From positions 1 through 59,852 of the forward strand of contig JALWYU010000047.1 of the NCBI GenBank assembly GCA_026992635.1: DNA of 59,852 nt, read 5' to 3'. This document shows, piece by piece, positions 1-59,852 of the stretch. This DNA is from Bacteroidota bacterium. GTDB taxonomy: Bacteria > Bacteroidota > Bacteroidia > JAADEI01. Below the pieces are notes generated by a model. That model saw nothing but the letters and a program-made list of their open reading frames with translations. It made no database searches and was not told the origin of the DNA. The translations under genes and the position numbers were made by a program. How positions within the stretch are numbered: position 1 is the first letter of the stretch; the number at the start of each line of letters is the position of its first letter.

Positions 1-42
1 GCTATGTGGGGGTGGGGTTGGGCTAAGCGTTGCTTTTGCTAG

Positions 43-346
43 CTTGGTGTATCGTTGTATGTTCCGGATAAATTGTTTGTTCAATGTTTTCAATCGGTTG
101 CTCCAGCCAGGTTTGCTGACAGGTAGTCTGTTGCAGACGTTTCACACTTTTCCTTTCTCGGGGAGCCTCATAGGCATTGTTCATCTACCGTTGGGTTTCC
201 CGAAAGGGAATCCTGTGGTGTTTGCAGTTTGTCTGTAGCGCCTGTTCGGAGCGTGGTCTTTGGCAAGTTGTCTTTTGGACGAGAGTGGGTTCAGGTAGTG
301 GAGGGGAACTCTGTTGCCTGAGGAGGGATTATGTTTAATGCAGGGA
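43..346 (+). repeat. Copy A of a ~300-nt conserved intergenic module (candidate structured RNA or portable expression leader) upstream of cassette 1
   Basis: Aligns block by block with 1207-1511. Matching blocks are 112-137 vs 1258-1283 (24/26 identical), 174-235 vs 1359-1418, 271-304 vs 1416-1449 and 304-346 vs 1469-1511. A copy-specific insertion at about 235-270 is bounded by TTGTCT at 229-234 and 268-273. A hairpin at 193-214 is capped by GAAA. TCAGG (291-295) pairs with CCTGA (317-321). The module ends in AGGAGGG-N4-ATG, with the ATG at 331. Confidence 0.8.
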
Positions 347-780
347 CGGAAAACAGAAAGCAACCCATAAAGCTCATGGATGTGTTAATCAATATTAGCG
401 AAGGCGTATTGAAGCGAGTCTCCAGCAAATACAACGATTTACAAGAACTGGATTTGAGAGCCGATCTTTTCATGGAACTCTTCCTGAATTCTCTGTATAG
501 ATTGGTCAGCCGGTTAATCCGGAAAGTTCAACAGGGAGAGCTGAGTGATGAAGAAATGAGCGAGTTGTATGAGGCGTTTTTTCCTGAGGGCAAGCCAAAT
601 ATCCATGAGTTGATTCGTGGGCATGCGGAAGAGATTGCGAAAGTGCTTGACAAAGATACCAGGACATATAGAGAACTGAGGAGGTTATTCAGAGCGCTTC
701 ACAGGCTTGCAGGGCTGGTGGCGCTTTGGCATTACTCTAAGAAAGGAGGAAACACAGAGATTCCCTTAGAAGAGGTATGA
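331..780 (+). CDS. Hypothetical all-helical small protein, possible antitoxin-like partner of the downstream RelE-like ORF. An alternative start is ATG 376 (MDVLINI).
   Basis: 149-aa ORF whose first ATG is the conserved ATG at the end of repeat copy A. It ends 10 nt before the next ORF. I recognise no family. Confidence 0.5.
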   Translation: MFNAGTENRKQPIKLMDVLINISEGVLKRVSSKYNDLQELDLRADLFMELFLNSLYRLVSRLIRKVQQGELSDEEMSELYEAFFPEGKPNIHELIRGHAEEIAKVLDKDTRTYRELRRLFRALHRLAGLVALWHYSKKGGNTEIPLEEV

Positions 781-789
781 GTGTAAGGC

Positions 790-1077
790 ATGGAAAGATT
801 TACGTTAAAGAAAGTTGTTGTTTCTACCTCGCATGCAGAAAGGTTTTTCAAAGATCTTAAGAAGAGGAAGCCAGAGTTGTACAGGAGAATTGTTCGCAAG
901 TTCGGGTATGTGATTAAACACGTGAATAATAATACCAGGCTTCATAAGCAGGCTGATATAGTTAGAATAGGGAGCAAACAATTCTACGTTTTCAAAGTCT
1001 CCGGGATTGAGATTCTATGTGATATTGATTTTTCTGATGGAGTAATTAGAATCGTAGATGTCTATGAATTGGAATAA
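790..1077 (+). CDS. Small RelE/ParE-like (type II toxin-like) protein
   Basis: 95 aa. Size and layout resemble RelE/ParE-fold toxins: a basic N-terminal helix region (FFKDLKKRKPELYRRIVRKF) and a C-terminal beta region (YVFKVSGIEILCDIDFSDGVIRIVDV). It sits downstream of a small helical ORF. The assignment rests on pattern resemblance only. Confidence 0.45.
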   Translation: MERFTLKKVVVSTSHAERFFKDLKKRKPELYRRIVRKFGYVIKHVNNNTRLHKQADIVRIGSKQFYVFKVSGIEILCDIDFSDGVIRIVDVYELE

Positions 1078-1206
1078 ATTTTATTGAATTTTTGTATGCA
1101 ATCGATCATAAATTGCAACACATCTTGTTTTTTTTCTTTTCACTCAGAGCCCTGAGGATTGTTCACAGTTGCAGGGAATGGTTCTCGCTGCAAGCCCAAA
1201 AGAAAG

Positions 1207-1511
1207 TGTGGTATCGTGTGGATTCATCCTGGGTTATGAGAGGCTCTACAGTCCACGTTGCTAACAGGTAGCCTGTTGCAGACCTCTGACGCAAATTTTT
1301 TGGGGACTCTCAAAGAGGTCGTCTACTGGTTTCAGGCTCGCTACGGAGCATTGTTCTGGCATTGTTCATGTACCGTTGGGTTTCCTGAAGGGAATCTTGT
1401 GGTGTTTGCAGTTTGTCTTTTGGGTGCGAGTGGGTTCAGGAAGTGGAGGAGGGGGATGGTTGCAGGGCGGGAACTCGGTTGCCTGAGTAGGGATTATGTT
1501 TAATGCAGGGA
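1207..1511 (+). repeat. Copy B of the ~300-nt conserved module, upstream of cassette 2
   Basis: Same block order as copy A. A copy-specific 19-nt insertion at 1450-1468 lies inside the loop closed by TCAGG (1436-1440) and CCTGA (1482-1486). The hairpin at 1378-1397 has a UGAA loop and G-U wobbles in place of the copy A pairs. The conserved ATG at 1496 opens only a 35-codon uORF (1496-1603), which overlaps the start of the 1536 ORF. Confidence 0.8.
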
Positions 1512-1535
1512 GGGAGGGTGGAAAAATAGTTTCTG

Positions 1536-2018
1536 ATGCTTGCTTTGATGTTTTTTGCTCGGGATACGGATGCAAGGTCTATCTGTCTCAAGATTGCTGT
1601 TGACACTGATAATCTTGCGTTGATTCCAAAAGGTTTGTATCGGGACTGGAAAGAAGTTGTTTACAGGTTAGATAAGGCTGATGCAGGCATTCTGTTGGTG
1701 GTCAATCCGTATGTGCGCATTGACAAGGCGACCATCAAGGATATGCTTTATCTGATGGAACACAAAAAACCTGTATATATGATATTACCTGAGTCGGCTA
1801 AGCATCGCAAAGCATTACAGAAGGTGATTGATCTACTTCGGAAGCGCTATCCTGGATTATTCTTCACCCACTATTACACGGAAGCTAATCCGGAGGAACT
1901 TGTAAGGCAGCTTGTAAATGGCGGGGATCTACAGGAACAGCATGATAAAAAACGGCATGATGAAATATTCTGGGCAATTGTGATTCTTGTGGCGCTACTT
2001 GCTTTGTCCAGACGATGA
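1536..2018 (+). CDS. Hypothetical C-terminally membrane-anchored protein, with possibly a TIR-like/DUF1863-like or deoxyribosyltransferase-like alpha/beta domain
   Basis: 160 aa with a hydrophobic C-terminal helix (IFWAIVILVALLALS). The segment ADAGILLVVNPYVRIDKATIKDMLYLMEHKKPVYMILPES resembles the conserved core of TIR-like/DUF1863 proteins, but weakly. It overlaps the PIN gene by 4 nt. Confidence 0.5.
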   Translation: MLALMFFARDTDARSICLKIAVDTDNLALIPKGLYRDWKEVVYRLDKADAGILLVVNPYVRIDKATIKDMLYLMEHKKPVYMILPESAKHRKALQKVIDLLRKRYPGLFFTHYYTEANPEELVRQLVNGGDLQEQHDKKRHDEIFWAIVILVALLALSRR

Positions 2019-2506
2019 GAGGGCAAATTATCCTTATTTTGGATACCGACGTGTTGATTGATATAGAAATAGAAAAGACGAAACGGAAAAAAGGTCGTGA
2101 TTCAGCAAAAGAGCTCATAAGAATTTTGATTAAAGAGGTTCAGCCTATAGCTATTTGGATACCAAAGGAGGTACAGAGGGAGTTTTACTATAATGTGCCT
2201 CAGGAAGCCGAAAGGATTATGGAGATGTTCATCGCGGTGGCAAGAGCAGTGGATGTTTTTGTTTCAAGATGCCCTATTAGTGATAGAAACTTGAGGACAG
2301 GTATAGCCCGGGAGTACAGGTGGCTTGGTCGTGGTGAGCTGGATGCGATTCATCAAGCCAGGCTGCTTGAAAGAGTTTCCAAATACAAGGATGTGAAAGG
2401 CAAAGTTTTATCAGGCGATAAAGATTTGCTAAATATCAATGAATTTGTCGACTATATAATTGATTGGTCAAATTTCCGCGAAAGGTATGACTTTTTGCTG
2501 GGTTGA
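2015..2506 (+). CDS. PIN-domain nuclease-like protein
   Basis: 163 aa. Acidic residues sit in PIN-like positions: N-terminal ILDTDVLID, central GELDAI and C-terminal SGDKDLL. It has an ATGA-type 4-nt overlap with the upstream ORF. Confidence 0.65.
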   Translation: MRGQIILILDTDVLIDIEIEKTKRKKGRDSAKELIRILIKEVQPIAIWIPKEVQREFYYNVPQEAERIMEMFIAVARAVDVFVSRCPISDRNLRTGIAREYRWLGRGELDAIHQARLLERVSKYKDVKGKVLSGDKDLLNINEFVDYIIDWSNFRERYDFLLG

Positions 2507-2593
2507 AGAGGAATACTTTCGTGTTTCAACGGTTTGCCCATCGGATCATACTGACCAGTAGTTTGAAATTCAGTGAGCATGGTCGTTTTTTTC

Positions 2594-2990
2594 TCACGGC
2601 GTTAGATTCATTAGAGTTTTTTTGAGTTTTTTGAGGAAGGATTCGGTGTGCTGGATCATTTCCTGTGCGCCTTTGAGTCCTGCTTTTAAGATTCCGACCC
2701 TTGTGATGTCCAAGAAATCGCACTCTATATGGAGGATGTCGTAAGCGCTATGTCTGAGCGGGCTGTAGCTTTTAGCGTAGCAGGAAAGCAATTCGTCGTA
2801 TCGTTTCGGCGTTGGGCTGAACCCGTTGCTTCCCACCTTTCTTCAGCTTGTATCTTCGTTTGATGGGTTCTCCGAATGCTCTGGCGATGGCTTCTGCTGC
2901 CGCCAGTTCAACTGCTAAGTAGGCGAGACCGGCGGCTTCGCTGACTTTTTTGGGGTTTTCGGTGCCAGTCTGGAGGCACGCGGTGTTTAA
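2594..2990 (-). pseudogene. Possible frameshifted small gene (helical, vaguely HEPN-like) between cassette 2 and the tRNA
   Basis: Two consecutive minus-strand reading frames are offset by one nt near 2836-2850. The first reads ...KVSEAAGLAYLAVELAAAEAIARAFGEPIKRRYKLKK, and the second reads GSNGFSPTPKRYDELLSCYAKSYSPLRHSAYDILH.... No family could be assigned. Confidence 0.3.
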
Positions 2991-3104
2991 ACTGTTGCGT
3001 GTACATTGATTATGGGTGGTGGGCAGGACAGGGCGAATTCCCGGACTATGCAGGTGTTCTGCCAGACAGGCGGTGTTGTAAACAGAAAGGAGCGGGGAGG
3101 GATG

Positions 3105-3177
3105 TGGGCCCGCCAGGATTCGAACCTGGGACCGATGGATTATGAGTCCACCGCTCTAACCGCTGAGCTACGGGCCC
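3105..3177 (-). tRNA. tRNA with CAU anticodon (elongator Met, or Ile2 if lysidine-modified). CCA is not encoded.
   Basis: The reverse complement reads GGGCCCGTAGCTCAGCGGTTAGAGCGGTGGACTCATAATCCATCGGTCCCAGGTTCGAATCCTGGCGGGCCCA. It has a 7-bp acceptor stem (GGGCCCG/CGGGCCC), a D arm (GCTC..GAGC), an anticodon loop (CTCATAA) and a T arm (CCAGG TTCGAAT CCTGG). Confidence 0.9.
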
Positions 3178-3213
3178 CCCTCTTTTTTCATCTGAAGAGA
3201 AACGTCTGGGTGT

Positions 3214-4002
3214 GTGGGAAAAGTTCCCGGCATGGTGGAAGGTAGGTTTTCCCGGGATCAGGAGGGAGCCTGGGTTCGTCGTGTGATTGCGCTTACTGAT
3301 CATACGTCTTTGCAGATGCGGGATGCGTACCCGCAGATTCAGCGGCATATAGCGTTGATGCGGGGTTTACGTGTGCGGTGGGGCGTAGTGCCTGCTGCTT
3401 TTTGTACGTATGGTCGGCATTTGCCTTATCTGGATGGGGTACGTCGTCTGGGTGTGCGTGTAGCGGTGGTGGTGGGTTTTCCCGATGGTCAGCTGCCAAT
3501 GAGTGCATATTTGGCTGAGGTGCAGTGGTCGGTCAGGTGGCGTGTCCACGAGATTGACGTGGTGCCGTGGTGGGGTGCGTGGTGGTCGGGGCACACTACA
3601 CAGGTTTTGCAGGAGTTACGGTGGCTGGTGGCGCAAGCGCCGTCAGCGGTGTGGAAAGTGATTCTGGAGGTGAATTTGTGGTCGTCGCCCGCAGAATTGT
3701 ACTTTGCCTGTCTGGAAATTTTGCATGAGGTGGATGTGGCGTTTTTGAAGACGTCCACAGGACGGTATGGTGCGCCGACGGTGGATCGTGTTCGTCCTGT
3801 GCTGGAAGCGATTCGGGCGTACTGGCGTGCGACGGGCAAGCGGGTAGGCGTGAAGATTTCAGGGGGGATTCGGACGCTGGCGGATGCGCGCAGGTGGCTG
3901 GACTTAGTTCAGGAGGTTCTGGGTGAGGAGTGGCTTACACCTGAGTATGTGCGGTTGGGTGCGAGTCGTTTGTTGTTTTCGCTGGATTCTCATGCAGGAT
4001 AG
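3214..4002 (+). CDS. deoC: Deoxyribose-phosphate aldolase (DeoC family)
   Basis: Contains IALTDHTSL, VVVGFPDG, the lysine motif FLKTSTGRYGAPT, and VGVKISGGIRT. An alternative start is ATG 3232. Confidence 0.8.
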   Translation: MGKVPGMVEGRFSRDQEGAWVRRVIALTDHTSLQMRDAYPQIQRHIALMRGLRVRWGVVPAAFCTYGRHLPYLDGVRRLGVRVAVVVGFPDGQLPMSAYLAEVQWSVRWRVHEIDVVPWWGAWWSGHTTQVLQELRWLVAQAPSAVWKVILEVNLWSSPAELYFACLEILHEVDVAFLKTSTGRYGAPTVDRVRPVLEAIRAYWRATGKRVGVKISGGIRTLADARRWLDLVQEVLGEEWLTPEYVRLGASRLLFSLDSHAG

Positions 4003-4039
4003 GATGGGATGATTGGTGCAGTTTATTTTGGCTTGGTTT

Positions 4040-6172
4040 TCACCAGGCAAGGAGTTCTTCTATGAGTTGAGGCAGGCGGTTCCAGGGCAGGTAGGCGTCT
4101 TCTAAGGGGGCACTGAAGGGGATGGGTGTGTTGGCGGAGGCGACTCGTCGGATAGGGGCATCCAGGTAGGTGAACAGTTCTTCGGCGATGAATGCACTCC
4201 ATTCGGCGCCCACGCCAAACGTCAGGGAGGGCTCGTAGACAATGAGGACTTTTCCGGTTTTCTGGACGCTGGCACGGATGGTGTTGTGGTCGTAGGGCAG
4301 GAGTGTGCGCAGGTCAATGATTTCGGCGGACACACCCATTTTCTCTGTGATCTCCAGGCATTTGTGCACACCCCATCCGTAGGTGAGGATGGTGAGGTCT
4401 GAGCCTTCGCGGGCAATGCGCGCTTTTCCGATGGGGACGAGATAGGGTTCTTCCGGGACGGGTCCACGCACCGATCGGTACAGGTATTTGTGCTCAAAGT
4501 AGAGGACGGGATTGGGATCGGCAAGTGCACTGAGCAGTAGTCCTTTGGCGTCAAAGGGTGTGGCGGGGTAGACGACTTTCAATCCGGGCACCTGCGTAAA
4601 CCAACCTTCTAAGGAGGCGGAGTGGAAGGGTCCGCCCCGTACACCTGCGCCTGAGGGCATGCGAATGACGACGGGTGCGGGTTGTCGCCATCGCCACCAG
4701 ATTTTCGCCAGGTTCATAGTGATCTGGGTCATGGCGTAGGAGACGAAGTCGCTGAATTGCATTTCCACGATGGCGGGTCGCCCGCCAATTGCCAAGCCCA
4801 GGGCAACGCCCACGATTCCGGATTCACACAGAGGTGTGTTTCGGACACGGTCTTTGCCAAACTGGTGGACGAACCCTTTGGTGACTTTGAATACGCCGCC
4901 GTGCTCAGCGATGTCCTGTCCCATCAGGATGAGTCGTTCGTCCAGTTCCATTGCCTGGCGGAGGGCTTCGTGGATGGCGTCCACATAGCGGAGTGTCCGT
5001 GAATTCTTAGTGGTGGGTGGTTCTGTATAAGTGGGCAGCTGGTGGAGGGGTGTGGGGAATGTATTGGGCGGTGCCCAGACACTTTGCCAGTGTTTTTTCT
5101 GTGGGTTGGGATCGGGCGCGTTGAGTGCTTCGTCTAAGGCGGTGCGGACCTGTTGTTCCAGCTGGTGGCGAATTTCGCTAATCGTCTGTGGGTCAATGAG
5201 TTTTTCTTTGGTGAGGAAGGCGATGAAGGTCTGGACGGGGTCGCGTTGTGCCCACCAGTTGCGCAGGGGTTGTGGTACGTAGTCGGTGCCTGAGGCTTCT
5301 TCGTGGCCGCGCATTCGGAAGGTGACGCATTCCAGGACGAAGGGTTTGCCCTCCTGGAGAATTGTTTGTCGGGCATTGTGGACTGCTTGCATGACTGCCA
5401 GCACGTTATTGCCGTCTATGGATTGGAAGGGGATACCATAGGCGCGGGCACGTTCCGCGAAATAGGTGAGGGCGTATTGTTCGTAGGTGGGTGTAGAGAT
5501 GGCGTAGGCATTGTTTTCAATGATGAAGAGGACGGGCAGTCGCCAGACTGAGGCGATATTGAGTGCTTCGTGGAAGTCGCCTTCACTGGTGGCGCCTTCT
5601 CCGGTGAAGGCAACGACGATTTCGTGCTGGTTGGAGAGGCGCAGTGCGAGAGCGAGTCCGTCGGCAACTGGAAGGTTGGATGAGACGTGTGAGATCATGC
5701 CCACGATCCGGTAGTCGCGCAGTCCGAAGTGGAAGGATCGTTCGCGTCCTTGCGTAAATCCGGTTTCTTTGCCGAGGAGCTGGGCAAAGAGTGGAGTGAG
5801 GGGTACGCCTCTGGTGGTGAAGACGCCCAAGTTGCGGTGCATGGTGAAGAGCCAGACGGAGTTGGGTACGGCTAAGGTGGCTCCGACGGAGATGGCTTCC
5901 TGTCCCCAGGCTGAAAACCATTTGGCAATTTGTCCTTTGCGCAGCGCCAGGAGCATGCGTTCTTCAATGAGTCTGGGCAGGAGGAGGGCTTTCAGGATCC
6001 GGAGCAGTTGCGTGCGATAGGTGTTTATGTAGGGGCGGTAGTCAATGGGCTGGCGTGCGATGGGTGGGACCTGTTTCCACCAGGTTTCAGAGGGTTGGGA
6101 CTGGGGTTGCGTTTGGGTCTGGGTCTGGGCTGGGGAGCTGGTGGTGAGGACGGTCGTGGTGTTTTCGCTCAT
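4040..6172 (-). CDS. Fused 2-oxoacid dehydrogenase E1 component (alpha plus beta subunits in one 710-aa chain)
   Basis: The N-terminal half has a TPP-binding alpha-subunit pattern (GEGATSEGDFHEALNIA, IENNAYAIST). The C-terminal half is beta-subunit-like (MGQDIAEHGGVFKVTKGF, NTPLCESGIVG). The N terminus carries a low-complexity TQTQTQPQSQP tract. Confidence 0.9.
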   Translation of the reverse strand: MSENTTTVLTTSSPAQTQTQTQPQSQPSETWWKQVPPIARQPIDYRPYINTYRTQLLRILKALLLPRLIEERMLLALRKGQIAKWFSAWGQEAISVGATLAVPNSVWLFTMHRNLGVFTTRGVPLTPLFAQLLGKETGFTQGRERSFHFGLRDYRIVGMISHVSSNLPVADGLALALRLSNQHEIVVAFTGEGATSEGDFHEALNIASVWRLPVLFIIENNAYAISTPTYEQYALTYFAERARAYGIPFQSIDGNNVLAVMQAVHNARQTILQEGKPFVLECVTFRMRGHEEASGTDYVPQPLRNWWAQRDPVQTFIAFLTKEKLIDPQTISEIRHQLEQQVRTALDEALNAPDPNPQKKHWQSVWAPPNTFPTPLHQLPTYTEPPTTKNSRTLRYVDAIHEALRQAMELDERLILMGQDIAEHGGVFKVTKGFVHQFGKDRVRNTPLCESGIVGVALGLAIGGRPAIVEMQFSDFVSYAMTQITMNLAKIWWRWRQPAPVVIRMPSGAGVRGGPFHSASLEGWFTQVPGLKVVYPATPFDAKGLLLSALADPNPVLYFEHKYLYRSVRGPVPEEPYLVPIGKARIAREGSDLTILTYGWGVHKCLEITEKMGVSAEIIDLRTLLPYDHNTIRASVQKTGKVLIVYEPSLTFGVGAEWSAFIAEELFTYLDAPIRRVASANTPIPFSAPLEDAYLPWNRLPQLIEELLAW

Positions 6173-6249
6173 TCTGCCGGGGGATTTTCTGGTGGGAAGG
6201 AACCTTTTGCCGGGAAAGAAAGTTTCTCTTTCCGAAAAAAGGCGTATTC

Positions 6250-6507
6250 ATGCCGAATACGAAGAGTGCGAAGCGGGCGTTGCGCAAGAGTTTGCGTCGT
6301 CGTGAGCGGAATTTGCGGATGATCAATCGTGCCAAGAAGCTTTTGAAGGCGTTATTGAAGACGACGGATGTAGAGGAGGCACGTGCGCTGTTGCCGCGGG
6401 TTTATTCTGCGCTGGATAAATTGGCGAAGCGCAATACGTTTCATCCCAATAAGGTGGCGCGGTTGAAACGGCGTGCTATTGCTCATGTCCATCGGCTGGA
6501 GCGATGA
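6250..6507 (+). CDS. rpsT: 30S ribosomal protein S20
   Basis: 85 aa, very basic, with MPNTKSAKRALRKSLRRRERN at the N terminus and LDKLAKRNTFHPNKVARLK. Confidence 0.9.
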   Translation: MPNTKSAKRALRKSLRRRERNLRMINRAKKLLKALLKTTDVEEARALLPRVYSALDKLAKRNTFHPNKVARLKRRAIAHVHRLER

Positions 6508-7552
6508 TCCGGTTTTAGGGGAGGGGTTTGGAGAGGTGGATTCGAGGCTTGCAGACGCATTGGGTGATCGTTCTGAAGATTCTGGCAGGGGTTTGTCTCA
6601 GCCGGTTGCTAAGGAGGAGTTTTTGCGTCGTCATCCGTGGGCGCGGAAAGGCGTTCAGGTTCTGGATAGTTCGGATTGGTGGCTTGTGGTGAATAAGCCG
6701 CCGGGCTGGCTGACGATTCCCGATCGGTGGGTGCCCACGCATCCCAACCTGTATCAGTGGTTGAAGAAGCAGTATGGGGAGGAGGTGTATGTGGTGCATC
6801 GTCTGGACTGGGAGGTGAGTGGCATCAACTTGTTTGCGCGCACGCGTGCGGTTCATCGGCTGTGGAATATTGCGTTTCAGTATCGGTGTGTACGGAAGGT
6901 GTACTTGGCGCTGGTGGAGGGGACGCCTGAGGAACCCGAGGGCAAAATAGAATTGCGGTTGACGGCGCTCTCCAAGCGGAAGCGGAATGTGTACAAGGTA
7001 GGTGGGAAGGAGGGGAAGCCGGCAGTTACGTATTACCGGTTGTTGCGCAGGTATCTGGGTTATAGTTTGTTGCAGGTGGAGCCGTTGACGGGTCGTACGC
7101 ATCAGATTCGCGTGCATTTGAAGGCGATTGGTTTGCCAGTAGTGGGCGATCGGACCTATGGAGGGCATGTGATTTTTGCGCGTCGGCTCAAGCCTGGTCG
7201 GTGGTATACCAAGCGGCGTGGGATAGAGGCTGAAGAAGAGAAGCCGCTGATAGAACGGGCTTTTTTGCATGCGTGGCTGGTGGGTGTACCTGCTCCGGAT
7301 GATCCTGATTATGAGCGGATGGTGTGGTGGCAGGCGCCTTTGTTCAAGGATCTGAAAGTGACTTTGCGTTATCTGGAGCGGTATCGGCGTATAGAGGAAG
7401 GATCAGGGTGTGGGCAGGGCGTGTTGCGGGTTGGCGGGGATTTAGAGGATGTGGACGGGCTTATAGAGGGATTGGCGGATTGGGTTCGTGCGCATCCTCT
7501 GTACGAATTGCGCTCCTTGAAACGCGTCTTGAAAGATGAAGGTGCTGGCTGA
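6473..7552 (+). CDS. RluA/RluD-family pseudouridine synthase
   Basis: Carries the catalytic motif HRLDWEVSGINLFART, and also TGRTHQIRVHL. The start is uncertain because the ORF overlaps the end of rpsT. Confidence 0.85.
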   Translation: MLLLMSIGWSDDPVLGEGFGEVDSRLADALGDRSEDSGRGLSQPVAKEEFLRRHPWARKGVQVLDSSDWWLVVNKPPGWLTIPDRWVPTHPNLYQWLKKQYGEEVYVVHRLDWEVSGINLFARTRAVHRLWNIAFQYRCVRKVYLALVEGTPEEPEGKIELRLTALSKRKRNVYKVGGKEGKPAVTYYRLLRRYLGYSLLQVEPLTGRTHQIRVHLKAIGLPVVGDRTYGGHVIFARRLKPGRWYTKRRGIEAEEEKPLIERAFLHAWLVGVPAPDDPDYERMVWWQAPLFKDLKVTLRYLERYRRIEEGSGCGQGVLRVGGDLEDVDGLIEGLADWVRAHPLYELRSLKRVLKDEGAG

Positions 7553-8423
7553 GCGGGATATTTTGCTTGAGCGTTCAGGTAGTGAAGGAGGGGGTCGTGT
7601 GGCGTTTCTGGTGGATGTCTGGTGGCGGGTTTCGTCGCCGCACTGGGGGTATTTGTTTTTCTTTCATGGTTTTAAGGCGTTTAAGGATTGGGGTCCGTGG
7701 TGGGTGGTTGCCCGTCGGTTTGCCGAGTCGGGTTGGATCACCATTGTTCCCTCTTTTTCGTACAATGGGACGTTGCCGCGGGCGCCCCGTGCGTTCGTTG
7801 CGCCGGATCGGTTTCGCCGGTGGACGTTCTCTGAGGATTTGCGGGATGTGGCGCGCCTGATAGGCTGGCTGGAGGAAAAGACGTTTGTGGTGGATGTTCG
7901 TCCTGAGCGGGATCGGTTTGTGTTTGTGGGGCACAGTCGTGGAGGGCTTGTGGCGTTACAGAGTGCGTGGAAGTGGCGGGACAGGGTGTGTGCGGTTGTG
8001 ACGTGGGGGAGTCCGCATCAACCTTTCAGTACTTTTTCGGAGGAGGAGTTAAAGCGTTGGGCGTCGGAAGGCACGGTTTGGATTGAGAATCGTCGGACGG
8101 GTGAGCGTCTGCCCTATGACTGGGTTGTCTATGAGGATTTTTTGAAGCATCGTGCTGAGCAGGATCCGGCGTTGTTTGGCAAAACGCTCAGTGTTCCTGT
8201 GTTGATTGTGCATGGTTCGGAGGATGAGACGGTTCCGGTTGCGCATGCACGTTGGTTGAAGGGGTATTTCCCGCGTGCGGAGTTGCGGATTGTGGAGGGT
8301 GCAGGGCATACTTTTGGCGGTGGGCATCCCTGGGAAGAGGAGACATTGCCTGCACATCTGGAGCAGGTTGTTGATCATACGCTTGCGTTTTTGTCGGAGC
8401 ATACTGGGGTTCAGGGCAATTAG
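7536..8423 (+). CDS. Alpha/beta-fold hydrolase
   Basis: Has the nucleophile elbow GHSRGG, an acid region HGSEDETVP, and a His region GAGHTF. Confidence 0.7.
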   Translation: MKVLAERDILLERSGSEGGGRVAFLVDVWWRVSSPHWGYLFFFHGFKAFKDWGPWWVVARRFAESGWITIVPSFSYNGTLPRAPRAFVAPDRFRRWTFSEDLRDVARLIGWLEEKTFVVDVRPERDRFVFVGHSRGGLVALQSAWKWRDRVCAVVTWGSPHQPFSTFSEEELKRWASEGTVWIENRRTGERLPYDWVVYEDFLKHRAEQDPALFGKTLSVPVLIVHGSEDETVPVAHARWLKGYFPRAELRIVEGAGHTFGGGHPWEEETLPAHLEQVVDHTLAFLSEHTGVQGN

Positions 8424-8426
8424 GGA

Positions 8427-9128
8427 GTGATGCGTTGGGTTGTTTTGTGGTTGGGCTGGTTGGGTTTGGCGTGTATTCTGTATTCGGTGGTGGTGGGTTT
8501 GCAGATACGGGTTCCGGAGTTGCCCGTGTTGCATCAGTCCATTCGTGTGTTGTTTTTTCATGTGCCCATGTGGTTTGTGATGTTGCTGTTGTTGCTGGAG
8601 GCGTTTTTGAGGAGTGCGTGGTACTGGTGGCGTTCTGAAGCGATGGATCCGTTTGTGTATGTTGATCGGTTGCACACGTTGCTGGTGGTGGCGTTGTTGT
8701 CTGGGTGTTTGGGTATGGTGACGGGGATGGTTTGGGCGAAGCATACCTGGGGTGCGTGGTGGCATGGTGATCCCAAGCAGAATGCTTCGTTGATTGCGTT
8801 GTTTTTGATTGGTGGTTACTTTTTGCTGGAGCGGTTGTTGCCTGTGTATGTTCGTGCGCGGTTGATGAGCATATATGTGGTTGTGGTTCAGTTGGCGGTG
8901 GTGTGGCTGGTGCTGGTGTTGCCGCGGCTGGTTCCGTCGTTGCATCCTGGTGCGGGTGGCAATCCTGCGTTCAGTGCGTATGATAGTGACAAGACGTTGC
9001 GTATGGTGTTTTATCCGGCGGTGGTGGGCTGGTGGCTGGTGGCTCGCGTGTTTGCACACTATTTGTTTGTGTTTCGGCAACGGGTAGCGGAACCGGAACA
9101 GGTGGGTGGAAAGATAGGGAAGGGATAA
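8427..9128 (+). CDS. CcmC/CcsA-family heme-handling membrane protein (cytochrome c biogenesis)
   Basis: 233 aa and polytopic. Carries the Trp-rich signature WGAWWHGDPKQNASL. Confidence 0.65.
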   Translation: MMRWVVLWLGWLGLACILYSVVVGLQIRVPELPVLHQSIRVLFFHVPMWFVMLLLLLEAFLRSAWYWWRSEAMDPFVYVDRLHTLLVVALLSGCLGMVTGMVWAKHTWGAWWHGDPKQNASLIALFLIGGYFLLERLLPVYVRARLMSIYVVVVQLAVVWLVLVLPRLVPSLHPGAGGNPAFSAYDSDKTLRMVFYPAVVGWWLVARVFAHYLFVFRQRVAEPEQVGGKIGKG

Positions 9129-9172
9129 GCGTTGGGGTTTTGTGCGCGCGTATGTGTGTGTTGCGTAAGATT

Positions 9173-10039
9173 TCAGGCTGAGGAGGGGTTGTGGGTTTCG
9201 GAAAAGAGTTCGGGTTTGAGGAGTTCCAGGAGGTCGGGCGAGATGCCCATAGCGGTGAATCCGCCGTCGTGGTGGATGGTTTGCATGGTGAGTTTGGCAG
9301 CCAGGTCGGAAAAGAGGAGGACGCACAGGTTGGCGCAGTCTTGAGCGGAGGCGTTTCCGAGTGGTGAGAGGCGTTCGGCGATAGTGAAGAATTCGCGGAA
9401 GCCCGGTACGCTGCTGCCGGCGGTGGTCCAGGTTGGGGACTGGTTGATGGCTAAGATGCGTACTTGTTTCCGTTTTCCGTACCAGTAACCGAAGTTTCGT
9501 ACTATGCTTTCCAAGAGGGCTTTGGCGTCTGCCATATCGTTGTATTTGGGGAAGACGCGTTGTGCGGCGATGTAGGTGAGTGTGAGGACGGCGGCGCCTT
9601 CGGCGAGTGCGTCCAGTTGCCAGGCGTGTTGAAGCAGTCTGTGCAGGGAGATGGCGGAGATTTCCAGGGTTTTCTGGTAGAAGTTGTAGTCAATTTGTGG
9701 GTATTCGCGTTTTTTTCGGATGTTCATGGACATGGCGACGGAGTGGAGGATCCCGTTGAGTGGTCCGCGCGCGTGTTCCATAGCTTGCTGGAGGAGGTTG
9801 TGGACGTCTTCATCGCGAGTCAGGTCTGCGGGGATGAAGGGTGCGTTGAGTTGTTCTGCCAGTTGACGGACTTTTCCCATACGTGCGGCAAGAGCGGTGT
9901 TGGTGAGGATGATGCGTGCTCCCCAGTGGTGTGCGGTTTTGGCGACGTGCCAGGCAATGGATTGTTCGTCTAAAGCCCCTGTAATCAAGAGGGTTTTTCC
10001 AGCGAGCAGGGGTGTTGTGGGTTGGGTTTGGTCTGTCAT
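9173..10039 (-). CDS. fabI: Enoyl-ACP reductase (FabI-type SDR)
   Basis: The N terminus reads GKTLLITGALDEQSIAWHVAK. The protein is SDR-sized (288 aa), and the region YIAAQRVFPKYNDMADAKA has the Y-x6-K spacing typical of FabI. Confidence 0.85.
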   Translation of the reverse strand: MTDQTQPTTPLLAGKTLLITGALDEQSIAWHVAKTAHHWGARIILTNTALAARMGKVRQLAEQLNAPFIPADLTRDEDVHNLLQQAMEHARGPLNGILHSVAMSMNIRKKREYPQIDYNFYQKTLEISAISLHRLLQHAWQLDALAEGAAVLTLTYIAAQRVFPKYNDMADAKALLESIVRNFGYWYGKRKQVRILAINQSPTWTTAGSSVPGFREFFTIAERLSPLGNASAQDCANLCVLLFSDLAAKLTMQTIHHDGGFTAMGISPDLLELLKPELFSETHNPSSA

Positions 10040-10149
10040 GGTGCCGGTTTTTTCTGGTAAGGTACTAAGGGTGGTGCTTTTTGTTGGCTTTTGAAAATGC
10101 TTTTGTGATTACCTTTTGAGAGAAGTTGGCGAGTGGGAAAGCACGGAGG

Positions 10150-11016
10150 ATGGCTTGGTTTCGCCGATTGAAGGAGCGGTTGTTTCCTGCGGAGGCGGAG
10201 AAGCGGGATGTACCAGAGGGTATATGGCATCGTTGTCCTAATTGTAAAGCGATTGTTGCGCAGACGGAATTGGAAGAAAATCTTTATGTTTGTCCGCACT
10301 GTGATTATCATTTTCGGATGACGCCCCGTCAGTATTTTGCGTTGTTGTTTGATGGTGGGGAGTGGGAGGAGCGGTTTGAGGAGTTGCGTTCTATAGATTT
10401 TCTGGAGTTTCGTGATCGGAAGACGTATCATTCCCGGTTGAAGCAGATGCTGGAGAAGACGGATGTGACGGAGGCGATTGTAGTAGGTGTGGGGAAGGTG
10501 GAGGGTCGTCCGTTAGTGGTGGCGGCGATGGATTTTCGGTTCATTGGCGGGTCGATGGGTTCTGTGGTGGGTGAGCGGTTTGCGCGTGCGGTAGAGTTTG
10601 CGATTGCGGAGCGTATTCCGTTGTTGAGTATTACGCAGAGTGGGGGTGCTCGGATGATGGAGTCGGCGTTTTCGCTGATGCAAATGGCGAAGACGGCGGC
10701 GGTTCTCACGCAGATGGAAGTGCATCGTTTGCCCTATTGGGTGTTGTTGACGGATCCGACGACGGGTGGGGTTACTGCCAGTTTTGGCATGCTGGGCGAT
10801 GTGATGCTTGCGGAGCCGGGTGCGTTGATCGGTTTTGCGGGTCCGCGTGTGATTCGTGAGACGATCAAGCGGGATTTACCCCCGGGCTTTCAGCGCAGTG
10901 AATTTCAGCTGGAGCATGGGTTTGTGGATCGGATTGTTCATCGGAGGGAGTTGCGTGCGACGATTGTTCAGCTTTATCGGTTGTTTATGGAGGGGAAGCG
11001 GTATGGGGGAGGGTAG
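10150..11016 (+). CDS. accD: Acetyl-CoA carboxylase carboxyltransferase beta subunit
   Basis: Has MAWFRRLKERLF at the N terminus, the Zn-ribbon CPNCKAIV...CPHCDYHF, and GGSMGSVVGE and GGARMMES. The ORF track starts at TTG 10126, but ATG 10150 matches the usual N terminus. Confidence 0.9.
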   Translation: MAWFRRLKERLFPAEAEKRDVPEGIWHRCPNCKAIVAQTELEENLYVCPHCDYHFRMTPRQYFALLFDGGEWEERFEELRSIDFLEFRDRKTYHSRLKQMLEKTDVTEAIVVGVGKVEGRPLVVAAMDFRFIGGSMGSVVGERFARAVEFAIAERIPLLSITQSGGARMMESAFSLMQMAKTAAVLTQMEVHRLPYWVLLTDPTTGGVTASFGMLGDVMLAEPGALIGFAGPRVIRETIKRDLPPGFQRSEFQLEHGFVDRIVHRRELRATIVQLYRLFMEGKRYGGG

Positions 11017-11028
11017 TGGGGATGTGGA

Positions 11029-13425
11029 GTGATGGGTGGGTTCAGTCGGGCAGGCTTGTATATGTTGATGTTTCTGGTGTGGTGGTTGGGTGAGGGGCTG
11101 GGCACGGATGTGGGAAATGGGGATTCGGTGGGGTTGTTTCGGTGGGATACGACTATGCTGAGTGGAAAGATTGTTTTTGAAGGGCGGCGCCTGGTGCTGG
11201 ATGCGGGGGGTCGTCGGCTTGTATTGATTGGTGAGGCGCGTGTTGAGTATGGTTCTATGACCTTAGAGGCGCCGGTCATTGTTCTGGACTGGTCTGCGCA
11301 GGTGGTGGTTGCGCGCAGGGATTCGGGTGGTTTGGTTCGGTTTCGTGAAGGGCAGTATGAATTTTTGCTGGACAGTTTGAAGTATCAGTTGCGTACGGGG
11401 AGTGCGGTGGCTTATCAGGTTCGGACGACGGCATTGCTGGAGGAGAGTCAGCTGGCGGGGGGTCGCATCAAGCGGAAGTTTGAGCGGCAAAGTCGTGGGG
11501 ATACGTTGCGGGAGGTGTATTATGTTTCGTCGGGTGTGTTTACGACGTGTGATACGTTTCCTCCGCATTACTATGTGTATGTTCGTCGTGGTAAATGGGT
11601 GCCGAATCGGCTGGTGGTGTCGGGTTCGGGCTGGTTGACGGTGTCTGGCGAGCCTTTACCTGTTTGGTTGCCCTTTTTTTTGTTTCCTGTGACGAAGCAG
11701 GGACAGTCGGGGGTGATATTGCCTACGGTGGGTGAGTCGCCGGTTCAGGGGTTTGCGCTTCGGAATGGGGGTTATTATCTGGCGTTGAATGATTATGTGC
11801 ATTTTGCGTTGACGGGGGATTTATTCACGTCGGGGACGTATCGTGTATCGCTGGAGAGCTGGTTTCGTCGTCGGTATTTGCTGGAGGGTGAGATGCGTCT
11901 GACGGTTGCGCGTACGTACACGGGCTTGCCATTATTTCCTGAGACGCGGGAGTATCGGGATGTGGGTGTGTTCATGCGGTTTCGGTTAGGGGGTGCGTAT
12001 TTACCGAATTTGTCTGTGCATGGTCGTGTTGAGTTGACGACGCGGACGTTCTGGCAGAATACCATGTATGAGCCGGATTTGTTTTTGCGGAATAATGTGG
12101 CGTCGGGGGTTCAGCTGGCGTATCGGTTTGGGAGTGTGGCGACGGTTCAGGCTGGGGTTACGCATCGGATGAATGCGCGCAGTGGTCTGGTGTATTTGGG
12201 TTTGCCGGATGTTCAGTGGAGTGTGTATCGGCGCAGTTTGTTGCGTCGTCGTGGTGTTCGTGTTTGGTGGTCGGTGCATTCGCGTTTTTTGCATTTGTGG
12301 CGGACGACGGACAGTGTGTTTTTCTCGCGGTGGTTACCGATTTATGGTGAGAGGGGTTCGGGGGGCGTAAGCGGTTCTGGTTCGCCAGTGGATTTTCGGG
12401 TTTGGGAGTGGCGGACGACGGTTCCCATGGAGGTGTTTGTTCGCGTATTGCGGTATGTGCAGGTTCGTGGTGGGTGGACGCATCGGTGGAGTGTATTGAG
12501 TCATGGGTTGCGTTTACGGGATTCGGTTAGGGGTGTGCCAGATACGGTGTATGCGCCCTGGGGTTTGTATCAGGGTGAGGCGCGTTTGTCGGTGCACACG
12601 GCGGTGTATGGTTTGTGGCGGATAGGTAGTCGTGGCAGGTTGCGCCATGTGGTTCAGCCGGGTGTGGAGTGGGTTTGGCGTCCTGTGGGGTATCCGGCGT
12701 TGCCCACGTATGTGTGGGTGGATTCACTGGGTATCAGGCGTGAGTGGATGCGTGCGGGGTTATCTCCGCTGGGTGTGGAGGTTCTGGTTCCGGTGCATCG
12801 TGTGCAGTTTGTGGTGCGCCAGCGTGTAGAGGTGAAGAGGCGGAGGGAAGGGGGTGTAAAGAAGGAGGTCTGGGTTCCGGAGTGGCGGGTAGTGGTGCCG
12901 TGGTGGGTTGGGGATTCGGTTCCGTTTCGTGAGGTTCGTCAGACGGTTCGTGTTCAGCCTGGAGGGTTACCCGTGTATGTTCAGGCGGTGGTGGTGCATA
13001 TTCCTGAGGTGTATCCGCGGTTTTTGCCTGTGTCGGGTTTACGGTTGTCGGCGGGGTATAGTGGTGTGCTGGGCGAGTCGGTGTTTGGTGGGCTGGAAGG
13101 GTTTGGCGGTGCGCCGTGGGTATCTTTGGGGTTCAATGTTCAGTATGGGGAGGGAGTGGTTCGTCCTGTGGTGGAGGGGAGTTTGCGGTGGCGGGTTACG
13201 CCGCGGTGGCAGGTTCAGGTGTATTCGGGGTATGATTTTGCGGGTGCGCGTATTTCGTATACGAGTGTTCGGTTGTTGCGGGATTTGCACTGTTGGGAGC
13301 TGGCGTTAGAGTGGTATCCGGTGGGCTGGCGTCGTGGGTATTTTTTGCGTTTATCGCCGAAGGCTTCGTTTCTCCGTTCGGTGAAGATTCAGCATCGTCG
13401 TGAGTGGTTTGAGCAGTGGCGGTAG
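11029..13425 (+). CDS. LptD/OstA-like outer-membrane LPS-assembly protein (large beta-barrel)
   Basis: 798 aa. It has an N-terminal hydrophobic signal and an OstA-like segment (GEARVEYGSMTLEAPVIVLDW), followed by a long beta-rich aromatic-alternating C-terminal region. Trp/Gly/Val/Arg content is extreme. Confidence 0.55.
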   Translation: MMGGFSRAGLYMLMFLVWWLGEGLGTDVGNGDSVGLFRWDTTMLSGKIVFEGRRLVLDAGGRRLVLIGEARVEYGSMTLEAPVIVLDWSAQVVVARRDSGGLVRFREGQYEFLLDSLKYQLRTGSAVAYQVRTTALLEESQLAGGRIKRKFERQSRGDTLREVYYVSSGVFTTCDTFPPHYYVYVRRGKWVPNRLVVSGSGWLTVSGEPLPVWLPFFLFPVTKQGQSGVILPTVGESPVQGFALRNGGYYLALNDYVHFALTGDLFTSGTYRVSLESWFRRRYLLEGEMRLTVARTYTGLPLFPETREYRDVGVFMRFRLGGAYLPNLSVHGRVELTTRTFWQNTMYEPDLFLRNNVASGVQLAYRFGSVATVQAGVTHRMNARSGLVYLGLPDVQWSVYRRSLLRRRGVRVWWSVHSRFLHLWRTTDSVFFSRWLPIYGERGSGGVSGSGSPVDFRVWEWRTTVPMEVFVRVLRYVQVRGGWTHRWSVLSHGLRLRDSVRGVPDTVYAPWGLYQGEARLSVHTAVYGLWRIGSRGRLRHVVQPGVEWVWRPVGYPALPTYVWVDSLGIRREWMRAGLSPLGVEVLVPVHRVQFVVRQRVEVKRRREGGVKKEVWVPEWRVVVPWWVGDSVPFREVRQTVRVQPGGLPVYVQAVVVHIPEVYPRFLPVSGLRLSAGYSGVLGESVFGGLEGFGGAPWVSLGFNVQYGEGVVRPVVEGSLRWRVTPRWQVQVYSGYDFAGARISYTSVRLLRDLHCWELALEWYPVGWRRGYFLRLSPKASFLRSVKIQHRREWFEQWR

Positions 13426-13433
13426 CCGTGGGG

Positions 13434-13868
13434 TTAGTGGTTTCCGAAGGTTTGCTGTATCCAGTGGTGGATTTGGTCTCGGACTTTTCGGAAGTTGTGG
13501 ATTTGTTCGTGTGGTGTGGCTGGTTGGGCAGTGGGGTCTGGGAAGTGCTGATGGAGGTGGTGTTTGCCGTTGGGAAAGTAGGGGCATTCTTCACGGGCAC
13601 GGTCGCACACGGTGATGACATAGTCAAAGGAGATGTCCTGCAATTCGGATATGCTGTGTGTTTGCGGGTTGGGTATGTGGATACCGATTTCCTGGAGGAC
13701 CTGGATTGTGAGAGGGTGTACAGAAGTAGGGTGTGTGCCAGCGCTGTAGGCTTCGTAGTGGTTTGGGAAGAGGTGGTTGAGCAGTGCGGCGGCGATTTGG
13801 GATCGGGCTGAGTTGTGTGTGCAGATGAAGAGGACTTTTTTCTTTTTGGGCTGCTGGGGTTTGGTCAT
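13434..13868 (-). CDS. arsC: Arsenate reductase / low-molecular-weight phosphatase family (thioredoxin-coupled ArsC type)
   Basis: Has the P-loop VLFICTHNSARSQ (CX5R-S) and VITVCDRAREECP, where the Cys pair is spaced as in pI258-type ArsC. The likely start is ATG 13868-13866 (MTKPQQPKKKK), which overlaps the TGA of the upstream SNF2 gene. Confidence 0.8.
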   Translation of the reverse strand: MTKPQQPKKKKVLFICTHNSARSQIAAALLNHLFPNHYEAYSAGTHPTSVHPLTIQVLQEIGIHIPNPQTHSISELQDISFDYVITVCDRAREECPYFPNGKHHLHQHFPDPTAQPATPHEQIHNFRKVRDQIHHWIQQTFGNH

Positions 13869-16800
13869 GGTTTGGCGAGTTCTGGTTGGTTTTCTTCTTG
13901 TTTTTCTGTTGTGTTTTGCTGTGGGGTGGATAGGAGGAGGTTGATGAGTTCGTGGAGGTGGTCGGTGGATAGGCTTTGCCACGTTCTGGAGGAGGGTCTT
14001 TCTGTGATGAGGAGGTTGAAAAGGTGTTGTTTGCGTTGCTGGAGCTGGAGGACCTGTTCTTCAATGGTGTCTTTGGCGATGAGCCGGTAGATGAAGACGG
14101 GTTTTTGTTGTCCGACGCGGTGTGTTCGGTCTGCGGCTTGTCGTTCTATGGCGGGGTTCCACCAGGGGTCTAAGATGATGACGTAGTCGGCGGCGGTGAG
14201 GTTCAGACCGAAGCCACCGGCTTTGAGTGTGAGGAGGAAGAGGGGTGTATTGGGGTCGGTGGTGAAGGTGTGGATGGCTTGCTGGCGTTGTTTGGGGGTG
14301 GATTGTCCGGTGAGGGTGACGTAGTTCCAGCCGTGTTCTTTGAGGAGTGTGGTGAGCAGTTCCAGGGTTTTGAGGAAGCTGGAGAAGATGAGCACTTTGT
14401 GTCCTTCGGCGATGATGTCGGGCAGGAGGATGTGGAGCTGGTCAAATTTTGCGGAGGCGCCTGAGTAGGTGTCATCCAGGAGTTTGGGGTGGATGGCGGC
14501 TTGGCGTAGTCGGAGGAGGGCATTGAGGATTTGCATTCGTGCTTCGTGGAGGTTTTTGGTCTGGAGGAGGTGGCGTACGGTTTGCTGGAAGTGGTGGAAG
14601 GTTTTCTGGTAGAAGGTCTGGTGGTCGGGCGGGAGTGTGCACAGGATGGTGTGTTCGGTTCGTGGCGGGAGTTCTTTGAGGACCATGTCTTTGGTTCGTC
14701 GGAGGATGAGTGGCTGGATGTAGTGGCGGAGTGTTTCCAGTGTACGTGTGGTGTGGCGGGTTGCAGTGCCTTTTTTGATTTTTTGTTCTGCGCTCAAGAA
14801 GAGTTTGGAGAATACGCGGTGTGTTCCGAGTATGCCGGGCATGAGCAGAGACAGTTGTGTCCAGAGGTCGTTGAGGGAGTTTTCAATGGGTGTTCCGGTG
14901 AGTGCGAGTTTGAACTGGGCGTTGATCTGGAGGAGGGCTTGAGCGGTTTTGGATGTCCATTGTTTGACCATTGCTGAGGATTCGTCCAGGATGAGACAGT
15001 GGAAGGTGTGTTGTTTGAGATGGTGGATGTCGTTTCGGACGAGTCCGTAGGTGGTGATGATGAGGTCGGTGTTCTGGAGGTTGAGGGATTGTCGGGAGGA
15101 GCCATCGTAAAGGGTGATTCGGAGGTGTGGTGTGAAGTGGTGGGCTTCGGCTTGCCACTGGTGGACTAAGGATCGGGGTACGACGATCAGGTCGGGGTGT
15201 TCCGGGTGTTTTTCTTCGCGGAGGCTGGCGAGGAAGGCGAGGACCTGGACGGTTTTGCCGAGTCCCATGTCGTCGGCGAGGATTCCGCCGAGCTGGTGGT
15301 CGTAGAGTAGGCGCAGCCAGTAGTAACCTTCTTTCTGGTAGGGGCGAAGTGTTCCGTGGAAGTGTTTGGGCAGGGGGTAGTGTGGTAGTTGCTGGATTTT
15401 AGTGAGTTGCTCATAGCGGGCAAGGTAGGTTGTGGTTTGGGTTTTCCAGTGGAGGGTGACCAGGTCACTGGCTTTGTGGAGGAGTTCAAGGAGTGGGGTG
15501 TTGTGCTGGTGGATGCGGTTGCCGTTCTGGATGAGGAGTTCCAGTTGTTCCAGGAGTTGCTGGAGGGTGGGGTGGATTGTTTTGCGGGATCCGTCTGCCA
15601 GCTGGAGGTACTTTTCGGGTTTGTCTTTGAGGGCTTTCCACTGGTTAAGGGCGTCTATGAGGTCTATGGAGGCGGTCTGGTTATTGGGTAGTTGCCAGGT
15701 GATTGTTCCTGCGAGCTGGAGCCAGTCTATGCCTGATCCTGGTTTGGAAAGTGTGATGTGTACTTGTGGTGGTGTGGGGTTGAGTTGCTGGATCAGGTCT
15801 TCGGGGCAGAATACGTCTATGCCCAGTTTTGCGATTTGGGGAATGTGTTTTTCCAGGAAGGTGATGGGTGGGATGGAGGATCGGACTGGTAGGAGGTAGT
15901 TGCGGTCGCGTCGTGCGTAGGTGAGTCCGGTTTCTTTGTTAGAGGTGAGTTTTCGGTAGATGCGTTTTTCGGCGGATAGGTCTCTTATGACGATGTAGAA
16001 ACGGTCGTTGTGCTTGATGATGTCGGCGTACTGGTTTTGGTTTTGGAAGTCTACTTCTACGGGTCCGTACTGGAATCGGAGTCGTGCGTGGAGTTTGTTG
16101 TTGTGGAGTTCTAAGTAAAGTCGGGCGGTGGGCGTTTCCGATTCAATGACTTTAAAGATGAGGTTGGTGTCTGGGTTCATGAAGGTGATGTTGTCAATGT
16201 CGCGTTTTTTCTGCCCCAGTGTTCGGATGATGTTGATGAATTCGTCTTCGGGGATGATTTTGCCGAGGTGTTGGGTTAGGGGGTTACTGGTTTTGTTGCC
16301 AAAAATTGGATGGGCAACAATAAGTCTGTGAGGATGCAGACGGCTTTCTGAAAGGAGGTAGGCGGCGGTATAGCCTTTGGGGTGTGAACTGAGGGGGTGC
16401 AGGATTTTTGATAGGAAGGCACTTGAGATTTTGAGGAGGAGTCGCTCAAAGGTAAAAAAGTGTTTGCCGTTGGGGTCTTTTCCCAGGTGGACTGCTATGA
16501 TCTGGGAGAATAGGAAGAAGTCGTGGAAAGGCTGGAAGATAAGGAGTCGGTGGTGCTTCGTTTCTTCTTCGGTAACGGGGAGGAGTTGTTTATGGAGGAA
16601 TACGGGGATCCAGTCGTTGGAAGTCATTGCATTCAGGAGTGTATAGAGGAAGTGGGCGAATTCGGTTCGGGGGATGCCTTTTTCTTCGGAGAGGTTGTGT
16701 TCCTGAAAGAACTGCAGGACGGTTTGGAAGAAGCGCTGGGGTTTGTGGATATTGGCGAGAGTGTTTTGGTCTGGTGGGAAGAGTGTTTTAGGTAGTTCGT

Positions 16801-17470
16801 TTTTCTGGAGGCGTTCAGAGATGGTTCGGTGAATCGTCTGTCTTAACCTGATGGGTTTGTTCAAAAGTGATGCGGATATTGTGATGAATGTGGGGTGGGC
16901 GGTCCACAGGTAGGCGTTGAGTAATCGGCTGGCGGAAGGGAGGTCTGTCTGGTGTTGGGGGGGTGCGATGACCAGTGCCCAGATTGTTGCGTCCTTAGTG
17001 GTTTGCTGCTGTTTTTTGGCTTTTTTTCGTTGGGAAGCTTTGGCGGGTTTGGTGGTTTGTTTGTTTTTGGGTTTTTCGCCGCCGTTGAGTCGCTGTACGA
17101 AGGCATGCCATTGGCTTGGAGAAGTATTCCAGAGTGTGTGGATTTTGTCGCGGAGTGCGGCGAGGCGCATTGCGCAAGCCACCTCGTGATAGCAGAGCAG
17201 GTTGTGGGTAGCCTGTGGACAGTTGCATTGTAAGGAGAGCAGATAGTGGTTGTTGTTGGTTTTTACGATGATGCCATGAATGACAAAGTCTTCATTGAAG
17301 GGGTAGTACGATTGGGCGTAGGCGACGAACTCTAATTTCTGTTTGGAGCGCTGTCGGAATTTGCCGAAGCGAATGGTTTTGGGGGATACGGAAGTGAGCA
17401 CATTGCGGAAATTGTCTTTACCCACATGTGTCTGGAGTTCGTGGAGGTCCAGTGGGCATTTGTAGATCAT
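13865..17470 (-). CDS. SNF2-family helicase with N-terminal SWIM zinc finger
   Basis: 1201 aa. The SWIM motif is CNCPQATHNLLCYHEVAC. Helicase motifs are LADDMGLGKT, DESSAM (DExx), and the C-terminal LKAGGFGLNLTAADYVIILDPWWNPAIERQAADRTHRVGQ. Confidence 0.9.
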   Translation of the reverse strand: MIYKCPLDLHELQTHVGKDNFRNVLTSVSPKTIRFGKFRQRSKQKLEFVAYAQSYYPFNEDFVIHGIIVKTNNNHYLLSLQCNCPQATHNLLCYHEVACAMRLAALRDKIHTLWNTSPSQWHAFVQRLNGGEKPKNKQTTKPAKASQRKKAKKQQQTTKDATIWALVIAPPQHQTDLPSASRLLNAYLWTAHPTFITISASLLNKPIRLRQTIHRTISERLQKNELPKTLFPPDQNTLANIHKPQRFFQTVLQFFQEHNLSEEKGIPRTEFAHFLYTLLNAMTSNDWIPVFLHKQLLPVTEEETKHHRLLIFQPFHDFFLFSQIIAVHLGKDPNGKHFFTFERLLLKISSAFLSKILHPLSSHPKGYTAAYLLSESRLHPHRLIVAHPIFGNKTSNPLTQHLGKIIPEDEFINIIRTLGQKKRDIDNITFMNPDTNLIFKVIESETPTARLYLELHNNKLHARLRFQYGPVEVDFQNQNQYADIIKHNDRFYIVIRDLSAEKRIYRKLTSNKETGLTYARRDRNYLLPVRSSIPPITFLEKHIPQIAKLGIDVFCPEDLIQQLNPTPPQVHITLSKPGSGIDWLQLAGTITWQLPNNQTASIDLIDALNQWKALKDKPEKYLQLADGSRKTIHPTLQQLLEQLELLIQNGNRIHQHNTPLLELLHKASDLVTLHWKTQTTTYLARYEQLTKIQQLPHYPLPKHFHGTLRPYQKEGYYWLRLLYDHQLGGILADDMGLGKTVQVLAFLASLREEKHPEHPDLIVVPRSLVHQWQAEAHHFTPHLRITLYDGSSRQSLNLQNTDLIITTYGLVRNDIHHLKQHTFHCLILDESSAMVKQWTSKTAQALLQINAQFKLALTGTPIENSLNDLWTQLSLLMPGILGTHRVFSKLFLSAEQKIKKGTATRHTTRTLETLRHYIQPLILRRTKDMVLKELPPRTEHTILCTLPPDHQTFYQKTFHHFQQTVRHLLQTKNLHEARMQILNALLRLRQAAIHPKLLDDTYSGASAKFDQLHILLPDIIAEGHKVLIFSSFLKTLELLTTLLKEHGWNYVTLTGQSTPKQRQQAIHTFTTDPNTPLFLLTLKAGGFGLNLTAADYVIILDPWWNPAIERQAADRTHRVGQQKPVFIYRLIAKDTIEEQVLQLQQRKQHLFNLLITERPSSRTWQSLSTDHLHELINLLLSTPQQNTTEKQEENQPELAKP

Positions 17471-17599
17471 GGCAGGCGATTCTTGTTGTTGCCGGGTCAG
17501 TCTGTTTTTTCAGATAAGTTAAAGCCGGAGGGAGAGGGAACTTTTATTGTGATCCAAGGTCTTTTTGAAAAAGAGAGCCGGTTTAAAAATGGAGGAGTC

Positions 17600-17782
17600 A
17601 TGTGTAACGTAGGGAAGGTGGATCGTGTGGTTCGTGCGGTGATGGGGTTGGGGTTGCTTGGGCTGGGTGCGTACTTGAAGTGGCACTGGTTACCGTTGGT
17701 GGCGGGTGGAGTGTTGCTGTTGACGGCGGTGCTGAGTTTTTGTCCGTTGTATAAGTTGTTTGGGTTGAGTACGTGCAGGTAG
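17600..17782 (+). CDS. DUF2892/YgaP-like small membrane protein
   Basis: 60 aa beginning MCNVGKVDRVVRAVMGLGLLGLGAY and ending LSFCPLYKLFGLSTC, preceded by GGAGGA 5 nt upstream. The ORF-track start at 17426 is an upstream extension. Confidence 0.6.
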   Translation: MCNVGKVDRVVRAVMGLGLLGLGAYLKWHWLPLVAGGVLLLTAVLSFCPLYKLFGLSTCR

Positions 17783-17801
17783 GGGTTTTTGTGGGCTGGG
17801 T

Positions 17802-17891
17802 TGGCGTGGGCGTTGGGCGCTGGCTTGCAGGGAGTTGTGGCGCCGTACGGCGCCACAACTCCCTGCAAGCCAGCGCCCAACGCCCACGCCA
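17802..17891. repeat. Perfect 90-bp palindrome (two 45-nt arms with no spacer)
   Basis: I paired every position i with 35693-i from 17802 to 17891, and all 45 pairs are Watson-Crick. The centre is GGCGCCGT|ACGGCGCC. The outer arms contain tandem GGCGT(T)G units. Confidence 0.95.
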
Positions 17892-17912
17892 GAAAAGAAA
17901 AATCCCAAGAAT

Positions 17913-18860
17913 ATGGTTTTGTGGACACTTCGCTGGCAGGGTAATGTTTCGGTAGCGACTTTGGTGGCTTTTGGAGTCGGATTGATTTTCGGGTTGGCTG
18001 CTTGTCAAGGTGGGTCGGAGTCGAGTGCTGAGCAGCAGAAGGAGGGTGGTTCCTCGTCTTCGGAGGCGGTATCGCAGGGAGGCAAGGCTGGGCATATCAT
18101 TTCTGGTGAAGAACGGTATGTTCCGTTTGAATTGCGTGAGGAGCCGGTCTCGCCTGAGCAGCTCTGTGAGATTTTGGATGGGCTGGTTTTACCGGAGGCG
18201 GTAAAGCAGCTGTTGATGGAAGGGATAAAGGTTTCGCAGTCGGATTATTGTGCGCGGATGAACAATGGGCTGAAGACGAACCAGCTGCCGATACCGGACA
18301 TAATAGAAGAAACTTTTCAGAGCATTCGGAAGCATCATCCTGAATTGCTGGTGTATGCGCGCACGGAGTGGACGAAGCAGGTGGAGGTTGCCCAGGCAAT
18401 CATATTGCGGTTTATTCGGTTGCCCAATTTGATGGTGGAGATTGTGTTTGTGCCGCAGGGTTTGTCGTCTGTTGTGGAGGCTGAGGTGAAGGTTTTGCAT
18501 GATCTGAATGCGGATAAAATCTGGAAGTACGATTATGTGGTTGGCGTTTTGGAGCCTGTTGCGCAGGAGATTGCCAACCAGTTGAAATTGCAGCAGCAGC
18601 CCATACTGCGCTCGTATGAGAATGGCGCGATTACTTACACGTATTCGGTGCCACCGGATCAGCAAACTGATCAGCTGGTTGCGCAGCTCCGTGATTATTT
18701 AGAGCGGACGGGCTGGCAGAATATTGACTATGCGTCTATGATGGGTGTCACTGCGCTGGAAGCAGAAAAGGAGGGTGTAAAGTTGACGATGGGTGATGTG
18801 AGGGACTTGATGCTGCAAAGTAATGCGATGTTTACGTTTGTGTTGCAGGTCAAGGAGTAA
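17913..18860 (+). CDS. Hypothetical lipoprotein
   Basis: ATG 17913 gives MVLWTLRWQGNVSVATLVAFGVGLIFGLAAC, a signal peptide with an LAAC lipobox, followed by a Ser/Gly/Glu-rich linker. The ORF-track start at 17835 lies inside the palindrome. Confidence 0.6.
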   Translation: MVLWTLRWQGNVSVATLVAFGVGLIFGLAACQGGSESSAEQQKEGGSSSSEAVSQGGKAGHIISGEERYVPFELREEPVSPEQLCEILDGLVLPEAVKQLLMEGIKVSQSDYCARMNNGLKTNQLPIPDIIEETFQSIRKHHPELLVYARTEWTKQVEVAQAIILRFIRLPNLMVEIVFVPQGLSSVVEAEVKVLHDLNADKIWKYDYVVGVLEPVAQEIANQLKLQQQPILRSYENGAITYTYSVPPDQQTDQLVAQLRDYLERTGWQNIDYASMMGVTALEAEKEGVKLTMGDVRDLMLQSNAMFTFVLQVKE

Positions 18861-18880
18861 AGTGGGGTGGAGGGGGAGCG

Positions 18881-19459
18881 TTGTGTTGTGCCCAAAGGTT
18901 GTCCTGCATGCTGGATTTGTTTGGTTTTCGGGTGCATGTTGTGTTTTGGGTAGGGGAGTTGGGCGGGCACTTATCGGGTTTGGGGAGCACGTCATCGGTG
19001 GGTGTACCGGTTCTGGCGTATGCCTGGCATTTTGGCCGGGAGAAAGCGTGGGAGCACCTTCACAAGATTGCGGAATATCATAGTCTGGAAGGCAGGTCGG
19101 TAGAATCGCCCAACCTGGAGTGCTGGTTAAAGGACTGGCTGCAAAGAGTTGTTATTCAGGGCAGTCAGTTTTCGCTACCACCTGTTGGGTACAGGCATCG
19201 TGAGGTTTACGAAGCGGTGCTTCAGATTCCGAAGGGCAGGACAAGGACTTATAGCGAAGTTGCCCGACAAGCACAGGTCCCATTCCCTACTTTACTGAGT
19301 GCGTTGATGCGAAATCCGTTTCAGGTTTTGATACCCTGCCATCGGCTGGTGACGCGTAAGGGTACGTTGATGGGGTTTTACCCGCTGGGTAAACCGGTGA
19401 AAGCACGGTTGCTGGCGGTGGAGGGTACGTATACTGGTGCGGACTTAGGGGTATCATGA
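18881..19459 (+). CDS. ogt: Methylated-DNA-protein-cysteine methyltransferase (Ogt/Ada C-terminal domain)
   Basis: The active site reads IPCHRLV, preceded by TYSEVARQA. The N-terminal start is uncertain. Confidence 0.8.
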   Translation: MCCAQRLSCMLDLFGFRVHVVFWVGELGGHLSGLGSTSSVGVPVLAYAWHFGREKAWEHLHKIAEYHSLEGRSVESPNLECWLKDWLQRVVIQGSQFSLPPVGYRHREVYEAVLQIPKGRTRTYSEVARQAQVPFPTLLSALMRNPFQVLIPCHRLVTRKGTLMGFYPLGKPVKARLLAVEGTYTGADLGVS

Positions 19460-19475
19460 GTAGGGAAGCGCGGTA

Positions 19476-21233
19476 TTATGGGCAAGCTTGCTGTAAAGTC
19501 CCATGTGTACCGGCTGTACCAGAGAAATTGTAGGTGTTGACGGTGGTGCTGGATGGGAGAGCAACGTTGCTGGGCGAGACGGGCCAAGTTGTGATGTATG
19601 AAGCCGATTCACTGAAGCAACCCGAAGTACATGTTGTGCTGCCATCAGGATTCAGGACAATCACCAGGAAATCCGTACTGCCGTTGCCAAAAGAAGTGGT
19701 TCTTCCTAAGATAACAATGCGCTGGTTACTGGTTTCACCGATAGTAATGCCCTGATCATCACCATTTCCGCCAATGATTCTTGCCCATTTGAGGTTTCCG
19801 TTGGCATCCAGTCGGGCAACGTATACGTTATTACCGCCTTGTGTTCCTCCATTTGTAGTTGCTGTGACTAAAATGTCTCCATTAGAAGCAACGTAGCCCA
19901 TACCGGATGAATAGGAGGGTAACCATTCGGAGGAAGCGGCGGTTGCGCCTAATCGTTTTGCCCAAATGACATTTCCGGACAGGTCTATCTCTATGACTTT
20001 GATATCGCTGGATTCAATGCCTGCTGCAACGATATTACCGTTTGGGGCTTCGCCCAGCCAGTAGAAGGTTCCGCTTCCGTATTGCTTACACCATGCTGGT
20101 GAGAGATTCGCGTCGTACTGACAGATGTGTCCGTTGACACCTGCTGTGAATAGAGTACCATTCGTGTGTTTCTTTACTGCCCAGGGTCGGCTGTAAGAAA
20201 AAGCGGCTGTGATATTGATTGTAGAGAGATCCACTATAATCAGCTGTCCGGAAGCATCACCCACTGCGATTTTGTTGTTACCGAGGTACTCTATCGTTGT
20301 ACCCCAGGATATTGGATCCAGATAGTAAGTGTTTCCGATTGTATTGCCCGTGTTTGCATTGATTCTTACAAGGTAGTTACTCCATCCTCCAATGCCTATA
20401 GGGATCCATCCGGTTATGACATAATATCCTGCAGGTATTTTCTCTATACCTACAGCGGCATCCCAAGAGCCGTAGTCCATGGTGTATGTCCAATTCACTG
20501 TGCCTGTTGTGAGATCAACCTTGGCTACATATATATTTGTGCTGCCCGAACCACAAGAATTGCATTCACCGATCAGGACAGCATATTGTCCATCAATCAT
20601 ACCTGTATAGAGGAAGTCTTGTCCGGAGCCACCGATTGCCAGGCAGTATCCAATGCAAGAATCAGCCGTCACAGAAAGAGAAGTTGCCATACCGCATCCA
20701 CACTGGTTGCACACTTGAACACCAATTGTTCCGTCAGTTGTATCCGGTAAGACTTGCAGGGTTGCAGTACCTTGTCCGTTCAGCATTGTCCACCCAGGAG
20801 GCGTTTGCCAAAGGTATGTTGCTCCACCAGGACAGTCGCTTACTGTATACATGATCGTATCCCCGGTACAGGCAAAGGAGGGTCCATTAATTGTAGGTGT
20901 ACATGTGGGCGGCTGGCACAGTCGTGGGCAGGAGATGGTGTACCATTGATGTGTGAGCGTGTCGTAGACTTCTAAGCAGAAGGAGTCAATGTTGAAGATG
21001 ATGAGGGTGTGATCAGGGTTTTGAATAGCATTGCGTTGCTGTGTGGTGAGACGGGGTATAAGAAGCCCGCGTGAAGTATCCTGAAGTTCTAAGAGGGCAG
21101 TGGGTGCAGGATTTGTAGTGCCGATGCCGACGTTTTGTGCGAGGGTGGGTTCAGTCAGGCATGGGTAGAGCAGAACAGAGAAGAGAAGAGAAGAGAAGAG
21201 TAGAGTAGAGTAGAGTAGAGTAGAGTCTCCTGC
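19476..21233 (-). CDS. Secreted-protein paralog 1: shared N-terminal module plus Cys-rich linker plus propeller-like repeat domain. It currently has no in-frame start codon (phase-OFF or a pseudogene).
   Basis: My translation upstream of the track ORF (M at 20852) stays open to the TAA at 21234-21236. It reads AGDSTLLYSTLLFSSLLFSVLLYPCLTEPTLAQNVGIGTTNPAPTALLELQDTSRGLLIPRLTTQQRNAIQNPDHTLIIFNIDSFCLEVYD.... There is no ATG, GTG or TTG in those 127 codons. Confidence 0.7.
   Translation of the reverse strand, partial: AGDSTLLYSTLLFSSLLFSVLLYPCLTEPTLAQNVGIGTTNPAPTALLELQDTSRGLLIPRLTTQQRNAIQNPDHTLIIFNIDSFCLEVYDTLTHQWYTISCPRLCQPPTCTPTINGPSFACTGDTIMYTVSDCPGGATYLWQTPPGWTMLNGQGTATLQVLPDTTDGTIGVQVCNQCGCGMATSLSVTADSCIGYCLAIGGSGQDFLYTGMIDGQYAVLIGECNSCGSGSTNIYVAKVDLTTGTVNWTYTMDYGSWDAAVGIEKIPAGYYVITGWIPIGIGGWSNYLVRINANTGNTIGNTYYLDPISWGTTIEYLGNNKIAVGDASGQLIIVDLSTINITAAFSYSRPWAVKKHTNGTLFTAGVNGHICQYDANLSPAWCKQYGSGTFYWLGEAPNGNIVAAGIESSDIKVIEIDLSGNVIWAKRLGATAASSEWLPSYSSGMGYVASNGDILVTATTNGGTQGGNNVYVARLDANGNLKWARIIGGNGDDQGITIGETSNQRIVILGRTTSFGNGSTDFLVIVLNPDGSTTCTSGCFSESASYITTWPVSPSNVALPSSTTVNTYNFSGTAGTHGTLQQACP
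21172..21225. repeat. Pentanucleotide tandem repeat: 4 x AGAAG then 5 x AGTAG on the + strand (CTACT/CTTCT in the gene sense)
   Basis: Counted directly: AGAAG x4 at 21179-21198 and AGTAG x5 at 21199-21223. The tract encodes the hydrophobic core of the signal peptide of paralog 1. Confidence 0.95.
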
Positions 21234-21270
21234 TTACTGGGTGAACATAATTGACAGATTCTCTGTCAGC

Positions 21271-21291
21271 TGTGTGTGTATGTGTGTGTGT
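21271..21291. repeat. TG/CA dinucleotide tract, (TG)4 TA (TG)5
   Basis: Read directly. It lies between the only upstream ATG (21307-21305, minus strand) and the pentanucleotide tract. Confidence 0.9.
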
Positions 21292-21628
21292 AATTGGCTT
21301 GTTTCATGGCTGTTCTGGATTTTGGGGTCGGCTTTGGGTGAGGTGCGTGAGGACGAGTTTAGAGATAAGTTATGGAGTCCCGGGGAAAATTTTTGTAGTG
21401 GAAGTTGAAGGGGATTTTGTGGAGTAGCAGGTTGTGCTGTGTGCGAGTGGGAGGGGTGCATGCTGATTGGGAAGTACAATGTGTGGGGTATAGGAAGGGC
21501 AAGGAATATTCTCTACTGGGAGAAAAAATGCTCTATGGCTGGGGAACGTGAGAAAGTTCCCAAAATTGCGTCTAGTATATATTACTGTGTATAAGCTATT
21601 TGCGAAAGCCTTCATGATTTCCTGGATT

Positions 21629-22696
21629 TTATTCTTCCCTTTCCCGAGAACCAAGCAGTTCATTCAGTCGGGCACAAACGCGCCGTCGTTGAAAAGGTTC
21701 TGAAGATTGCGGAGCACCCGGCACAGTGGATTGCGCAAGAAACCGACGCATCTGACGAAATAGACTCTCCACAGGATTGTTCGTGTAGATCAACCGGCGA
21801 ATCTCAGGCGGATAACGCAAATGTACTGTCAGGGCTTGAAACCGCTGTTACAACGAGCGCACAATGGAAGGATAGGTCCGTCCATATTGCTGGACAAAGG
21901 TTTGCAACAGTTGATGCGCATGCTGTGGGTTGTCTGCTTCAATCAACATTTGCCGTAGCAGGTTGCTTATGCGTTTTCGGTCTTGCTTACGGACTTTCGC
22001 TAGCCATTGCCGAAGCATGTGCAAAACACACAGTTGGTGCTGTGCGCCGGGAAAAACCTCAGCAATGACTTCGTCCAGTCCAGGCAGTCCATCAGTTACA
22101 ATGACCTCTACGTGTTTCAGTCCACGCTGACGAAGGCGCTCCAGCAATTCGCGGTAGCAATCCTTTTGCTCGCCATCGGCAACCACCACCTCAAAGTCTG
22201 CCACCTGCCTGTAGCCTTCATAGTTCAGAATCACCGCTACAAGCACTAAACAGGGCACGACCGTTTTCTGATACCACAGACGGATGCGGGCGGCATCTAT
22301 CCAAAGCGCAAAGGCTTTCTGTGGAAGTGCACTGACCCGAAAGCCCAGAATGTATTCCATCACTTCTATGATTCTGCGCCGGGAAAGCCCGGCAGCAAAC
22401 AATGCTAAGAAGACTGTGCTGAGGAGGTTCGTCATTCGTTGCCACCTGGGCGGAAGTAGTGATGGATAGAACTGTCCGGAGCGTGTTCGGGGCACACGCA
22501 ACCCTTCCACTTTACCCAGTTCGTCGTCCAGGAGTGTGCGTTCGTAGTAGCCGTTACCTCTGTCTTCGGGATGTTCTTCCAGCCGTTCTTCCCGTTCCTG
22601 GTTCATGGCTTTTTCCAGGGCTTCCTTAGCGATTTGTTGCTGTTGCTTTCGGATTTGCTCCTTAACTTGCTTATAGGTGAGTTTTGCTTTTTTCAT
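21629..22696 (-). mobile_element. IS256-family (Mutator-type) transposase gene, inactivated by one in-frame TAA and shorter than usual
   Basis: The N-terminal ORF (282 aa) has GLRVPRTRSGQFYPSLLP, WIDAARIRLWY and VIVTDGLPGLDEVIAEVFPGAQHQLCVLHMLR. The stop at 21848-21850 is in the same frame as the downstream QRFQALTVHLRYPPEIRRLIYTNNPVESLFRQMRR. The region between the RSGQF and DA motifs looks truncated. Confidence 0.8.
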
Positions 22697-22736
22697 GGTT
22701 TTTGGATTTTGGAGTTTGCTTTTTCATGATTAAGAT

Positions 22737-22776
22737 GGGGAGGAAACCCGAAAGGGAGAGGGAGGGTTTCCTCCCC
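22737..22776. repeat. 13-bp perfect inverted repeat (GGGGAGGAAACCC / GGGTTTCCTCCCC) with a 14-nt loop, just upstream of the IS256 transposase start
   Basis: The arms are 22737-22749 and 22764-22776, read directly. On the + strand it is followed by TCCTTTTC. Its function is unknown; it could be an IS end or a terminator. Confidence 0.6.
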
Positions 22777-22825
22777 TCCTTTTCAGGAATGTTGCTGGCA
22801 GACAGCATGTTATGCCAGGCTCTCC

Positions 22826-23145
22826 CTGACACAATTTTTGAAACACTCCCAGTCAAAGGACAACCTCCACCCCTACAAGAAATCCAATTCCCCAGCCAAA
22901 AGCCATCTTTCCCCAATCAACGGGCAATTTTTCCCCTCTGAAAAGCAATTTTTCCCATCCAAAGGGAATTGTTTCCCTTACAAAGAGCATTTTTCTCCAA
23001 CCCAAAAGCAAACTCCACCCCTCCCAAAACCAAATTCCCCACTCAAAGCACATTCTTCCCCCAGCCAGAAAGTAACTTTTCCCTTCTAAGGGGCAACCTC
23101 TTCCCTCCAAAGTGCAATTTTTCCCTTTTCAGCCACATCACACCC
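22826..23145 (+). repeat. Array A: about 14-15 tandem degenerate 20-23-bp units, consensus roughly a.cCAAAag.cAAtTTTTCCCc
   Basis: Example units are aatcaacgggcaatttttcccc, tctgaaaagcaatttttccc, atccaaagggaattgtttccc, agccagaaagtaacttttccc and tccaaagtgcaatttttccc. No single reading frame stays open across the array. Confidence 0.8.
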
Positions 23146-23575
23146 TCTACCGCATCTGCACAAATAATTAGATCCCACAAAAATTCCCCTTAATACCCCC
23201 AAATTTTCTCCAGGACTGCTTAACTTATTCCTGAATCTCCCCTGCGTGCCTCATTCAAAAGAAACACGGGAAACTTAGGATATCATGAAACCAGACAAAT
23301 TTTCCCCCACCCACGCAAATAGATTTGCCAAACAAGCAATCAACGATCCCTTGGCATGTAGTCCCATTCTGGTATACACACCGAGAGACTTTCTATAGCG
23401 GGTTTCAATTTATCCGACGAAGAGTCTTTCATAGTCGCTGTACTTTCTGGTAGTCTGAGGGAGTGAGCAGGATAGTTCTTCCTTGTGTTGCTTTTTCGCT
23501 TAAATAGTGCGCCATTCCCACAACTTCCGGAACAATTCCAAAAAATAGGCGCCAGAGAAAATTGAAGTTAGCACA

Positions 23576-24136
23576 TTGAATTTGACCATAAACGAACACC
23601 TGAAAAATCATAGAGCCATGAGGAAAATGGGTTTGCTGGCTACCGCATTACTCAGCTTGCTTGGACAACATGTTGTCGCACGTGTCGTTTCTGTAGAAAT
23701 TGAACTCCATGATTCATTACAGTACCAAGTGCCATGCAAGGGATACAGGAGAGTAATTTGCTCCGAAGAGGACCCACGAGTGGTTCTTTGCATTGGCTGC
23801 GGAAATCTTGCGTGTTGTGCCAGCGCAATTATCCATCCCAATTCAAAACTCATGCTGTTGAATGCGCTGGAGCACATCAAAGCGACCAGCACGGATTATA
23901 TTTTTGCAAATTTGGTTTCGGAAGCAATTCAGCAAGTAGTTCAGGGACAACTCAACGGCAGATTACTATATATCCCGCCTGAAGCAAATATCAGTGAGCA
24001 TGAAGCGTTAATGCTGTTTGATAGAGCATTAAAGGGTGAGGAGGAAGCAAAGCAAATGCTTCAGGAAATAAGAATCAGGATTCTCGCGTGGGCTATTCGT
24101 GATAACAAAATTTTCATCAAAGGGTGGGAACAATGA
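23576..24136 (+). CDS. Hypothetical secreted protein (orphan). The likely start is ATG 23618 (MRKMGLLATALLSLLGQHVVA).
   Basis: It has a signal-peptide-like N terminus, a Cys cluster (CIGCGNLACCASA) and a helical C-terminal half. The DNA is AT-richer than its surroundings. It overlaps the next ORF by 13 nt. Confidence 0.5.
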   Translation: MNLTINEHLKNHRAMRKMGLLATALLSLLGQHVVARVVSVEIELHDSLQYQVPCKGYRRVICSEEDPRVVLCIGCGNLACCASAIIHPNSKLMLLNALEHIKATSTDYIFANLVSEAIQQVVQGQLNGRLLYIPPEANISEHEALMLFDRALKGEEEAKQMLQEIRIRILAWAIRDNKIFIKGWEQ

Positions 24137-25656
24137 GATTTTCAATTAGCGCATGTATTCTCGCATGGGCGGAGCTGCTGACCAGCTCCGCCCAAACCTT
24201 TCTGCTTTTTAGCGAAAAAGACCTGCTTAAATATGACAGCACGCAGTGCAATGAAGGCGCATTGTATATCTTGAACCATAAAACGGCCTTTCAATGTGTA
24301 AAAGGAAAACTTTTTCGGCAACAAGGATATGTTTCCTACACTACAATTGCCGATGCAGGAAAGCAATATGCCCTTAGCCAAATCAACGCAGGTATTGATT
24401 CAGGTAAGGTGAAATGGTCAGTCTGCACGATCCAATGGCACAGAAAAGGCATCATCAAATACATAGACGTAAAGTGTCCGGACTCCATCAAATGGACGCA
24501 CGTTTGTCCCCTTCACTTTCCTTGCGGAAACCTCAAGTTTCAATACATTGACAACCAGGAATTGCTCAACCCCGACTCACACCTTCTTTATGTACGGGCA
24601 CTGGAGCCACCCAATCAGCTTTACGCCCTGTCCCTAAAGCAGAATAAGACAGAGCCATTGCGCTATGAGGGTAACCTGTTTTTCTTCAACGGGAAGTACC
24701 CTCTCGCAAAATACAAAATCAAGTTCGCATTCCCGGATTCTGTTTACCCCGACTTATTGGCAGCTCCATTGCTGGTCCATTATGACCCTACAAAGCTGGT
24801 TTTCATCTTTGCGTACGCATTTCGGAAAAGTATCGGGCTTCTCAAATGTGCAACCGATACCTGTCAATGGACAAACATATTTACTACAACCAGGACACCT
24901 TATCTAATTGGCGCATTATCAGGGAAATACCTCTTCTTCTTTGACGACGGCAAGCTGAAATACTTCAATCTAAGCCAGGAAAAAATTCACGAACTGGATT
25001 CATTCCCAACACATATGTACATTTACCTGACCGCTTCCCCCAAAGCCTCTTACTGGTGCTCGTGGTGCAGGCGCTACCAGCTCTGGCTGATCAACCCCTT
25101 TGCCGGAGTCCTATACAGATACGAGTTCAAAACAAAGAATGCAGAAAACGAACTTCTCAGCAGCAAAGAGATTTACATTTTAGACTCCAAAATTTACCAC
25201 AGCTATGTGAGCAGGCAAAACGAAGTAGATTCTGTATTCGCCCACGTCCCAGCATTGTGTGATGCCCAGCGCATCGCTGGAACAATCACGAGCGGAAGTC
25301 TTTTTCTGAGAGGAGTCCTTTCTGACAATACCATTTGGATATCTATGCAGAAGACGGTATTTCCTTGCGATAAATTCATAACACCCGAAAAGATTCATTA
25401 CGAGGAAATCATCCGTCTTGACCATGACTCACTGCGAAGATTCAGGACTGCCCACGAAAAAGACTGCTGGAAAACCGTAACGGACGATATGGATGAATTA
25501 TACAAATACCTGGTTTTCAATGTAGATATCGCTCCTATGCGACTGACAGAGCGCAACCAAATAATAGAGGTGTATGCGACAAACATCCTGGAATCAGCAG
25601 TAAACAAAACCACAGGAATATTGAAACGATTTCATATTCATATTAGCATGTTTTGA
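24124..25656 (+). CDS. Hypothetical secreted protein (orphan, 510 aa)
   Basis: A long uninterrupted ORF in AT-richer DNA, with the N-terminal signal-like sequence MRFSISACILAWAELLTSSAQ. I recognise no family. Confidence 0.55.
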   Translation: MGTMRFSISACILAWAELLTSSAQTFLLFSEKDLLKYDSTQCNEGALYILNHKTAFQCVKGKLFRQQGYVSYTTIADAGKQYALSQINAGIDSGKVKWSVCTIQWHRKGIIKYIDVKCPDSIKWTHVCPLHFPCGNLKFQYIDNQELLNPDSHLLYVRALEPPNQLYALSLKQNKTEPLRYEGNLFFFNGKYPLAKYKIKFAFPDSVYPDLLAAPLLVHYDPTKLVFIFAYAFRKSIGLLKCATDTCQWTNIFTTTRTPYLIGALSGKYLFFFDDGKLKYFNLSQEKIHELDSFPTHMYIYLTASPKASYWCSWCRRYQLWLINPFAGVLYRYEFKTKNAENELLSSKEIYILDSKIYHSYVSRQNEVDSVFAHVPALCDAQRIAGTITSGSLFLRGVLSDNTIWISMQKTVFPCDKFITPEKIHYEEIIRLDHDSLRRFRTAHEKDCWKTVTDDMDELYKYLVFNVDIAPMRLTERNQIIEVYATNILESAVNKTTGILKRFHIHISMF

Positions 25657-26181
25657 GAAAAACAAGTTTTGAATACCATTAAAGCACTAAAGCATTCACC
25701 AATTAAACCTGATCTCCAGACCCAACCTCTCTAACCATCAATCTTCCCCCGTAGAACACCGCCACTCCAACCAGCAAGCAACTTTACCCCTTCTAAGCCC
25801 CCTGCTTGACCAGGTCATCACGCACCCAACTAAAAAGACCTTCCAAAAAACTTTTGACAAAGAGATCAGTGTCCCTTCCCAAGGCGTCTACCTCCCGCCC
25901 AAAAACCACCGACTTAATTCATTGTCCTGACCCACGCTTTTGCTGGAGCAACTGCCGGATTTTCTCAGGATGGGCAGGTAAACTCCACCTAAACCCCTAA
26001 ATTAATCCACATGATATAGAGTTTTTCTTCGGATCTGCAAGGAACTTTCCATATGGATTGTTTGTTTTCTCTATCCGAAATAGCCCATCATGACAAGGCA
26101 TTTGCCAAAATTTAATCCCCATGAAAAGAGAAGAACAATTCCCCACAACCAAAACCCAAGCATCTCCGTCCCGTCTGGGCG

Positions 26182-27621
26182 TTGAACTACTTTGAAGAAG
26201 TCCAGAAACTGTATCCGGATAAGAAACTGCAACTCAAGTACGTGAATGGTTCCTGGCATGTCCATGCCTACCAGAGCTGGTGGGACAAAGAGAAGAAACG
26301 CCCGGAGAAAACAGAGGAGTATCTTGGCACTATCAAAGAGGACGGTTTTCACCCACGCAGAAGGAGGTATCCCGGGCGGAAAAAGGGAGTGGAAATGGAG
26401 AAGGTAGAGGGGAGACTGATCGTTCGGGAGCGCAGTTGCGAATATGGCGCCAGCCAGGTATGCAGGCATTTTCTGGAGGGAGCCTTAGAGGGTTTGAAGG
26501 ATCAGATAGAAGAAGAGCGTGCGAAGGCGCTGGTGGGATTGGCGGTGCTGTGGGCTGTACATGGGTATGTGCCCCTGAAGAGGGTGGCGAGTGTGTGGGA
26601 GGACACGTGGTTGAGCCGGATGTGGGAGGAGGTGCGCATGGATGGCAGGAGGCTGTCGGAGTTACTGAGGCTGGTGGGCAGGCGAGTGGGGTTGCGCGAC
26701 CACGTGTGCGGCTACTTGCTTATGCGTTCTGGCAGTTCACGGATTCTGTACGACCTCACGCATGTGTTCACCTATTCAGAGGGTGTGCTGGATGGTGAGT
26801 ATGGCTGGAACGCAGAGAGGAGGTATGCGCCGCAGGTGCGGGTGAGTGTAGTCCATGATGGAGAAGGAGTGTTTCACATAGAGGCGTGGGCGGGCAGTCA
26901 AAGGGAAATAGCGGTGTTGAAGGCGTTGAAGGAGGGGCTGGAGCCTTATCTGGAGCGCAAGCAGGAGCTGGTGCTGGTCAGCGACAGGGGCATTGCCTCT
27001 TACCAGATGGCGGTAGATCTGCACCAGGAGGGGTTGAAATTTGTGATGCCTTTGCGCAAAAACTTCAGTATCATAGACTACATGCGAAGTTTTGGGGGGC
27101 ATTTCGCTATCAAGACAGACAGAGTGATTGCATGGAGTGAGCGAGAGGTGGAACTGCACGGCAACAAGATGCGTCTTTTGCTGTTTTGGGATACGAAACT
27201 TGAGGGAGAGCAAAAGCAGATGTGGCTGAACAGATACGAAAGAGGGGAGTTGGGCAAACAGGATGTGGAGGAGCGTTTTGTTCAGTGCGGGAAGATAGCC
27301 CTACTCACCAACACTTCTTTTTCTGCCGAGGAGGTATATTCGCTCTACAAGAGTCGTGCCTCCATAGAGGAGTGCATACGCCGTTTCAAAGACGCCCTGA
27401 ACATGGAAGGCACATATATACGCGACGACCACGCACTGGCTGGCTACTTCTTTGTGCTCTCCCTTGCGATGCCACTATGTGCTGATGCAAAAGCTAAGGG
27501 ATACCAAATTGCTGAAGCACTACAGTGTACAGGATGCCATCTGGGAGTTGAGAAAAATCCGGAAGGAGCCATGGATAGATGGCTGGCATCTTCGTCTCTT
27601 TACCAGAAGACAAAACCTTGA
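26182..27621 (+). CDS. IS4/IS1634-family DDE transposase (TTG start). The C-terminal end is possibly frameshifted.
   Basis: DDE candidates are ILYDLTH, LVSDRGI and the Y-x2-R-x3-E-x6-K signature YKSRASIEECIRRFK. After about 27478, alternative frames read ...LLKHYSVQDAIWELRKIRKEPWIDGWHL and LIEKLGLRTILGIN. These look like the usual family C terminus, which suggests one or two frameshifts. Confidence 0.8.
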   Translation: MNYFEEVQKLYPDKKLQLKYVNGSWHVHAYQSWWDKEKKRPEKTEEYLGTIKEDGFHPRRRRYPGRKKGVEMEKVEGRLIVRERSCEYGASQVCRHFLEGALEGLKDQIEEERAKALVGLAVLWAVHGYVPLKRVASVWEDTWLSRMWEEVRMDGRRLSELLRLVGRRVGLRDHVCGYLLMRSGSSRILYDLTHVFTYSEGVLDGEYGWNAERRYAPQVRVSVVHDGEGVFHIEAWAGSQREIAVLKALKEGLEPYLERKQELVLVSDRGIASYQMAVDLHQEGLKFVMPLRKNFSIIDYMRSFGGHFAIKTDRVIAWSEREVELHGNKMRLLLFWDTKLEGEQKQMWLNRYERGELGKQDVEERFVQCGKIALLTNTSFSAEEVYSLYKSRASIEECIRRFKDALNMEGTYIRDDHALAGYFFVLSLAMPLCADAKAKGYQIAEALQCTGCHLGVEKNPEGAMDRWLASSSLYQKTKP

Positions 27622-27674
27622 TTGAAAAACTGGGGCTGAGAACAATCCTAGGGATTAATTGACGAGATTGGGTT

Positions 27675-27798
27675 GGAAGAAAATGCTCCTCAGCAAAGAG
27701 ATTGCCCATTGGATCAGGAAAATAGCTCCTTGGTTGAGAAAAATTGCCTCCTGGAAGGGAAACTTTATTCCTCAGAAAGGAAAAGTCATCCTTTGTGG
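27675..27798 (-). repeat. Array B: six units of the 21-22-bp motif in inverted orientation relative to array A
   Basis: The reverse complement reads ccacaaaggatgacttttcc / tttctgaggaataaagtttccc / ttccaggaggcaatttttc / tcaaccaaggagctattttcc / tgatccaatgggcaatctc / tttgctgaggagcattttcttcc. Confidence 0.75.
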
Positions 27799-27981
27799 GA
27801 CGAAGATGATTTCTACGGGCTGTGAGCGGGTTCGCCTCAGACGTACCATGTTGTTTTCTTCAGTGTTTTGGTGTTGATTGTTGCCGGGATATGCGTGGAT
27901 GGACAGCCTGTTTCAGGTTTTCACGGATGGGGGAGAGGTGATTTATTTTTCGTTTGCGCTTTGTGGCTTGTTTTTTGGGGA

Positions 27982-29832
27982 TTAAGGACAGATGTTGGTG
28001 AGTGTTCCGCCGGAGGAGGTGGATCCGCCGGAGCTGGTGGTGCCGCCTGAGCTAACTGTGCCGCCTGAGCTGGTAGTTCCGCCTGAGCTGACGGTTCCGC
28101 CTGAGCCAATCTGGCATCCGCCGGGACAATTTACTAAGTTGCCCTGGGCGTCAAGTTTGATTACGTAAATATCGTTGCTGCCAGCGCCAAAGGAGCTGGT
28201 ATACCCTGCAATGGCATAACCGCCGTCATTCGTCTGGATGATGGAGTTGCCCCTATCATTGTTTGCTCCGCCAATAGTTTTTGTCCACTGGAGAGTGCCG
28301 GAGGCATCCAGTTTTATTACATAAACATCGCCGCCAGCGCCAAAGGAGTTGGTATACCCTGCGATGACATAACCGCCGTCATTCGTCTGGATGATGGAGT
28401 TGCCTCCATCATCGTTTACTCCGCCAATAGCTTTTGTCCACTGGAGGGTACCGGAGGCATCTAGTTTTATTACATAGACATCATAGCCGCCTGCTCCAAA
28501 GGAGGTGGTATATCCTGTGATGATATATCCGCCATCGTTGGTCTGAATGATGGAGAATCCCAAATCGCGAATTGAGCTGCCGCCGATGGTTTTAGTCCAC
28601 TGTAGATTACCCTGCGCATTCAGCTTTACCACATAGACATCGTAGAAGCCAGCGCCAAAGGAGTTGGTATACCCTGCAATGGCATAACCGCCGTCATTCG
28701 TCTGAATGATGGAGTAGCCCAAATCGTTACTTGCCCCGCCAATGGCTTTGGTCCACTGCAGGTTACCGTTTGCATCCAATTTCACGACATAAACATCAGC
28801 ACCATCTGCGCCGAAGGATTGAGTCCGCCCAACAATAGCGTAGCCGCCGTCGGTGGTCTGGATGATGGCTTGCCCCGCATCGTAATTTGCTCCACCGATG
28901 GTTCTGGTCCACTGGAGGTTGCCGTTTGCGTCCAGTTTGACGACATAGACATCGTAGCTGCCTGCGCCGAAGGAGGCGGTGTATCCAGCGATGGCGAATC
29001 CGCCGTCGGTGGTCTGGATGATGGATTGACCATAGTCGTTATTTGCCCCGCCGATGGTTTTAGTCCACTGTACATTGCCTGAGCCATCCAGCTTTACCAC
29101 ATAAACATCCTGCCCTCCCTGCCCAAAGGAGTTGGTATACCCTGCAATGGCGTATCCGCCATCATTCGTCTGGATGATGGAGTAACCAATATCGCTATTT
29201 GTTCCGCCAATGGCAACGCAAAAAGCGTTGCATGAGTCGGCGGAGACGGAGATAGAAGTGGCGTTGGCGCATCCGCACTGGTTGCAGGGTTTGACGGAGA
29301 CCATTCCATCGGTGGTGTCAGGAATGACGCGCAGTGTGTCCGTGCCCTGTCCGGAGAGGATGATCCAGTTGGGCGGGACTGTCCACTGGTAGGTGGCGTT
29401 GGGGCAACCCGAAGCGATGTAGGTGGTGGTGTCGCCGGTGCAGGCGAAGATGGGTCCGGAGATGGTGGGTGAGCAAGCGGGTGGCTGGCAGAGTCGTGGA
29501 CAGGAGATGGTGTACCACTGTTGTGTGAGTGTGTCGTAGACTTCTAAGCAGAAAGAGTCAATGTTGAAGATGATGAGGGTATGTGCGGGGTTCTGGATGG
29601 CGTCGCGTTGCTGAGTGGTGAGACGGGGTATGAGGAGTCCGCGGGTGGTATCCCAGATATCTAAACGAGCAGTGGGTTCGGGATTTGTGGTTCCGATGCC
29701 GACGTTTTGTGCGAGGGTGGGTTCAGTCAGGCACGGGTAGAGCAGAACAGAGAAGAGAAGAGAAGAGAAGAGAAGAGAAGAGAAGAGAAGAGCCCTTCGC
29801 GTATGGAATGTTGTGTATTTGGGGCGGTGTTC
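27982..29832 (-). CDS. Secreted-protein paralog 2: shared N-terminal module plus eight ~47-aa SBBP-type beta-propeller repeats plus an SSGGT(V/T) tail. It currently has no in-frame start codon (phase-OFF).
   Basis: The frame is open from 29832, directly after the TGA at 29835-29833. It reads EHRPKYTTFHTRRALLFSSLLFSSLLFSVLLYPCLTEPTLAQNVGIGTTNPEPTARLDIWDTTRGLLIPRLTTQQRDAIQNP.... The first ATG/GTG/TTG in frame is at 29304. The repeat unit is GGxNxDxGxSIIQTxDGGYAIAGYTxSFGAGxxDVYVVKLDxxGNLQWTK. Confidence 0.75.
   Translation of the reverse strand, partial: EHRPKYTTFHTRRALLFSSLLFSSLLFSVLLYPCLTEPTLAQNVGIGTTNPEPTARLDIWDTTRGLLIPRLTTQQRDAIQNPAHTLIIFNIDSFCLEVYDTLTQQWYTISCPRLCQPPACSPTISGPIFACTGDTTTYIASGCPNATYQWTVPPNWIILSGQGTDTLRVIPDTTDGMVSVKPCNQCGCANATSISVSADSCNAFCVAIGGTNSDIGYSIIQTNDGGYAIAGYTNSFGQGGQDVYVVKLDGSGNVQWTKTIGGANNDYGQSIIQTTDGGFAIAGYTASFGAGSYDVYVVKLDANGNLQWTRTIGGANYDAGQAIIQTTDGGYAIVGRTQSFGADGADVYVVKLDANGNLQWTKAIGGASNDLGYSIIQTNDGGYAIAGYTNSFGAGFYDVYVVKLNAQGNLQWTKTIGGSSIRDLGFSIIQTNDGGYIITGYTTSFGAGGYDVYVIKLDASGTLQWTKAIGGVNDDGGNSIIQTNDGGYVIAGYTNSFGAGGDVYVIKLDASGTLQWTKTIGGANNDRGNSIIQTNDGGYAIAGYTSSFGAGSNDIYVIKLDAQGNLVNCPGGCQIGSGGTVSSGGTTSSGGTVSSGGTTSSGGSTSSGGTLTNICP
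29744..29792. repeat. Pentanucleotide tandem repeat, 8 x AGAAG (+ strand) = CTTCT x8 in the gene sense
   Basis: Counted directly: 29751-29790 is eight perfect AGAAG units, flanked by CAGAACAG and AG. The flanking sequence is the same as at 21171-21178. Confidence 0.95.
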
Positions 29833-30142
29833 TCATGGGCTGTATGTGTGGGGGCTTGGGCGTGTTGCATGGCTTTGGGATTTTGGTGGGTAGAGGTATT
29901 CTGGAGCCTCAAGAGTATGGTTAATAGGAAAGATAAGGATAACCCGGAAGATTTTTGGGGATGATTTTGCTATGGAAGTTGGCTTCAGGATGACGGGTAA
30001 AATGGGAAGGTGGGAAATGCTATTTGGCTGGCGAACTAAAGGGAAGAACAGGGGTGGGCTACCCTGAGGCGTTATGAGTTTTGGTGGGCGGTGCTGGTTT
30101 TGCAAAGGAGCTGTAATGCAAGTATTGAAGGGTTCTGGAACG

Positions 30143-31558
30143 TCAATAATAGATGACGACTCTGCCATTGCCACCTTTTTGCCCGTAGGTGTAGCAGGCT
30201 GTTGCGCCGGTGCCGCCCTGGGCACAACCTGGGCACAGGTCGGGATCGCCGGCATTGCCTGGTGTGGTGCCGGCTCCGGGCAGGATGATACCTGTTGGAT
30301 TCAGGACGAAGCTGTTTCCGCCGGCGCCGCCTCTGGCGCCACAGTCGCCAGAAGAACCGCTGCATGAGCTTCCGCAGGTGGTTGCCCCGCCGGTTCCGCC
30401 TGCGGATGCGCCGCCGCCCCCGCCTCCGCCGCCGGGTCCGTCGGCTCCACAGCTTGCTCCGGGTGTGCCGGCTGGTGTGGGTGCGGCACCGGTGTTTCCG
30501 CCGGCGGCGCCACAGGCACCGGCATTGCCATTTTGTCCGCCAGCACCGCCATGGCCACCTGCACCGGAGCAACCACTACCGCCGCCACCACCTCCGCCGG
30601 CGGCGGCAACGACCAAGGTACCATTGATAAGGACTGCTGAGCTGCCTCCGCCGCCACCGCCACCCCCTGACCCTCCTGAGGGTCCAGCCTGTCCACCATT
30701 GCCACCGTTGCCATAGCCCCATCCACCTGTTCCACCCGGGGCACTGGAACTACAATACCCGCCATTTCCGCCTTCGCCCACATAAATGGTCAAAGTATCG
30801 CCGGGATTGACTGCGATGGTATCGCTGGCGTAGGCGCCTCCGCCACCGTTGCCACCGGGGTTGCCACCGTCCACGCCGCCTCCGCCACCACCGGCGCCCC
30901 ATGCTTTAATCACAATGCATGAAACACCGTTGGGGACTATCCACTGCTGAGGGGCGCCAGTATAGTCAAAATAAAGCGCCTGGGGTGGTGATGTGGATAT
31001 GGTCAGGCAGGTCTGCGTGTTTGTACAGGAATCTGTGACGCAGAGTTGTCCTGATTGGAATGTGTCAGGGAAGAAGATACGGACGGAATCGGAGCCCTGC
31101 CCTGCTACGAGTATTGCTCCGCCGGAGACTGACCAGTGTTTAGTGATCAGACAGCCCTGCAAGACAAAGAGAAGTGTGTCGGGCAAACAAATCTGTTGCA
31201 GGGTAGTGGGTCCTGTAATGGCGACGGAAGTGCCGGTACATCCCCAGGGTGGAATGGTCACCCATTGCGTGCCATCCCAGTACTGGAACACCCGACAATC
31301 ACGGTTGTAAATAAGCAGGGCATTTGCGGGATTGACAATGGTGTTGCGTTGCTGCGTAGTAAGTCTGGGGATGAGTAGTCCGCGAGAGGTGTCGTGGATG
31401 TCTAGTCGGGCGGTGGGGTCGGGGCTTGTAGTGCCGATGCCTACGTTCTGGGCGAAGTTTACGGGGTTTGTGCAAAGGATTGCGGAGAGCCAGAGGGTAG
31501 TGGTCAGTATGTGGAGTTGTTGTAGAAGGGATGCGTGTGTGGTGTGGGTGGTGGTCAT
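30143..31558 (-). CDS. Secreted-protein paralog 3: shared N-terminal module plus a glycine-rich (GGxGG) C-terminal domain. This copy is intact.
   Basis: It reads MTTTHTTHASLLQQLHILTTTLWLSAILC...AQNVGIGTTSPDPTARLDIHDTSRGLLIPRLTTQQRNTIVNPANALLIYNRD, followed by WGAGGGGGGVDGGNPGGNGGGGAYA...IYVGEGGNGG and long Gly runs. There is no tandem repeat at its 5' end. Confidence 0.8.
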   Translation of the reverse strand: MTTTHTTHASLLQQLHILTTTLWLSAILCTNPVNFAQNVGIGTTSPDPTARLDIHDTSRGLLIPRLTTQQRNTIVNPANALLIYNRDCRVFQYWDGTQWVTIPPWGCTGTSVAITGPTTLQQICLPDTLLFVLQGCLITKHWSVSGGAILVAGQGSDSVRIFFPDTFQSGQLCVTDSCTNTQTCLTISTSPPQALYFDYTGAPQQWIVPNGVSCIVIKAWGAGGGGGGVDGGNPGGNGGGGAYASDTIAVNPGDTLTIYVGEGGNGGYCSSSAPGGTGGWGYGNGGNGGQAGPSGGSGGGGGGGGSSAVLINGTLVVAAAGGGGGGGSGCSGAGGHGGAGGQNGNAGACGAAGGNTGAAPTPAGTPGASCGADGPGGGGGGGGASAGGTGGATTCGSSCSGSSGDCGARGGAGGNSFVLNPTGIILPGAGTTPGNAGDPDLCPGCAQGGTGATACYTYGQKGGNGRVVIYY

Positions 31559-31627
31559 GGTGGTTTGGGATTTGGGGTGGTGGTTGTTAAATAAAGTTAA
31601 GGGGTTTTGGGGGATTTTTGGTTTTTG

Positions 31628-31723
31628 GGGGCGTTGGGGCGTTGGGCGCTGGTTTGCAGGGGGTTATGGCGCCGTACGGCGCCATAACCCCCTGCAAACC
31701 AGCGCCCAACGCCCCAACGCCCC
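31628..31723. repeat. Perfect 96-bp palindrome (two 48-nt arms), same family as 17802-17891
   Basis: All 48 pairs (i with 63351-i) were checked and are Watson-Crick. After one unpaired G (31627), four more pairs follow. It shares the core GCGTTGGGCGCTGG-N-TTGCAGGG-N-GTT-N-TGGCGCCGT with the first palindrome. Confidence 0.95.
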
Positions 31724-31790
31724 AAAACCAAAAAACCAATCCAATCCTCCATAACCCCACACACCTGTAAGTTGGTAAAAAAGTCCAGCG

Positions 31791-32549
31791 GTGTTGTTCA
31801 TGTCGGGCGCGTTCAGGATGTCTTTGCCTTTTCCCGTTGCCTTAGCTGTCCTTACAAAGAATGCGCAACGCACGTTGCCCGCACTCCTGCAACGGATGGC
31901 GCCTCATGTCCAGCGCATTTATATTGGCGATACGGGAAGCAGGGATCAGACAATTCAGATTGCGATTCAGTGGAATGCGGAAGTTTTCGTGCTGGACTGG
32001 CAGGGGTTCGGACCGACCAAAAATGCGTTGCTCGGGCGTGTGCAGGAGCCCTGGGTTTGGGTCCTGGATGCCGATGAAATCCCGCCTGTGCAAACAATTC
32101 AGCAGGCTTATGCACAGATTATTCGGGATCCTTCCCTGTGTGCAGTTTCGTTTGTCCGCCGGCATTATGTTGGCAGGCGCCGTTTCCGGTGGGGGACACT
32201 TAAACCAGACCGACGCATCCGGCTGATCCGAAAAGATGTCTGTCGGTGGACCGATGTGCCAGTCCATGAGGATATTCTTTGCAATGGGAAAGTTTATGTC
32301 TCGTCCATGCACATTGACCACTGGACAGCGTCCGATCTATCTGACTTTATTGAAAAAAATTTGCGATATGCACTGATCCGTCAAGCCACACGCTCGTCTC
32401 CAAAGCGGTTTAGAACGCTTCGGGCAATCTTTCATTTTTGGCGGGATTATCTTTTACGTCTTGGTTGCTTGGAAGGACGCGCAGGTTTCCTCTTAGCGTG
32501 CACGCGTGCTTATTGTAAGTTTCTGGAAAATACCTCTGTCCATGAATAG
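31791..32549 (+). CDS. Family-2 glycosyltransferase
   Basis: Has VLTKNAQRTL, IGDTGSRDQT and VLDADEI (DxD). The likely true start is ATG 31818 (MSLPFPVALAVL). Confidence 0.8.
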   Translation: MLFMSGAFRMSLPFPVALAVLTKNAQRTLPALLQRMAPHVQRIYIGDTGSRDQTIQIAIQWNAEVFVLDWQGFGPTKNALLGRVQEPWVWVLDADEIPPVQTIQQAYAQIIRDPSLCAVSFVRRHYVGRRRFRWGTLKPDRRIRLIRKDVCRWTDVPVHEDILCNGKVYVSSMHIDHWTASDLSDFIEKNLRYALIRQATRSSPKRFRTLRAIFHFWRDYLLRLGCLEGRAGFLLACTRAYCKFLENTSVHE

Positions 32550-33147
32550 GGCTTGTGGTTCGGATGTGTACATTCATCCGTGGGCAGAGGTAGAAGAGGG
32601 CGTTTCTCTGGGGGTGGGAACCACCGTCTGGCGATTCGCACATATCATGCGGGGGGCACGCCTCGGAAAACACTGTATGGTGGGACAGGGTGTTTTCATT
32701 GGACGAAACGTACACATTGGCAACTATGTGCGGATACAAAATGGGGCACAGATTTATGAGGGGGCGCACATTGCTGACGAAGTGTTTATTGGTCCGGGCG
32801 TGATCATCACCAATGATCGGTACCCACGAATTGCGCGGTTACGTCGTTGTCCTTTTCAGCCGGTCGCCACCTGGATTGAGCATGGGGCATCCATTGGTGC
32901 GGGCAGTATCATTGTTTGTGGTGTTCGGATTGGTGCGTATGCCTTAGTGGGTGCCGGCAGTGTGGTACTTGAGGATGTACCACCGCATGCGCTGGTGGCA
33001 GGTAACCCCGCAGTGCATATTGGGTGGGTCAGTCATGCCGGACAGCCTTTGTCTTTTGATGAGGAGGGTTATGCCATCTGCCCGGTTACACAGCGCCGAT
33101 ACCGGTATCTGATTGAGGCGCATCGGGTAATTTGCTTAACAGATTAA
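32542..33147 (+). CDS. Left-handed beta-helix (hexapeptide) sugar N-acetyltransferase, WbpD/WlbB-like
   Basis: The hexapeptide run is IHPWAEVEEGVSLGVGTTVWRFAHIMRGARLGKHCMVGQGVFIGRNVHIGNYVRIQNGAQIYEGAHIADEVFIGPGVIITND. ATG 32542 overlaps the upstream stop by 8 nt. Confidence 0.8.
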   Translation: MNRACGSDVYIHPWAEVEEGVSLGVGTTVWRFAHIMRGARLGKHCMVGQGVFIGRNVHIGNYVRIQNGAQIYEGAHIADEVFIGPGVIITNDRYPRIARLRRCPFQPVATWIEHGASIGAGSIIVCGVRIGAYALVGAGSVVLEDVPPHALVAGNPAVHIGWVSHAGQPLSFDEEGYAICPVTQRRYRYLIEAHRVICLTD

Positions 33148-33167
33148 CAGATGCAAAATGATGCAGG

Positions 33168-34517
33168 ATGCAATCGGAGCAATTACAAGCGCGATTACGT
33201 GCAGTTGAGCTGGGGAAGGAAGTCGTTGGGGTTGTGGGACTGGGTTATGTGGGGATTCCCGTTGCCGTGGCGTTCGCCCGATACTTCCCAGTGATCGCCT
33301 ATGATATTAATCCCAAACGTGTAGAGGAGCTGGCGCGAGGGATTGATCCTACGAAGAGCGTTACGAATGAAGACCTTCAGGCGGTGTATGCGCGCATCCG
33401 GTGGACAACCAATCCTGAGTTCCTTCGTCAGTGCTCGGTCATTCTGGTTACAGTTCCCACGCCTGTTACGCCAGAACGATTACCCGATCTGAGTGCATTG
33501 CTTCAGGCGACACAAACCGTTGGGCAAAACCTTCAAAAGGACAGACAACCTGTCATCGTCTATGAGAGCACGGTTTATCCGGGGTGTACGCATGATGTGC
33601 TGATACCTCGTTTAGAAGAAGTCAGCCATCTGAAAGCCTGTGAGGACTTTCATGTGGGTTATTCGCCTGAGCGCCTCAATCCGGGCGACCCTTACCACCG
33701 CTTTGAAACCATCACGAAAGTGGTCAGTGCCTGTGATTCCAATACGCGTACCTTTCTTCGTCATCTTTATGGCAAAGTCATAGATGCCCCGATTCATGAG
33801 GCGCCCTCCGTGGAAGTCGCAGAAGCCGCCAAAGTCCTGGAAAACACCCAGCGCGACCTCAATATCGCGTTAATCAACGAAATGACGATGATTTGTTATC
33901 GGCTGGGCATCAACATTTACGATGTACTGGATGCGGCGGCGACCAAATGGAACTTTCACCGGTATGTGCCTGGTCTTGTTGGCGGACACTGTGTAGGCGT
34001 AGATCCTTACTATCTGGCTTATCGGGCTTATGAACTGGGGTATACGCCATCGGTGATTCTGGCAGGTCGGCGCGTCAATGAAGACATGCCTTATTTTTGT
34101 GTGTGGCGGATTGGAAGGACTTTATTAGAACGGTGGGGTCGTCCCCTCCAGAAGGCACGCATTCTCGTGTGTGGTGTCACGTTTAAAGAAAACATCAACG
34201 ACACAAGAAATTCGCTGGCATTCACTATGATCCGTGCTTTGTCTGAGATGGGCGCAACCATAGATGCAATGGATCCGTTTGTGGCACGTCCCCCTCAAAA
34301 CTTACCTATCCATGACTGGTACACCTTTCCTGAGGTTCCACAACATGCTTATGATGTGGTGGTCATCACGGTTGCCCATGAGCCGTTTCGCCAGTGGGGA
34401 CTTTCTTTCTTTGCTCAGCGTATTCAGCGTGACGGGGGCTTACTGCTGGATATGAAAGGTATTTACCGGACAGAAGCCCGATCGCTGGACACCACCGTGC
34501 ACTATGAAACATTGTGA
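33168..34517 (+). CDS. Nucleotide-sugar dehydrogenase (UDP-GlcNAc/UDP-ManNAc 6-dehydrogenase type: WbpA/TviB/Cap5O-like)
   Basis: Has the N-terminal Rossmann motif VGVVGLGYVGIPVA, the catalytic Cys region GLVGGHCVGVDPYY and the C-terminal domain GVTFKENINDTRNS. Confidence 0.85.
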   Translation: MQSEQLQARLRAVELGKEVVGVVGLGYVGIPVAVAFARYFPVIAYDINPKRVEELARGIDPTKSVTNEDLQAVYARIRWTTNPEFLRQCSVILVTVPTPVTPERLPDLSALLQATQTVGQNLQKDRQPVIVYESTVYPGCTHDVLIPRLEEVSHLKACEDFHVGYSPERLNPGDPYHRFETITKVVSACDSNTRTFLRHLYGKVIDAPIHEAPSVEVAEAAKVLENTQRDLNIALINEMTMICYRLGINIYDVLDAAATKWNFHRYVPGLVGGHCVGVDPYYLAYRAYELGYTPSVILAGRRVNEDMPYFCVWRIGRTLLERWGRPLQKARILVCGVTFKENINDTRNSLAFTMIRALSEMGATIDAMDPFVARPPQNLPIHDWYTFPEVPQHAYDVVVITVAHEPFRQWGLSFFAQRIQRDGGLLLDMKGIYRTEARSLDTTVHYETL

Positions 34518-34530
34518 AGTACTGCCTTTT

Positions 34531-35352
34531 CTATGTCCTATCGGATGCACCACGCTCAGAATATGCTGTGAACCACATGAAGAATTCATTCCATGCGGCA
34601 AGAGAAAGTTCTTCGGGTCGGGCTTCCCGCCATGCCACATCTTCGGGAAGAATGCGTTGCCAGATTTGCCGGACGCTTGTTTTGAGTTTTTTTCGCCGGT
34701 ATTGAAAGATGCGTCGGAGCACCCATTCCATCAGTTTCAGGTCGTAGGGCAGGACAGGCTCAGGACGACGAACCACGCGCAGTACGCTGCCCCAGACCTG
34801 GGGTGGCGGACGAAACGCACGCGGCGAAACATCACCCATTTTCTGCACCTCAAACCAGTTGTGCAGCAGAATGGTCAGGGGGATGGCTCGGGGATTCCTG
34901 CCGGGCTCACCTACTAAGCGATTCGCCACCTCCCGTTGAATCATCAAAACCGCTTCCACAACAAGTGGATAGTAGGCAATGATCCGGCGAAATACAGGGG
35001 CGGTAATCCGGTAATCCAGATTGCCTACGATGCCAAATTGCTGTCCGCCAAACAATTCATCCCATGCCACCTGCAAAGCATCGCCGTGGATTACGCGCAG
35101 AGAAGGAAATCGGCGCTGTAAATAGCCGACCAGTACCGGGTCAATTTCTATTGCGGCAAAGCACTGGGCATCAGCCAGAAATCGCGTCAGACTCCCTTTG
35201 CCCGGGCCAATCTCCAGTAAACACGTGTACTCTTTTTTCCACAATTGAAGTGCTTCAACGATTCGTCGGGCAATGCCCACACTTTTCAAGAAGTGCTGAC
35301 CCCATTTCCGACCCATTGGTTCATTCTCCTTGAAATTGCATACACCCAGCAA
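34531..35352 (-). CDS. rsmA: 16S rRNA (adenine1518/1519-N6)-dimethyltransferase
   Basis: Has KWGQHFL, the SAM motif LLEIGPGKGSLT, and IVGNLDYRIT (an NLPY-like motif). The probable true start is ATG 35316 (MGRKWGQHFL). Confidence 0.85.
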   Translation of the reverse strand: MLGVCNFKENEPMGRKWGQHFLKSVGIARRIVEALQLWKKEYTCLLEIGPGKGSLTRFLADAQCFAAIEIDPVLVGYLQRRFPSLRVIHGDALQVAWDELFGGQQFGIVGNLDYRITAPVFRRIIAYYPLVVEAVLMIQREVANRLVGEPGRNPRAIPLTILLHNWFEVQKMGDVSPRAFRPPPQVWGSVLRVVRRPEPVLPYDLKLMEWVLRRIFQYRRKKLKTSVRQIWQRILPEDVAWREARPEELSLAAWNEFFMWFTAYSERGASDRT

Positions 35353-35373
35353 GCGTTGTTGATCTGGTAGAGG

Positions 35374-36483
35374 CTATGTGGTGGCTGCAGGAGATGACGA
35401 GGAAGAATCCGTTTCTTCCTGTCGCTGAGCAGGTGTTGTTCGGGAAGCAACGCATGCACAGCACAGGTCAAAGAGGAGGTATGCCGCTAAGTCGGGGTCC
35501 GTACCCGTTGCCCCGCCCTCACAGATATCAAAGCCCACAATGCGCTTACCATGGCGAACCAGCATATACAACAGCTCCTGCACAAAGGAGTAAGGAATGC
35601 CACCGGGTACGGGCGTACCCGCCCTTTCTACAATGCCCAGTTCAAAGACATCCAGATCAACAGATAGATACACCCGATCCGTGGGTATGCTTGCAATCAG
35701 TTCATTGAGCCATTCGTAGAGGCGTCCGCAGAATGCAGTCCGATGAATTGCCAGAGCAGGATACACGTGGCAGTGCGGATGGGCTTGCAAATAGGTGTAT
35801 TCTTCCGGAGAAACAGCGCGTGTCCCCACAAAGATCAGTGCCGCGGGGGGTGTGGACGCTTCTAACAGGCGACGAAATACCGTTGCATGCGAATACTGTA
35901 AGCCCAAATAGCGTGTCCGAACATCTGTATGGGCGTCCAGAATCAGGAGTGTCGTGTCCGGGTAAACACCGGACAGTGCCTGCCAGGCTGACCACGTCAG
36001 CGTATGTTCCCCGCCGATCAAGCCAAACCATTGTTCTGGCAACCATACGCGAATCATTTCGCTCAATGCTTCCAGCATTGTTTTCATTGCCTGGTCAATG
36101 GTTTGTACTAAGGATTTGGGCAGGGGTTCGCCGCGCTCGGCTTTTTCAATCAGGCGGCGCATAGCATCTCGGGTTCGGGCATTGCCCTCTACGATATCCT
36201 GGCAGGCGGGCAGGAGTCCTGGCGGATTCCGCCACAACTCTACCTCTGGAAATAACCAGGAGTGCAATTCCACCTGGTAGGAAACGTCAATGATTGCGTA
36301 GGGTGCCTGGGCAGTTCCTTCTTTGTGTGTCACGGTGGCTTCCAGTGGAACCGGAATCACGACGCCAGGTGCTTCTTGCGGAATTGCTTTCAAGCCAAAT
36401 AGCAGGCCGCGAATCCCCGGTAGATTGTCATCCATAGGTGGACAGGCTTTTTCCGATGCCCGGTCTGGGCATCTCCGGAGCAA
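35374..36483 (-). CDS. Arginase/agmatinase/formiminoglutamase-family metallohydrolase
   Basis: Mn-binding motifs are GGEHTLT, LILDAHTDV and SVDLDVF. The substrate cannot be assigned. The C-terminal tail is Ser/Thr-rich. Confidence 0.75.
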   Translation of the reverse strand: MLRRCPDRASEKACPPMDDNLPGIRGLLFGLKAIPQEAPGVVIPVPLEATVTHKEGTAQAPYAIIDVSYQVELHSWLFPEVELWRNPPGLLPACQDIVEGNARTRDAMRRLIEKAERGEPLPKSLVQTIDQAMKTMLEALSEMIRVWLPEQWFGLIGGEHTLTWSAWQALSGVYPDTTLLILDAHTDVRTRYLGLQYSHATVFRRLLEASTPPAALIFVGTRAVSPEEYTYLQAHPHCHVYPALAIHRTAFCGRLYEWLNELIASIPTDRVYLSVDLDVFELGIVERAGTPVPGGIPYSFVQELLYMLVRHGKRIVGFDICEGGATGTDPDLAAYLLFDLCCACVASRTTPAQRQEETDSSSSSPAATT

Positions 36484-36534
36484 TCCAATCCAAATTGCCT
36501 TCTCCTCTCTGGCTTGTTGTGGTTGGAATTGCGA

Positions 36535-39500
36535 CTATCGCATGAGTATTCCTGAGAGGGTTCGTCCTTCCGATTGGATAAGGACGATGTACATTCCGGG
36601 GTTCAGGGCAGAGACGTCCAGGGTTATGGACTGGAAGCCTCCCATAGTTGTGTGCGGACGAAGTGTACGCCAGGGGAGTACTGCTTTCCCCTGCAAATTG
36701 TAGACACCTACGCGTACTTCAGCCTGGACAGACTCGCTGTTCCCTACTGGTGGAAATAGAACCAGTACATGCCGAACGCCATATGCTGGATTGGGCAGAA
36801 TCCGGATTGTTTGCTGGAAGGCAGTGCCGCTCGTGGTCGGTACAGGTGCTTCTGTTGTGGCGGTGATCAGATCTTCCACGGGCAGGTTCCAGGCAAAGAA
36901 CCCGCGTCCATGTGTTGCCAGGTAAATCGTGTATTGGCCGGAGCTCCATGAGCCGTTTGGCGGCTTGGGAATCACTTCCATCATGACGACGGGCGGTGTG
37001 CCCAATCCCTGGGTTGCGGGCTGCCAGGTGGGCGTGCCTGCCGTGGCGTTGGTCGTAACCCAAACCCCGTATTCTGTGCCTACCAGTATCGTGTCGGGTG
37101 CACCCGGATAGGCAATTGCGTCAAATACAGGCATTTCGGGCAGGTCGCCATCAACTGGCGTAAAGGTTGGTGAGGGTGCCTTAATATCCAGTGATTGAAA
37201 GACATGGGCTTCTGTTCCTCCGTATCCACCACCGGTTACGACCAGCCGATTGGGATTCAAGGGGTCGGGTGCTAGCCCGACCATCACCCGATTGAAAGTC
37301 TTTACGACCGAAACCGTGATCCCCGCCGCCGCCGCATCAAACGAACACACATAGTTATCCAGGCAATTGTTGTCGTTGCTGGGGCAGGATGCCAGATCTT
37401 CAAAGTAGCAGTTGTAGATGTTCCCCAGGCGGGCTGTGCGCAATCCACAGATCCGGATCAGGCGTGACGTGCTAAATCCGGAGCCTACCGCCAGAAGGAA
37501 CGCGCAATCGCCATCTGCCGAATAGTCAATGTCCGTAATGTAGTACCCACCCGACTGCAGGACAAACCATTGCGGCGAAATCCCTGTCTCCATCACTGTG
37601 TTGGACACGAACACCGAATCCAGCGTAACCAGCACGGCAATGTGTCGGGGACCGGGTAACACCAGTGAATCCAGCACCAAGAACACCAAAGAGTCATAGG
37701 GAGGTGCCAGATCGTGGGTGTCCCGGACTAAGACACGGTCCCCAGGCAGGGTATCATTCAGCCGAAACGTTACCTTGTACATCACATCCCGATAGGACGT
37801 GTCGGTGTCTTCCCAAATACGCAAGGGATGGACAAACTGCGATTCGTTACCCGTGCCCGGGCAGAGATCGCCATCCGGATCCGTTACCTGGTCAAACAGG
37901 CTGGAGATACCCATACTGAATGGTGTGATCTGACTCAATGCACTTTTTGCGAAGCAACCCAGGAAGGATGCCGCCAGGGCTTCCCGCGTAACTGAAAAGA
38001 ATGCATAGCCACCGTCTCCGCCCAGAATATGATAGCCATAATAGGGTGTCAGGGCAAGGAATGGAATCAACCACGTACCATTATCCTGTGTTCCTCCGGC
38101 GGGGATACCCAGCGTCCGGTGCACGGCAAATGCATAGAATTGAGTTGTTACCAGACCTTTGTTGGTTTCGCGGAAAGTGAGTCCGCGATCCTCGGAGCGA
38201 TAGACTCCGCCATCGTTGCCTATCCAGATTAAATTGGGGTTTGTAGGATGGAAGGCGATGGCATGGAAATCCACGTGGATTCCATAGGGTGGGAAGCCCG
38301 ATGGGCTATGCCAGCCCCGGTCCGGCGTCCATCGGCTCATGACAATGCCCCCAACAAACAACAAATCAGGATCATGGGGAGAAGCCCCAATCATGATGTC
38401 GTAGAAGCCCTGACAATGTCTGCGCTGTGTGGGATCATCAATGCTTACATAGCAGCAAAGTTCCAGATAGGGGTTGCTGGTGGTACCGCCCATACTGCCC
38501 GCTCCAATTAATTCCCAGTTCACGCCACCATCGGTTGAGCGCCAGATGCTGTGCAGTCCTCCGAGATAGCCAATACTGTGCCCATCTACAACAACCATGT
38601 ACACAGTTTGTCCTGAGCTGGCAAAGGCAATTCGTGAGAGGCTACCGCCTAAGCCAATTGTCCCTGTGATGTCTGTGAATGTGGTGCCACCGTCAGTTGA
38701 GCGATAGACACGTTGCTTGGTGGCGGCAAGTACGGTCAGTCCGTCATCCAGGACTTCCACATCTACGACGACGGAGGAACCCAGCAAGCCGGACACAGGC
38801 GTCCACGACTGACCTCCATCTGTACTGATTACCAGTCCACTGTATGTCGCGGCGAAGAGCTTCCCTCCACCCCAAGCTAAGGCATTAACAAAGGACCACT
38901 GCTGGCTAAATGTATTGGGCGTGGGCGTCGTACTGGGCAAATGAGTAAACGAATCGGGTGTGACCGAAACATAAATTCCTTTGCCGGGCAAGCCGGAATT
39001 CAACGTAAATGCCAGTGAGTTGAGTTGATCGCTTGCCGCGAAGTATTCACCCGTTCCCACGTAAATCTTGCAGGTGTTGGGGTCCTGCGTAATTGCGGAG
39101 ATGTTGTAGTTATCAATGCCTTTGACGAGGCGCCAGTTCTCGCCTAAGTCTTCGGACAGCCAGAGTCCGCCTGAGGCAGCCCCGGCGTACAGTCGGTTCG
39201 GATTGCAGAGATCTATCCAGAGGGCGCGGATTCGTCCACCCCGATTGATGGGACCAATATTGCGCCACGTGAACTGCGCCGCATTGCGCAAAACCTGCAT
39301 CCGTGCTTCTACTGCTTGCCGATACCGGAGGAATTCACTCAGGGAGAGCGTACCGGTTTCAGGGTTTGCCCGGCGTAATGCCCACCACTGGTTTGCTTTC
39401 CCCCAGACTTCGGCTTCGCCGGCTTCGTCGCCAGGTGCCAGCTTGTGGATGGGGGTGCTCACCTGGAGGTGGCGCGTATTGTGCCAGGCGCGCCACACCA

Positions 39501-39570
39501 GCAAACCACTGCCGACGACGCCAGCCAGAACACACGTACCCAGCCACACAATAAAGGCTGTTCGCCGCAT
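36535..39570 (-). CDS. Large secreted BNR/Asp-box repeat protein (sortilin/HCF136-like propellers) with a Por/T9SS-type C-terminal sorting domain
   Basis: It has an N-terminal signal (MRRTAFIVWLGTCVLAGVVG) and Asp-boxes STDGGQSW, STDGGTTF, STDGGVNW and SEDRGLTF. The C terminus reads ILPNPAYGV...GVYNLQGKAV...LNPGMYIVLIQSEGRTLSGILMR. Confidence 0.75.
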   Translation of the reverse strand: MRRTAFIVWLGTCVLAGVVGSGLLVWRAWHNTRHLQVSTPIHKLAPGDEAGEAEVWGKANQWWALRRANPETGTLSLSEFLRYRQAVEARMQVLRNAAQFTWRNIGPINRGGRIRALWIDLCNPNRLYAGAASGGLWLSEDLGENWRLVKGIDNYNISAITQDPNTCKIYVGTGEYFAASDQLNSLAFTLNSGLPGKGIYVSVTPDSFTHLPSTTPTPNTFSQQWSFVNALAWGGGKLFAATYSGLVISTDGGQSWTPVSGLLGSSVVVDVEVLDDGLTVLAATKQRVYRSTDGGTTFTDITGTIGLGGSLSRIAFASSGQTVYMVVVDGHSIGYLGGLHSIWRSTDGGVNWELIGAGSMGGTTSNPYLELCCYVSIDDPTQRRHCQGFYDIMIGASPHDPDLLFVGGIVMSRWTPDRGWHSPSGFPPYGIHVDFHAIAFHPTNPNLIWIGNDGGVYRSEDRGLTFRETNKGLVTTQFYAFAVHRTLGIPAGGTQDNGTWLIPFLALTPYYGYHILGGDGGYAFFSVTREALAASFLGCFAKSALSQITPFSMGISSLFDQVTDPDGDLCPGTGNESQFVHPLRIWEDTDTSYRDVMYKVTFRLNDTLPGDRVLVRDTHDLAPPYDSLVFLVLDSLVLPGPRHIAVLVTLDSVFVSNTVMETGISPQWFVLQSGGYYITDIDYSADGDCAFLLAVGSGFSTSRLIRICGLRTARLGNIYNCYFEDLASCPSNDNNCLDNYVCSFDAAAAGITVSVVKTFNRVMVGLAPDPLNPNRLVVTGGGYGGTEAHVFQSLDIKAPSPTFTPVDGDLPEMPVFDAIAYPGAPDTILVGTEYGVWVTTNATAGTPTWQPATQGLGTPPVVMMEVIPKPPNGSWSSGQYTIYLATHGRGFFAWNLPVEDLITATTEAPVPTTSGTAFQQTIRILPNPAYGVRHVLVLFPPVGNSESVQAEVRVGVYNLQGKAVLPWRTLRPHTTMGGFQSITLDVSALNPGMYIVLIQSEGRTLSGILMR

Positions 39571-39606
39571 GAACCCTCTGCTTTTGGCTGTACTGTCTGC
39601 CTTCCC

Positions 39607-40668
39607 TTATTGTAAAGCGGTAGAAAAGGGGCCGCCTGCTCCCCTCTTCCAAAAAGGTAGGGTAGAAAAAAATTTTGGCAAATACCGGTTGGCGGGTGGA
39701 CGAACATGGCGCTCGGCATGGTACGACGAACGCACTAAGGGTGCGCTTTCTACCTGGTCAAAGCCCCGTTTGAGTGCTTCCTCTTTGTATTCTTCAAAGC
39801 GCTCTGGTGGAACATATTCCACGACGGGTAAGTGATGCGGTGTGGGTTGCAGGTATTGTCCGATGGTGAGGACCTGACAACCTGCTGCACGCAAGTCATC
39901 CATAAGTTGCAGGACTTCTTCTTTGCGTTCCCCTAATCCTACCATAAAGCCGGATTTGACACGCAGTCCCCGATCGGCAAAGTACCGGAGGACAGCCAGA
40001 CTGCGCCGGTAGCGTGCCTGGGGTCGGACGACAGGGTGTAAACGCTCCACCGTTTCCATATTGTGGGAAACCACTTCGGGTGCAACCGCCACGATTTCTT
40101 CCAGTGCCTGGATATCACCTTTAAAATCGGGTACAAGCACTTCTAAGGTCATGTCCGGGTTCAGTGCGCGGATTGCCCGGACGGTGGCTGCCCACAGTCG
40201 CGACCCGCCATCTTTCAGGTCATCGCGGTCAACAGAAGTGATGACGCAGTGGCGGATTTGCCAGCGGCGCAGGGCGAGAGCGACGCGCCAGGGTTCATCC
40301 CAGTCAATCTGGAGGGGGCGACCCGTCAGGACAGCACAAAATCCGCAGGAGCGCGTACAGACGTTGCCCAGGATCATGATCGTTGCGGTACCTGCCCCCC
40401 AGCACTCACCAATATTCGGGCAATGTGCGCTCTGGCAAACCGTGTGCAGCTGTAAGGTATGGATGGTCTGGCTGACACGCTGGAATGCCGCGTTGGCGGT
40501 GAGTCGTGTCTTGAGCCACGGTGGTTTTTTGCGTACAGTGTGCCGGGTAGACCTGTCCGATTCGGACGTCTGCGTCTGCTGTTGCATAATCTGTGCGTAC
40601 CGCCGCTGGAATTCATTCAGGACATGCTTATGGCGTTCTCTGGTTTGTGTCAGGGTTGGCTCCTGCAT
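39607..40668 (-). CDS. lipA: Lipoyl synthase
   Basis: Has the radical-SAM cluster CTRSCGFCAV, the auxiliary cluster CQSAHCPNIGECW, and TSVDRDDL. Confidence 0.9.
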   Translation of the reverse strand: MQEPTLTQTRERHKHVLNEFQRRYAQIMQQQTQTSESDRSTRHTVRKKPPWLKTRLTANAAFQRVSQTIHTLQLHTVCQSAHCPNIGECWGAGTATIMILGNVCTRSCGFCAVLTGRPLQIDWDEPWRVALALRRWQIRHCVITSVDRDDLKDGGSRLWAATVRAIRALNPDMTLEVLVPDFKGDIQALEEIVAVAPEVVSHNMETVERLHPVVRPQARYRRSLAVLRYFADRGLRVKSGFMVGLGERKEEVLQLMDDLRAAGCQVLTIGQYLQPTPHHLPVVEYVPPERFEEYKEEALKRGFDQVESAPLVRSSYHAERHVRPPANRYLPKFFSTLPFWKRGAGGPFSTALQ

Positions 40669-40674
40669 GGTGCC

Positions 40675-41583
40675 TCAGTGGATTGCCCGGTAACCCATGC
40701 CAAACCGCAGGTACGTGGAAGGGAAGAAACGGGAGGCGCGTATAGGTTCCACCATAATGCGGATTTCATCCAGAAATGCCAGAATGGTAAAGCCGCACTC
40801 TATGAAGTAGATGCGTGTTTCGCGCTGGACCCACTGGAAGCGCAAGCCGGCTTCGCCGTACAGTCCTGGAATGAATCGTCCCTGTCCGATTCCCGTCCAG
40901 AAGCTGGCGCGTGAGACGATTCTGTCCTGGCGAAGGAATGCCGGGTGGGTCGCGTCAATTGCCCGGTAGGTACAGGTGCTGTCGCTTTCCAGATCGTTGA
41001 TCAGCAACATGTAGGGTTTCAGGTAGGCGAGGGTTACTCCGCCAGTCAGGACTGTCCAGAGTTGGGCGCCCCGAAAGACTGCCCGGTCAAACAGCATGTG
41101 CATGTGTGTTCCGTAGCCCCCTGCCAGCAGAACTGTGTTTTGTTTTCCGGGTATGTAGGGCTGGGCATTGATCTGGCCACAGGAGCCCTGAATCACGGGC
41201 TGGACTTTTCGTTCTCGGGGATGGCGCAATTGTCGGAGGAAGATACCCCATCCCCACCATTTCCGGTATTCCTTTGCGCGGAGAAACTGGACGTCTAACC
41301 ACCAGCGCCATTGCGAGAAATGAATAGAAGTAGCCCAGGCACGTGTGTAGACGAAGCGGTCTGCCAGATCAATGTCTGTTGTGCTTACCCTGGGGGTGTG
41401 CCCGAGCGGGTTGTATGCGGTCTGTGGAGTGTTGCCTTTATGGGCAGAGAGTGGCGGTATGCCCACTGCGGCAATGCTCAAGCTGGTGATCAGTATCAGA
41501 TGTAGTTTTGCCTTTCGGAGTGTGGCACGCAAGATGTGGCGTGCGTACTGGTGAGTTCGCCCCAAAGGGGTTGTACCATTCAT
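40675..41583 (-). CDS. Hypothetical protein, possibly an outer-membrane beta-barrel
   Basis: 302-aa ORF with an N-terminal hydrophobic segment (LHLILITSLSIAAVGIPPLSA) and an aromatic-rich alternating sequence. I recognise no family. Confidence 0.5.
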   Translation of the reverse strand: MNGTTPLGRTHQYARHILRATLRKAKLHLILITSLSIAAVGIPPLSAHKGNTPQTAYNPLGHTPRVSTTDIDLADRFVYTRAWATSIHFSQWRWWLDVQFLRAKEYRKWWGWGIFLRQLRHPRERKVQPVIQGSCGQINAQPYIPGKQNTVLLAGGYGTHMHMLFDRAVFRGAQLWTVLTGGVTLAYLKPYMLLINDLESDSTCTYRAIDATHPAFLRQDRIVSRASFWTGIGQGRFIPGLYGEAGLRFQWVQRETRIYFIECGFTILAFLDEIRIMVEPIRASRFFPSTYLRFGMGYRAIH

Positions 41584-41629
41584 GAGGCATTGGGTGTTGG
41601 GGGTCTATGGGGGAATGGGTGCGGTTGTG

Positions 41630-41893
41630 TCATGAGGAAGATGGGCTGGCGGGCATTTTCAGAGCGGCGTCTTGCGCCTGTGTATTCTGGGTTGTGGTAG
41701 CTGGGATTTCAGGCTGGATGCATTCAACAGTTGCTGTAGCGGGTGTGGCTTTTTGTGGGTGGAGCGTGATTTGTCCTGGACACCCTGTTCGCTGGCACGA
41801 ACCCTTGATCAGGAAAAGCGTACCAGTTGCGATGAGCAATGCCCGTCCCGCCAGTGAAAAGATCCGGTATGGCGTCCTGTTCTGGCGCTTCAT
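41630..41893 (-). CDS. Possible small lipoprotein (87 aa)
   Basis: Starts MKRQNRTPYRIFSLAGRALLIATGTLFLIKGSC, a basic n-region, a hydrophobic core and a G-S-C lipobox-like site. It lies in the otherwise empty gap downstream of sufD. Support is weak. Confidence 0.35.
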   Translation of the reverse strand: MKRQNRTPYRIFSLAGRALLIATGTLFLIKGSCQRTGCPGQITLHPQKATPATATVECIQPEIPATTTQNTQAQDAALKMPASPSSS

Positions 41894-41975
41894 GGTTGTG
41901 TCCGATTTTGCCTGCGTTCACCACCTTTTTTCAGAGAATTTACGGAAGAAAAACGAAATGGCGTGGGCAAAACGT

Positions 41976-43313
41976 TCAGGGGTTTGGTGGCGTTATCCGT
42001 GCGTTTGCATATAACGAGCTTGCTTCCAGAAGTTTTTTCAGTGTGGGCAAAGCCTGTTTTTGGAAGTGGTCAATCAGTGCAGTGAAAGGCTTGGGCACCT
42101 CCTCAGGAAACGATCCCATCAAAAAGCCCTTAAAGAGGAGCAGGTAAGCCTGTGCTTCGGGGATTCCTCGTGTTCGCATGTAGTGCAGGAAGGGCTGGGT
42201 GGGAAAGCCTGTCACTGCGCCATGTGTGCATCGCACCTGGTCAGCAAGGATTTCCAGCTGGGGTAATTCGTGGACGGTTGCGTGTTCCGAGAGCGGAATC
42301 CATCGTGCTGATTGGTAGGCACTTGTCTCCTGAGCCCGGGGATGGACAAAGATTCGTCCCTGGAAAGTGCCGGTTTGATGCCAGCCCACTACTCCGCGAA
42401 CTTCCTGGTTGCTGGTAGTTGTCGGTGCCATATGCAGGAGGTGGGTGACTAAGGCGAGGTGGGCATTGGGTCTGTCGGAGAGGCATCGTGCGGTGAACTG
42501 GCTCTGGCTGTTCGGTTCACTTAGCCAGAGCATTCGCCGGAAAAGTACATGGTTGCCTGTCGTGTTGAGGAGGTATTCGTTCCAGGTGGCGTGTTCGCGG
42601 ATATCCACAGCCAGGTGATGCAGGAGTAATGGGGGAGTAGTGGTGTGGGAGAGATGCCACCAGGAGACGTGCGCATCTTTTGCTAAGTGCGCTTCTATGA
42701 CTATGTGGGCAGGGTGATGCCCCACGATGTGTTCTAAGATTGCTACGTGAGCATTTTTTCCGACGGTCAATTGCAGGCGATAGGCGGTCAGGGGTATAGC
42801 TCGCTGAGGGCTGTCCGCATGCCAGATTAACGCCAGCTGAACGTTTGCCCGGTCAGGAATTTCCATCTGGATGACGTGCTCTAAGTGGAGGGTGTTGAGT
42901 GCGATGAGCCAGTCGCGTTCTGGAAAGAGCAGGGCGTTACGGTTCTGGAGTGTGTTGTGGTCTGGCGGCAGTGTTCGGAGTGTAACTGGTGTGTGCAGGG
43001 CTTGTTGTGTGCTGGCGTGTGGGGAGTCTTGCCAGTGTGCGCCCCGGGGTGTGATCACGATAGTGGGCAGAGGTAGGGCGGGCGAGATGGACAGGAGGCT
43101 TCCATTGGGGGAGGAGGGTTGTTCGGTCAGGTGGGTGAGCCAGCGCCAAACCGGGATGCGTCGCCAGTCTTCTTCGCGGGGGGAAGGTGGAGGAAGCGTT
43201 TCCAGTAGCGTACGGATTTCTGCCTGGAAGGGTGTGAGGGGTTCTATTTGGAGGAGGTGGTGGAGCTGGCGTCGTGTTTGCCGGATGAGGCGCAGTGTTC
43301 GTTCGGGTTGCAT
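41976..43313 (-). CDS. sufD: Fe-S cluster assembly protein SufD
   Basis: 445 aa, positioned after sufB-sufC. The C-terminal beta-helix region has LSDRPNAHLALVTHLLH...GRIFVHPRAQETSAYQ...LEILADQVRCTHGA. Confidence 0.85.
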   Translation of the reverse strand: MQPERTLRLIRQTRRQLHHLLQIEPLTPFQAEIRTLLETLPPPSPREEDWRRIPVWRWLTHLTEQPSSPNGSLLSISPALPLPTIVITPRGAHWQDSPHASTQQALHTPVTLRTLPPDHNTLQNRNALLFPERDWLIALNTLHLEHVIQMEIPDRANVQLALIWHADSPQRAIPLTAYRLQLTVGKNAHVAILEHIVGHHPAHIVIEAHLAKDAHVSWWHLSHTTTPPLLLHHLAVDIREHATWNEYLLNTTGNHVLFRRMLWLSEPNSQSQFTARCLSDRPNAHLALVTHLLHMAPTTTSNQEVRGVVGWHQTGTFQGRIFVHPRAQETSAYQSARWIPLSEHATVHELPQLEILADQVRCTHGAVTGFPTQPFLHYMRTRGIPEAQAYLLLFKGFLMGSFPEEVPKPFTALIDHFQKQALPTLKKLLEASSLYANARITPPNP

Positions 43314-43362
43314 TCAACTGTTTTTTTGTGGGTTTCAGGGTTGTGGGCAGGAATCTGGTGGT

Positions 43363-44145
43363 TCACCGGGATTCTGTGGGTGCGTGCAGGTCCTGGAGGA
43401 TGGCTTCATAGCCGCGGCGCTCTACTTCTACAGCCAGTTCGTAGGTGCCGGACGCGACGATTTTGCCATCTACTAAGAGGTGGACGCGATCGGGCTTGAG
43501 GAATTCCAGGATCCGGTAGTAGTGGGTAATGACCAGGAAGCCGCGCTGGTTGTCGCGCAGTCGTTCTACGGCACGGGCAATCAGTTTCAACCCGTCAATA
43601 TCCAGTCCGGAGTCGGTTTCGTCCAGGATGATCATTTTGGGCTGGAGGAGGAGCATCTGGAGGATTTCGTTTCGTTTGCGTTCGCCGCCTGAGAATCCTT
43701 CGTTGACGTTACGGGAGATGTATTCGTCGCTACCGAGGAGTTCTCGGGCGAGTGTTCGGATTTGTTTGAGGAGTTCTGTAGTGGGGATGGGTTCTTTACC
43801 CTGGGCGGCGCGCGTTTCGTTGACGGCGGTCCGGAGGAATTCTATCATGGAGACGCCGGGCAGTTCTACGGGGTGCTGGAAGGCGAGGAAGAGACCGAGG
43901 TGGGCACGTTCTTCCGGGCTGAGTTCCAGCAGATTTTTCTCTTCCAGATGGACTTCGCCCTGGAACACCTGGAATTCAGGGTGACCTGCCAGGACATAAG
44001 CCAGTGTACTTTTTCCGGAGCCGTTGGGTCCCATCAGGGCGTGCATTTCGCCGTGGGGGATTTCCAGGTTGACGCCCTTTAGGATGGTGTGGTCTTCGGT
44101 TCCCGCATGCAGGTTTCGGATACTGAGTAGTGGTTTCTGGTTCAT
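43363..44145 (-). CDS. sufC: Fe-S cluster assembly ATPase SufC
   Basis: Has Walker A GPNGSGKST, the signature FSGGERKRNE and Walker B ILDETDSGLD. Confidence 0.9.
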   Translation of the reverse strand: MNQKPLLSIRNLHAGTEDHTILKGVNLEIPHGEMHALMGPNGSGKSTLAYVLAGHPEFQVFQGEVHLEEKNLLELSPEERAHLGLFLAFQHPVELPGVSMIEFLRTAVNETRAAQGKEPIPTTELLKQIRTLARELLGSDEYISRNVNEGFSGGERKRNEILQMLLLQPKMIILDETDSGLDIDGLKLIARAVERLRDNQRGFLVITHYYRILEFLKPDRVHLLVDGKIVASGTYELAVEVERRGYEAILQDLHAPTESR

Positions 44146-44185
44146 GGCTTATGTGGTTTGACGGTTTTGGGGATGCTCATTGGGT

Positions 44186-45628
44186 TTAGCCTACGCTGCC
44201 TTCCAGGCTGATTGCCAGGAGTCGGCGGGCTTCAATGGCGAATTCCATAGGGAGGTGCTGAAGCACTTCTTTGCAGAATCCGCTGATCAGCAATTCAATG
44301 GCTTTTTCGTCGTCCAAACCTCGTTGTTTGCAGTAGAAGATCAGTTCTTCGGCAAGTCGTGTGGTGGTGGCTTCATGTTCTACGATGGCATCGGGTCGGT
44401 GCACTTCAATGACGGGAAACGTATTTGCCTGGCAGGTATTGCTCATCAGCAGTGAATCGCATTGTGTATAGTTTTGGGCTTTTTCTGCGGAGGGCAGGAT
44501 GCGGACCATACCCCGGTAGTTGTTGACGCTAAAATCGGCGGAGATTCCTTTGGATACGATTCGGCTGTGGGTATGTTTGCCAATGTGGATCATTTTGGTA
44601 CCGGTATCGGCTTGTTGTCTGCCCCGGGTGACTGCCACCGAGTAGAATTCTGATTGGGAGTAGTCGCCTTTGAGGATGGTGCTGGGGTATTTCCAGGTGA
44701 TGGCGGAGCCGGTTTCTACCTGAACCCAGATAATTCGGCTGTGTTTGCCTGCGCACAGTCCGCGTTTGGTGACGAAGTTGTAGATACCGCCTCTGCCGTG
44801 TTCGTCGCCTGGATACCAGTTCTGGACAGTGGAGTATTTGATGGTGGCGCCTTCTAAGGCGATGAGTTCCACGACTGCTGCGTGCAGCTGGTTTTCGTCG
44901 TACATAGGTGCGGTACATCCTTCCAGGTAGCTGACGTAGCTGTTGCGGTCGGCGATAATGAGGGTTCGTTCAAATTGACCGGTTTTGCGGGCGTTGATCC
45001 GGAAATAGGTGGAGAGTTCAATTGGGCAGCGGACGCCCGGTGGGATGTACACGAAAGATCCGTCGGTGAATACGGCGGAGTTCAGTGCGGCGAAGAAGTT
45101 GTCGCCGGGTGGGACGACCGATCCCAGGTATTGGCGGACTAAGTCGGGGTATTCGCGAATTGCTTCAGAGATAGAGCAGAAGATGATGCCCATTTCTTTG
45201 AGTTTCTTCTGGTAGGTGGTGGCGACGGATACGCTGTCCAGGACGGCATCTACAGCGACGCCTGCCAGGATCTTCTGTTCTTCTAAGGGGATGCCCAGCT
45301 TTTCAAAAACACGTCGGATTTCGGGGTCAACTTCGTCTAAGCTTTTGTATCGGGGTTTGTTGCGGGGTGCGGCATAGTAGTGCATGTCCTGGTAGTTGAT
45401 GGGTGGGTAGAAGACGTTTGCCCAGTGGGGTTCTTCCATTCGTTTCCAGGTTTGGAAGGCTTTGAGTCGCCACTGGAGCATCCATTCGGGTTCGTCTTTT
45501 TTTCGGGAGATGAGTCGGATGATGTCTTCGTTGATGCCGGGGGGTGCCAGTTCTTCGTCAATGTTGGCGGTGAATCCCCATTTGTAAGGTTGGTTGAGGA
45601 CGTTGTGGAGGACTTCTTGTTCGCTCAT
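44186..45628 (-). CDS. sufB: Fe-S cluster assembly scaffold SufB
   Basis: 480 aa, highly conserved SufB-like sequence throughout, for example [21 protein letters not shown] and [21 protein letters not shown]. Confidence 0.9.
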
Positions 45629-46782
45629 GGTTGGTGTGCTTTTTTAGGAGAAACGGAAAAGGTTTGTTCGGGGTTCCGAACATTTTGGGGAAGCGTGATT
45701 TTGTGCCAGTGTCCTGGCGGTGAGGTCTGTCCGGTTACAATCACCTGGACATCCTGGTCTAAGGACCTGCTCAGCCATTGACCTAAGGTATGGAGGGCTT
45801 GTCGGTCCTGGAAGGCGTCCCAGTCGTCCACTAAGACGACAGGAGGATTCTTCTGGAAGCGCGGAAAGCTTTTGACCCATTGCCATAATGCCAGCATGAC
45901 GCCTAAGCCTGCCCGAATCTTTTCTCCGCGGGAAAGGGCATAGCGTGCCGAATGCGTTTCCCTGCCAAGCACAACGTGGATCTGCCAGTCGTCGCGCTGG
46001 ATACCCGTCAGTGAATAGCCCACTTCTTTTTCGCGGGGAATTTTCTCTTCCCACTGGTCCAGGTTTGCCGGCACGTACTGAAGTGTGAGCGTTTTGTTGC
46101 TTGGACCAAAGAGTGCCTGCCAGATGGCGGTCAGTCGGGATTGGATGGCTTGGGTCAGTTGCTGGCGATATGCTTGAATCTGTTTGCCCTTTGCTTGCAG
46201 GTAGCGGGTGTAATGGATCAGAAGCCGTTCGTGTTGTTGTTGATGAGGTGAGGGTGGTGGCTGTTTGGGTTCAGGATGGAAGGTCTGGCGAAGCAGGGTA
46301 TTGCGTGCTTCCAGGATTTGCATATAGTAGGAGAGCAGTTCGCGATATTCCGGGTAGACTAAGGCGAGGAGTCTGTCTATGGTTCGTCTGCGTTCTTCAG
46401 GCGGTCCGCTTGCCCAGAAAGAGACGGCAGGTGTGATCAGCCACACGGGGAATGTGCCATAGAATCGGCGCAGGCTGGGTACGGTCTTGTGGTTCCACTG
46501 GAGTAGGCTACCCTGTTTGCGGTCGTAGAAGTAGCGGAGGTGTTCCCACTGGGAGGTGTGGCGCCGGCACAGTGCTTCAATTTCCAGGTAGGAGGCACCT
46601 GCTGAAATAAGTTCGGCTAAGGGGTGGGGTAGCCGATCTCCGCACACCAGGACGATGCCCTCTAAAAGTGTGGTTTTCCCGCTGCCGTTTGGTCCGTGGA
46701 GAAAAATTCGTGGGGCATCCAGGGAGAAGTGTGCCTGGCGGAACCCCCGAAAATTCCGAAAACGGATCCATCGGAGACGCAT
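45625..46782 (-). CDS. recF: RecF-like SMC/ABC-type ATPase
   Basis: Starts [14 protein letters not shown]. Has Walker [15 protein letters not shown], the signature-like [16 protein letters not shown] and the Walker B-like [12 protein letters not shown]. At 385 aa it is RecF-sized. Its TGA overlaps the sufB ATG (ATGA at 45628-45625). Confidence 0.65.
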
Positions 46783-46795
46783 TGGCTTGCTTCAG

Positions 46796-47539
46796 TCAGG
46801 GACGCATACCCCAGCTCAGATAGAAGGTAAACCAGATCCAGTAAGCAGGCAGGTTGATGGGTGTACGTTGTTGGGCGCGTGTGATAGGGTCAGAAACGGT
46901 CAGCCACCATTTACGGTAGTTGAATCCGCCGAGTATGTCCAGTCCCAAACCTGTAGATGTGATGGTTTGCCATCCTATGCCCAGTATGCCATTCAGGACT
47001 TCTAAGGTGACGGGGAAGCGGACATTCAGGTATTCAATGCTGAGTCGGAAGATGTGTCCATTGACGATTGCGGTGAAGTAGATACCCTGGGGTGCTTGCT
47101 GACTCAGGTAGTAGCGGTAGGCGATCATACCGCGTAGTCCTGCTCCCTGAAAAACCTGAATGACGGTGGAGGGTTGATTCATATTGAGGAGGTTTTCCCA
47201 CAGGGTTCGTCCCCAGGGTGTAAGCCAGGAAATGCCAATTCCTAAGGAAATGCTTTCCATTTTACTGGTGACCTGTTCTTGCAGGATGAAGGTTTCGCCA
47301 GCGCCAGGAATTTGTCCTTGGATTGTCGCGAATGGATTGGTTTTGAGGATGAGTGTCCAGCGTGTGGGAATGGTATCTGGGGAGAGAGGGCGGTTTATGG
47401 GGGAGGGCTTCAGGGAGTGGCGGACAGGATTTGCGGAATCGTGCAAGGCTTGTGCATGGATAACCAGGCTTGTCATCAGGATTGAAATCAGACAAATTAC
47501 AGGGGTTGTGGGCTGGCTGCAGTGAGTTGCTCGCGCCAT
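46796..47539 (-). CDS. Hypothetical exported, probably outer-membrane, protein
   Basis: Only the C-terminal ~247 aa of the 385-aa track ORF look protein-like: a signal-like PVICLISILMTSLVIHAQA followed by beta-rich aromatic sequence. The upstream part is antisense to pckA. The start is either ATG 47539 or ATG 47476. Confidence 0.5.
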   Translation of the reverse strand: MARATHCSQPTTPVICLISILMTSLVIHAQALHDSANPVRHSLKPSPINRPLSPDTIPTRWTLILKTNPFATIQGQIPGAGETFILQEQVTSKMESISLGIGISWLTPWGRTLWENLLNMNQPSTVIQVFQGAGLRGMIAYRYYLSQQAPQGIYFTAIVNGHIFRLSIEYLNVRFPVTLEVLNGILGIGWQTITSTGLGLDILGGFNYRKWWLTVSDPITRAQQRTPINLPAYWIWFTFYLSWGMRP

Positions 47540-49143
47540 TTCTGGAGGAATGGTTGGATTTGGCTGGGCGCTTTGTTGAGGTATTTCTTTTCCAGGCGTT
47601 GTATGAACTGGGTGAGGAGGTGGCGTGCGGCGTGTTCCCAGTCTTCGGGGTGTGTCCACTGGGTTCGTGGGTCTAAGATAGCGGTTTGGTCGGCGGGAAG
47701 TGCCGGCAGCTGTGTGGGGATCCGAAAACCAAAATAAGGCAATGTGGTGGTTGGGACTGTATCCAGTTCGCCGTTGATGGCGGCTTGGAGGAGGCGTCTT
47801 GTCAGCGGTAGTGCGATGCGTCCGCACTGAGTGGGGTCTCCCACAATGCCTGTGTTCAATAGCCAGGTTCGGACGCGATACGTCTGGATTTGCTGGAGAA
47901 GGAGTTCGGCGTATTGGGTGTGTGGCAGAGGCATAAAGGGAGCGCCGAAGCATCCTGAGAAGGTGATCTGGGGTTGGGTGATGCCCATTTCTGTGCCGGC
48001 GACCTTAGAGGTGTAACCCAGCAGGAAAAAGATGTAGGCTTCTTCGGGGGTGAGCATAGCGATGGGTGGGAGGGCGCCGTGTGCGTCGTACGTGAGGAAG
48101 AAGATGTTGGAGGGGTGGTCGCCCCGTCCTGTGGCGACGTAGTGGTTGTTGAGGTGTGTGAGGGGGTAGGCGGCGCGGGTGTTTTCTGTTCGCTGGTCGG
48201 AGTCGTAGTTGGGCAGGCGCGTACCCGGGAAGAAGGGTACGTTTTCCACGATTGCGGGGAAGCGAATGGCTTCGTAGATCAGGGGTTCTTTGTTGGGGTC
48301 TAAGTGGATGGTTTTGGCGTAGCATCCGCCTTCAAAGTTGAAGATTCCGTCGGGTGCCCATCCGTGTTCGTCGTCGCCGATGAGCAGGCGGTTCACGTCG
48401 CTGCTCAGTGTGGTTTTGCCGGTGCCAGATAGTCCGAAGAATAGTGCGACGCGTCCGTCTTTACCCATATTGGCGGAGCAGTGCATGGTGAGGATGTTGT
48501 GGTGGATGGGCAGGAGGAAGTTCATGGTTGTGAAGAGGGACTTTTTGATTTCGCCGGAGTAGGCGGTTCCGCCAATGAGGATGGTTTGTTGTGAGAAGTT
48601 GATGATGACGAAATTTTCGTGTGGGACGCCGTCGGTTTTGGGGTTGGCGTGGAAGTTGGGTGCGCACAGGAGTAGCCAGTCGGGTTCAAAGGCGTTGAGT
48701 TCGTCGGGTCGTGGTCGGAGGAACAGGTGGTGGACGAATAGGTTGTGCCAAGCCAGTTCGGTGATGGCACGCAGTCGGAGTCGGTAGCGTGGGTGGGCGC
48801 CCACGAAGACATCGCGGATGTAGAATCGTTTCAGTTGTGCGAAGTATTGTAGCATTTTGTGGAAGAGCCGGTTGAAGACTTCGGGTTCTATTGCCAGGTT
48901 GTTTTCGCCCCAGTCTATGAGGTGTTCGGTGGTGTTGTCGCGTACGAAGAATCGGTCGTGGGGTGCGCGTCCTGTGAATTTGCCGGTGTCTACGTGGAGT
49001 GCGCCCCGTTCGCTCAGCTGCGCTTTTTCGTAGAGGATGGCGTGTTCAACGAGTTGGGCAACGGGCAGGTTGCGGAGCCCTTGTGTTAACAGGGTGTGGA
49101 TAGTTGCGTGGGTACGTGGTTGCTGGTGGTGTTGTGTGGTCAT
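47497..49143 (-). CDS. pckA: Phosphoenolpyruvate carboxykinase (ATP)
   Basis: Has GTAYSGEIKKS, the kinase-1a motif FFGLSGTGKTTLS, and IGDDEHGW. The likely start is ATG 49143 (MTTQHHQQ). Confidence 0.9.
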   Translation of the reverse strand: MTTQHHQQPRTHATIHTLLTQGLRNLPVAQLVEHAILYEKAQLSERGALHVDTGKFTGRAPHDRFFVRDNTTEHLIDWGENNLAIEPEVFNRLFHKMLQYFAQLKRFYIRDVFVGAHPRYRLRLRAITELAWHNLFVHHLFLRPRPDELNAFEPDWLLLCAPNFHANPKTDGVPHENFVIINFSQQTILIGGTAYSGEIKKSLFTTMNFLLPIHHNILTMHCSANMGKDGRVALFFGLSGTGKTTLSSDVNRLLIGDDEHGWAPDGIFNFEGGCYAKTIHLDPNKEPLIYEAIRFPAIVENVPFFPGTRLPNYDSDQRTENTRAAYPLTHLNNHYVATGRGDHPSNIFFLTYDAHGALPPIAMLTPEEAYIFFLLGYTSKVAGTEMGITQPQITFSGCFGAPFMPLPHTQYAELLLQQIQTYRVRTWLLNTGIVGDPTQCGRIALPLTRRLLQAAINGELDTVPTTTLPYFGFRIPTQLPALPADQTAILDPRTQWTHPEDWEHAARHLLTQFIQRLEKKYLNKAPSQIQPFLQKWREQLTAASPQPL

Positions 49144-49231
49144 GAATCTGGCATTTGGGAGGGTTGGGTTTGCTCTCCTTGGGTGGTTTTTCATACACAA
49201 AGTATTGTACACGGGTTTGTTGTCGGATTGG

Positions 49232-50257
49232 TTATTGTGTGCTCTGGAGAGGTACTAAGGCGTTTTGCCAGGGTTCTTTGAAGGGAGGGGTCAGGGGTTT
49301 GAGGTGGTAGCCGTGTTTGCGCAGTTGTGCGACGAGTCCGTAGGAGCGTGTCAGGTGGGCGGTTCCCACAGCGATGAAGAGTCGGCGGTAGCGAGGTAGC
49401 CATTGTGTCAGTGAGTCTATCCAGTTGTCGTTGCGTTGTTGGGTGAGGAGGCTGTCGCGCCAGGTACGGACTAGGGAGTCTTCGGTGGGTGTGAGTCCTG
49501 GCGAGGGTTGTCGGAGCAGTTCGTCAATTTGTGTGAGGTTACCGTTGAGGTAGGCGAGTTGCAGCTGGTTGAAAAGTTCGTAGAGGGAGTCGGTGCTGGC
49601 GGCGAAGGAGTACAGCATTTTTGCCTGGATGGGAAGTGGTATTTTGCTGAAGAGGAGTTGTGCCTGGTGGCGGATGGTTTCCAGTCCGCGAATGGGTTTT
49701 TTGTTCTGGCGTGCGTACTGGTAGATCAGCTGGTCTATGGCGATGCGCCATTGTTCGTGTGGGCATGCTTGCTGGAAGAGTAGTGCGAGCCAGATGGTGG
49801 AGAGTGCGAGGGGTTTCAGTCGGTGGAATATGGCGAGTTCGTTGCCTGTGGTTTGGCGGAAGGCGGTTTCTATGGTTTGCCATTCGCTGGGTGTGTAGAG
49901 GTCCTGGAGGGAGAGGGAGTCGGGCAGGAACAGGTAGCGTTTGAGTGTGAAGAACAGGAGTGGGTTGTTGGTTGCGTTGATGTTCTTGATTTCCAGGACG
50001 ACGAGTCGGGAGCGCTGGATTGCCCGCTGAATAGCTTGAGGTAAACCACTGTCTTTCACACAGATCATATGGATTGTGCCCAGCAGGTAGGAGGTATCTT
50101 TTCCGTCTGGAGTAATGATTTGCCAGAAGATAGTGGGGGTAGAAGCTGAGTCAGGATGGGTTGTAGCGGGTGGGGTGGCAGAAGCCGTGAAGGCAAGGGT
50201 AGCGGTAAGGGTAATGAGGGAAAGACTGGTTTTCAGGGATGTATCCTGGATTGGCAT
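49232..50257 (-). CDS. TraB/GumN-family protein (exported)
   Basis: It has an N-terminal signal, plus LLGTIHM near the N terminus and FIAVGTAHL near the C terminus, as in TraB/GumN proteins. Confidence 0.65.
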   Translation of the reverse strand: MPIQDTSLKTSLSLITLTATLAFTASATPPATTHPDSASTPTIFWQIITPDGKDTSYLLGTIHMICVKDSGLPQAIQRAIQRSRLVVLEIKNINATNNPLLFFTLKRYLFLPDSLSLQDLYTPSEWQTIETAFRQTTGNELAIFHRLKPLALSTIWLALLFQQACPHEQWRIAIDQLIYQYARQNKKPIRGLETIRHQAQLLFSKIPLPIQAKMLYSFAASTDSLYELFNQLQLAYLNGNLTQIDELLRQPSPGLTPTEDSLVRTWRDSLLTQQRNDNWIDSLTQWLPRYRRLFIAVGTAHLTRSYGLVAQLRKHGYHLKPLTPPFKEPWQNALVPLQSTQ

Positions 50258-50260
50258 GGT

Positions 50261-51700
50261 TTAGGGTTTGTGGGAAGGCGTGAGTGGGGTTTGTCCCTGG
50301 CTGGGTGTGAGGAGAATGGGCGTGTATCCCGGGATGTGCACGATGAGGGGTTGCCAGCCTGACAGGTTAAGGGGAAGGTGCAAGGGGGTATGGATGGTGA
50401 GCCAGCCGGAGTAGAGGGTTTGTCCAGTGGCGGTGCTCAGTGTGATGGGTAGGGTTGGGCTGGGCAAACCAGGGTGTGTGAGGAGGAGTGTGAGGTTGTG
50501 GGGAGGTGTCCATTGCCAGTGGATGGTGGGGGATCTGTGAGGGGTGAATGGGCGTAAAGTCTGGATGAAGGTGTCGGAGGTGAGGGTATCCCATCGGAAG
50601 ATGAACAGGCCTTCTTCTATGTCGGAGGCGACGACGATGGAGTCAAAGTAGGGGTAGACGCCCCAGCATCCGTTGAATCCTTCGCCGGATAGGGGGCTGG
50701 TGTCGTACCAGGAGAAGATGGTGAGGGGAGTATCGCGGGCGTCCAGGACGACGACGCCGTCCCGATAGTAGGAGATAAAGAGGAATCCGTTGTGGAAGAA
50801 GGCGTTGTGGGGGATGGTACCCTGGGAGGCGCCGCCCGGTGTTCGGAATCGGTCCAGTTCCTGGATGTTGTTGGGGTTGGAGTAGTCGTAGAGTGTGACG
50901 TAACCGCCGGCGACTTCGTCGGTGGTGACCACCCATTTTTTACCGGAATAGTCAGCCCAGGTGTTGTGTGCGAATGCGCCGGGTGTGTTGATGGATCCCA
51001 GGATAATGGGGTTTTGTCGGTTGGAAATATCGGCGATGACCAGGACGCCTGCATAGATGTGGGCTGCCCAGATTGTATCGTTGCGCACGTATCCGTCGTG
51101 GACGTAAGGGTTGGGCAGTGCGGCGGGTGCGTAGTTTCCTACGATTTTGGGCTGGAGTGGGTTGGGCTGGAGGTGTGCGATGAAGTTGCCGGGTCCGGCG
51201 ATTCCCGAGGCGCCCCACATATAGAGGTAGCCTTTTTCGTCAATCCAGATGTTGTGGATGGTCTGGATGGTGTCCTGTGCGTTCCATGTGTAGACGGTGA
51301 TGGAGTCGTCGGAAGCCAGGAGCGAGAGATCCACGATCTGGATTCCGATGGGAGTGCCGGTATAGACTAAGTCGTGGCTGATGTAGGCGTAGTGTTGCCA
51401 GGTTTTGATGTCGCGCCAGATGCTGACGGGTCCCGGGATGAAGTGTCGGACGGTGGGGTTGTCCGGATTGGTTACTTCAATGATGTAGGTGCCTGTAAGT
51501 GTGCCCAAGAAGACGAAGAGGCGGCCTGTGGGGGTGTCCACCCATCCCCAGATGTCGCTGGATTCTACGGGTGGCTGCCAGTGGCTGGCGAGTTTTAATC
51601 CGGCGTAGGTGGGTTGGAGGACGGATTCGCCAAGGAAGAGGAGTGTGGTCAGTGTGGTTAGAAGGTGTTTGTGGATTGGGTTTGAGGTTGTTGATGGCAT
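50261..51700 (-). CDS. LVIVD-repeat beta-propeller protein (exported)
   Basis: It has a signal peptide and recurrent LVIVD-like units: GTYIIEVTNPDNP, IGIQIVDLS, GVLVIADISNRQNP, GYVTLYDYSNPNN and GVVVLDARDTP. Confidence 0.65.
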   Translation of the reverse strand: MPSTTSNPIHKHLLTTLTTLLFLGESVLQPTYAGLKLASHWQPPVESSDIWGWVDTPTGRLFVFLGTLTGTYIIEVTNPDNPTVRHFIPGPVSIWRDIKTWQHYAYISHDLVYTGTPIGIQIVDLSLLASDDSITVYTWNAQDTIQTIHNIWIDEKGYLYMWGASGIAGPGNFIAHLQPNPLQPKIVGNYAPAALPNPYVHDGYVRNDTIWAAHIYAGVLVIADISNRQNPIILGSINTPGAFAHNTWADYSGKKWVVTTDEVAGGYVTLYDYSNPNNIQELDRFRTPGGASQGTIPHNAFFHNGFLFISYYRDGVVVLDARDTPLTIFSWYDTSPLSGEGFNGCWGVYPYFDSIVVASDIEEGLFIFRWDTLTSDTFIQTLRPFTPHRSPTIHWQWTPPHNLTLLLTHPGLPSPTLPITLSTATGQTLYSGWLTIHTPLHLPLNLSGWQPLIVHIPGYTPILLTPSQGQTPLTPSHKP

Positions 51701-52179
51701 GGTTGTTGGGTTTCCAGCAGGTTTTTGAGGCAGCTGGCGATTTCTGAGGGGTGTCGTTGCCAGTTGGGGTTGGGAAAGACGCGGATGATGATGCCGTCTT
51801 CGCCCACGACGATAGAGAAGTTTTTTCGGAGGAGTGGCAGGGCTGGGTGTACGATTTTTCGGTAGAGTGTGGCGTGTGGGTCAATGAGGATGGGGATGGG
51901 TGAGTGTCTGTCCAGGTGCTGGGCGCGTGTGGTGAACAGGTGTGGGTTCATGAGGGGGTCTGGTACGGCGATGAGGAAGGTTTGGACGTGCGTTGCGTAT
52001 TGCTGGATTGCCTGCCAGAGGCGTGTGGTGTGCTGGAGGAGGTGTCGGCTTGTCCACCAGTGGAAGATCTGGAAGAGCAGCAGCGTGATGTGTGAGTTGT
52101 GGAAGTGGATGGGTGTGGGCTGGTGGTTTTGGGCTCGGGGTAGTGTAATGGGTTGGAGTTGTTCACCGGGCAGGATCAT
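51658..52179 (-). CDS. Thioredoxin-fold (AhpC/TSA/TlpA-like) protein apparently lacking the redox cysteines
   Basis: The layout resembles redoxins (LPGEQLQPITLP..., HITLLLF, IPILIDPHATLYRKI, FSIVVGEDGIIIRVF). However, the position of the usual WCxxC/CxxC reads FHWWTSRH. Confidence 0.45.
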   Translation of the reverse strand: MILPGEQLQPITLPRAQNHQPTPIHFHNSHITLLLFQIFHWWTSRHLLQHTTRLWQAIQQYATHVQTFLIAVPDPLMNPHLFTTRAQHLDRHSPIPILIDPHATLYRKIVHPALPLLRKNFSIVVGEDGIIIRVFPNPNWQRHPSEIASCLKNLLETQQPCHQQPQTQSTNTF

Positions 52180-54499
52180 GGTGTGGTGGATTGGTGGGTG
52201 CAGGTTTCCAGTTTCGGAGGAGTTGTTCGCAGTAGGTGCGTGTAATTTTGCGCAGGGGGATATCGGGTGGGAGGGGTACGCGTTTTTTTCCCTGGGTAAT
52301 GTATCGTTGTCCGTTGCTTTCTATGATTCGGATGATGGGAGGTGTTTTCCATGTTCGGAGCACGCGTTCTTCGGGCTGGTTTTGGTGTTGCTGGAGGAGT
52401 GGGAGGATGTCCTGGAGAGTGAGTGTCCAGGGTTGTGTGTGGTTGCGGAGGGATATCCAGCGGTTGCCCCACTGGATGGCGAATCCGTATCGTGTGAGTC
52501 GGAGGATGACGTCCTGTCCCTGGTATTTGCCGAGGTTTTTAGGGAGGGTAAGGAGTTGTTGTGCCTGTTCCCAGGTCAGGGTGTCCAGCTGGTAGGTGGG
52601 TGGCAGTGAGATGAAGTGGGGTTTGCCTTGGGGTGGTCGGATTTCCAGTGCGGGTCCGTAGGGGGTGAGTCGTGCCAGGACGGTTCGTCCGTCGGGTAGT
52701 GTCCCCAGTTGTCGTTCGTAGCGTTCGTGTTTTTGCTGGAGTACGCGTTCTACTTTGGGATGGAACCAGCTGTAGAATTTTCGGAGGAAGTCCTGCCAGG
52801 CGAGTGTGCCGCGAGCGATTTCGTCCAGGCTTTCTTCCATTTGTGCGGTGAACTCGTAGTCCAGGATTTCGGGGAAGTGTTTGGTGAGGAAGTCGGTGAT
52901 GAGGAATCCGAGGGTAGTGGGTACGAGTCGCTGCCGTTCTGCACCGATGGTTTCGGTTCGTTGTTCTGTGGTGAATTGTCCGTTGTTCCAGGTGATGATC
53001 TGGATGGGTCGTTGTTCTCCGGGGATGTTTCGGATTTGCACGTAGCCTCGTTTGAGGATTGTGGTGATAGTGGGTGCGTAGGTTGAGGGACGTCCAATGC
53101 CGCGTTTTTCCAGTTCTTTGACGAGAGTGGCTTCGGTGTAGCGTGCTGGTGGTCGTTGCCAGCGTTGCGTACCCTGTGCGTAGGTGAGCTGGAGTGGTGT
53201 ACCGGGCTGGAAGTATTTACGGAGGATGTCGGGATTGAGGTTGGTGGTGGGTTCGTTGTGGCTTTCGTGGGTTGTGGTTTCGTCCTGGTAGAGTTTAAGG
53301 AATCCGTCAAAGAGGGGGGTGCGCAGTCCGCCGGTAAAAGTTCCCTGTATTGTGTTGTGTGGCACGGTGATTGTGCACTGGATTTTGAGGAAGCGGGCGG
53401 GTGCCATTTGTGAGGCGAGTGCGCGTCGCCAGATGAGCTGGTACAGCTGGTTGGCGTCGTGGCTGAGAGGTACGGATTCTCGTGAGAAGTCGGTGGGTCG
53501 GATGGCTTCGTGGGCTTCCTGTGCGTTGCGCACGCGTGCGTGGTATTGTCTGGGGTGGGCGTATTCGTTTCCGAATCGTTGTCGGATGAGCTGGGCAGCC
53601 TGTTGGATGGCTTCTTCGGCTAGGGAGACGGAGTCGGTACGCATATAGGTGATGTATCCGGATTCGTAGAGTTCCTGTGCTAAGCGCATGGTTTTGTTGA
53701 CGGGGAAGTGGAGGAGGCGGTGTGCTTCTTGCTGGAGTGTGGATGTGGTGAAGGGTGGTGGGGGATAGCGTTTTTCTTCGGTTTCTTCCAGGGTTTGGAC
53801 GATGCCTCCGTGGTGGGCGAGGATTGTGATGAGGTTGTGGACTTCCTGGCTTGTGGTGAGGTGTTCACTGTAGCGTGTAGGCAGGTGGGGTGTCTGGTTT
53901 TGGGTTAGGGATTGGGGTATCCAGTGTGCACGGAGGGTAAAATAGGTTTTTCGGGGTGTTTGTTCAATTTCGCGTTCGCGGTCTACGACGAGGCGGACGG
54001 CGACGGACTGGACGCGTCCTGCGGAGAGTGCGCGGAATCCGCGGATTTTCCGCCAGAGTACTGGAGAGAGTTCGTATCCGACGAGCCGGTCTAGGATGCG
54101 TCGTGCTTGTTGTGCCCAGACCAAAGCCATGTTGAGGGGTCGTGGGTGTTGTATGGCTTGCGTTACGGCTTTTCTGGTGATTTCGTGGAATACGGCGCGT
54201 TGTGCGTGTTGTGGTGGGATGCCGAGGAGGATGGCGAGGTGCCAGGCGATGGCTTCGCCTTCTCGGTCTTCGTCTGTAGCGAAGAGCACTTGTTGGGCTT
54301 GTCGTACGGCTTGTTTCAGCTGGTTGACGATTTTTTTCTTGCCGGGGATGATGACGTAGTGGGGCTGGAAGTTATTCTGGACGTCTACGCCGAAGTCTTT
54401 TTCGGGGAGGTCGCGTACGTGTCCCTGGCTGGAAAGCACATTGATAGAAGGGTCTTTGAGGAATCGTCGGATGGTTCGGGCTTTGGTGGGTGATTCCAC
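52163..54499 (-). CDS. topA: DNA topoisomerase I
   Basis: Has the Toprim region MESPTKARTIRRFL...ATDEDREGEAIAWH, the active-site region YESGYITYMRTDS, and C-terminal repeats. Confidence 0.9.
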   Translation of the reverse strand: MESPTKARTIRRFLKDPSINVLSSQGHVRDLPEKDFGVDVQNNFQPHYVIIPGKKKIVNQLKQAVRQAQQVLFATDEDREGEAIAWHLAILLGIPPQHAQRAVFHEITRKAVTQAIQHPRPLNMALVWAQQARRILDRLVGYELSPVLWRKIRGFRALSAGRVQSVAVRLVVDREREIEQTPRKTYFTLRAHWIPQSLTQNQTPHLPTRYSEHLTTSQEVHNLITILAHHGGIVQTLEETEEKRYPPPPFTTSTLQQEAHRLLHFPVNKTMRLAQELYESGYITYMRTDSVSLAEEAIQQAAQLIRQRFGNEYAHPRQYHARVRNAQEAHEAIRPTDFSRESVPLSHDANQLYQLIWRRALASQMAPARFLKIQCTITVPHNTIQGTFTGGLRTPLFDGFLKLYQDETTTHESHNEPTTNLNPDILRKYFQPGTPLQLTYAQGTQRWQRPPARYTEATLVKELEKRGIGRPSTYAPTITTILKRGYVQIRNIPGEQRPIQIITWNNGQFTTEQRTETIGAERQRLVPTTLGFLITDFLTKHFPEILDYEFTAQMEESLDEIARGTLAWQDFLRKFYSWFHPKVERVLQQKHERYERQLGTLPDGRTVLARLTPYGPALEIRPPQGKPHFISLPPTYQLDTLTWEQAQQLLTLPKNLGKYQGQDVILRLTRYGFAIQWGNRWISLRNHTQPWTLTLQDILPLLQQHQNQPEERVLRTWKTPPIIRIIESNGQRYITQGKKRVPLPPDIPLRKITRTYCEQLLRNWKPAPTNPPHHDPAR

Positions 54500-54626
54500 G
54501 ATGATGAGGAGTCGGTGTGTGGGTTTGGTGGTTCGTGTTGTCGTCTTTCGGTGATTTAGTGGTGTGGTTTGGCTGGAAAGGTTCAGGCTATGAGTTAACG
54601 CAATTGGCGGATGGGGTAGTTCCCCG

Positions 54627-57600
54627 TTAGAAGTCCAGGGATAGGGAGAAGAGGAGGACGGGTGGCAGGGCGATGAATTCTTCGTAGGGGTAGGCGATGT
54701 CTACGCGGAGCATGTAGCCGAGGATGAGGAAGCGCAGTCCCCAGCCCCAGCTCCACACGAAGGGTTCTCGCTGGTAGCGTGCGATGATGGTGATGGGTCC
54801 GTTGGAGATGATGTCCTGGTTGATGGGGTTTTCTTCGTCGTAGGGAGAGGTTCCGACCCAGGCTGTGCCGATGTCGCCGAAAGCGACGACCATCAGATTC
54901 TGGAAGAAGTGGGAAGTGGGGAAGAGCTGGAGGCTTCGGAACAGGTACCATCGGTATTCGGTGTTGATGAGGAGAGTTGACTTTCCGTTGCGGATGTTGA
55001 GTGGGTGGCCGCGCAGGGGCGTGACGATAGAGGCGAAACGCCACTGGTAGTTGGGTGCCGGTGGTGTGTTTTCCTGTGGCAGTGGGTTGAGCCAGCTCTC
55101 TACGCCGCCCAGGAGGAAGAGGATGGTGCTGGGTCCGAAGGAATGGGCGGCAAGTGTTCGGAAAGCCAGTACGCTCCATCGGTTGATTCGGATGTACTGT
55201 CGCCAGTCTATACCGAGTAAGCCCAGCCAGTCGTTGGCGGGGTAGAGGGTTTGTTGTGGGATAGAGAGGCTGTCAATTTTTCGTCGCCATTCAATCCAGA
55301 GGTGTCCGCGCAGTCCCCAGGGTAGGTTGATGCCAAGTGATCGGGTGTTGTTCCATTTGAGTGCGAGCCGTGCGCCTATCCATCGTGTAGTGAATGTGGG
55401 GATCTGGAGGGAGATGGGGTCGATGACGTAGAAGAGGAGTCGGTCGTATCGGAAGAACAGTTCGGTTTGGAGTGCGACGACTTCGGTGAAGGGGTATGTC
55501 CAGCTGTTGAGGAAGAGGTGTGTTCGGATTCGGTAGGGGAAGACCAGGTAGAAGAAGGGGAATTCGCCCTGGAGTTGCCGGTAGAAGTAGAGGAACTGGT
55601 AGTCCAGGCGTTTGCGCAGTCTGAGGAAGCGTCCGAAGAGTTCAATTTGGTCGGCGTTGGTGGAGATGCGGAATCCGCCTTCAAAGGTCCAGTCTTCCAT
55701 GAGGTCTGTGAGTGCGAGTCGGAAGAAGGGTGAGAGGTCGGGCAGGGGGTACTGGTCTGTGGGGAGGGTTTCCAGGGCGATGTAGGGCGTCCACAGGATG
55801 GAGTTGTCAAACTGGCTGACGAAGTACTGGAGAGAGAGCCGTGGGAAGTAGGGCAGGATTTTGCGTTTACGGGTTTGGGTTTGGGTAGTGGGGAGGACTT
55901 CTTCCTGGCTGAGGGGTGGGAAGTAGGGAGGCAGTCGTGTTTGTGAGGTTTGTGGTTGGGGCTGTTCTTCTTGTTCTTGTTGTTGTGCGGGAGGCAGGGT
56001 GGTCATGGGGGTGTGTAGGGTGGGTTTTGAGTCCGATGTATTGAGGGGTTTGGGTTTGTCGAGTCGTTGCCAGGGTTGCCAGAGGAGGTGTGGGTAGGCG
56101 TGAGGTCCTGTGCCGAGCATTCCGTGTGGTGAGAACCATGTGGTGGTCAGGGGTATGTAGGGCATTTGTGCGATTTCCTGGATGTAGATGGTGTCGCGGT
56201 AGACGGGCACATACCAGAGTGAATCAATTTGTTGCCACCATGTGGAGTCTGGGGGTTGGGGGTTGATGTAGATAGAGTCCTGGTAGAGGACGCAGGTATC
56301 CCATCGGACGAAGTAGGTGTCTGTCGTGAGTGTAGCCAGGTGGATAGAGGAGTCGGCGCGCTGGTAGACGAAGTAGGTGGTGGCGTGTTGCTGGAGGAGT
56401 GTTAGGGGCTGGAGGGAGGTGGGCAAATGGATGGTGGGTGGTGGTGGTGTGTTTTTGGTTTTGGAGAGTGGGTGGAAGGAGATTGTCCAGGTGTAGGAAG
56501 GAGGGGTTTGTGTCAGGAGGTAGATGCCTCGTTGTCCGGTTTGTGTTTTTCCGTAGGCGGTGTGGATTTGGTCGCCGGGTTGTGGTATTCGTTTCAGGTG
56601 GAGGGAGTGGACGTCCAGGAGGTAGGCGTCGGTTTCCCCGGCTTGTGTTGCGGTGAGGAGGATCTGGTCGGAGGTAAGGAAGGTGGCGGAATGGATGTCG
56701 TCAAAGTAGGGGAAGGGGTGTCGTGTTTTTTTCCATCGGGTTTTGGTTTGGTTTGGTCTTTGTTCTGTTTGTTTGGGTGTCCAGAGGATGAATTGCCAGT
56801 CTCCCTGTTTGTAGATGAATGCGGCGAGGGTGGATGCGTCGGGTGCGAGTGCGATGATGGGATGTGAGGGGTCTGTGGGGAAGTCCAGGTTTCGGAATCC
56901 GCCGCGCAGCAGGGTTTTTTGGGGTTGGAAACGGTTTCGTTTTTCATTCCATGTCCAGTATTTGATTTTCCATCTACCCATAGATTGGTGAGCGGTGAGG
57001 AGTGCGGTTTGGTGGGTACCGGTTATGGATGTGGTTGTCCAGCTTTTGGCGAGGAGAGGCGGTCGCCATCTACCCATTTTTGTAGTTTGTCGTCGTGTTG
57101 TGCAAATTGTTTGCTGGAGGGTATACATGGTTTGTTGCCACTGGTGGTGGAAGGAGTCGGGAGTCATGTGTGCGACGTAGAAGAGTGCAGTTTCTATGCT
57201 TTTGTCCTGGTAGGCGAGGGCGAGAAAGTCAATGAATCGGTTTGTGGGTAGATGCTGGTTCAGTGTGTACCAGAAGGTCATTCCTGCCAGGAGTGGGTTG
57301 CGTTTCAGGAGTTTGGCAAAACGGAGTTTATGCTGGGGTGTTGGTGGGGTGAGCCACAGGCAGAGGTCGGGCAGTGTGGCTTGCCATCCGTTGTTGACGT
57401 ATCGGAAGTAGGTTTCCACGAGCCATCCGGGCAGGTCGGAGCTTCCGGTGAGGGTACGGATGATGGACTGGAGTGCGCCGGCGAAGAGGGAACGGTCTAA
57501 GAGGATTCGGAGCAAGCCGTCGCGCAGTTGCTGGTCCAGGTTGGCGTAGGAACCCTGGAAGGCAACGAAGATTCGTGTTCCCTGGATGCGTGAGATCCAG

Positions 57601-58019
57601 CCAATATTCCAGAATTCGGCTTGTCTGCCCAGGTTGGTTTGTCGGAGTTCCTGTGGTGTTCGGTAGACGAGGATGTCAAAGGTGAGGTCGGGGTCCCGGT
57701 ACTGGACTAAGGCTTCTACTTCGCGCAGGATCTGGGGTGCGCGTTGTGCGATGTACGTGGCGACTTTTTGGCTGCCCTCGTAGAAGTAGATTCGGAAGGG
57801 GGGCTGGTGGAGGACCATCCATTCTGGCTGGCGGTATTGTATGCGCCATCGGGTAAATTCAACCTGGGTAATTTGACTGTGGAGGGTGGTGGGGAGCAAT
57901 TGCGTGAGAATTGTTGTTAGTGTAAGGAGAAAGGAGAGGAATGGGTGGTTCGGGTCGTGGTTCGTTGGGCTCGTCGTCGTCTGCGTCTGCCGCTTTGGTG
58001 GGATTGGGGGTGTGGACAT
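54627..58019 (-). CDS. Large Omp85/BamA-superfamily outer-membrane protein with a long N-terminal periplasmic region
   Basis: The C-terminal barrel ends ...WGWGLRFLILGYMLRVDIAYPYEEFIALPPVLLFSLSLDF. The probable start is ATG 58019 (MSTPPIPPKRQ...HPFLSFLLTLTTILTQLL signal). The 267 codons further upstream in the track ORF are antisense to xerD. Confidence 0.6.
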   Translation of the reverse strand: MSTPPIPPKRQTQTTTSPTNHDPNHPFLSFLLTLTTILTQLLPTTLHSQITQVEFTRWRIQYRQPEWMVLHQPPFRIYFYEGSQKVATYIAQRAPQILREVEALVQYRDPDLTFDILVYRTPQELRQTNLGRQAEFWNIGWISRIQGTRIFVAFQGSYANLDQQLRDGLLRILLDRSLFAGALQSIIRTLTGSSDLPGWLVETYFRYVNNGWQATLPDLCLWLTPPTPQHKLRFAKLLKRNPLLAGMTFWYTLNQHLPTNRFIDFLALAYQDKSIETALFYVAHMTPDSFHHQWQQTMYTLQQTICTTRRQTTKMGRWRPPLLAKSWTTTSITGTHQTALLTAHQSMGRWKIKYWTWNEKRNRFQPQKTLLRGGFRNLDFPTDPSHPIIALAPDASTLAAFIYKQGDWQFILWTPKQTEQRPNQTKTRWKKTRHPFPYFDDIHSATFLTSDQILLTATQAGETDAYLLDVHSLHLKRIPQPGDQIHTAYGKTQTGQRGIYLLTQTPPSYTWTISFHPLSKTKNTPPPPTIHLPTSLQPLTLLQQHATTYFVYQRADSSIHLATLTTDTYFVRWDTCVLYQDSIYINPQPPDSTWWQQIDSLWYVPVYRDTIYIQEIAQMPYIPLTTTWFSPHGMLGTGPHAYPHLLWQPWQRLDKPKPLNTSDSKPTLHTPMTTLPPAQQQEQEEQPQPQTSQTRLPPYFPPLSQEEVLPTTQTQTRKRKILPYFPRLSLQYFVSQFDNSILWTPYIALETLPTDQYPLPDLSPFFRLALTDLMEDWTFEGGFRISTNADQIELFGRFLRLRKRLDYQFLYFYRQLQGEFPFFYLVFPYRIRTHLFLNSWTYPFTEVVALQTELFFRYDRLLFYVIDPISLQIPTFTTRWIGARLALKWNNTRSLGINLPWGLRGHLWIEWRRKIDSLSIPQQTLYPANDWLGLLGIDWRQYIRINRWSVLAFRTLAAHSFGPSTILFLLGGVESWLNPLPQENTPPAPNYQWRFASIVTPLRGHPLNIRNGKSTLLINTEYRWYLFRSLQLFPTSHFFQNLMVVAFGDIGTAWVGTSPYDEENPINQDIISNGPITIIARYQREPFVWSWGWGLRFLILGYMLRVDIAYPYEEFIALPPVLLFSLSLDF

Positions 58020-58927
58020 GGGCTCGTGCTTATCGGGCGTTTGCCCGGTTTTTGACCTTTGGGAAAAACTTACAGCCCAATACAGTTTCTGCGTATTTAC
58101 AGGACTTGCGTTTGTTGGAAACGTATTTAGGTACGGATTTTGTGCCTCAATCTTTTCCGGTGGAGATTTTGCATGGTTTCTTTTACTGGTTGTATGAGCG
58201 GGGGTTGTCTGTTCGGACGCAGGCGCGGGTAGCTTCCTCGTTGCGTGCTTTCTTTCGTTTTTTGTGGCGAGAGCGGTATATAGAGGAGGATCCTTCGGAT
58301 CTGGTGCCGGTTCCTCGGGTTGGGCGTAAGTTGCCGGATGTTCTTTCGGAGGAGGAGGTGTTTCGGTTGCTGGAGATGCCGGATGTGGACACGCCGTGGG
58401 GTTTACGTGATCGTGCGCTGTTAGAAGTGTTGTATGGTGGGGGTTTACGGGTTTCGGAGGCTGTGCAACTGCAGTTGCGGGATGTGGATTGGGAGGAGGG
58501 GTTGGTTCGTGTTCGTGGGAAAGGCGGTCGTGATCGGCTGGTTCCCTTAGCTGGGCGTGTGCTCCGGTGGGTTGATCGGTATCTTCGTGAGGTGCGCAGT
58601 CAGTGGAAGGTTTCGGAGCGTGGTTCCTCGTATTTGTTTTTGAATCGGCGTGGTAATCCTTTAACGCGCGTGTATGTTTACATGATGGTTCGGCGGTATG
58701 CGGCGTTGGCTGGGATAGGCAGGAAGGTTTCCCCGCACACGCTGCGGCATTCGTTTGCCACGCATTTGTTGCGCAATGGAGCGGATTTGCGTGTGGTTCA
58801 GGCGCTGCTGGGTCATGCACTGGTTACGACCACGCAAATTTACCTGCATCTGGAGAAGGAGGATCTTGTTCGGGCGCTGGAAGCGTGTCATCCGCTGTAT
58901 CGGGTCGGGGCTGGTGAACGCCTGTAA
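58010..58927 (+). CDS. xerD: Tyrosine site-specific recombinase XerD
   Basis: Has RLLEVLYGGGLRVSEAVQL, and HTLRHSFATHLLRNGADLRVVQALLGHALVTTTQIYLHL with the catalytic Tyr. GTG 58010 gives the usual ~17-aa lead before GKNLQPNT. The track ORF starts at 57941. Confidence 0.85.
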   Translation: MWTWARAYRAFARFLTFGKNLQPNTVSAYLQDLRLLETYLGTDFVPQSFPVEILHGFFYWLYERGLSVRTQARVASSLRAFFRFLWRERYIEEDPSDLVPVPRVGRKLPDVLSEEEVFRLLEMPDVDTPWGLRDRALLEVLYGGGLRVSEAVQLQLRDVDWEEGLVRVRGKGGRDRLVPLAGRVLRWVDRYLREVRSQWKVSERGSSYLFLNRRGNPLTRVYVYMMVRRYAALAGIGRKVSPHTLRHSFATHLLRNGADLRVVQALLGHALVTTTQIYLHLEKEDLVRALEACHPLYRVGAGERL

Positions 58928-58965
58928 AAAAGAAGCGCTGTATGTGCTGTTGAATTGTGTTGGGG

Positions 58966-59852
58966 ATGGCAGGTGGTTGGCGTCTGAAACTGGTGGATTT
59001 GTTGCTTGGTCTTCAGACGTTGGGGGTCTATGGTCTTTTACGTGGAGTGGTTCGGTATCGTCGTGGGGTTGTTCGTGGGAATTTGCGTCGGGTGTACGGA
59101 GTGGGAGGAGCCCGTCTCACCTACTATGAGGATTTTTTCTATCGGTACTTCTCACGGTTGCTGGTGGAGGTTTTGTGGCAGCGCTGGTTGCCAGGTCAAT
59201 GGATAGATGAACATTGCTGGTTATGTGTGGGCGAGAAGGAACGCGAAGTACTATTTGGGCGAGGGACGAAGCTGGTGCTGGTTCCACATTATGGGAACTG
59301 GGAGGTGGCAGGTTTGTTTCTTGCCCGTTGGCTGCCGATGCCGGTTGTGGCTGTGTACAAGCCGTTACACAGTCGGTTTTGGGATCGTTTTGTTCGGCGC
59401 ATGCGTATGCGCTATGGCACGCGACTTGTTGCTATGCAGGAGATTGTGCGCTATCTTGCACTTACATATCGGCAGGACCAGATCATTGTACTGATTGCGG
59501 ATCAGAACCCGGTGCATTTGCATGCGTGCTGGTGGTACCCCTTTTTTGGTACATATGTGCCGGTGTACTGGGGTGCGGAAAAGCTGGCGCGCCGATACGG
59601 TCTGCCGGTGTTCTTTGCGTGGTCTCATCCTCATCCGGGAATAATAGGGGTGCGCTATGCGATTCACTTTCAGTTACTGAGCGAAGATGCGTCCCAGCTG
59701 GAGGAAGGACAATTGACGGCACTGTTTATGGCATGGTTGGAGAGGTTACTGGAGGCGGATGGGCGCTGGTGGTTGTGGAGTCACCGGCGATGGAAGCACT
59801 CGGGTCGGTATAGAGAGGGGCTGAAGGAGTTGGGGGAGGAGGTTGTGGGATG
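58966..59852 (+). CDS. Lipid A biosynthesis (LpxL/HtrB-type) lysophospholipid acyltransferase, 3' end beyond the window
   Basis: This ORF is not in the track because it has no stop in the window. My translation from ATG 58966 is open to 59852: MAGGWRLKLVDLLLGLQTLGVYGLLRGVVRYRRGVVRGNLRRVYG...LVLVPHYGNWEVAGLF (HxxxxE-type HYGNWE motif)...IVLIADQNP.... Confidence 0.75.
   Translation, partial: MAGGWRLKLVDLLLGLQTLGVYGLLRGVVRYRRGVVRGNLRRVYGVGGARLTYYEDFFYRYFSRLLVEVLWQRWLPGQWIDEHCWLCVGEKEREVLFGRGTKLVLVPHYGNWEVAGLFLARWLPMPVVAVYKPLHSRFWDRFVRRMRMRYGTRLVAMQEIVRYLALTYRQDQIIVLIADQNPVHLHACWWYPFFGTYVPVYWGAEKLARRYGLPVFFAWSHPHPGIIGVRYAIHFQLLSEDASQLEEGQLTALFMAWLERLLEADGRWWLWSHRRWKHSGRYREGLKELGEEVVG

Follow-up and report, generated by a model that had tools for sequence, protein, structure and literature searches.

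The promoter-early stem-loop (PeSL) elements are mobile regulatory cassettes of T4-type phages (PMC2839356, PMC4122927). Their layout consists of a stop codon, an AT-rich stretch, a -35 and a -10 box, a stem-loop with G-T pairs, a Shine-Dalgarno (SD) site and a start codon. They are located upstream of ORFans in plastic regions of T4-type phages, and about 50 are found per phage genome, for which recombination between copies has been demonstrated (PMC2839356, PMC4122927). The window analyzed here, i.e., the whole stretch of DNA of 59.8 kb, contains a comparable composite unit, termed ‘module’ in the following. It is repeated, directly follows an upstream stop codon, carries -35/-10-like boxes as well as one or more stem-loops with G-T pairs, and ends in a Shine-Dalgarno-like site and the start codon of the downstream gene (copy A; in copy B, the site is degenerate and the start codon out of frame). 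As for the PeSLs, ORFans or accessory genes in a plastic region are preceded by the module, and it could provide homology for modular shuffling. However, the module comprises about 290-430 nt and three hairpins, whereas the PeSL motif looks considerably more compact, and two (perhaps three) module copies are set against about 50 PeSLs in a phage genome. Furthermore, the module is located in a chromosomal island of an Ignavibacteria-like bacterium beside tRNA-Met and housekeeping genes and not in a T4-type phage, its homology reaches five codons into the coding sequence, and no sequence similarity exists to the PeSLs. Since it occupies a chromosomal island, has two copies and offers no observable recombination products, the module is best regarded as a PeSL analogue and not as a family member.

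Sedentary chromosomal integrons (attC, e.g., the VCRs of Vibrio) resemble the locus in their tandem small cassettes, often of the toxin-antitoxin type, which are separated by similar repeats, and in forming an accessory region where assemblies break. In contrast to attC, which is found 3’ of a cassette, the module is found 5’. It has neither R''/R' core sites nor an imperfect palindrome of the attC type, exceeds the scanned attC sizes (50-160 nt) several-fold, and provides a promoter-like site and a start codon, with no intI in view. Phage morons and minimal mobile elements are cassettes exchanged by homologous recombination of conserved flanks, which are neighbouring genes or short promoter or terminator signals. 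Here, conserved sequences likewise enclose self-contained accessory genes that carry expression signals of their own, and cassette B has a relative in a phage-like contig, but the flank is a repeated leader of 250-300 nt. The phase-variable vsp/vlp/vsa genes of Mycoplasma encode paralogous surface lipoproteins sharing signal peptides. A very similar upstream region, start codon and first codons ahead of otherwise divergent adjacent genes are common to both systems, whereas unrelated cytoplasmic or membrane toxin-antitoxin-like pairs follow here, and the module has no invertible or slippage element.

Extent and divergence of the module

The core of copy A (113-346, + strand) consists of the hairpins H1 and H2, a 39-nt segment, H3, GAGGAGGG, ATG and five codons. 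The core of copy B (1258-1511, + strand) consists of H1, a 43-nt segment, H2, H3, GAGTAGGG, ATG and five codons; both were delineated by self-alignment and folding. With gaps optimally placed, 169 of the 188 ungapped columns are identical (90%), and six indels were counted between the copies (3, 43 and 20 nt extra in B; 6, 1 and 39 nt extra in A). When 173-350 is compared to 1358-1515 by self-blastn, the E-value is 4e-24. Three block patterns match exactly twice each in the window, compared to 0.00-0.01 matches expected, which is far beyond chance. A previous sequence-only reading had placed the copies at 43-346 and 1207-1511. The repeat is real, but strong homology begins only at about 113/1258, and a weak likeness is all that connects 43-112 with 1207-1257. 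The four conserved blocks in the same order, which this reading had also described, were recovered as collinear stretches of 84-94% identity: block 1 (113-145/1258-1290) with 85%, block 2 (173-234/1358-1418) with 88-91%, block 3 (260-304/1405-1449) with 84% and block 4 (304-350/1469-1515) with 94%. Mismatches are not clustered, as the four longest identity runs sum to 79, compared to 88 ± 11 in shuffles, and the blocks are simply alignable stretches between indels. The copies differ by about 20 substitutions with a transition/transversion ratio of 9:11; this ratio and the evenly spread divergence of 10% give no sign of selective constraint.

The 39-nt segment specific to copy A (235-273) has TTGTCT on either side (229-234 and 268-273), as had been noted for an extra sequence of ~36-40 nt. 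Specific to copy B are the 43-nt segment at about 1315-1357 and an insertion at 1450-1469 within the loop of the stem 290-303/309-322 (A numbering). The latter had been correctly assigned to a stem loop, but has a length of 20 nt and not 19 nt. Because the indels of 43, 20 and 1 nt disrupt every frame, the module is non-coding, and its interpretation as a coding region was rejected. It is located on the same strand as the cassettes. Pseudo-ORFs of the module gave no homologues when used as protein-search queries.

Only two module copies are present in the 59.8-kb window, in the same orientation and at the same position relative to the genes. Besides a possible third copy, the spacer between the units (1078-1257, + strand; pattern match and local alignment) contains a T-run (1124-1140) and the promoter-like element of unit B. 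A region of the spacer (~1112-1222) is collinear with 130-218 of copy A (p ~0.003 for permissive gap costs, ~0.03 for strict costs), which is no more than suggestive of a decayed partial module copy. The 8-nt sequence TGCAGGGA occurs at 339-346, 1170-1177 and 1504-1511. The block-4-like words CCTGAGGA and TGCAGGGA in the spacer (1151-1177) were rejected as a module trace, as 7-8-mers are found at about chance frequency, estimated from a dot-plot with k = 7. A decayed copy 3’ of cassette B, suspected by eye at 2990-3035, was also rejected, as it scored 39/1000 under permissive gap costs and was not significant under strict ones.

Ribosome-binding-like site and start codons

At the 3’ edge of copy A, GAGGAGGG (320-327) is separated by 3 nt from ATG 331, which is in frame with the 149-aa ORF. 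The site of copy B is degenerate, reading GAGTAGGG (1485-1492; G to T at 1488) before ATG 1496; hence, AGGAGGG, formerly assigned to both copies, applies to copy A only. The five codons after the start are common to both copies (MFNAG). As described before for both start codons, ATG 331 opens the 149-aa ORF and ATG 1496 opens an ORF of 35 codons (1496-1603, + strand; ORF list), which overlaps the start of the 160-aa gene out of frame. ATG 1536 is the real start of the 160-aa gene, because homologues align from their own residue 1. A GGAGG-like site was found at 4 of 38 crude gene starts of the host and is atypical there. In a host in which Shine-Dalgarno sites are rarely used, GGAGG possibly does not function in this way. 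The degraded GAGTAGGG, two broken pairs in H3 and the out-of-frame ATG suggest that copy B may have ceased to use the translation signals of the module.

Promoter-like elements and hairpins

Promoter-like elements on the + strand were found by pattern match at 44-75 for unit A, TTGGTG-17-GATAAAT (TTG-N21-ATAAATTG), and at 1084-1115 for unit B, TTG-N21-ATAAATTG. These are the only matches to TTG-N21-ATAAATTG in 59.8 kb, compared to 0.03 expected, for a pattern that was defined post hoc. The elements follow stop codons at a distance of 2 nt (A) and 7 nt (B) and are candidate sigma-70-like promoters, which may or may not be the promoter type of the host lineage. For unit A, the stop codon is an in-frame TAG (40-42) ending an ORF that runs off the contig start. 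A generic promoter scan called neither 44-75 nor 1084-1115.

Three hairpins are present in both copies, namely H1 (about 113-136 in A, about 1258-1281 in B), H2 (186-220 in A, 1371-1404 in B) and H3 (290-322 in A; 1435-1487 in B, including the 20-nt loop insertion). The inner stem of H2 (193-213) has the loop CGAAA. Its counterpart in copy B (1378-1397) shows the loop UGAA and one change from G-C to G-U, which agrees with the retention of this hairpin reported earlier. H2 was flagged as terminator-like in both copies; its U-tract is interrupted.

The differences between the copies had been taken as RNA-like, a view which the analysis did not bear out. No compensatory changes were found between the stems of the two copies. 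Five substitutions fall into stems, three being one-sided changes which preserve pairs and two disrupting pairs; both substitutions in H3, the stem 5’ of the ATG, disrupt pairs in copy B. Two ‘compensatory’ pairs from RNAalifold were set aside, as they are located in a misaligned stretch. The whole fold of copy A has a z-score of -3.1 compared to shuffles, the whole fold of copy B is no better than shuffles (z = +1.0), and the local hairpins fold at z = -1 to -2 only. Since the + strand of the whole window is G+T-rich, G-U-rich hairpins are cheap. The case for a new structured RNA is weak, no evidence having been obtained yet.

Cassettes A and B

The two cassettes are mutually unrelated in proteins and DNA, as had been claimed. 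Gene 1 of cassette A (331-780, + strand; ORF and AF2 model) starts at the ATG of the module and encodes a 149-aa ORFan, for which no homologue was found among 5.8 billion proteins and no match in Pfam. The AF2 single-sequence model predicts five helices (pLDDT 69.7), the module-derived residues 1-13 being disordered, and a fold search using this model gave no informative match. Gene 2 (790-1077, + strand) encodes a weakly RelE/ParE-like protein of 95 aa, a candidate toxin, which matches Pfam ParE_toxin (E = 0.023 over 17-91) and the RelE-like PHROG (E = 0.008 over 15-91), both below the curated cut-off.

Gene 1 of cassette B (1536-2018, + strand) encodes a protein of 160 aa, of the alpha/beta type and with a membrane helix at its C-terminus, according to alignment and AF2 secondary structure. 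It belongs to a small uncharacterised family with 13 relatives among 1.84 billion representatives and has no match in Pfam or PDB. Gene 2 (2015-2506, + strand; Pfam and synteny) overlaps gene 1 by 4 nt and encodes a PIN-like protein of 163 aa, a candidate nuclease or toxin. Its N-terminal ILILDTD motif gives weak matches to PIN_8 (E = 0.055), PIN_5 (E = 0.096) and TIGR03875, the Pfam matches being below the curated cut-offs. The protein is 34% identical to the partner gene in locus L057, and the pairing of the two genes is kept in L057 and L060. Elsewhere, the cassette B pair was found in one phage-like contig and in two chromosomal contexts, all without the module, so that cassette B is portable on its own.

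Gene order and the 4-nt overlap are consistent with a type II toxin-antitoxin operon, and the B pair is kept elsewhere. Both cassettes are candidate toxin-antitoxin-like pairs, the putative toxin domains scoring below curated cut-offs. PADLOC gave no match. Cassette proteins other than the 149-aa ORFan form singleton 90% clusters, and a search of the cassette proteins against viral contigs gave no relatives.

Genomic context

A tRNA-Met gene (CAU; 3104-3177, - strand) was detected by the Rfam scan, and its 3’ end is the right boundary of a variable island (1-3101). Nucleotide homology with the nearest relative, L055, begins exactly at window position 3102; L055 also has the tRNA-Met, but Usp and PNP genes on the island side. 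The GC content of the island is 36-50% compared to 56-59% in the core, a drop of 10-20 points. Bases 1-3101 are a low-GC, lineage-specific, foreign-looking island at the 3’ end of tRNA-Met, which also contains a DUF5618-like gene fragment (2594-2836, - strand; Pfam E = 0.001 to 5e-5, the match being confined to the C-terminal half of the profile). Relatives retrieved via the E1 dehydrogenase do not have the module and reach no more than 61% identity; L055 is the one close relative. The contigs from NCBI, ENA and Logan all open at window position 1 (± 1 base), which fits a junction where several left contexts meet one right sequence. An att repeat of the tRNA 3’ end was not found, and the genes called in the adjoining 12 kb of the window include no recombinase, integrase or reverse transcriptase.

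Searches for further copies and known element classes

The exact block patterns had no match in public genome, metagenome and viral contig collections, nor did blastn of the module against plasmids and phages. A module profile (nhmmer) detected no further copy in the window or in all related loci fetched, and a covariance model of H2 detected none in the window or in 23 related loci. The module is also absent from the loci of the cassette B relatives. The Rfam 15 scan at gathering thresholds returned tRNA-Met only and a scan of 1-3300 at E ≤ 10 gave no match within the conserved module, which had previously been matched to no known RNA family either. A chance-level snoRNA match (E = 9.4) at 1501-1624 touches only the last bases of copy B.

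Several element classes were rejected. For an integron attC, no RYYYAAC...GTTRRRY pair within 50-160 nt was found on either strand of 1-3103. An attC-style repeat 3’ of each cassette does not apply, as the module is 5’ and none is present after the last cassette (2507-3103, strict per-block scoring); a permissive-gap alignment of the whole module to 2507-3103 was marginal (39/1000). Terminal inverted repeats and target duplications of an IS or MITE, which the sequence-only reading had named as evidence against its proposal, were searched for, but the copies, only two in number, have neither in common. Type III antitoxin RNAs consist of a tandem array of short (about 36-nt) repeats and a terminator 5’ of the toxin gene; TRF found no tandem repeat in 1-3100. 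In the TR/VR pair of a diversity-generating retroelement, mismatches are confined to the adenines of one copy and a reverse transcriptase is nearby; here, an A in copy A is involved in only 2 of 20 mismatches.

Discussion

We give about even chances to the module being a duplicated 5’ regulatory segment, placed at the head of each of two neighbouring accessory operons, in an island that was acquired by horizontal transfer and adjoins the 3’ side of tRNA-Met. The segment would consist of a promoter, a long 5’ leader with hairpins, a ribosome-binding-like site, the start codon and the first five codons of an ancestral gene. Transcription would start ~7 nt past ATAAAT, i.e., near 80 and near 1120, and H2 would attenuate it. 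In copy A, the ATG would start the 149-aa protein and thereby add a disordered N-terminus of 13-15 residues; in copy B, it would merely open the overlapping upstream ORF. Recombination through the homology of the shared module would have added or exchanged module-headed units. If a circle of module plus cassette entered a resident module by a single crossover, exactly this direct-repeat arrangement would result. Further units or variants may be located beyond the contig start. A leader for different cassettes fits the promoter-like element, the conserved hairpins and the ribosome-binding-like site with ATG and five codons, and the GGAGG site, being atypical for the host, is counted as a foreign signature. 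Surroundings of interchangeable cassettes also fit, because the island is low in GC and lineage-specific and lies by tRNA-Met, and because the cassette B pair is found in other contexts. Counted against a leader are the presence of two copies only, with none further in the searched collections, and the post hoc definition of the promoter motif. From the original proposal of a portable leader, ncRNA or recombination scaffold, the leader delivering expression signals is retained and the RNA-like signature is not.

The main rival to the leader reading is a neutral relic. It assumes that the upstream region and first codons of an operon were duplicated and the coding part replaced, that the copies are decaying and that at most one is still a leader, which we consider possible, if somewhat doubtful. 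Mismatches evenly spread at 10% and the transition/transversion ratio of 9:11 are in line with such a relic, as are the six indels set against ~20 substitutions; short direct repeats flank several of these indels and suggest slippage. Copy B, with its mutated ribosome-binding-like site, two broken H3 pairs, out-of-frame ATG and a z-score of +1.0, points in the same direction, and the spacer may contain another decayed copy. Homology extending five codons into the coding sequence is expected of an illegitimate replacement and not of a precise cassette boundary. However, the promoter-like motif, H1 and H2 are intact in both copies, both are equally placed relative to a two-gene cassette, and contigs breaking at the same base hint at additional copies or variants. 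The preservation of H1 and H2, with three one-sided pair-preserving changes, would also be explained by a structured functional RNA, either a riboregulator acting in cis (an attenuator or a leader resembling a riboswitch) or a separate small RNA ending at H2, controlling the toxin-like cassettes. Copy A indeed folds better than shuffles (z = -3.1), two large indels are placed in loops or between helices, and H2 with its U-rich tail resembles an intrinsic terminator or attenuator. Nevertheless, such an RNA appears rather unlikely, given that Rfam has no match even at E ≤ 10, that compensatory changes amount to zero and both H3 substitutions are pair-breaking, that copy B has z = +1.0 and local hairpins reach z = -1 to -2 only, that the G+T-rich + strand makes G-U-rich hairpins cheap, and that covariance model and nhmmer profile find no other copy in the window and the related loci searched.

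A site-specific recombination site of a cassette-capture system (integron attC-like or another att), which the module would either be or contain, is very improbable. Tandem toxin-antitoxin-type cassettes flanked by similar repeats are reminiscent of chromosomal integron arrays, the edge of the array coincides with the contig break, and the 8-nt TGCAGGGA recurs three times (339-346, 1170-1177 and 1504-1511); however, short word matches are at about chance frequency, as estimated from the k = 7 dot-plot. Moreover, neither strand contains a RYYYAAC...GTTRRRY pair spaced by 50-160 nt. The module precedes each cassette on the 5’ side and, according to strict per-block alignments, does not recur behind the last one, its ~250-300 nt are well over the attC range scanned (50-160 nt), and no integrase is found in the adjoining 12 kb of the window. 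A MITE, IS end or other transposable repeat would be non-coding, repeated, of this size (MITE-like) and located in an assembly-breaking region. We hold it to be scarcely credible, as terminal inverted repeats and target duplications are absent, no more than two copies are present in the 59.8 kb, with identical orientation and placement relative to the genes, and the 3’ edge of the homology is inside a coding frame.

In an extended form of the leader reading, which is improbable on present evidence, the two copies would be what can be seen of a larger array that the contig break has truncated. There, a promoter/leader/start module of ~300 nt would be the repeated unit through which toxin-antitoxin or defence cassettes by tRNA-Met are captured, expressed and reshuffled. 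Such an array would represent a chromosomal, homology-driven analogue of integrons and PeSLs in an uncultured Ignavibacteria-like lineage, and the leader RNA might also be a common regulator of all cassettes. If the module were such a reusable expression-and-recombination platform, the ‘mobile regulatory cassette’ logic of T4-type phages would also organise chromosomal toxin-antitoxin and defence genes, and a sequence handle for hidden cassette arrays in poorly sampled lineages would be available. As it stands, with two copies, the module can plausibly be taken as an ordinary case of regulatory duplication within a genomic island, and its main practical value is that of a pointer to an assembly gap, which probably hides more variable content.

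Alignment of the module copies

A repeat finder applied to the window returned four collinear pairs between module copies A and B, at 113-145/1258-1290 (85% identity), 173-234/1358-1418 (88-91%), 260-304/1405-1449 (84%) and 304-350/1469-1515 (94%), and self-blastn of the window aligned 173-350 with 1358-1515 at E = 4e-24. The two-copy repeat with four blocks in the same order, described in the sequence-only reading, is thus real. The proposed spans of 43-346 and 1207-1511 hold from 113/1258 onwards; upstream of these positions homology is weak. In a gap-aware global alignment, 169 of 188 ungapped columns are identical (90%) and six indels separate the copies, B being longer by 3, 43 and 20 nt and A by 6, 1 and 39 nt. 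Since mismatches are evenly distributed along the alignment, the ‘blocks’, i.e. the alignable stretches between indels, are not islands of constraint. Three block patterns gave exactly two matches each in the 59.8 kb (0.00-0.01 expected), and no further module copies were found in any collection searched. The spacer 1078-1257 is collinear with copy A 130-218 (p ~0.003 with permissive and ~0.03 with strict gap costs) and, judged by this alignment, may be a decayed third copy.

Anatomy of the module units

Each copy is preceded by a promoter-like TTG-N21-ATAAATTG that follows a stop codon at a distance of a few bases: in unit A at 44-75 (TTGGTG-17-GATAAAT) after TAG 40-42, and in unit B at 1084-1115 (TTGAAT-17-CATAAAT) after TAA 1075-1077. 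This pattern, which was defined post hoc, is absent elsewhere in the window (0.03 expected). The contig begins with G-run-rich sequence at 1-42 (GTGGGGGTGGGGTTGGG). This stretch also contains the final 13 codons of an ORF in frame 1, whose TAG stop lies 2 nt upstream of the promoter-like element and may mark the end of a preceding cassette gene.

Three predicted hairpins are common to both copies, namely H1 (~113-136/~1258-1281), the 13-bp H2 (186-220/1371-1404), which is followed by UUUGCAGUUUGUCU and was flagged as terminator-like in both copies, and H3 (290-322/1435-1487). After H3, both copies carry a GGAGG-like site, an ATG and five codons (MFNAG). The AGGAGGG initially assigned to both 3’ ends is shared only as this GGAGG-like site, copy B reading GAGTAGGG. 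As proposed, the 149-aa ORF is in frame with ATG 331 of copy A, the probable start of this protein. In its AF2 model, disorder extends over residues 1-13, and helix 1 starts at residue 15, beside an internal Met16. ATG 1496 of copy B is out of frame with the 160-aa gene and opens an overlapping 35-codon ORF; in alignments with the 160-aa protein, homologues match from their own first residue on, therefore ATG 1536 is the true start.

Cassettes downstream of the module

Neither the proteins nor the DNA downstream of the two copies are related, as had been stated. In cassette A, the 149-aa helical protein is an ORFan for which the homologue search was empty, and the 95-aa protein is weakly RelE/ParE-like. 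In cassette B, the 160-aa protein is a membrane-anchored alpha/beta protein of a small family (13 relatives) and the 163-aa protein is PIN-like. The pair is a candidate toxin-antitoxin or defence unit, so far uncharacterised. Relatives of it occur elsewhere: a phage-like contig (GCA_015490475.1 WFXT01000008.1, locus L057, 4001-5929) carries two paralogous pairs in tandem, neighboured by DUF5675, Peptidase_M23 and HTH_3, and a further locus (L060, 972-1951) has the pair adjoining a cytochrome-c assembly gene. Because the pair is conserved at these loci and none of them has the module upstream of it, cassette B is portable independently of the module.

Genomic context

The host is an uncultured Ignavibacteria-like bacterium, the E1 dehydrogenase of which reaches a best identity of 55-61% against species representatives and JGI contigs. 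A single close relative was found (GCA_027048825.1, locus L055; DeoC-like protein 82% identical), with the order tRNA-Met, deoC, E1 dehydrogenase as in the window. Nucleotide homology with this relative begins precisely at window 3102, the 3’ end of the tRNA. On the far side of its tRNA-Met, the relative carries Usp and PNP genes. GC content is 36-50% in 1-2900 versus 56-59% beyond. Of 38 crude gene starts, just 4 are preceded by a GGAG/GAGG/AGGA motif; the host appears Shine-Dalgarno-poor, unlike the module. Based on the homology stop at the tRNA, the GC drop and the Shine-Dalgarno scarcity, bases 1-3101 are considered a foreign-looking variable island. Three contigs, from NCBI, ENA and Logan sources, show no differences along the compared lengths and share the same start base ± 1, which fits a junction at which one right-hand sequence is joined to several different left-hand ones; in that case, content that varies between strains, or additional repeats, would be expected there.

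Many gene starts in the window have A/C-rich leaders ending in CCATG. The match of a short ORF at 2594-2836 (-) to DUF5618 (E = 0.001 to 5e-5) is confined to the C-terminal half of the profile; this ORF probably represents a fragment of a gene within the island. In the relative, an extra 508-aa lectin/DUF2341-type gene lies between deoC and E1 dehydrogenase (L055 2972-4498 versus window 4002-4040), which is missing from the window.

Other repeats and strand composition

Two near-perfect palindromic elements of ~125 nt, unrelated to the module and 83% alike, are located at 17784-17908 and 31611-31739; one holds a 90-nt perfect palindrome (17802-17891), its counterpart being 95% self-complementary. 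The + strand pentanucleotide microsatellites (GTAGA)12 and (AGAGA)9, possible slipped-strand phase-variation sites, abut a 364-nt stretch which is 85% identical between 20857-21226 and 29429-29792 and has a weaker third copy at 31344-31455. It looks like the conserved 5’/N-terminal part of paralogous genes at 19476-20852 (-) and 27982-29304 (-), which share 32% aa identity over the remainder. The latter gene contains 156-nt tandem repeats (28004-29214; 6.6 copies, 75% matches) plus 18-nt repeats. A 21-nt periodic run of C-rich/A-T-tract units (22890-23125) lies between ORFs 21848-22696 (-) and 23576-24136 (+). The + strand is unusually asymmetric in composition: independent of gene orientation, its GC skew rises to +0.46 and AT skew falls to -0.38 at 6000-18000 and 42000-57000; both drop to ~0 at 21-39 kb.

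Weighing of explanations

That the module acts as a structured RNA is improbable. Folding of copy A gave z = -3.1, and of three one-sided changes (two in H1, one in H2) all keep pairing. The hairpin at 193-213 is indeed retained at 1378-1397, the copy-B insertion (1450-1469) does sit inside the loop of a stem, and the extra segment of copy A is 39 nt with TTGTCT at both bounds. The claim that the differences are RNA-like did not survive: properly aligned helices contain no compensatory changes, both changes in H3 disrupt pairs and mismatches are evenly spread. Copy B gave z = +1.0, the minus strands of both copies were not significant, local hairpins reached only -1 to -2, and G-U-rich hairpins are expected because the + strand of the whole window is strongly G+T-rich (GC skew up to +0.46). 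The case for such an RNA is weak. A known RNA was excluded, since the Rfam gathering scan matched tRNA-Met only and the scan at E ≤ 10 found nothing inside the conserved module, its single chance-level match (E = 9.4) touching only the last bases of copy B. Coding sequence was rejected as well, as indels of 43, 20 and 1 nt disrupt every frame and the pseudo-ORFs are without homologues.

A transposable repeat is hardly credible, the copies having no terminal inverted repeats in common, by which a MITE or IS element was rejected. A site-specific recombination site is very unlikely; an attC-like identity was rejected for want of an R''...R' core pair on either strand, and an att duplication of the tRNA end was searched for and rejected. 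Tandem repeats of a type III antitoxin array were not found, and the substitution spectrum does not match a DGR pair. A neutral duplication relic, which the decay visible in copy B favours, is less probable than the favoured reading and deserves some weight.

The best-supported reading, to which we give roughly even chances, is a duplicated promoter/leader/start segment, reused before interchangeable accessory operons. PeSLs (promoter-early stem-loops), the mobile regulatory cassettes of T4-type phages, have the order stop codon, AT-rich stretch, -35/-10, stem-loop with G-T pairs, SD and start codon; they are located upstream of ORFans in plastic regions and mediate shuffling via homologous recombination (PMC2839356, PMC4122927). 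The layout of the module matches this published description, whereas its host, size, copy number and sequence are all unlike PeSLs and its activities are putative. The module is an analogue of PeSLs rather than one of them.

Follow-up and report, generated by a model that had tools for sequence, protein, structure and literature searches.

The window, by which we mean the whole 59,852-nucleotide stretch of DNA that was analysed, contains a 90-bp palindrome lying between two co-directional genes, one for a small membrane protein of the DUF2892 family and one for a putative lipoprotein, and it contains a second palindrome of the same kind further along. The features concerned are as follows.

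17600..17782, plus strand: DUF2892 / YgaP-like TM gene, 60 amino acids, ATG at 17600 (PF11127 match)
17782..17801, no strand: left outer flank GGGGTTTTTGTGGGCTGGGT, which carries the 5' T-run of the family (RNA fold and T-run count)
17802..17891, no strand: family copy 1, a perfect spacerless palindrome with 45-nt arms at 17802-17846 and 17847-17891
17819..17840, plus strand: conserved half-site GCTGGCTTGCAGGGAGTTGTGG in the left arm (family core GCTGG-N4-CAGGGAGTTRKGG; half-site genome scan)
17853..17874, minus strand: conserved half-site GCTGGCTTGCAGGGAGTTGTGG in the right arm, as read on the minus strand (half-site genome scan)
17892..17906, no strand: right outer flank GAAAAGAAAAATCCC, with the A-run that partners the T-run (RNA fold)
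17913..18860, plus strand: putative lipoprotein gene, 315 amino acids, ATG at 17913 (ORF with lipobox-like N-terminus)
31628..31723, no strand: family copy 2, perfectly palindromic (48+48) and lying in an intergenic region between divergent genes, with the apex CGCCGTACGGCG in common with copy 1
31596..31755, no strand: outward extension of copy 2 into imperfect arms of 80 nt, which are 83% complementary and carry T-runs on the left side, A-runs on the right side

An earlier note on this DNA had described the first palindrome as perfect and spacerless and this was confirmed, both 45-nt arms being 100% complementary with 0 nt between them; arms like these would be expected by chance ~1e-21 times in 2.13 Mb. 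Its placement between the stop of the DUF2892 gene (17782) and the start of the lipoprotein gene (17913) also held, as positions 17600-17779 match PF11127 in Pfam (YgaP-like_TM, formerly named DUF2892; E 3.7e-20), with the TAG stop at 17780-17782 lying 19 nt ahead of the palindrome, while the downstream ORF, which begins 21 nt 3' of the palindrome and has no match in Pfam, has a lipobox-like N-terminus (..GLAAC) when read off the sequence. The mirror-image ORFs that had been pointed out at 17690-17908 (minus strand) and 17773-17955 (plus strand) do exist and both encode the same peptide. The description of the outer arms as GGCGT(T)G units applies to the window copy (~2.5 units) but not to other copies, which have a different G/T-rich tract in their place. 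RNA folding of the palindrome and its immediate flanks (17775-17920) gave -116 kcal/mol (z -13), and in this fold the left flank pairs only partly with the right flank, giving an imperfect, unsymmetrised outer stem that is formed by GGGGUUUUU and AAAAAUCCC and interrupted by an internal loop. The right flank doubles as an A-rich leader for the lipoprotein gene.

The genome examined, that of an uncultured bacterium, is a MAG-like draft of 2.13 Mb in 114 contigs (82.5% complete), and the further copies that the earlier note had proposed searching for were found at what we estimate to be ~30-40 loci, each of 90-124 bp and dispersed at 1-3 per contig, including the second copy in the window. A search of the whole genome for perfect hairpins with arms of at least 12 nt gave 32, with the family core present in 24, and at least three of the 8 core-less hairpins (C64, C12 and C71) resemble truncated family ends. 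The half-site GCTGGNNNNCAGGGAGTTRKGG, allowing up to 3 mismatches, occurs 81 times in the genome compared to 8 times for a reversed-pattern control. Eleven copies lie wholly inside contigs and these measure 90-124 bp, their arms being 45-62 nt and their centres 0-3 nt long. Read from the outside towards the axis, the half-unit begins with a T-run, which is followed by a G/T-rich tract of variable sequence (often ..GGGGCGTTCGGC, but ..GCGCAAGTG in one subfamily), by the core GCTGG-N4-CAGGGAGTTRKGG and lastly by an apex that is GC-rich and variable and is mostly built around CTGCAG; the distance from core to axis ranges from 6 to ~20 nt. Across 51 arms the positions of the core, in full GCTGG-N4-CAGGGAGTT-RKGG, are 91-100% conserved, and this resemblance to a recognition motif agrees with the suggestion that the palindrome is a recognised element; the core is probably a binding site for a protein, be it an enzyme that mobilises the elements or a factor of the host. 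The arms comprise 40 different sequences, the pairwise identity of which has a median of 0.70 and reaches 0.98 at most, and the copies fall into subfamilies. The two window copies differ by three mirrored transitions and by a mirrored length difference in the repeat units of the outer arm, and the extended outer arms of copy 2 gave a z of 6.4 in a gapped alignment of its flanks.

It was important to consider whether such structures might be artefacts of assembly, as the earlier note had cautioned, arising either by fold-back in a de Bruijn graph or by collapse of the two arms so that an imperfect repeat takes on a perfect look. In favour of this one could cite the many copies at the ends of contigs, which break off ~27 or 37 nt beyond the centre (~36 of the 228 contig ends stop inside an element). 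These ends, however, pair two-by-two (C35/C52, C36/C92, C40/C101, C62/C66, C98/C104 and C4/C5), each pair having identical arms (the core and 18-30 nt upstream of it) followed by different flanks, and this is the pattern expected from a real palindrome longer than the assembler's k. The 11 copies inside contigs have unrelated flanks on either side, and conservation of the core extends from locus to locus. An ENA scaffold of 21.8 kb from a separate assembly (ERZ23491050:scaffold_3551; L041) is 100% identical to window positions 14426-20782, that is over 6,357 nt, palindrome included, and a Logan k=31 contig (L036, from SRR14510437) starts at 31694, which equals 31723-30+1 and is the predicted k-1 branch point of the graph at copy 2. 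Two more assemblies, distinguishable by a SNP, contain the palindrome at the orthologous site of a sister species. By the logic of the graph, arms that differed at a base would be easier to assemble, and one would not expect the assembler to remove such a difference. An artefact is thus exceedingly unlikely, on the contig-end pairing, the Logan breakpoint and the identical ENA scaffold.

The symmetry of the copies is strict. In the assembled sequence of the 11 contig-internal copies there are 0 mismatches in 569 arm bp, and no G-T pairs either, although 282 G-C pairs were at risk; the copies are ~30% apart from each other, yet each is perfectly symmetric. The centre is self-complementary in 17 of 24 copies, where ~1 in 16 would be expected for free loops. 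Repair of mismatches in a hairpin has no power to symmetrise the centre because the loop bases are unpaired, whereas symmetric centres can result when a template switch copies an arm through the axis. Beyond the perfect arms, complementarity is at the chance level in 9 of the 11 internal copies, and a gradual decay of long ancient arms was rejected for those 9 on that ground. The genome as a whole has a strong strand skew, implying strong C-to-T pressure on exposed G-C pairs. We considered whether the palindromes might mark switch points of this skew, and rejected this as the sign of the skew beyond +/-200 nt is the same on both sides of the palindrome.

Orthologous copies were compared using a sister genome, MAG GCA_027048825.1 (also ENA assembly ERZ23495399), which was reached through the lipoprotein homologue P0002, an 80% identical ortholog at the same junction with the DUF2892 ortholog as its neighbour; the comparison covers this one sister genome, a few contigs and two sites. 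At the DUF2892-lipoprotein junction (L032/L033) the sister has a palindrome with arms of 43-46 nt and a 2-nt centre, which is 75% identical to the window copy, each arm having 7 substitutions and 5 indel columns; the flanks are 92% identical over the DUF2892 coding sequence and 83% identical at the start of the lipoprotein gene. Every difference between the two palindromes is mirrored in the other arm bar one outer-edge base. The second pair (C49:17213-17302 and L034:4707-4800), anchored by the synteny of its flanks, again has 7 substitutions and 5 indel columns per arm, both of its palindromes being perfectly symmetric. Each pair thus has 12 mirrored difference columns per arm, and the unmirrored bases total 1. 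As the sister palindromes lie at the same sites and differ in sequence yet are still symmetric, one half has evidently been copied from the other. Mirrored differences that include indels and multi-base changes, together with symmetry of the loop, are the features by which template switching is recognised, and the family has them.

Experience with E. coli is that SbcCD attacks long perfect palindromes, which are then lost. The earlier note had expected palindromes of this length to be unstable here too, and this expectation was not upheld, for a free-living bacterial lineage with an apparently intact sbcDC operon keeps tens of 90-124-bp perfect spacerless palindromes, and does so at the same loci across species. 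Loss of SbcCD was considered as a reason for this tolerance and was rejected, as the sbcD-sbcC operon (C67:5180-10293) looks intact and has the expected motifs. Such an enzyme should act on hairpins of this kind, and this counts against the reading preferred below.

The position of the elements relative to genes was examined using greedy ORF calls (1,657 genes, 90% coding) and arms within 250 nt of a gene. The 3' end of a gene is faced by 33 of 44 arms (expected 49%, p=4e-4), and in 29 of these 33 a stop codon lies 23-50 nt before the core, which means that the symmetric zone begins at the stop or a few bases past it; arms usually start 0-27 nt after the stop codon. Convergent gene pairs host 5-6 of the 11 internal copies, compared to 14% of all intergenic regions, and there only 0-27 nt remain on either side of the palindrome. 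About a quarter of arms face gene starts, where 21-76 nt are left free in this genome, and in the sister genome one arm lies 6 nt upstream of a gene start. At the C62/C66 locus the identical arms reach 26 nt upstream of the core, beyond the TGA, and encode the last four codons of both convergent genes, so that two unrelated genes, for an NTP-transferase (PF00483) and a membrane protein, share a VGWV-TGA end. Motifs of the form GTAG or GTGAG at the outer edges of copies were considered as a possible REP-type tag, but they are the stop codons of flanking genes and are missing where no gene ends. No small DNA-binding gene was found to recur beside the elements, and the only genes seen repeatedly as neighbours are members of a secreted SprB/propeller family of 71, which is modestly enriched there (OR 3.5, p=0.02).

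This position behind genes brings the elements close to the suggestion, made for the first palindrome in the earlier note, that it could act as a very strong terminator, but the evidence went against this. There is no 3' U-tract; instead a run of at least four T lies 5' of the arm in 36 of 51 arms, with an A-run at that same place in 1 of 51, and an A-run follows the stem, so that a transcript of either strand reads U-run, stem, A-run and is not a canonical terminator. A terminator scan did not call the element, and terminator-like sites were not enriched (22 found compared to 22.9 expected). A search of Rfam 15 gave only generic miRNA-precursor hairpin matches, all under gathering scores. Bidirectional intrinsic terminators are likewise GC-rich hairpins between convergent genes, right after stops, but in the family the two tracts have changed sides (U 5', A 3'), the stem exceeds theirs in length by a factor of 5-10, the copies have a common sequence core and some of them lie upstream of genes.

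A broader form of the same idea is that the copies are RNA elements selected by the host, serving as bidirectional terminators or as stabilisers of mRNA 3' ends, with their pairing preserved by selection on RNA structure. Their place flush behind stop codons, with 75% of arms pointing toward 3' ends, their enrichment between convergent genes and the extreme stability of the stem would all fit with this, and as canonical terminator-like sites are not enriched in the region, some other 3'-end device could be needed. We nevertheless find it highly doubtful, since the polarity of the tracts is the inverse of that of a terminator on both strands, there are only ~30-40 loci for roughly 1,650 genes, and the arms that point toward gene starts include some that lie 21-43 nt upstream of the ATG and the one at 6 nt in the sister. 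The loop is symmetric too, which RNA folding does not need, and the zero G-U pairs in 569 bp, which selection on RNA would tolerate, suggest that the symmetry is made at the level of DNA and not of RNA. REP elements block 3'-exonucleases and insulate neighbouring genes, and where transcription reads through a copy, the predicted stem (-116 kcal/mol for the window copy) would do so in a REP-like manner; we infer such a protective and insulating effect at RNA 3' ends from the modelled fold.

Several classes of mobile and recombining elements were compared with the family. Integron attC sites are imperfect palindromes with extrahelical bases, found in arrays of co-directional cassettes beside intI; these were rejected as the copies here are perfect, dispersed at 1-3 per contig and mostly between convergent genes. 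Protelomerase telRL sites occur singly or in small number, with recognition boxes at a fixed spacing from the axis, and these, or a replicated hairpin-telomere junction, were rejected as the family has tens of loci and a core-to-axis distance that varies from 6 to ~20 nt. The assembly has three loci with IS4-type DDE transposases, to which the element consensus gives only chance matches of 9-10-mers (E>=0.96), and MITEs of the resident IS4-like elements were set aside as the ends of the family are not shared with any IS. Neither a reverse transcriptase nor an IS110-type gene was found in the assembly, and no direct repeats were seen at the edges of the perfect arms in the 11 copies, where the true ends are blurred by outward symmetrisation. 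MITEs and the Correia, ERIC and RPE repeats resemble the family in being small non-coding dispersed inverted-repeat elements near gene ends, with RPE and ERIC sometimes being read into coding sequence, but for the family no target-site duplication was seen at its blurred ends and no parent IS shares these, and the identity of the arms, which is lost with time in those elements, is kept.

The closest likeness is to REPINs. Like REPs and REPINs, the family is multicopy and extragenic and has two inverted conserved units around a variable, hairpin-forming middle. Compensatory changes are common in the spacers of REPINs (Bertels & Rainey 2011, PMC3116915), which also form a population of variants around a consensus that persists vertically at fixed loci for long periods, as does the family here. 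There are differences too, in that the family has no detectable RAYT, no GTAG or CGTC tag and no spacer, its half-unit is not itself a small palindrome, its arms are perfect over 45-62 nt and symmetric through the axis, it has tens of copies only and its host is of a Bacteroidota/Chlorobi-type lineage.

RAYT genes are normally bracketed by their REPs. If this were an ordinary REP/REPIN family moved by a RAYT (a Y1 HUH transposase), a REP-bracketed RAYT would fragment the assembly into short contigs which binning then discards, so that the gene could be missing from a fragmented draft that is 82.5% complete; with ~36 of 228 contig ends in elements, short contigs flanked by them could well have been lost. 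The architecture, extragenic placement, quasispecies-like cloud of variants in which a few copies are nearly identical (maximum arm identity 0.98) and vertical persistence at orthologous sites also match the published description of REPINs (PMC3116915). We regard this explanation as distinctly unlikely, as the RAYT or IS200-type gene for which the earlier note had suggested looking elsewhere in the genome was not found: a six-frame search of the 2.13-Mb assembly gave no PF01797 match at E<=0.01, while the same search used as a control gave matches in 6 of 14 genomes. The GTAG and CGTC tags define two REP superfamilies (PMC3733652), and here GTAG occurs within 60 nt upstream of the core in 9 of 51 arms, mostly as flanking stop codons, and CGTC in 0 of 51. 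Described REPINs are, moreover, imperfect hairpins with a spacer and with half-units that are themselves small palindromes, in which they differ from the present copies.

The copies thus exist as a family, are symmetric, sit behind stop codons and persist at orthologous sites. It is probable, in our judgement, that they are REPIN-like, self-symmetrising palindromic repeats, that is a lineage-specific family of intergenic hairpins which is kept symmetric by arm-to-arm copying at the level of DNA. Such copying may take place by a template switch within the element during replication, reading across the axis, so that a new substitution or indel in one arm would quickly be either erased or mirrored. 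The symmetric zone would then spread outward from the centre until halted, either by sequence that selection holds fixed (coding sequence, or a leader belonging to a downstream gene) or by a large indel that prevents the arms from pairing.

Template switching is known from experiments with thyA and lacZ reporters to perfect quasipalindromes in E. coli (PMC7202029), and it has been argued that it is able both to create and to maintain perfect stems, including by multi-base compensatory changes (PMC8794818). It would explain the mirrored substitutions and indels, the multi-base changes made in one step and the perfect centres of the family, with the difference that it is known from these studies as a mutational process at short (10-20 bp) sites. 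It was also put forward to account for the perfect palindromes that are actively maintained in Nematomorpha mitochondria (Mikhailov et al. 2019, PMC6649704), which resemble the family in being many long inverted repeats with arms that stay 100% identical while their sequence changes, in possibly overlapping coding sequence and in having a host with strong strand asymmetry. Those palindromes differ in being organellar, mostly inside genes, usually with a spacer and without a shared core, whereas here one family with a conserved core lies mostly between the genes of a bacterium. To our knowledge, no genome-wide family of 90-124-bp palindromes has so far been described as being maintained by template switching.

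The alternative that bears most directly on arm-to-arm copying is that symmetry is not restored in place but is brought in by turnover, with copies being replaced by already symmetric members (through gene conversion between loci, or excision and site-specific re-insertion) or being born perfect by fold-back synthesis from a single-stranded half. The orthologous copies are no closer to each other than random paralogues are (rank 5 and 24 of 40, with identities of 0.68-0.75 compared to a median of 0.70), and this keeps replacement by other family members a live alternative. The subfamily structure is consistent with it, as is the occurrence of the same inner 40 nt with different outer arms (C46, C49 at its 5' end, and C16 at both ends). 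Turnover would, however, only move the problem, as the donor copies must stay symmetric too, and it should yield identical pairs of copies, where no two loci are identical. The fold-back route through cDNA would have to operate without a reverse transcriptase in the assembly. The flanking proteins are 80-86% identical, which implies that neutral sites are saturated, so the loss of an orthology signal is expected under evolution in place as well, and the three mirrored transitions between the two window copies resemble point changes. We consider turnover unlikely on balance, and retain arm-to-arm copying within the element as the preferred explanation.

The family appears to be confined to this genome and its sister among those searched. 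The exact paired pattern was absent from 40 relatives, and in collections covering 185,579 species plus metagenomes it gave only three isolated hairpins, in Micromonospora, a Chloroflexia MAG and one metagenome contig, which are unrelated to the family. In family-level relatives the half-site counts are at background. No long hairpins were present in the 45 kb sampled from relatives G001-G005, which are distant (51% protein identity, ~41% GC, little or no skew) and too far for an empty-site comparison, and GCA_013153515.1 (a 'Chlorobi bacterium' with a 72% identical CapA and 41% GC) has no palindrome at the CapA junction. In the sister, for its part, the same strand skew is present (+0.30 on one contig and -0.25 on another), the GC content is ~51-52% and family palindromes occur. 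This co-occurrence of skew, raised GC and palindromes in the genome and its sister, and of none of them in family-level relatives (41% GC), lies behind a further reading by analogy, in which the palindromes and the mitochondrion-like strand bias would both stem from one unusual mode of replication that leaves one strand single-stranded for long. Hairpins forming on that exposed strand might then protect their C-rich arm from the deamination that skews the remaining genome, make copying between arms frequent and in that way account for the perfect symmetry, and serve, with their conserved core, as dispersed sites for priming or loading on the second (lagging) strand, with mitochondrial OriL and the single-strand origins of rolling-circle plasmids as their analogues. 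We hold this to be highly improbable.

As a genome-scale natural experiment on the concerted evolution of inverted-repeat arms, the family allows mirrored substitutions and indels, symmetry at the axis and spread into stops and coding tails to be counted locus by locus, and this makes maintenance of hairpins by template switching directly testable in bacteria. Should a protein that recognises the core be found, REPIN-like partnerships between host and element would extend beyond the RAYT-bearing Proteobacteria. The elements also have consequences for assembly and annotation, as about one in six of the contig breaks in this MAG is due to them, and they create mirror-image false ORFs and false C-terminal tails.

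A family palindrome marks one border of an accessory-gene indel between this organism and its sister genome (GCA_027048825.1). In the sister contig L034, a 3.5-kb stretch with two genes for surface proteins (PTL_trimer/Kelch/PKD; L034:1149-4706) separates the CapA gene from the palindrome at L034:4707-4800, whereas at the orthologous palindrome of our assembly (C49:17213-17302) this stretch is missing and CapA directly adjoins the repeat (C49:17303-17328), which is why we read the difference as an indel bordered by the palindrome. In the sister genome, just 6 nt also separate the end of a family element upstream of CapA from the gene's start codon (L034:1-56), and as contig C49 breaks off at its 3' end within a GGTTTTGGG tract, with 18 nt left before the same start codon, an element is probably present there too.

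Elsewhere in the assembly a single palindrome is shared by two unrelated, convergent genes:

C62:1-60 and C66:15990-16083, ends of an NTP-transferase and a membrane protein gene, both VGWV-TGA

The coding sequence of both endings lies in the palindrome's symmetric outer arms, and so the element supplies or overwrites the stop codons and coding tails of its neighbours. Family palindromes are approximately 3.5-fold over-represented (p=0.02) at the 3' ends of genes for secreted SprB-repeat/beta-propeller proteins, a large paralogous family of 71 genes (4% of all genes in the genome), of which examples in the window are:

19476-20852, SprB-repeat/beta-propeller family gene
27982-29304, SprB-repeat/beta-propeller family gene
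30143-31558, SprB-repeat/beta-propeller family gene

Two further long perfect palindromes are built in the style of the family, with a T-run followed by a G-rich arm as in its core-bearing members, and lack the CAGGGAGTT core:

C108:46786-46870, palindrome with 41-nt arms
C108:60495-60564, palindrome with 34-nt arms

These may be family members with a deleted centre, or else a second family. An imperfect hairpin adjoining a tRNA gene on an unrelated metagenome contig (Ga0315532_1018405, positions 300-385) is composed of repeated GGGAGTTAGGG / CCCTAACTCCC units with a motif identical to the family core; this likeness may be due to chance or may indicate a distant relative.

The genome that holds these tens of long perfect palindromes also encodes SbcCD:

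C67:5180-10293, sbcD-sbcC operon with GDxxD/GNHD, Walker A, CPICG zinc hook and LSGGE motifs

Judged by these motifs, the operon looks intact.

An extreme strand bias, independent of gene orientation, was seen in the window (1-22000 and 42000-58000) and across the whole genome, with GC skew up to +0.47 and AT skew to -0.42 in 2-kb windows, 32% of which exceed an absolute skew of 0.3 genome-wide. H/Q/T/P residues abound in the proteins that the C/A-rich strand encodes, and G/V/W/R residues in those from the G/T-rich strand. The bias recurs in the sister genome, where two contigs give +0.30 and -0.25, and is absent from family-level relatives. Skew turns negative in a single stretch of the window, at 22-26 kb, and immediately downstream of it lies a transposase gene with no relation to the palindromes:

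26182-27621, IS4-type DDE transposase ORF (PF01609, 51 bits)

This adjacency suggests that the stretch is foreign or inverted DNA.

Follow-up and report, generated by a model that had tools for sequence, protein, structure and literature searches.

Within the window, the whole 59,852-nt stretch of DNA analysed here, one gene of an uncultured member of the Bacteroidota combines an intact coding region with a pentanucleotide repeat in its leader, and the start codons upstream of the repeat are out of frame with the mature protein. Is this repeat a translational switch, or has the gene been inactivated, misassembled or started in an unusual way? A sequence-only reading had proposed that eight CTTCT units in the signal-peptide region of this gene, paralog 2, form a phase-variation switch. 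The elements of paralog 2 on which the question turns are the following:

27982-29832, minus strand: intact 616-codon open reading frame plus stop, with no in-frame start
29868-29870, minus strand: ATG start conserved in the family, invariant in 6 of 6 aligned leaders
29834-29836, minus strand: second ATG, confined to paralog 2 among the aligned leaders
29833-29835, minus strand: TGA closing the mature-protein frame just 5′ of the leader, overlapping the second ATG as ATGA
29749-29792, minus strand: perfect pentanucleotide tract, in the h-region (hydrophobic core) of the signal peptide
29693-29748, minus strand: conserved 3′ part of the leader, ending in VLLYPCLTEPTLAQ directly before NVGIG

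The tract is present as had been described: from 29792 to 29749 the minus strand reads CT(CTTCT)8CT, for which TRF gives a period of 5, 8.8 copies and 100% matches. No other period-5 run in the window matches its 44 nt; 200 dinucleotide-preserving shuffles gave runs averaging 13 nt and never exceeding 18 nt. The sequence CTTCTCTTCTCTTCT occurs 9 times against 0.01 expected by chance, every time within the leaders of two paralogs. The tract lies between the ATGs at 29870 and 29836 and the AQ/NVGIG cleavage region. It is translated as permutations of LLFSS (LLFSS, FSSLL, SLLFS) across all three frames, and the LLFSS repeats run straight into the conserved end of the leader. Another array in the window, TTTGG x7 at 56742-56776, was considered as a similar switch and rejected, being degenerate and in frame within a coding region.

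The product of paralog 2 consists, in order, of an N-terminal AQNVGIG module (PF26696 in the precomputed annotation of homologues), a PKD_6 domain, about seven delta-60/DUF5122 beta-propeller repeats of 52 aa, GGTxSS repeats and the C-terminus GGTLTNICP. Profile matches were to PKD_6, DUF5122/delta-60 repeats and SBBP beta-propeller models, and the relatives found in the PDB were CylK-type propellers only. Three full-length proteins (P0004, P0005 and P0007) are 72–74% identical to it over 92–98% of its length, and its full-length homologues have normal signal peptides. By these matches, paralog 2 belongs to a Bacteroidota family of secreted proteins built from the AQNVGIG module, PKD_6 and a delta-60 beta-propeller. 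Between the bodies of the paralogs dN/dS is 0.11–0.23, and for paralog 2 versus paralog 4 it is 0.17 overall and 0.13 over the first 180 codons. Values in this range indicate purifying selection, meaning that the proteins were functional through their divergence. With 616 undisrupted codons and a low dN/dS, paralog 2 lacks the marks of a pseudogene, a state that is also compatible with very recent inactivation.

As the unit of 5 nt is not a multiple of three, each gain or loss shifts the frame of the mature protein relative to the start. Inspection of the reading frames confirmed that the mature frame is open from 29832, immediately after the TGA at 29835-29833, and that it contains no ATG, GTG or TTG before the ATG at 29304. 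The ATG at 29836-29834 is translated as the sequence-only reading had it (MRTPPQIHNIPYAKGSSLLFSS...), and its frame arithmetic also held in silico, 9 or 6 units joining this ATG to ...LLFSVLLYPCLTEPTLAQNVGIG. Its stop had been placed 10 nt off: the frame ends at the TGA at 29725-29723 rather than at 29715-29713. As for the choice of start, the ATG at 29836 would serve at those lengths, but the homologous conserved ATG at 29870, which needs −1 or +2 units, had been overlooked. In the family leader alignment the latter is preceded by conserved CCAAAATCC..AAA..GCC. With eight units its frame stops at the TGA at 29729-29727; this third-frame open reading frame is the one that carries the coordinates 29727-29912 under which the earlier proposal was filed.

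In an in silico series from n = 3 to n = 14, the ATG at 29870 was joined to the mature frame at n = 4, 7, 10 and 13 and the ATG at 29836 at n = 3, 6, 9 and 12. The gene was OFF at 5, 8, 11 and 14 units and ON at all other lengths, and all ON products begin with a plausible signal peptide that ends in TLAQ/NVGIG. Since two of the three length classes are ON, eight units falls in the sole OFF class (n = 2 mod 3). Thus, paralog 2 at eight units is one unit from ON in either direction (+1 or −1). A tract of random length would be OFF with a prior of one third, and the OFF state alone therefore carries no statistical weight.

The window and a second scaffold from the same sample hold further members of the family:

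30143-31558, minus strand: paralog 1, which shares the N-terminal module; its leader is in frame and of the ordinary kind, with no repeat, and its glycine-rich body differs
21271-21291, minus strand: interrupted (CA)n tract of paralog 3, ACACACACACATACACACACA, between its conserved ATG (21307-21305) and its pentanucleotide tract
21179-21223, minus strand: pentanucleotide tract of paralog 3, (CTACT)5(CTTCT)4, 9 units, with a downstream flank as in paralog 2
19476-21233, minus strand: mature-frame open reading frame of paralog 3, opening just past the TAA at 21236-21234, with no in-frame start
7643-9535 of scaffold L022: paralog 4, with (AC)20 and 4 units, ON, complete 630-aa open reading frame

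The unit counts in the leader shared by paralogs 4, 2 and 3 are 4 (ON), 8 (OFF) and 9 (OFF), respectively. The first 60 nt past the tract (29748-29689 in paralog 2) are identical at 58 of 60 positions in each pair among the three. Gene conversion of the leader was considered to account for this, but the case is weak, later windows of the module still matching at 54–56 of 60. A second simple sequence repeat (SSR), (CA)n, lies upstream in the same leader in paralogs 3 and 4, that is, in two of the three repeat-bearing leaders. In paralog 3 the frame of the conserved ATG meets a TGA directly after the (CA)n tract. Paralog 3 is OFF, and its expression would require changes in both tracts, the CA tract and the pentanucleotide one (by +1, −2 or +4 units); its mature open reading frame runs for 585 codons without stop or frameshift. 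The same point mutation is found in five adjacent units (CTACT) of its tract, which means that it spread by unit duplication and that slippage has acted on the tract. Run SRR14510437 encodes a paralog 3 protein identical to the one here, but its Logan contig ends 88 nt upstream of the internal ATG, short of the tract. The scaffold of paralog 4 has the same unusual base composition as the contig of paralog 2. In a related genome (P0013, L001) the corresponding site is CT-rich and non-repetitive, and we therefore take the perfect repeat to be a recent derived state. Relatives in GTDB (the MAG Bacteroidetes bacterium S141_50 and others) have ordinary short signal peptides without repeats.

This arrangement resembles the opa genes of Neisseria, in which CTCTT repeats in the region encoding the leader peptide are switched by slipped-strand mispairing (PMC3960869; bioRxiv 10.1101/2020.09.16.300947). 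In N. gonorrhoeae and N. meningitidis opa, as in paralog 2, a perfect repeat with a unit not divisible by three separates the start from the mature protein within the 5′ coding region. CTCTT is a rotation of CTTCT; both systems place the unit on the coding strand within the hydrophobic signal-peptide core, where it encodes hydrophobic repeats of the LLFSS type. The number of units sets the frame of the ATG relative to the mature part of an otherwise intact gene (in silico for paralog 2), and several paralogous loci have their own repeat numbers, some being ON and some OFF. The differences are equally clear. Neisseria belongs to the Betaproteobacteria and Opa is a beta-barrel, whereas here an uncultured Bacteroidota encodes a secreted protein with the AQNVGIG module, PKD_6 and a delta-60 beta-propeller. 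The second SSR in series has no place in the opa scheme, nor do the two ATGs in two frames of paralog 2. Switching of opa is established by experiment, whereas the present locus is known from sequence alone. Membership of the paralog 2 product in the Opa protein family was considered and rejected, its matches being to PKD_6, DUF5122 and SBBP; the resemblance is one of mechanism only.

Other known systems share single features. In the lic loci of Haemophilus influenzae, (CAAT)n is combined with alternative ATGs that lie in different frames. As in paralog 2, a repeat with a unit length not divisible by three lies just past more than one start, and more than one length class would give expression. 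The lic repeat is a tetranucleotide, however, in the gene of a cytoplasmic LOS-biosynthesis enzyme without signal peptide, and in our case the second ATG is unconserved among the paralogs. Slipped-strand control is described for Helicobacter pylori SabA (PMC2715451). The dinucleotide CT repeats in the 5′ coding regions of H. pylori sabA, hopZ and oipA are comparable to the (CA)n and (AC)20 tracts in paralogs 3 and 4 and in L016, a family member in a related organism that also bears a dinucleotide tract of this kind. Unlike in the H. pylori outer membrane protein genes, the unit here is CA, encoding THTH in the n-region, and it is combined with the pentanucleotide tract. Closer by phylum are the invertible promoters of Bacteroides, which also turn surface structures ON and OFF stochastically. 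They do so by site-specific inversion with an invertase, whereas no inverted-repeat-flanked promoter or invertase is present at our locus.

Taken together, we consider it probable that the tract is an opa-type slipped-strand (SSR) translational switch that evolved independently in the leader common to a family of secreted PKD/beta-propeller proteins of an uncultured Bacteroidota. The pyrimidine pentamer lies between start codon and cleavage region such that gain or loss of a unit re-frames the mature protein. Whichever frame is read, CTTCT repeats yield LLFSS, FSSLL or SLLFS, and any in-frame length thus provides a workable hydrophobic core. With its eight units in this assembly paralog 2 is OFF; 7 or 10 would join it to the ATG at 29870 and 9 or 6 to the ATG at 29836. 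Replication slippage would change the unit number at appreciable frequency, and cells of one population would then have different combinations of surface or secreted proteins ON. The outcome may be bet-hedging, for instance against phage, grazers or changing attachment substrates.

Several observations point to such a switch: the perfection of the tract, far beyond chance, the intact 616-codon open reading frame, the in silico ON/OFF series and the paralogs that differ in unit number, and further the trace of slippage in paralog 3, the derived state of the repeat, the dN/dS of 0.11–0.23 and the opa precedent. The earlier proposal is borne out in its frame-shifting tract one unit from ON, strengthened by the 4, 8 and 9 units of the paralogs, which it did not draw on, and weakened by the count of eight in both assemblies of the sample, the contig analysed here and scaffold_1153 in ENA. 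Between these two assemblies, both of BioSample SAMN10217877, no length variation was seen at the paralog 2 tract. Other observations that count against a switch are the inactivated relatives without repeats, the tendency of a G-poor strand to spawn microsatellites, and the two simultaneous tract changes needed by paralog 3, which look more like decay than a tuned switch. Also on this side, the protein database yielded no protein in the ON state whose leader contains LLFSS: an artificial leader in the ON state, joined to the module and used as query, gave 7 candidates, none of them with LLFSS. Exact look-ups of the proteins of paralog 1, P0011, P0120 and P0025 returned no record. An exact DNA scan for the leader flank in one genome per species gave 0 matches, and a scan of metagenomes for the end of the tract with its flank gave a single, unrelated match by chance; within these scans the locus is thus confined to one sample. 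A scan for sigma-70 promoters and terminators between paralogs 1 and 2 stayed at background level, with a model unsuited to Bacteroidota promoters.

These observations could also mean that a neutral microsatellite slipped recently and inactivated paralog 2 (and paralog 3) effectively permanently, with no selected switching. The coding strand is strongly G-depleted, with a GC skew of up to 0.45; a composition of this kind is enough on its own to favour CA and CT microsatellites arising neutrally in a low-complexity leader. IS elements flank paralogs 2 and 3, and paralog 3 is out of frame twice. Among relatives, L016 and L023 have out-of-frame leaders without any long repeat and one family member is split (P0122/P0091), indicating that plain inactivation or MAG assembly error is common in this family, which on this reading would be redundant and often lose members. 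Yet the bodies of the OFF paralogs are undisrupted over 616 and 585 codons despite a dS of ~1 to >2, under the low dN/dS given above, and their sole lesions are those in the hypermutable tracts. The tracts sit at exactly the same position of the leader in three paralogs, one of which is in frame. As +1 or −1 unit of a perfect 8-unit tract restores the ON state, inactivation of paralog 2 is intrinsically reversible. We regard permanent, neutral inactivation as unlikely, though it deserves serious weight.

We rate it as distinctly less likely that eight units is an error of assembly or consensus, the true length being 7, 9 or 10, or that paralogs were mis-joined over ~100 shared nucleotides, the gene being simply ON. 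The sequence is a metagenome assembly, a tract with a near-identical 60-nt flank common to three paralogs is a classic source of mis-joins, and a palindrome near the locus is interrupted by a gap in the ENA scaffold. The two assemblies also differ on the 5′ part of paralog 4, called as 630 aa in ENA and as 402 aa in its NCBI counterpart from the same material, where only residues 229-630 (P0120) are called, on a 25,757-nt contig that also carries P0014; this disagreement is a weak hint of heterogeneity. Against such an error, the 59.9-kb contig and the 37.3-kb scaffold, differently built, are identical across the paralog 1–paralog 2 region including the 8 units, and through the leader of paralog 3 as well. 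The 44-nt tract is within the span of ordinary short reads, and the sequence 5′ of it is paralog-specific and continuous with unique flanking genes.

Expression of paralog 2 at any repeat number, by a non-canonical initiation codon or programmed frameshifting on the repeat, is very improbable: the mature frame upstream of the tract does read ...KYTTFHTRRALLFSS, a good positively charged n-region, but between the TGA at 29835-29833 and the tract it holds no ATG, GTG, TTG, CTG, ATT, ATC or ATA and only ACG, neither a slippery heptamer nor a stimulatory structure is known, and transcriptional slippage is disfavoured since the repeat is not a homopolymer.

Beyond the single switch in paralog 2, an opa-like multigene contingency system may have been invented independently by this uncultured, apparently environmental member of the Bacteroidota, a wider reading that we put forward tentatively. 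The sample labels JOHN19-1 and REYS20-1 may point to deep-sea vent studies. The shared leader cassette of such a system would carry (CA)n within the n-region followed by (CTTCT)n within the h-region, both of them hypermutable, and would stand ahead of several secreted beta-propeller paralogs, giving combinatorial ON/OFF surface repertoires.

If the locus switches, it would also be a warning for annotation, as internal starts chosen by gene callers would hide leader and switch in the OFF paralogs. Paralog 2 is called as just a 440-aa piece from the ATG at 29304, and both OFF paralogs are cut back to internal starts (440 and 458 aa). A switching locus would further be a textbook case of convergence, with the identical CTCTT unit in the identical place of the signal peptide in an unrelated phylum and protein. 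The same pentamer would then be a convergent solution for SSR-based bet-hedging, arrived at because it is among the few units that are hydrophobic and stop-free in all frames. SSR phase variation has been described mainly in host-adapted bacteria such as Neisseria, Haemophilus, Campylobacter, Helicobacter, Treponema and Gardnerella. If our reading is true, bet-hedging of this kind reaches beyond such species, and a switching locus would point to contingency loci in environmental communities, where phage, predators or substrate would be likelier selective agents than an immune system.

By direct reading of the minus strand, the leader of paralog 2 (27982-29832) carries CT(CTTCT)8CT at 29792..29749. 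TRF returned a period of 5, 8.8 copies and 100% matches, so the eight CTTCT units reported by the sequence-only reading are present as read. At 44 nt the tract is the longest period-5 run of the window, compared with at most 18 nt in 200 dinucleotide-preserving shuffles. A three-unit probe occurs nine times in the window (0.01 expected by chance), confined to two places. A hexanucleotide array (GGGTCT x7.5, 76% matches, 6092-6134, coding TQTQTQPQSQ) lies at the 5′ end of a 710-aa gene (4040-6172, minus strand); it is in frame and therefore not a frame switch.

We translated the three minus-strand frames of the paralog 2 leader. The mature-protein frame opens at 29832, is directly preceded by a TGA (29835-29833) and has its earliest ATG, GTG or TTG at 29304 (an ATG), the same as had been read by eye; it runs for 616 codons and ends with a stop at 27984-27982. 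Because of this late first start, the gene caller gave only a 440-aa product (P0008). The frame of the ATG at 29836 reads MRTPPQIHNIPYAKGSSLLFSS... and ends at a TGA at 29725-29723, not at 29715-29713 as first read. The ATG at 29870 opens the third frame (MQHAQAPTHTAHENTAPNTQHSIREGLFSS...), which ends at a TGA at 29729-29727; this is the ORF 29727-29912 whose coordinates the earlier finding carried. In silico rebuilding of the locus at each length from 3 to 14 units gave the following states, ON and OFF denoting a start in or out of frame with the mature protein:

3, 6, 9 or 12 units: ON, from ATG 29836
4, 7, 10 or 13 units: ON, from ATG 29870 fused to ...LLFSVLLYPCLTEPTLAQNVGIG...
5, 8, 11 or 14 units: OFF, no start used

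At 8 units, gain or loss of a single unit turns the rebuilt gene ON either way. The earlier arithmetic, in which 9 or 6 units use ATG 29836, was correct but gave half of the picture, as it left out the ATG 29870 classes.

Six family leaders were aligned: those of the window's own paralogs 1-3, that of paralog 4 (on L022, a different scaffold from this sample), that of P0013 from L001 and one from L016. One ATG is invariant, with a conserved A-rich CCAAAATCC..AAAC.GCC motif 5′ of it, and its paralog 2 equivalent is ATG 29870. The codons ahead of the tract agree in this frame (HSIREG-LFSS in paralog 2, HPVGRR-LFSS in paralog 4 and HPVSRR-LYST in paralog 3); ATG 29836 is without a counterpart in the other aligned leaders. 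The CTTCT repeats are stop-free and read LLFSS, FSSLL or SLLFS across the three frames, so that a hydrophobic core followed by TLAQ-N results at every in-frame length, plausibly a signal peptide at all of them.

The paralog 2 ORF shares 72-74% identity over 92-98% of its length with P0004, P0005 and P0007, full-length proteins of related MAGs with ordinary signal peptides. 'MAG: Bacteroidetes bacterium' assemblies are the nearest species-representative genomes in which the family occurs. The protein is composed as follows:

N-terminal module, AQNVGIG...LIPRLTTQQR...NIDSFCLEVYD (PF26696 precomputed in homologues)
PKD_6 domain, after the N-terminal module
Beta-propeller repeats, ~7 of 52 aa each (delta-60/DUF5122)
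C-terminal part, GGTxSS repeats and a conserved GGTLTNICP

In the DNA, the propeller repeat is a 156-nt (52-aa) unit in 6.6 copies (28184-29214), and 18-nt GGTxSS repeats lie near the 3′ end (28004-28106). The conserved family end ...GGTLTNICP was not recognisable as a T9SS C-terminal domain.

The corresponding features of paralogs 3 and 4 are:

19476-21233, minus strand: paralog 3 ORF
21307-21305, minus strand: conserved ATG of paralog 3
21291-21271, minus strand: interrupted (CA)n tract of paralog 3, ~10 units, 3′ of the ATG and followed by a spacer
21223-21179, minus strand: (CTACT)5(CTTCT)4 of paralog 3
L022 7643-9535: paralog 4

The flank 3′ of the tract is the same in paralogs 2 and 3. 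Paralog 3 is without an in-frame start, and in simulation it is ON only when a CA change not divisible by 3 units is combined with a pentamer change of +1, -2 or +4. Paralog 4, whose scaffold shares the peculiar base composition of the window, has a perfect (AC)20 at L022 7659-7698, a spacer and CT(CTTCT)4CT; its leader is in frame and its 630-aa product begins MTTGSYTHTHTHTHTHTHTIYIRLANYAHPVGRRLFSSLLFSVLLYPCLTEPTLAQNVGIG. One leader cassette is therefore seen with 4 (paralog 4), 8 (paralog 2) and 9 (paralog 3) units, and only in paralog 4 does the number satisfy n = 1 mod 3, the rule for ON from the conserved ATG. A family member in a different sample has a (CA)14 run in its leader, at a contig edge (L016 1-28). 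The (CA)n tracts of several family leaders occupy the n-region, coding THTH..., and, placed in series with the pentamer tract, could act as a second frame switch. In paralog 3 the variant unit stands five times in a row, a pattern that arises only by unit duplication and is thus a slippage footprint. P0013, from the related genome GCA_027048825.1, is CT-rich and non-repetitive over the homologous stretch (CTTCTGTCTCCTCTGTTCCTCCTTTCTTCCGCTCTGCTTTACCCG), and therefore the perfect repeat is derived. Two transposases flank paralogs 3 and 2: one of Mutator/IS256 type (21848-22696, minus strand), with a seemingly truncated C-terminal end and additional reading frame beyond it, and one of DDE_Tnp_1 (IS4-like) type (26182-27621, plus strand). 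A 510-aa low-GC ORF (24124-25656) lies between the two.

From these sequence features we lean towards the tract really working as a reversible switch. The sequence-only reading was right in kind, and missed the conserved start and the stop coordinate. Recent pseudogenisation, a main rival, strikes us as unlikely, though worth weighing. Neither paralog 2 nor paralog 3 has a stop or frameshift in its body, and their lesions are confined to the repeat tracts. The three paralog bodies differ at a dN/dS of 0.17-0.23 over their whole length (0.11-0.13 over the first 180 codons), with a dS of ~0.5 to >2 (Nei-Gojobori). This is the look of contingency genes; very recent inactivation is also compatible with it. 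On the other side, the double lock of paralog 3 looks more like decay than design, and the coding strand is strongly G-depleted (window plus strand: G 33%, C 20%; GC skew +0.25 overall, up to +0.45 per 5 kb), which favours a neutral origin of CA and CT microsatellites. Family members elsewhere, in other samples or organisms, also have out-of-frame leaders whose repeats are all short, (CA)4 and (CCTTTAT)2, namely the L016 member at 2167 (~2040-2170) and P0055 of L023 (~2780-2860), and one member is split into calls of 116 and 483 aa (P0122 and P0091), so inactivation or assembly error is not rare in the family. The strand asymmetry of the window is extreme and independent of gene orientation (5-kb profile, 1-59852); plus-strand genes therefore encode G/V/W/R-rich and minus-strand genes T/H/P/Q-rich proteins. 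In two segments that may be acquired or inverted, 20-25 kb and 35-40 kb, the skew falls to ~0.

An assembly artefact, the other main rival, is improbable, as the ENA assembly of the same sample also has 8 units and matches the window over 7.3 kb save for a scaffold gap. This N10 gap coincides exactly with a loopless 160-nt palindrome (31596-31755, 80-nt arms, 83% complementary) that separates the paralog 1 start from a divergent gene at 31791 and may serve as a terminator, or as a regulatory or REP-like element; a similar hairpin lies 5′ of P0013 in L001 (~3010-3110).

Phase variation is defined by length variation at one locus within a population or between strains. Other copies of the paralog 2 and 3 loci came solely from this ENA assembly, in which the paralog 3 leader is also identical; an exact scan of one genome per species, a metagenome scan and a protein search found the leader in no other strain or sample. 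Paralog 4 is called from an internal GTG in the NCBI assembly (25,757-nt contig; P0120, residues 229-630) and at its full 630 aa in the ENA scaffold. The assemblies therefore differ somewhere in its 5′ part, possibly in a tract, which is a hint of length variation.

In Neisseria, the part of the opa genes that encodes the leader peptide contains 'coding repeats' of the pentamer CTCTT, with 6, 9 or 12 repeats in frame and 4 or 8 out of frame (PMC3960869; bioRxiv 10.1101/2020.09.16.300947). CTCTT is a rotation of CTTCT, so paralog 2 and opa share their repeat unit; the strand and the part of the protein are also the same, and both families are multigene with independent tract lengths. Unlike opa, the tract described here belongs to another phylum (Bacteroidota) and to a product unrelated to Opa proteins, two of the three leaders with the pentamer have a second (CA)n tract in series, and paralog 2 has an extra ATG. 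A recent review places SSR phase variation in host-adapted genera and inversion-based switching in Bacteroides (PMC11868660), and in a limited literature search no published opa-like SSR switch of Bacteroidota turned up. The tract is best filed as a putative convergent addition to the SSR contingency switches of opa type.

Follow-up and report, generated by a model that had tools for sequence, protein, structure and literature searches.

The targets of protelomerases, for example telRL of phage N15, are long palindromes that are perfect through the dyad, with non-symmetric flanks and weaker outer inverted repeats. REPINs are doublets of REP sequences that form hairpins and are mobilised by RAYT/TnpA-REP, and compensatory changes are common in these hairpins (Bertels & Rainey 2011, PMC3116915). 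In template switching at quasi-palindromes the nascent strand copies the other arm, so that the repeat becomes "perfect or more perfect" (PMC7202029), and mutations of this kind turn quasi-palindromes perfect in E. coli (PMC7202029; Ripley model, Lovett laboratory reporters). In plasmids of E. faecium, indels that occur symmetrically keep large inverted repeats intact, and the perfect inverted repeats of bacteria most often carry a 4-bp spacer (PMC13155455). Palindrome instability grows with arm length, with arm identity and with a short or absent spacer; hairpins form during replication, and long perfect palindromes that lack a spacer are expected to be fragile in bacteria (PMC7999016, PMC4245961).

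Here we examine two such palindromes, A and B, in the window, by which we mean the whole stretch of 59,852 nt that was analysed. A spacer-less pair of 90-96 bp is unusual, though not unprecedented in kind, and both members persist despite a strand-asymmetric mutation pressure that is expected to separate their arms.

Results

Two perfect palindromes with one centre

A scan of all dyad centres, together with a repeat search, identified palindrome A (17802-17891, no strand; 90 bp, dyad between 17846 and 17847) and palindrome B (31628-31723, no strand; 96 bp, dyad between 31675 and 31676). Both are perfect and have zero spacer, with arms of 45 nt in A and 48 nt in B, and both have the same centre, GGCGCC-GTAC-GGCGCC. 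The earlier note had described B as a perfect 96-bp palindrome related to A, and this description holds. The exhaustive centre scan returned no other perfect palindrome with arms of at least 10 nt in the 59,852 bases; by our own arithmetic, chance would supply ~0.06 of these per ~60 kb, and ~1e-22 with arms of at least 45 nt. Moreover, a degenerate arm pattern matches just the four arms of A and B in the window, with no match in 100 shuffles. Folded as single-stranded DNA, B reaches -71.5 kcal/mol (z = -17.8 against shuffles) and A -68.1 kcal/mol (z = -18.0), each as an uninterrupted stem of 43-46 bp. The G-rich 5' arm of each palindrome also fits a G-quadruplex motif (17782-17810; 31627-31663 on the + strand and 31688-31723 on the - strand), the right arm of B being the sole minus-strand motif of this type in the window (loops up to 12 nt), compared with 31 on the plus strand.

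The earlier note had named an assembly artefact as one way in which its reading could fail; from the ENA scaffolds and the Logan contig ends we judge the palindromes to be real. The window corresponds to two scaffolds of ENA ERZ23491050 (scaffold_3551 and the reversed scaffold_1153), with an IS at the join. Two facts could raise the suspicion of a fold-back chimera, or of an assembler that made the arms alike: scaffold_1153 carries a 10-N gap in B's left arm, and all matching assembly sequences are 100% identical to the window, ENA and Logan being independent assemblies of samples that are perhaps not independent and may be a single one. We nevertheless consider an artefact extremely improbable, because the breaks in two other assemblies of this DNA are those that a true palindrome predicts. 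A is intact in scaffold_3551, and the ENA contigs on either side of the gap overlap by 7 nt and jointly reproduce B exactly. Logan contigs (k=31, run SRR14510437) end 30 nt inside A's left arm and begin 30 nt inside B's right arm; 30 nt is k-1, where the outer edge of a genuine perfect palindrome would force a de Bruijn graph to branch. In addition, the arm core (39 nt, see below) is common to two loci, yet the flanks differ on all four sides, and a shared dyad is not expected from random fold-back chimeras.

When the four half-elements were aligned with their flanks and longer stretches were folded, each perfect palindrome proved to be nested in a longer, imperfect inverted repeat. The extended quasi-palindrome around B (31596-31755, no strand) has 80-nt arms that are 83% complementary, with GGGATTTTT as its outer motif from 31611; within it, the 61-nt arms (31615-31675 and 31676-31734) differ solely by two 1-nt homopolymer length changes. 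In the extended unit around A (17782-17906, no strand), the outer GGGGTTTTT (17782-17790) pairs with AAAAATCCC (17898-17906). The repeat unit measures ~125 bp at A (17782-17906) and 140-160 bp at B, so that the extent given at first was right for the perfect part, while the unit itself reaches further out. On the + strand of the whole window GGG[AG]TTTTT is found at 17782 and 31611 only, 17-20 nt left of the palindromes, and AAAAA[CT]CCC has a single site, 17898, to the right of A; the outer GGGRTTTTT block is common to all four half-elements and is otherwise not seen in the window. Both elements show a gradient, the inner part being perfect and the outer arms decayed.

Differences between the copies are mirrored in the opposite arms

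We compared the copies base by base outward from the dyad (bases given in the order A/B, left arm). The core common to A and B comprises 39 nt per arm (offsets 1-39), two more than the 37 nt first counted, and is 92% identical. It differs at offsets 10, 14 and 23 from the dyad (G/A, A/G and C/T, all transitions), with no difference at offsets 1-9 and 24-39. In B these positions are 31666, 31662 and 31653 of the left arm, and the complements lie at 31685, 31689 and 31698; as the earlier note had reported for these three changes, each is mirrored in the opposite arm of the same copy. Further out, five of the six positions at offsets 40-45 differ between A and B and are mirrored inside each copy, and the outer 6-9 nt of the perfect arms are unlike between the copies, length included, and again mirrored; the 3-nt difference in arm length (45 nt in A, 48 nt in B) is likewise present in both arms. 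A gapped alignment describes these outer ends as one substitution plus a 2-nt indel.

Counted without gaps, 8 of 8 differences between A and B are mirrored. If the arms were independent, and with the positions taken as given, the probability of eight matching base changes would by our own arithmetic be at most (1/3)^8. The core has diverged by 8% between the copies, with no internal mismatch in either, and it is the centre and inner arm that are best conserved between them, the ends (offsets of at least 40, and the outer arms) being most diverged. Judged from their sequences, A and B are homologous, plain independent decay of the arms is excluded and independent arm evolution is not credible, because every A-B difference has its complement in the opposite arm.

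Could each locus instead have undergone a one-off, recent fold-back (inverted) duplication of a solo half-element, the perfection of the arms reflecting youth? Such an event would also yield symmetry through the dyad and copy-specific arm sequences, and snap-back synthesis could start from the short central palindrome GGCGCC-GTAC-GGCGCC (PMC7999016). However, A and B have the same dyad and centre, which would take two independent turns at an identical base; their outer arms are inverted but decayed, which makes the inverted-repeat structure older than the perfect part; and the window contains no solo half-element. We therefore find this origin distinctly unlikely.

The make-up of the stems bears on the level at which the symmetry is kept. 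None of the 93 stem pairs in A and B together is a G-T pair, and the central GTAC, which is unable to pair in a hairpin, is nevertheless symmetric in both. The absence of G-T pairs, the symmetric GTAC and the mirrored length difference argue for a constraint at the level of DNA, not of RNA folding. An RNA-level hairpin, perhaps an RNase III processing or stability site or an unusual terminator, would fit the position of A, 19 nt past a stop codon and inside a probable two-gene transcription unit, as well as the three core differences, all transitions as would arise via G-U intermediates, and the sub-threshold Rfam hits, which are solely to long-hairpin precursors. Against this, RNA folding requires neither the lack of G-U pairs (0 of 93) nor symmetric loop bases; the U-tract after the stem is missing on both strands, with an A-tract 3' in its place; nothing reaches an Rfam gathering score; and B is probably untranscribed at its site, the -7-like boxes lying outside it. 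These putative boxes, of Bacteroidota type and read from the sequence, flank the element: TAACTTTA belongs to the minus strand, TAAGTTGG to the plus strand. On balance, an RNA-level role appears very unlikely.

Two related candidates were rejected. A known structured RNA is one, Rfam 15 at gathering scores giving only tRNA in the window; a permissive search added only generic miRNA-precursor hairpin models, far sub-threshold and equal on both strands. The other is an intrinsic terminator, since on both strands a T-run stands 5' and an A-run 3' of the stem, the reverse of the terminator layout, and B is upstream of both its neighbouring genes. The view taken at first, that a terminator role does not fit, is thus supported both by the order of the runs and by a consensus scan, which found no terminator, and no sigma-70 promoter, at A or B.

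Gene neighbourhoods of the two palindromes

The minus-strand gene to the left of B (30143-31558) encodes a glycine-rich protein of 471 aa that is probably secreted and matches nothing in Pfam or NCBIfam; the gene's ATG (31558) is 69 nt from the perfect palindrome. To the right, a plus-strand gene for a family-2 glycosyltransferase (31800-32549; ATG at 31800, alternative GTG at 31791) opens a sugar-modification cluster. The earlier note had placed B between divergent genes, and its starts agree with ours (ATG 31558, minus; GTG 31791 or ATG 31800, plus). From the dyad of B (31675/31676) the distance is 117.5 nt to the ATG of the minus-strand gene and 115.5-124.5 nt to the start of the plus-strand gene, which nearly centres B in the intergenic space. 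A 118-aa ORF that the source record calls (P0001, 31398-31754, +) overlaps the glycine-rich gene in antisense at its 5' end and continues through B; it is almost certainly not a real gene. In both palindromes, two of the three frames contain no stop codon.

A sits between co-directional genes. On its left, a plus-strand gene for a YgaP-like membrane protein (17426-17782) has its stop codon (17780-17782) 19 nt ahead of the perfect palindrome, the last base of this codon being the first base of A's outer motif. On its right, the ATG of a 315-aa hypothetical (orphan) protein (17913-18860, +) is 22 nt beyond the perfect palindrome. The extended unit nearly fills the 130-nt gap between stop codon (17780-17782) and ATG (17913). 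The contexts of A and B are thus unrelated, co-directional in one case and divergent in the other, and both are intergenic.

The setting of B raises the possibility of a host cis-element that needs dyad-symmetric double-stranded DNA and is kept perfect by selection. It might be a binding platform for a dyad-symmetric oligomeric protein, or a cruciform that extrudes under the negative supercoiling of the divergent promoters; taken jointly, these variants seem to us unlikely, though they deserve weight. The centring of B's dyad in the divergent region (117.5 nt against 115.5-124.5 nt to the starts) would be in keeping with such a role, as would symmetry that continues through the centre GGCGCC-GTAC-GGCGCC, the iterated GGGCGYT-like units in each arm and the better conservation of centre and inner arm between the copies. 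A, on the other hand, lies between co-directional genes 130 nt apart and not between promoters; no regulator gene adjoins; and a mirrored indel, with eight of eight differences mirrored and no intermediate, would be hard to obtain by selection alone. A perfect site of 90-96 bp also far exceeds known operator sites in length.

The surrounding window

The window is ordinary chromosome, with accD, a gene for a FabI-like reductase, sufBCD, lipA, topA, PEPCK, a recF-like gene, tRNA-Met and LptD. It comes from an uncultured, Bacteroidota-like bacterium, with a type-9-secretion sorting domain (Por_Secre_tail) and an LptD of the LptD_2 family. GC skew of the + strand rises to +0.47 whatever the gene orientation. 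At 6000-18000 and 48000-58000 it is +0.37 to +0.47, with AT skew down to -0.42, and the same skew holds LptD (+ strand) and an SNF2 helicase (- strand); between ~22 and 40 kb GC skew drops to ~0 or becomes negative. The helicase, of SNF2/RapA-like type, is a 1201-aa ORF with strong Pfam matches (13865-17470, -) that is left uncalled in the ENA and Logan records, where a string of small + strand ORFs stands instead, probably because the C-rich coding strand misleads the gene caller.

Between A and B lies a 13.8-kb accessory segment (17.9-31.6 kb) with two IS elements, a patch of low GC and negative skew, and orphan genes. An IS256/Mutator-family element (21358-23235) has 35-nt terminal inverted repeats (21358-21392 and 23201-23235), and its transposase gene appears broken, into a 282-aa ORF and a 63-aa C-terminal piece; both ENA scaffolds terminate inside this element. 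An IS1634/IS4-like element (25987-27673) has a 479-aa DDE transposase, which as an exact protein has one public record, while an exact-copy look-up in the public protein collection gave no record of the IS256-like ORF or of P0001. Between the two IS, the low-GC (0.44), negative-skew patch (23576-25656) has overlapping genes for proteins of 186 and 510 aa, neither with a Pfam, NCBIfam or PADLOC match. A 364-bp direct repeat (20857-21220 and 29429-29792, 84.6% identity) lies upstream of two paralogous genes for DUF5122 beta-propeller secreted proteins, and the gene at 27982-29304 has internal repeats that are 74-78% identical (28147-29213).

As to whether B marks the "edge of the accessory zone", an earlier suggestion, we find the case weak: conservation is poor in the genes to its right as well (GT2, acetyltransferase, UDP-glucose dehydrogenase), and low GC skew continues to ~42 kb. 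The palindromes are not IS ends, the termini of the IS1634-like (25987-27673) and IS256-like (21358-23235) elements of the window being unrelated to the arms.

A further reading takes A and B as recombination or resolution sites bounding the accessory segment, whether att-like, for inversion or as targets of a hairpin-telomere resolvase. The contents of the segment (17.9-31.6 kb) invite it, and telomere-resolvase targets are perfect palindromes through the dyad. We rate it highly improbable: GC skew in the segment is mixed and not uniformly inverted, and no recombinase, integrase or protelomerase domain is found in the segment or in the rest of the window. A half-exchange at the dyad would, moreover, give hybrids of an A arm with a B arm, and what is observed is a|a' or b|b'. 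An att-site pair recombined at the dyad was rejected likewise, each site being internally pure where hybrid sites are expected.

The closest database relatives of the window's proteins share 31% identity for GT2 and 26% for LptD, and exact copies are found in one ENA assembly and one Logan run only; the lineage appears to be very isolated. A search for orthologous loci via the neighbouring proteins yielded no comparable intergenic DNA, because these proteins have no close relatives.

Search for further copies

No third copy was retrieved in any collection searched (n = 2), so that of the "family" proposed in the earlier note the homology of the two palindromes stands and members beyond two do not. 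In the window there are two copies in 59.9 kb, both intergenic, and blastn-short and nhmmer found no degenerate or solo copy there. In the GTDB species-representative genomes the central 18-mer TGGCGCCGTACGGCGCCA was hit 89 times, with arms that never exceeded 19 nt, and none of the hits was a family member. Most came from a conserved, unrelated 30-32-bp perfect palindrome of many Streptomyces genomes, GGGCCCTGGCGCCGTACGGCGCCAGGGCCC, which contains the same central 18-mer. A one-arm pattern with a free middle had 19 hits in JGI metagenome contigs, all by chance and mostly in GC-rich sequence; an inner-arm pattern had a single chance hit in IMG/VR; and blastn of the element against plasmids and phages gave no match. 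Finally, the concatenated ORFs of A and B were translated and searched against 5.8 billion proteins, a search aimed at spurious ORF calls over other copies, and matched only the window's own 118-aa ORF.

Discussion

We propose that A and B may be copies of a REPIN/MITE-like foldback repeat kept perfect by arm-to-arm templating at the DNA level. We give this reading nearly an even chance and hold it tentatively, because there are two copies. A and B would be two copies of one non-coding, hairpin-forming intergenic repeat of ~125-160 bp, a foldback element that landed or persisted in two unrelated intergenic spaces. Its inner arms of 45-48 nt would be held complementary by copying one arm from the other, most likely through intramolecular template switching on a hairpin at the replication fork (quasi-palindrome correction), or else through repair within an extruded hairpin. 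A new mutation would then be either erased or passed to the opposite arm, and divergence would build up between the copies (8% in the core) with no mismatch inside either. Copying would reach the outer arms less often, and these would decay by homopolymer slippage.

Several observations fit this scheme. A mirrored indel is trivial for templating, and would take two matching rare events if selection acted alone; the gradient from a perfect inside to a decayed outside is expected if copying begins at the dyad; and the unrelated contexts of A and B are as in selfish intergenic repeats. Moreover, the C/A-rich right arms seem to oppose the mutational bias, the GC skew of the + strand being as high as +0.47, and would be expected to diverge fast if nothing corrected them. 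The earlier note had offered selection for the hairpin or cruciform and templating of one arm from the other as the two options. This was the right pair, and the evidence from the two copies leans towards DNA-level templating.

At the same time, there are just two copies, and both "repeat family" and "mobile" are extrapolations from them; we infer the mobility of the element, as well as template switching as the homogenising mechanism. The window has no transposase of any kind that matches the element, and its scanned ORFs contain no Y1/RAYT, recombinase, integrase, protelomerase or similar domain. No direct repeat that could be a target-site duplication occurs at the perfect or extended boundaries of A or B. 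Conservation is highest at the centre, the opposite of MITEs and REPINs, and B, almost exactly centred between divergent starts, could be functional.

We allow a slim chance that A and B belong to a novel kind of foldback DNA in bacteria, in which one arm is rebuilt from the other as part of the element's own propagation. The rebuilding might rely on hairpin-primed (rolling-hairpin-like) copying, or on an enzyme that makes or resolves hairpins at the GGCGCC-GTAC-GGCGCC dyad, in a host lineage that would be deep-branching, Bacteroidota-like and extremely strand-asymmetric. The arms would then be perfect as a side effect of the chemistry of transposition or replication, and not through selection or generic replication errors. 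Should a genome-wide census confirm the pattern seen here, the elements would be a natural case of concerted evolution of palindrome arms, and a convenient system for setting template switching against a dedicated enzyme in vivo; if just two copies exist, they remain a curiosity.

How does the preferred reading, a foldback repeat kept perfect by templating, compare with described systems? Bacterial MITEs (Correia/NEMIS and others; PMC3184786) are likewise non-coding, 100-200 bp long and built as inverted repeats, and are likewise intergenic, sometimes between divergent genes. MITEs, however, have terminal inverted repeats that match an IS, a unique internal segment and target-site duplications, whereas A and B are inverted repeat throughout, with decay strongest at the ends and no flanking duplication at either site; neither of the two IS in the window matches their termini.

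The resemblance to REPINs includes a non-coding, intergenic unit of ~100 bp, made of two inverted halves that fold as single-stranded DNA into one long hairpin, as both A and B do, with changes compensated in the opposite arm and varied intergenic contexts. A spacer or loop and imperfect stems set REPINs apart from A and B, which have zero spacer and perfect stems. In REPINs, conserved 16-mers lie near the ends and the middle is variable; in A and B the centre is most conserved and the ends most diverged, with no less conserved spacer between conserved ends. REPINs also come in tens to hundreds of copies with a RAYT gene, compared with two copies here and no RAYT in the window.

With telRL-type sites A and B share a palindrome that is perfect through the dyad, non-symmetric flanks and weaker outer inverted repeats. 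Unlike these sites, they are two in number, unrelated in sequence and placed in a housekeeping chromosomal region: the window has LptD, AccD, FabI-like, SufBCD, LipA, TopA, PEPCK and RecF-like genes, and no protelomerase or linear or phage context was found in it.

Template switching is a way in which mutations arise, and not a family of elements. The evidence for it comes from engineered reporters in E. coli and yeast, and not from the long-term upkeep of natural 90-96-bp palindromes. The kind of change is alike: quasi-palindrome template switching makes multi-base and indel changes complementary to the opposite arm, and the mirrored pattern of A and B, eight of eight differences plus the 3-nt length difference, is as a pattern just this. 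The simplest explanation for the lock-step evolution of their arms is a known replication mechanism.
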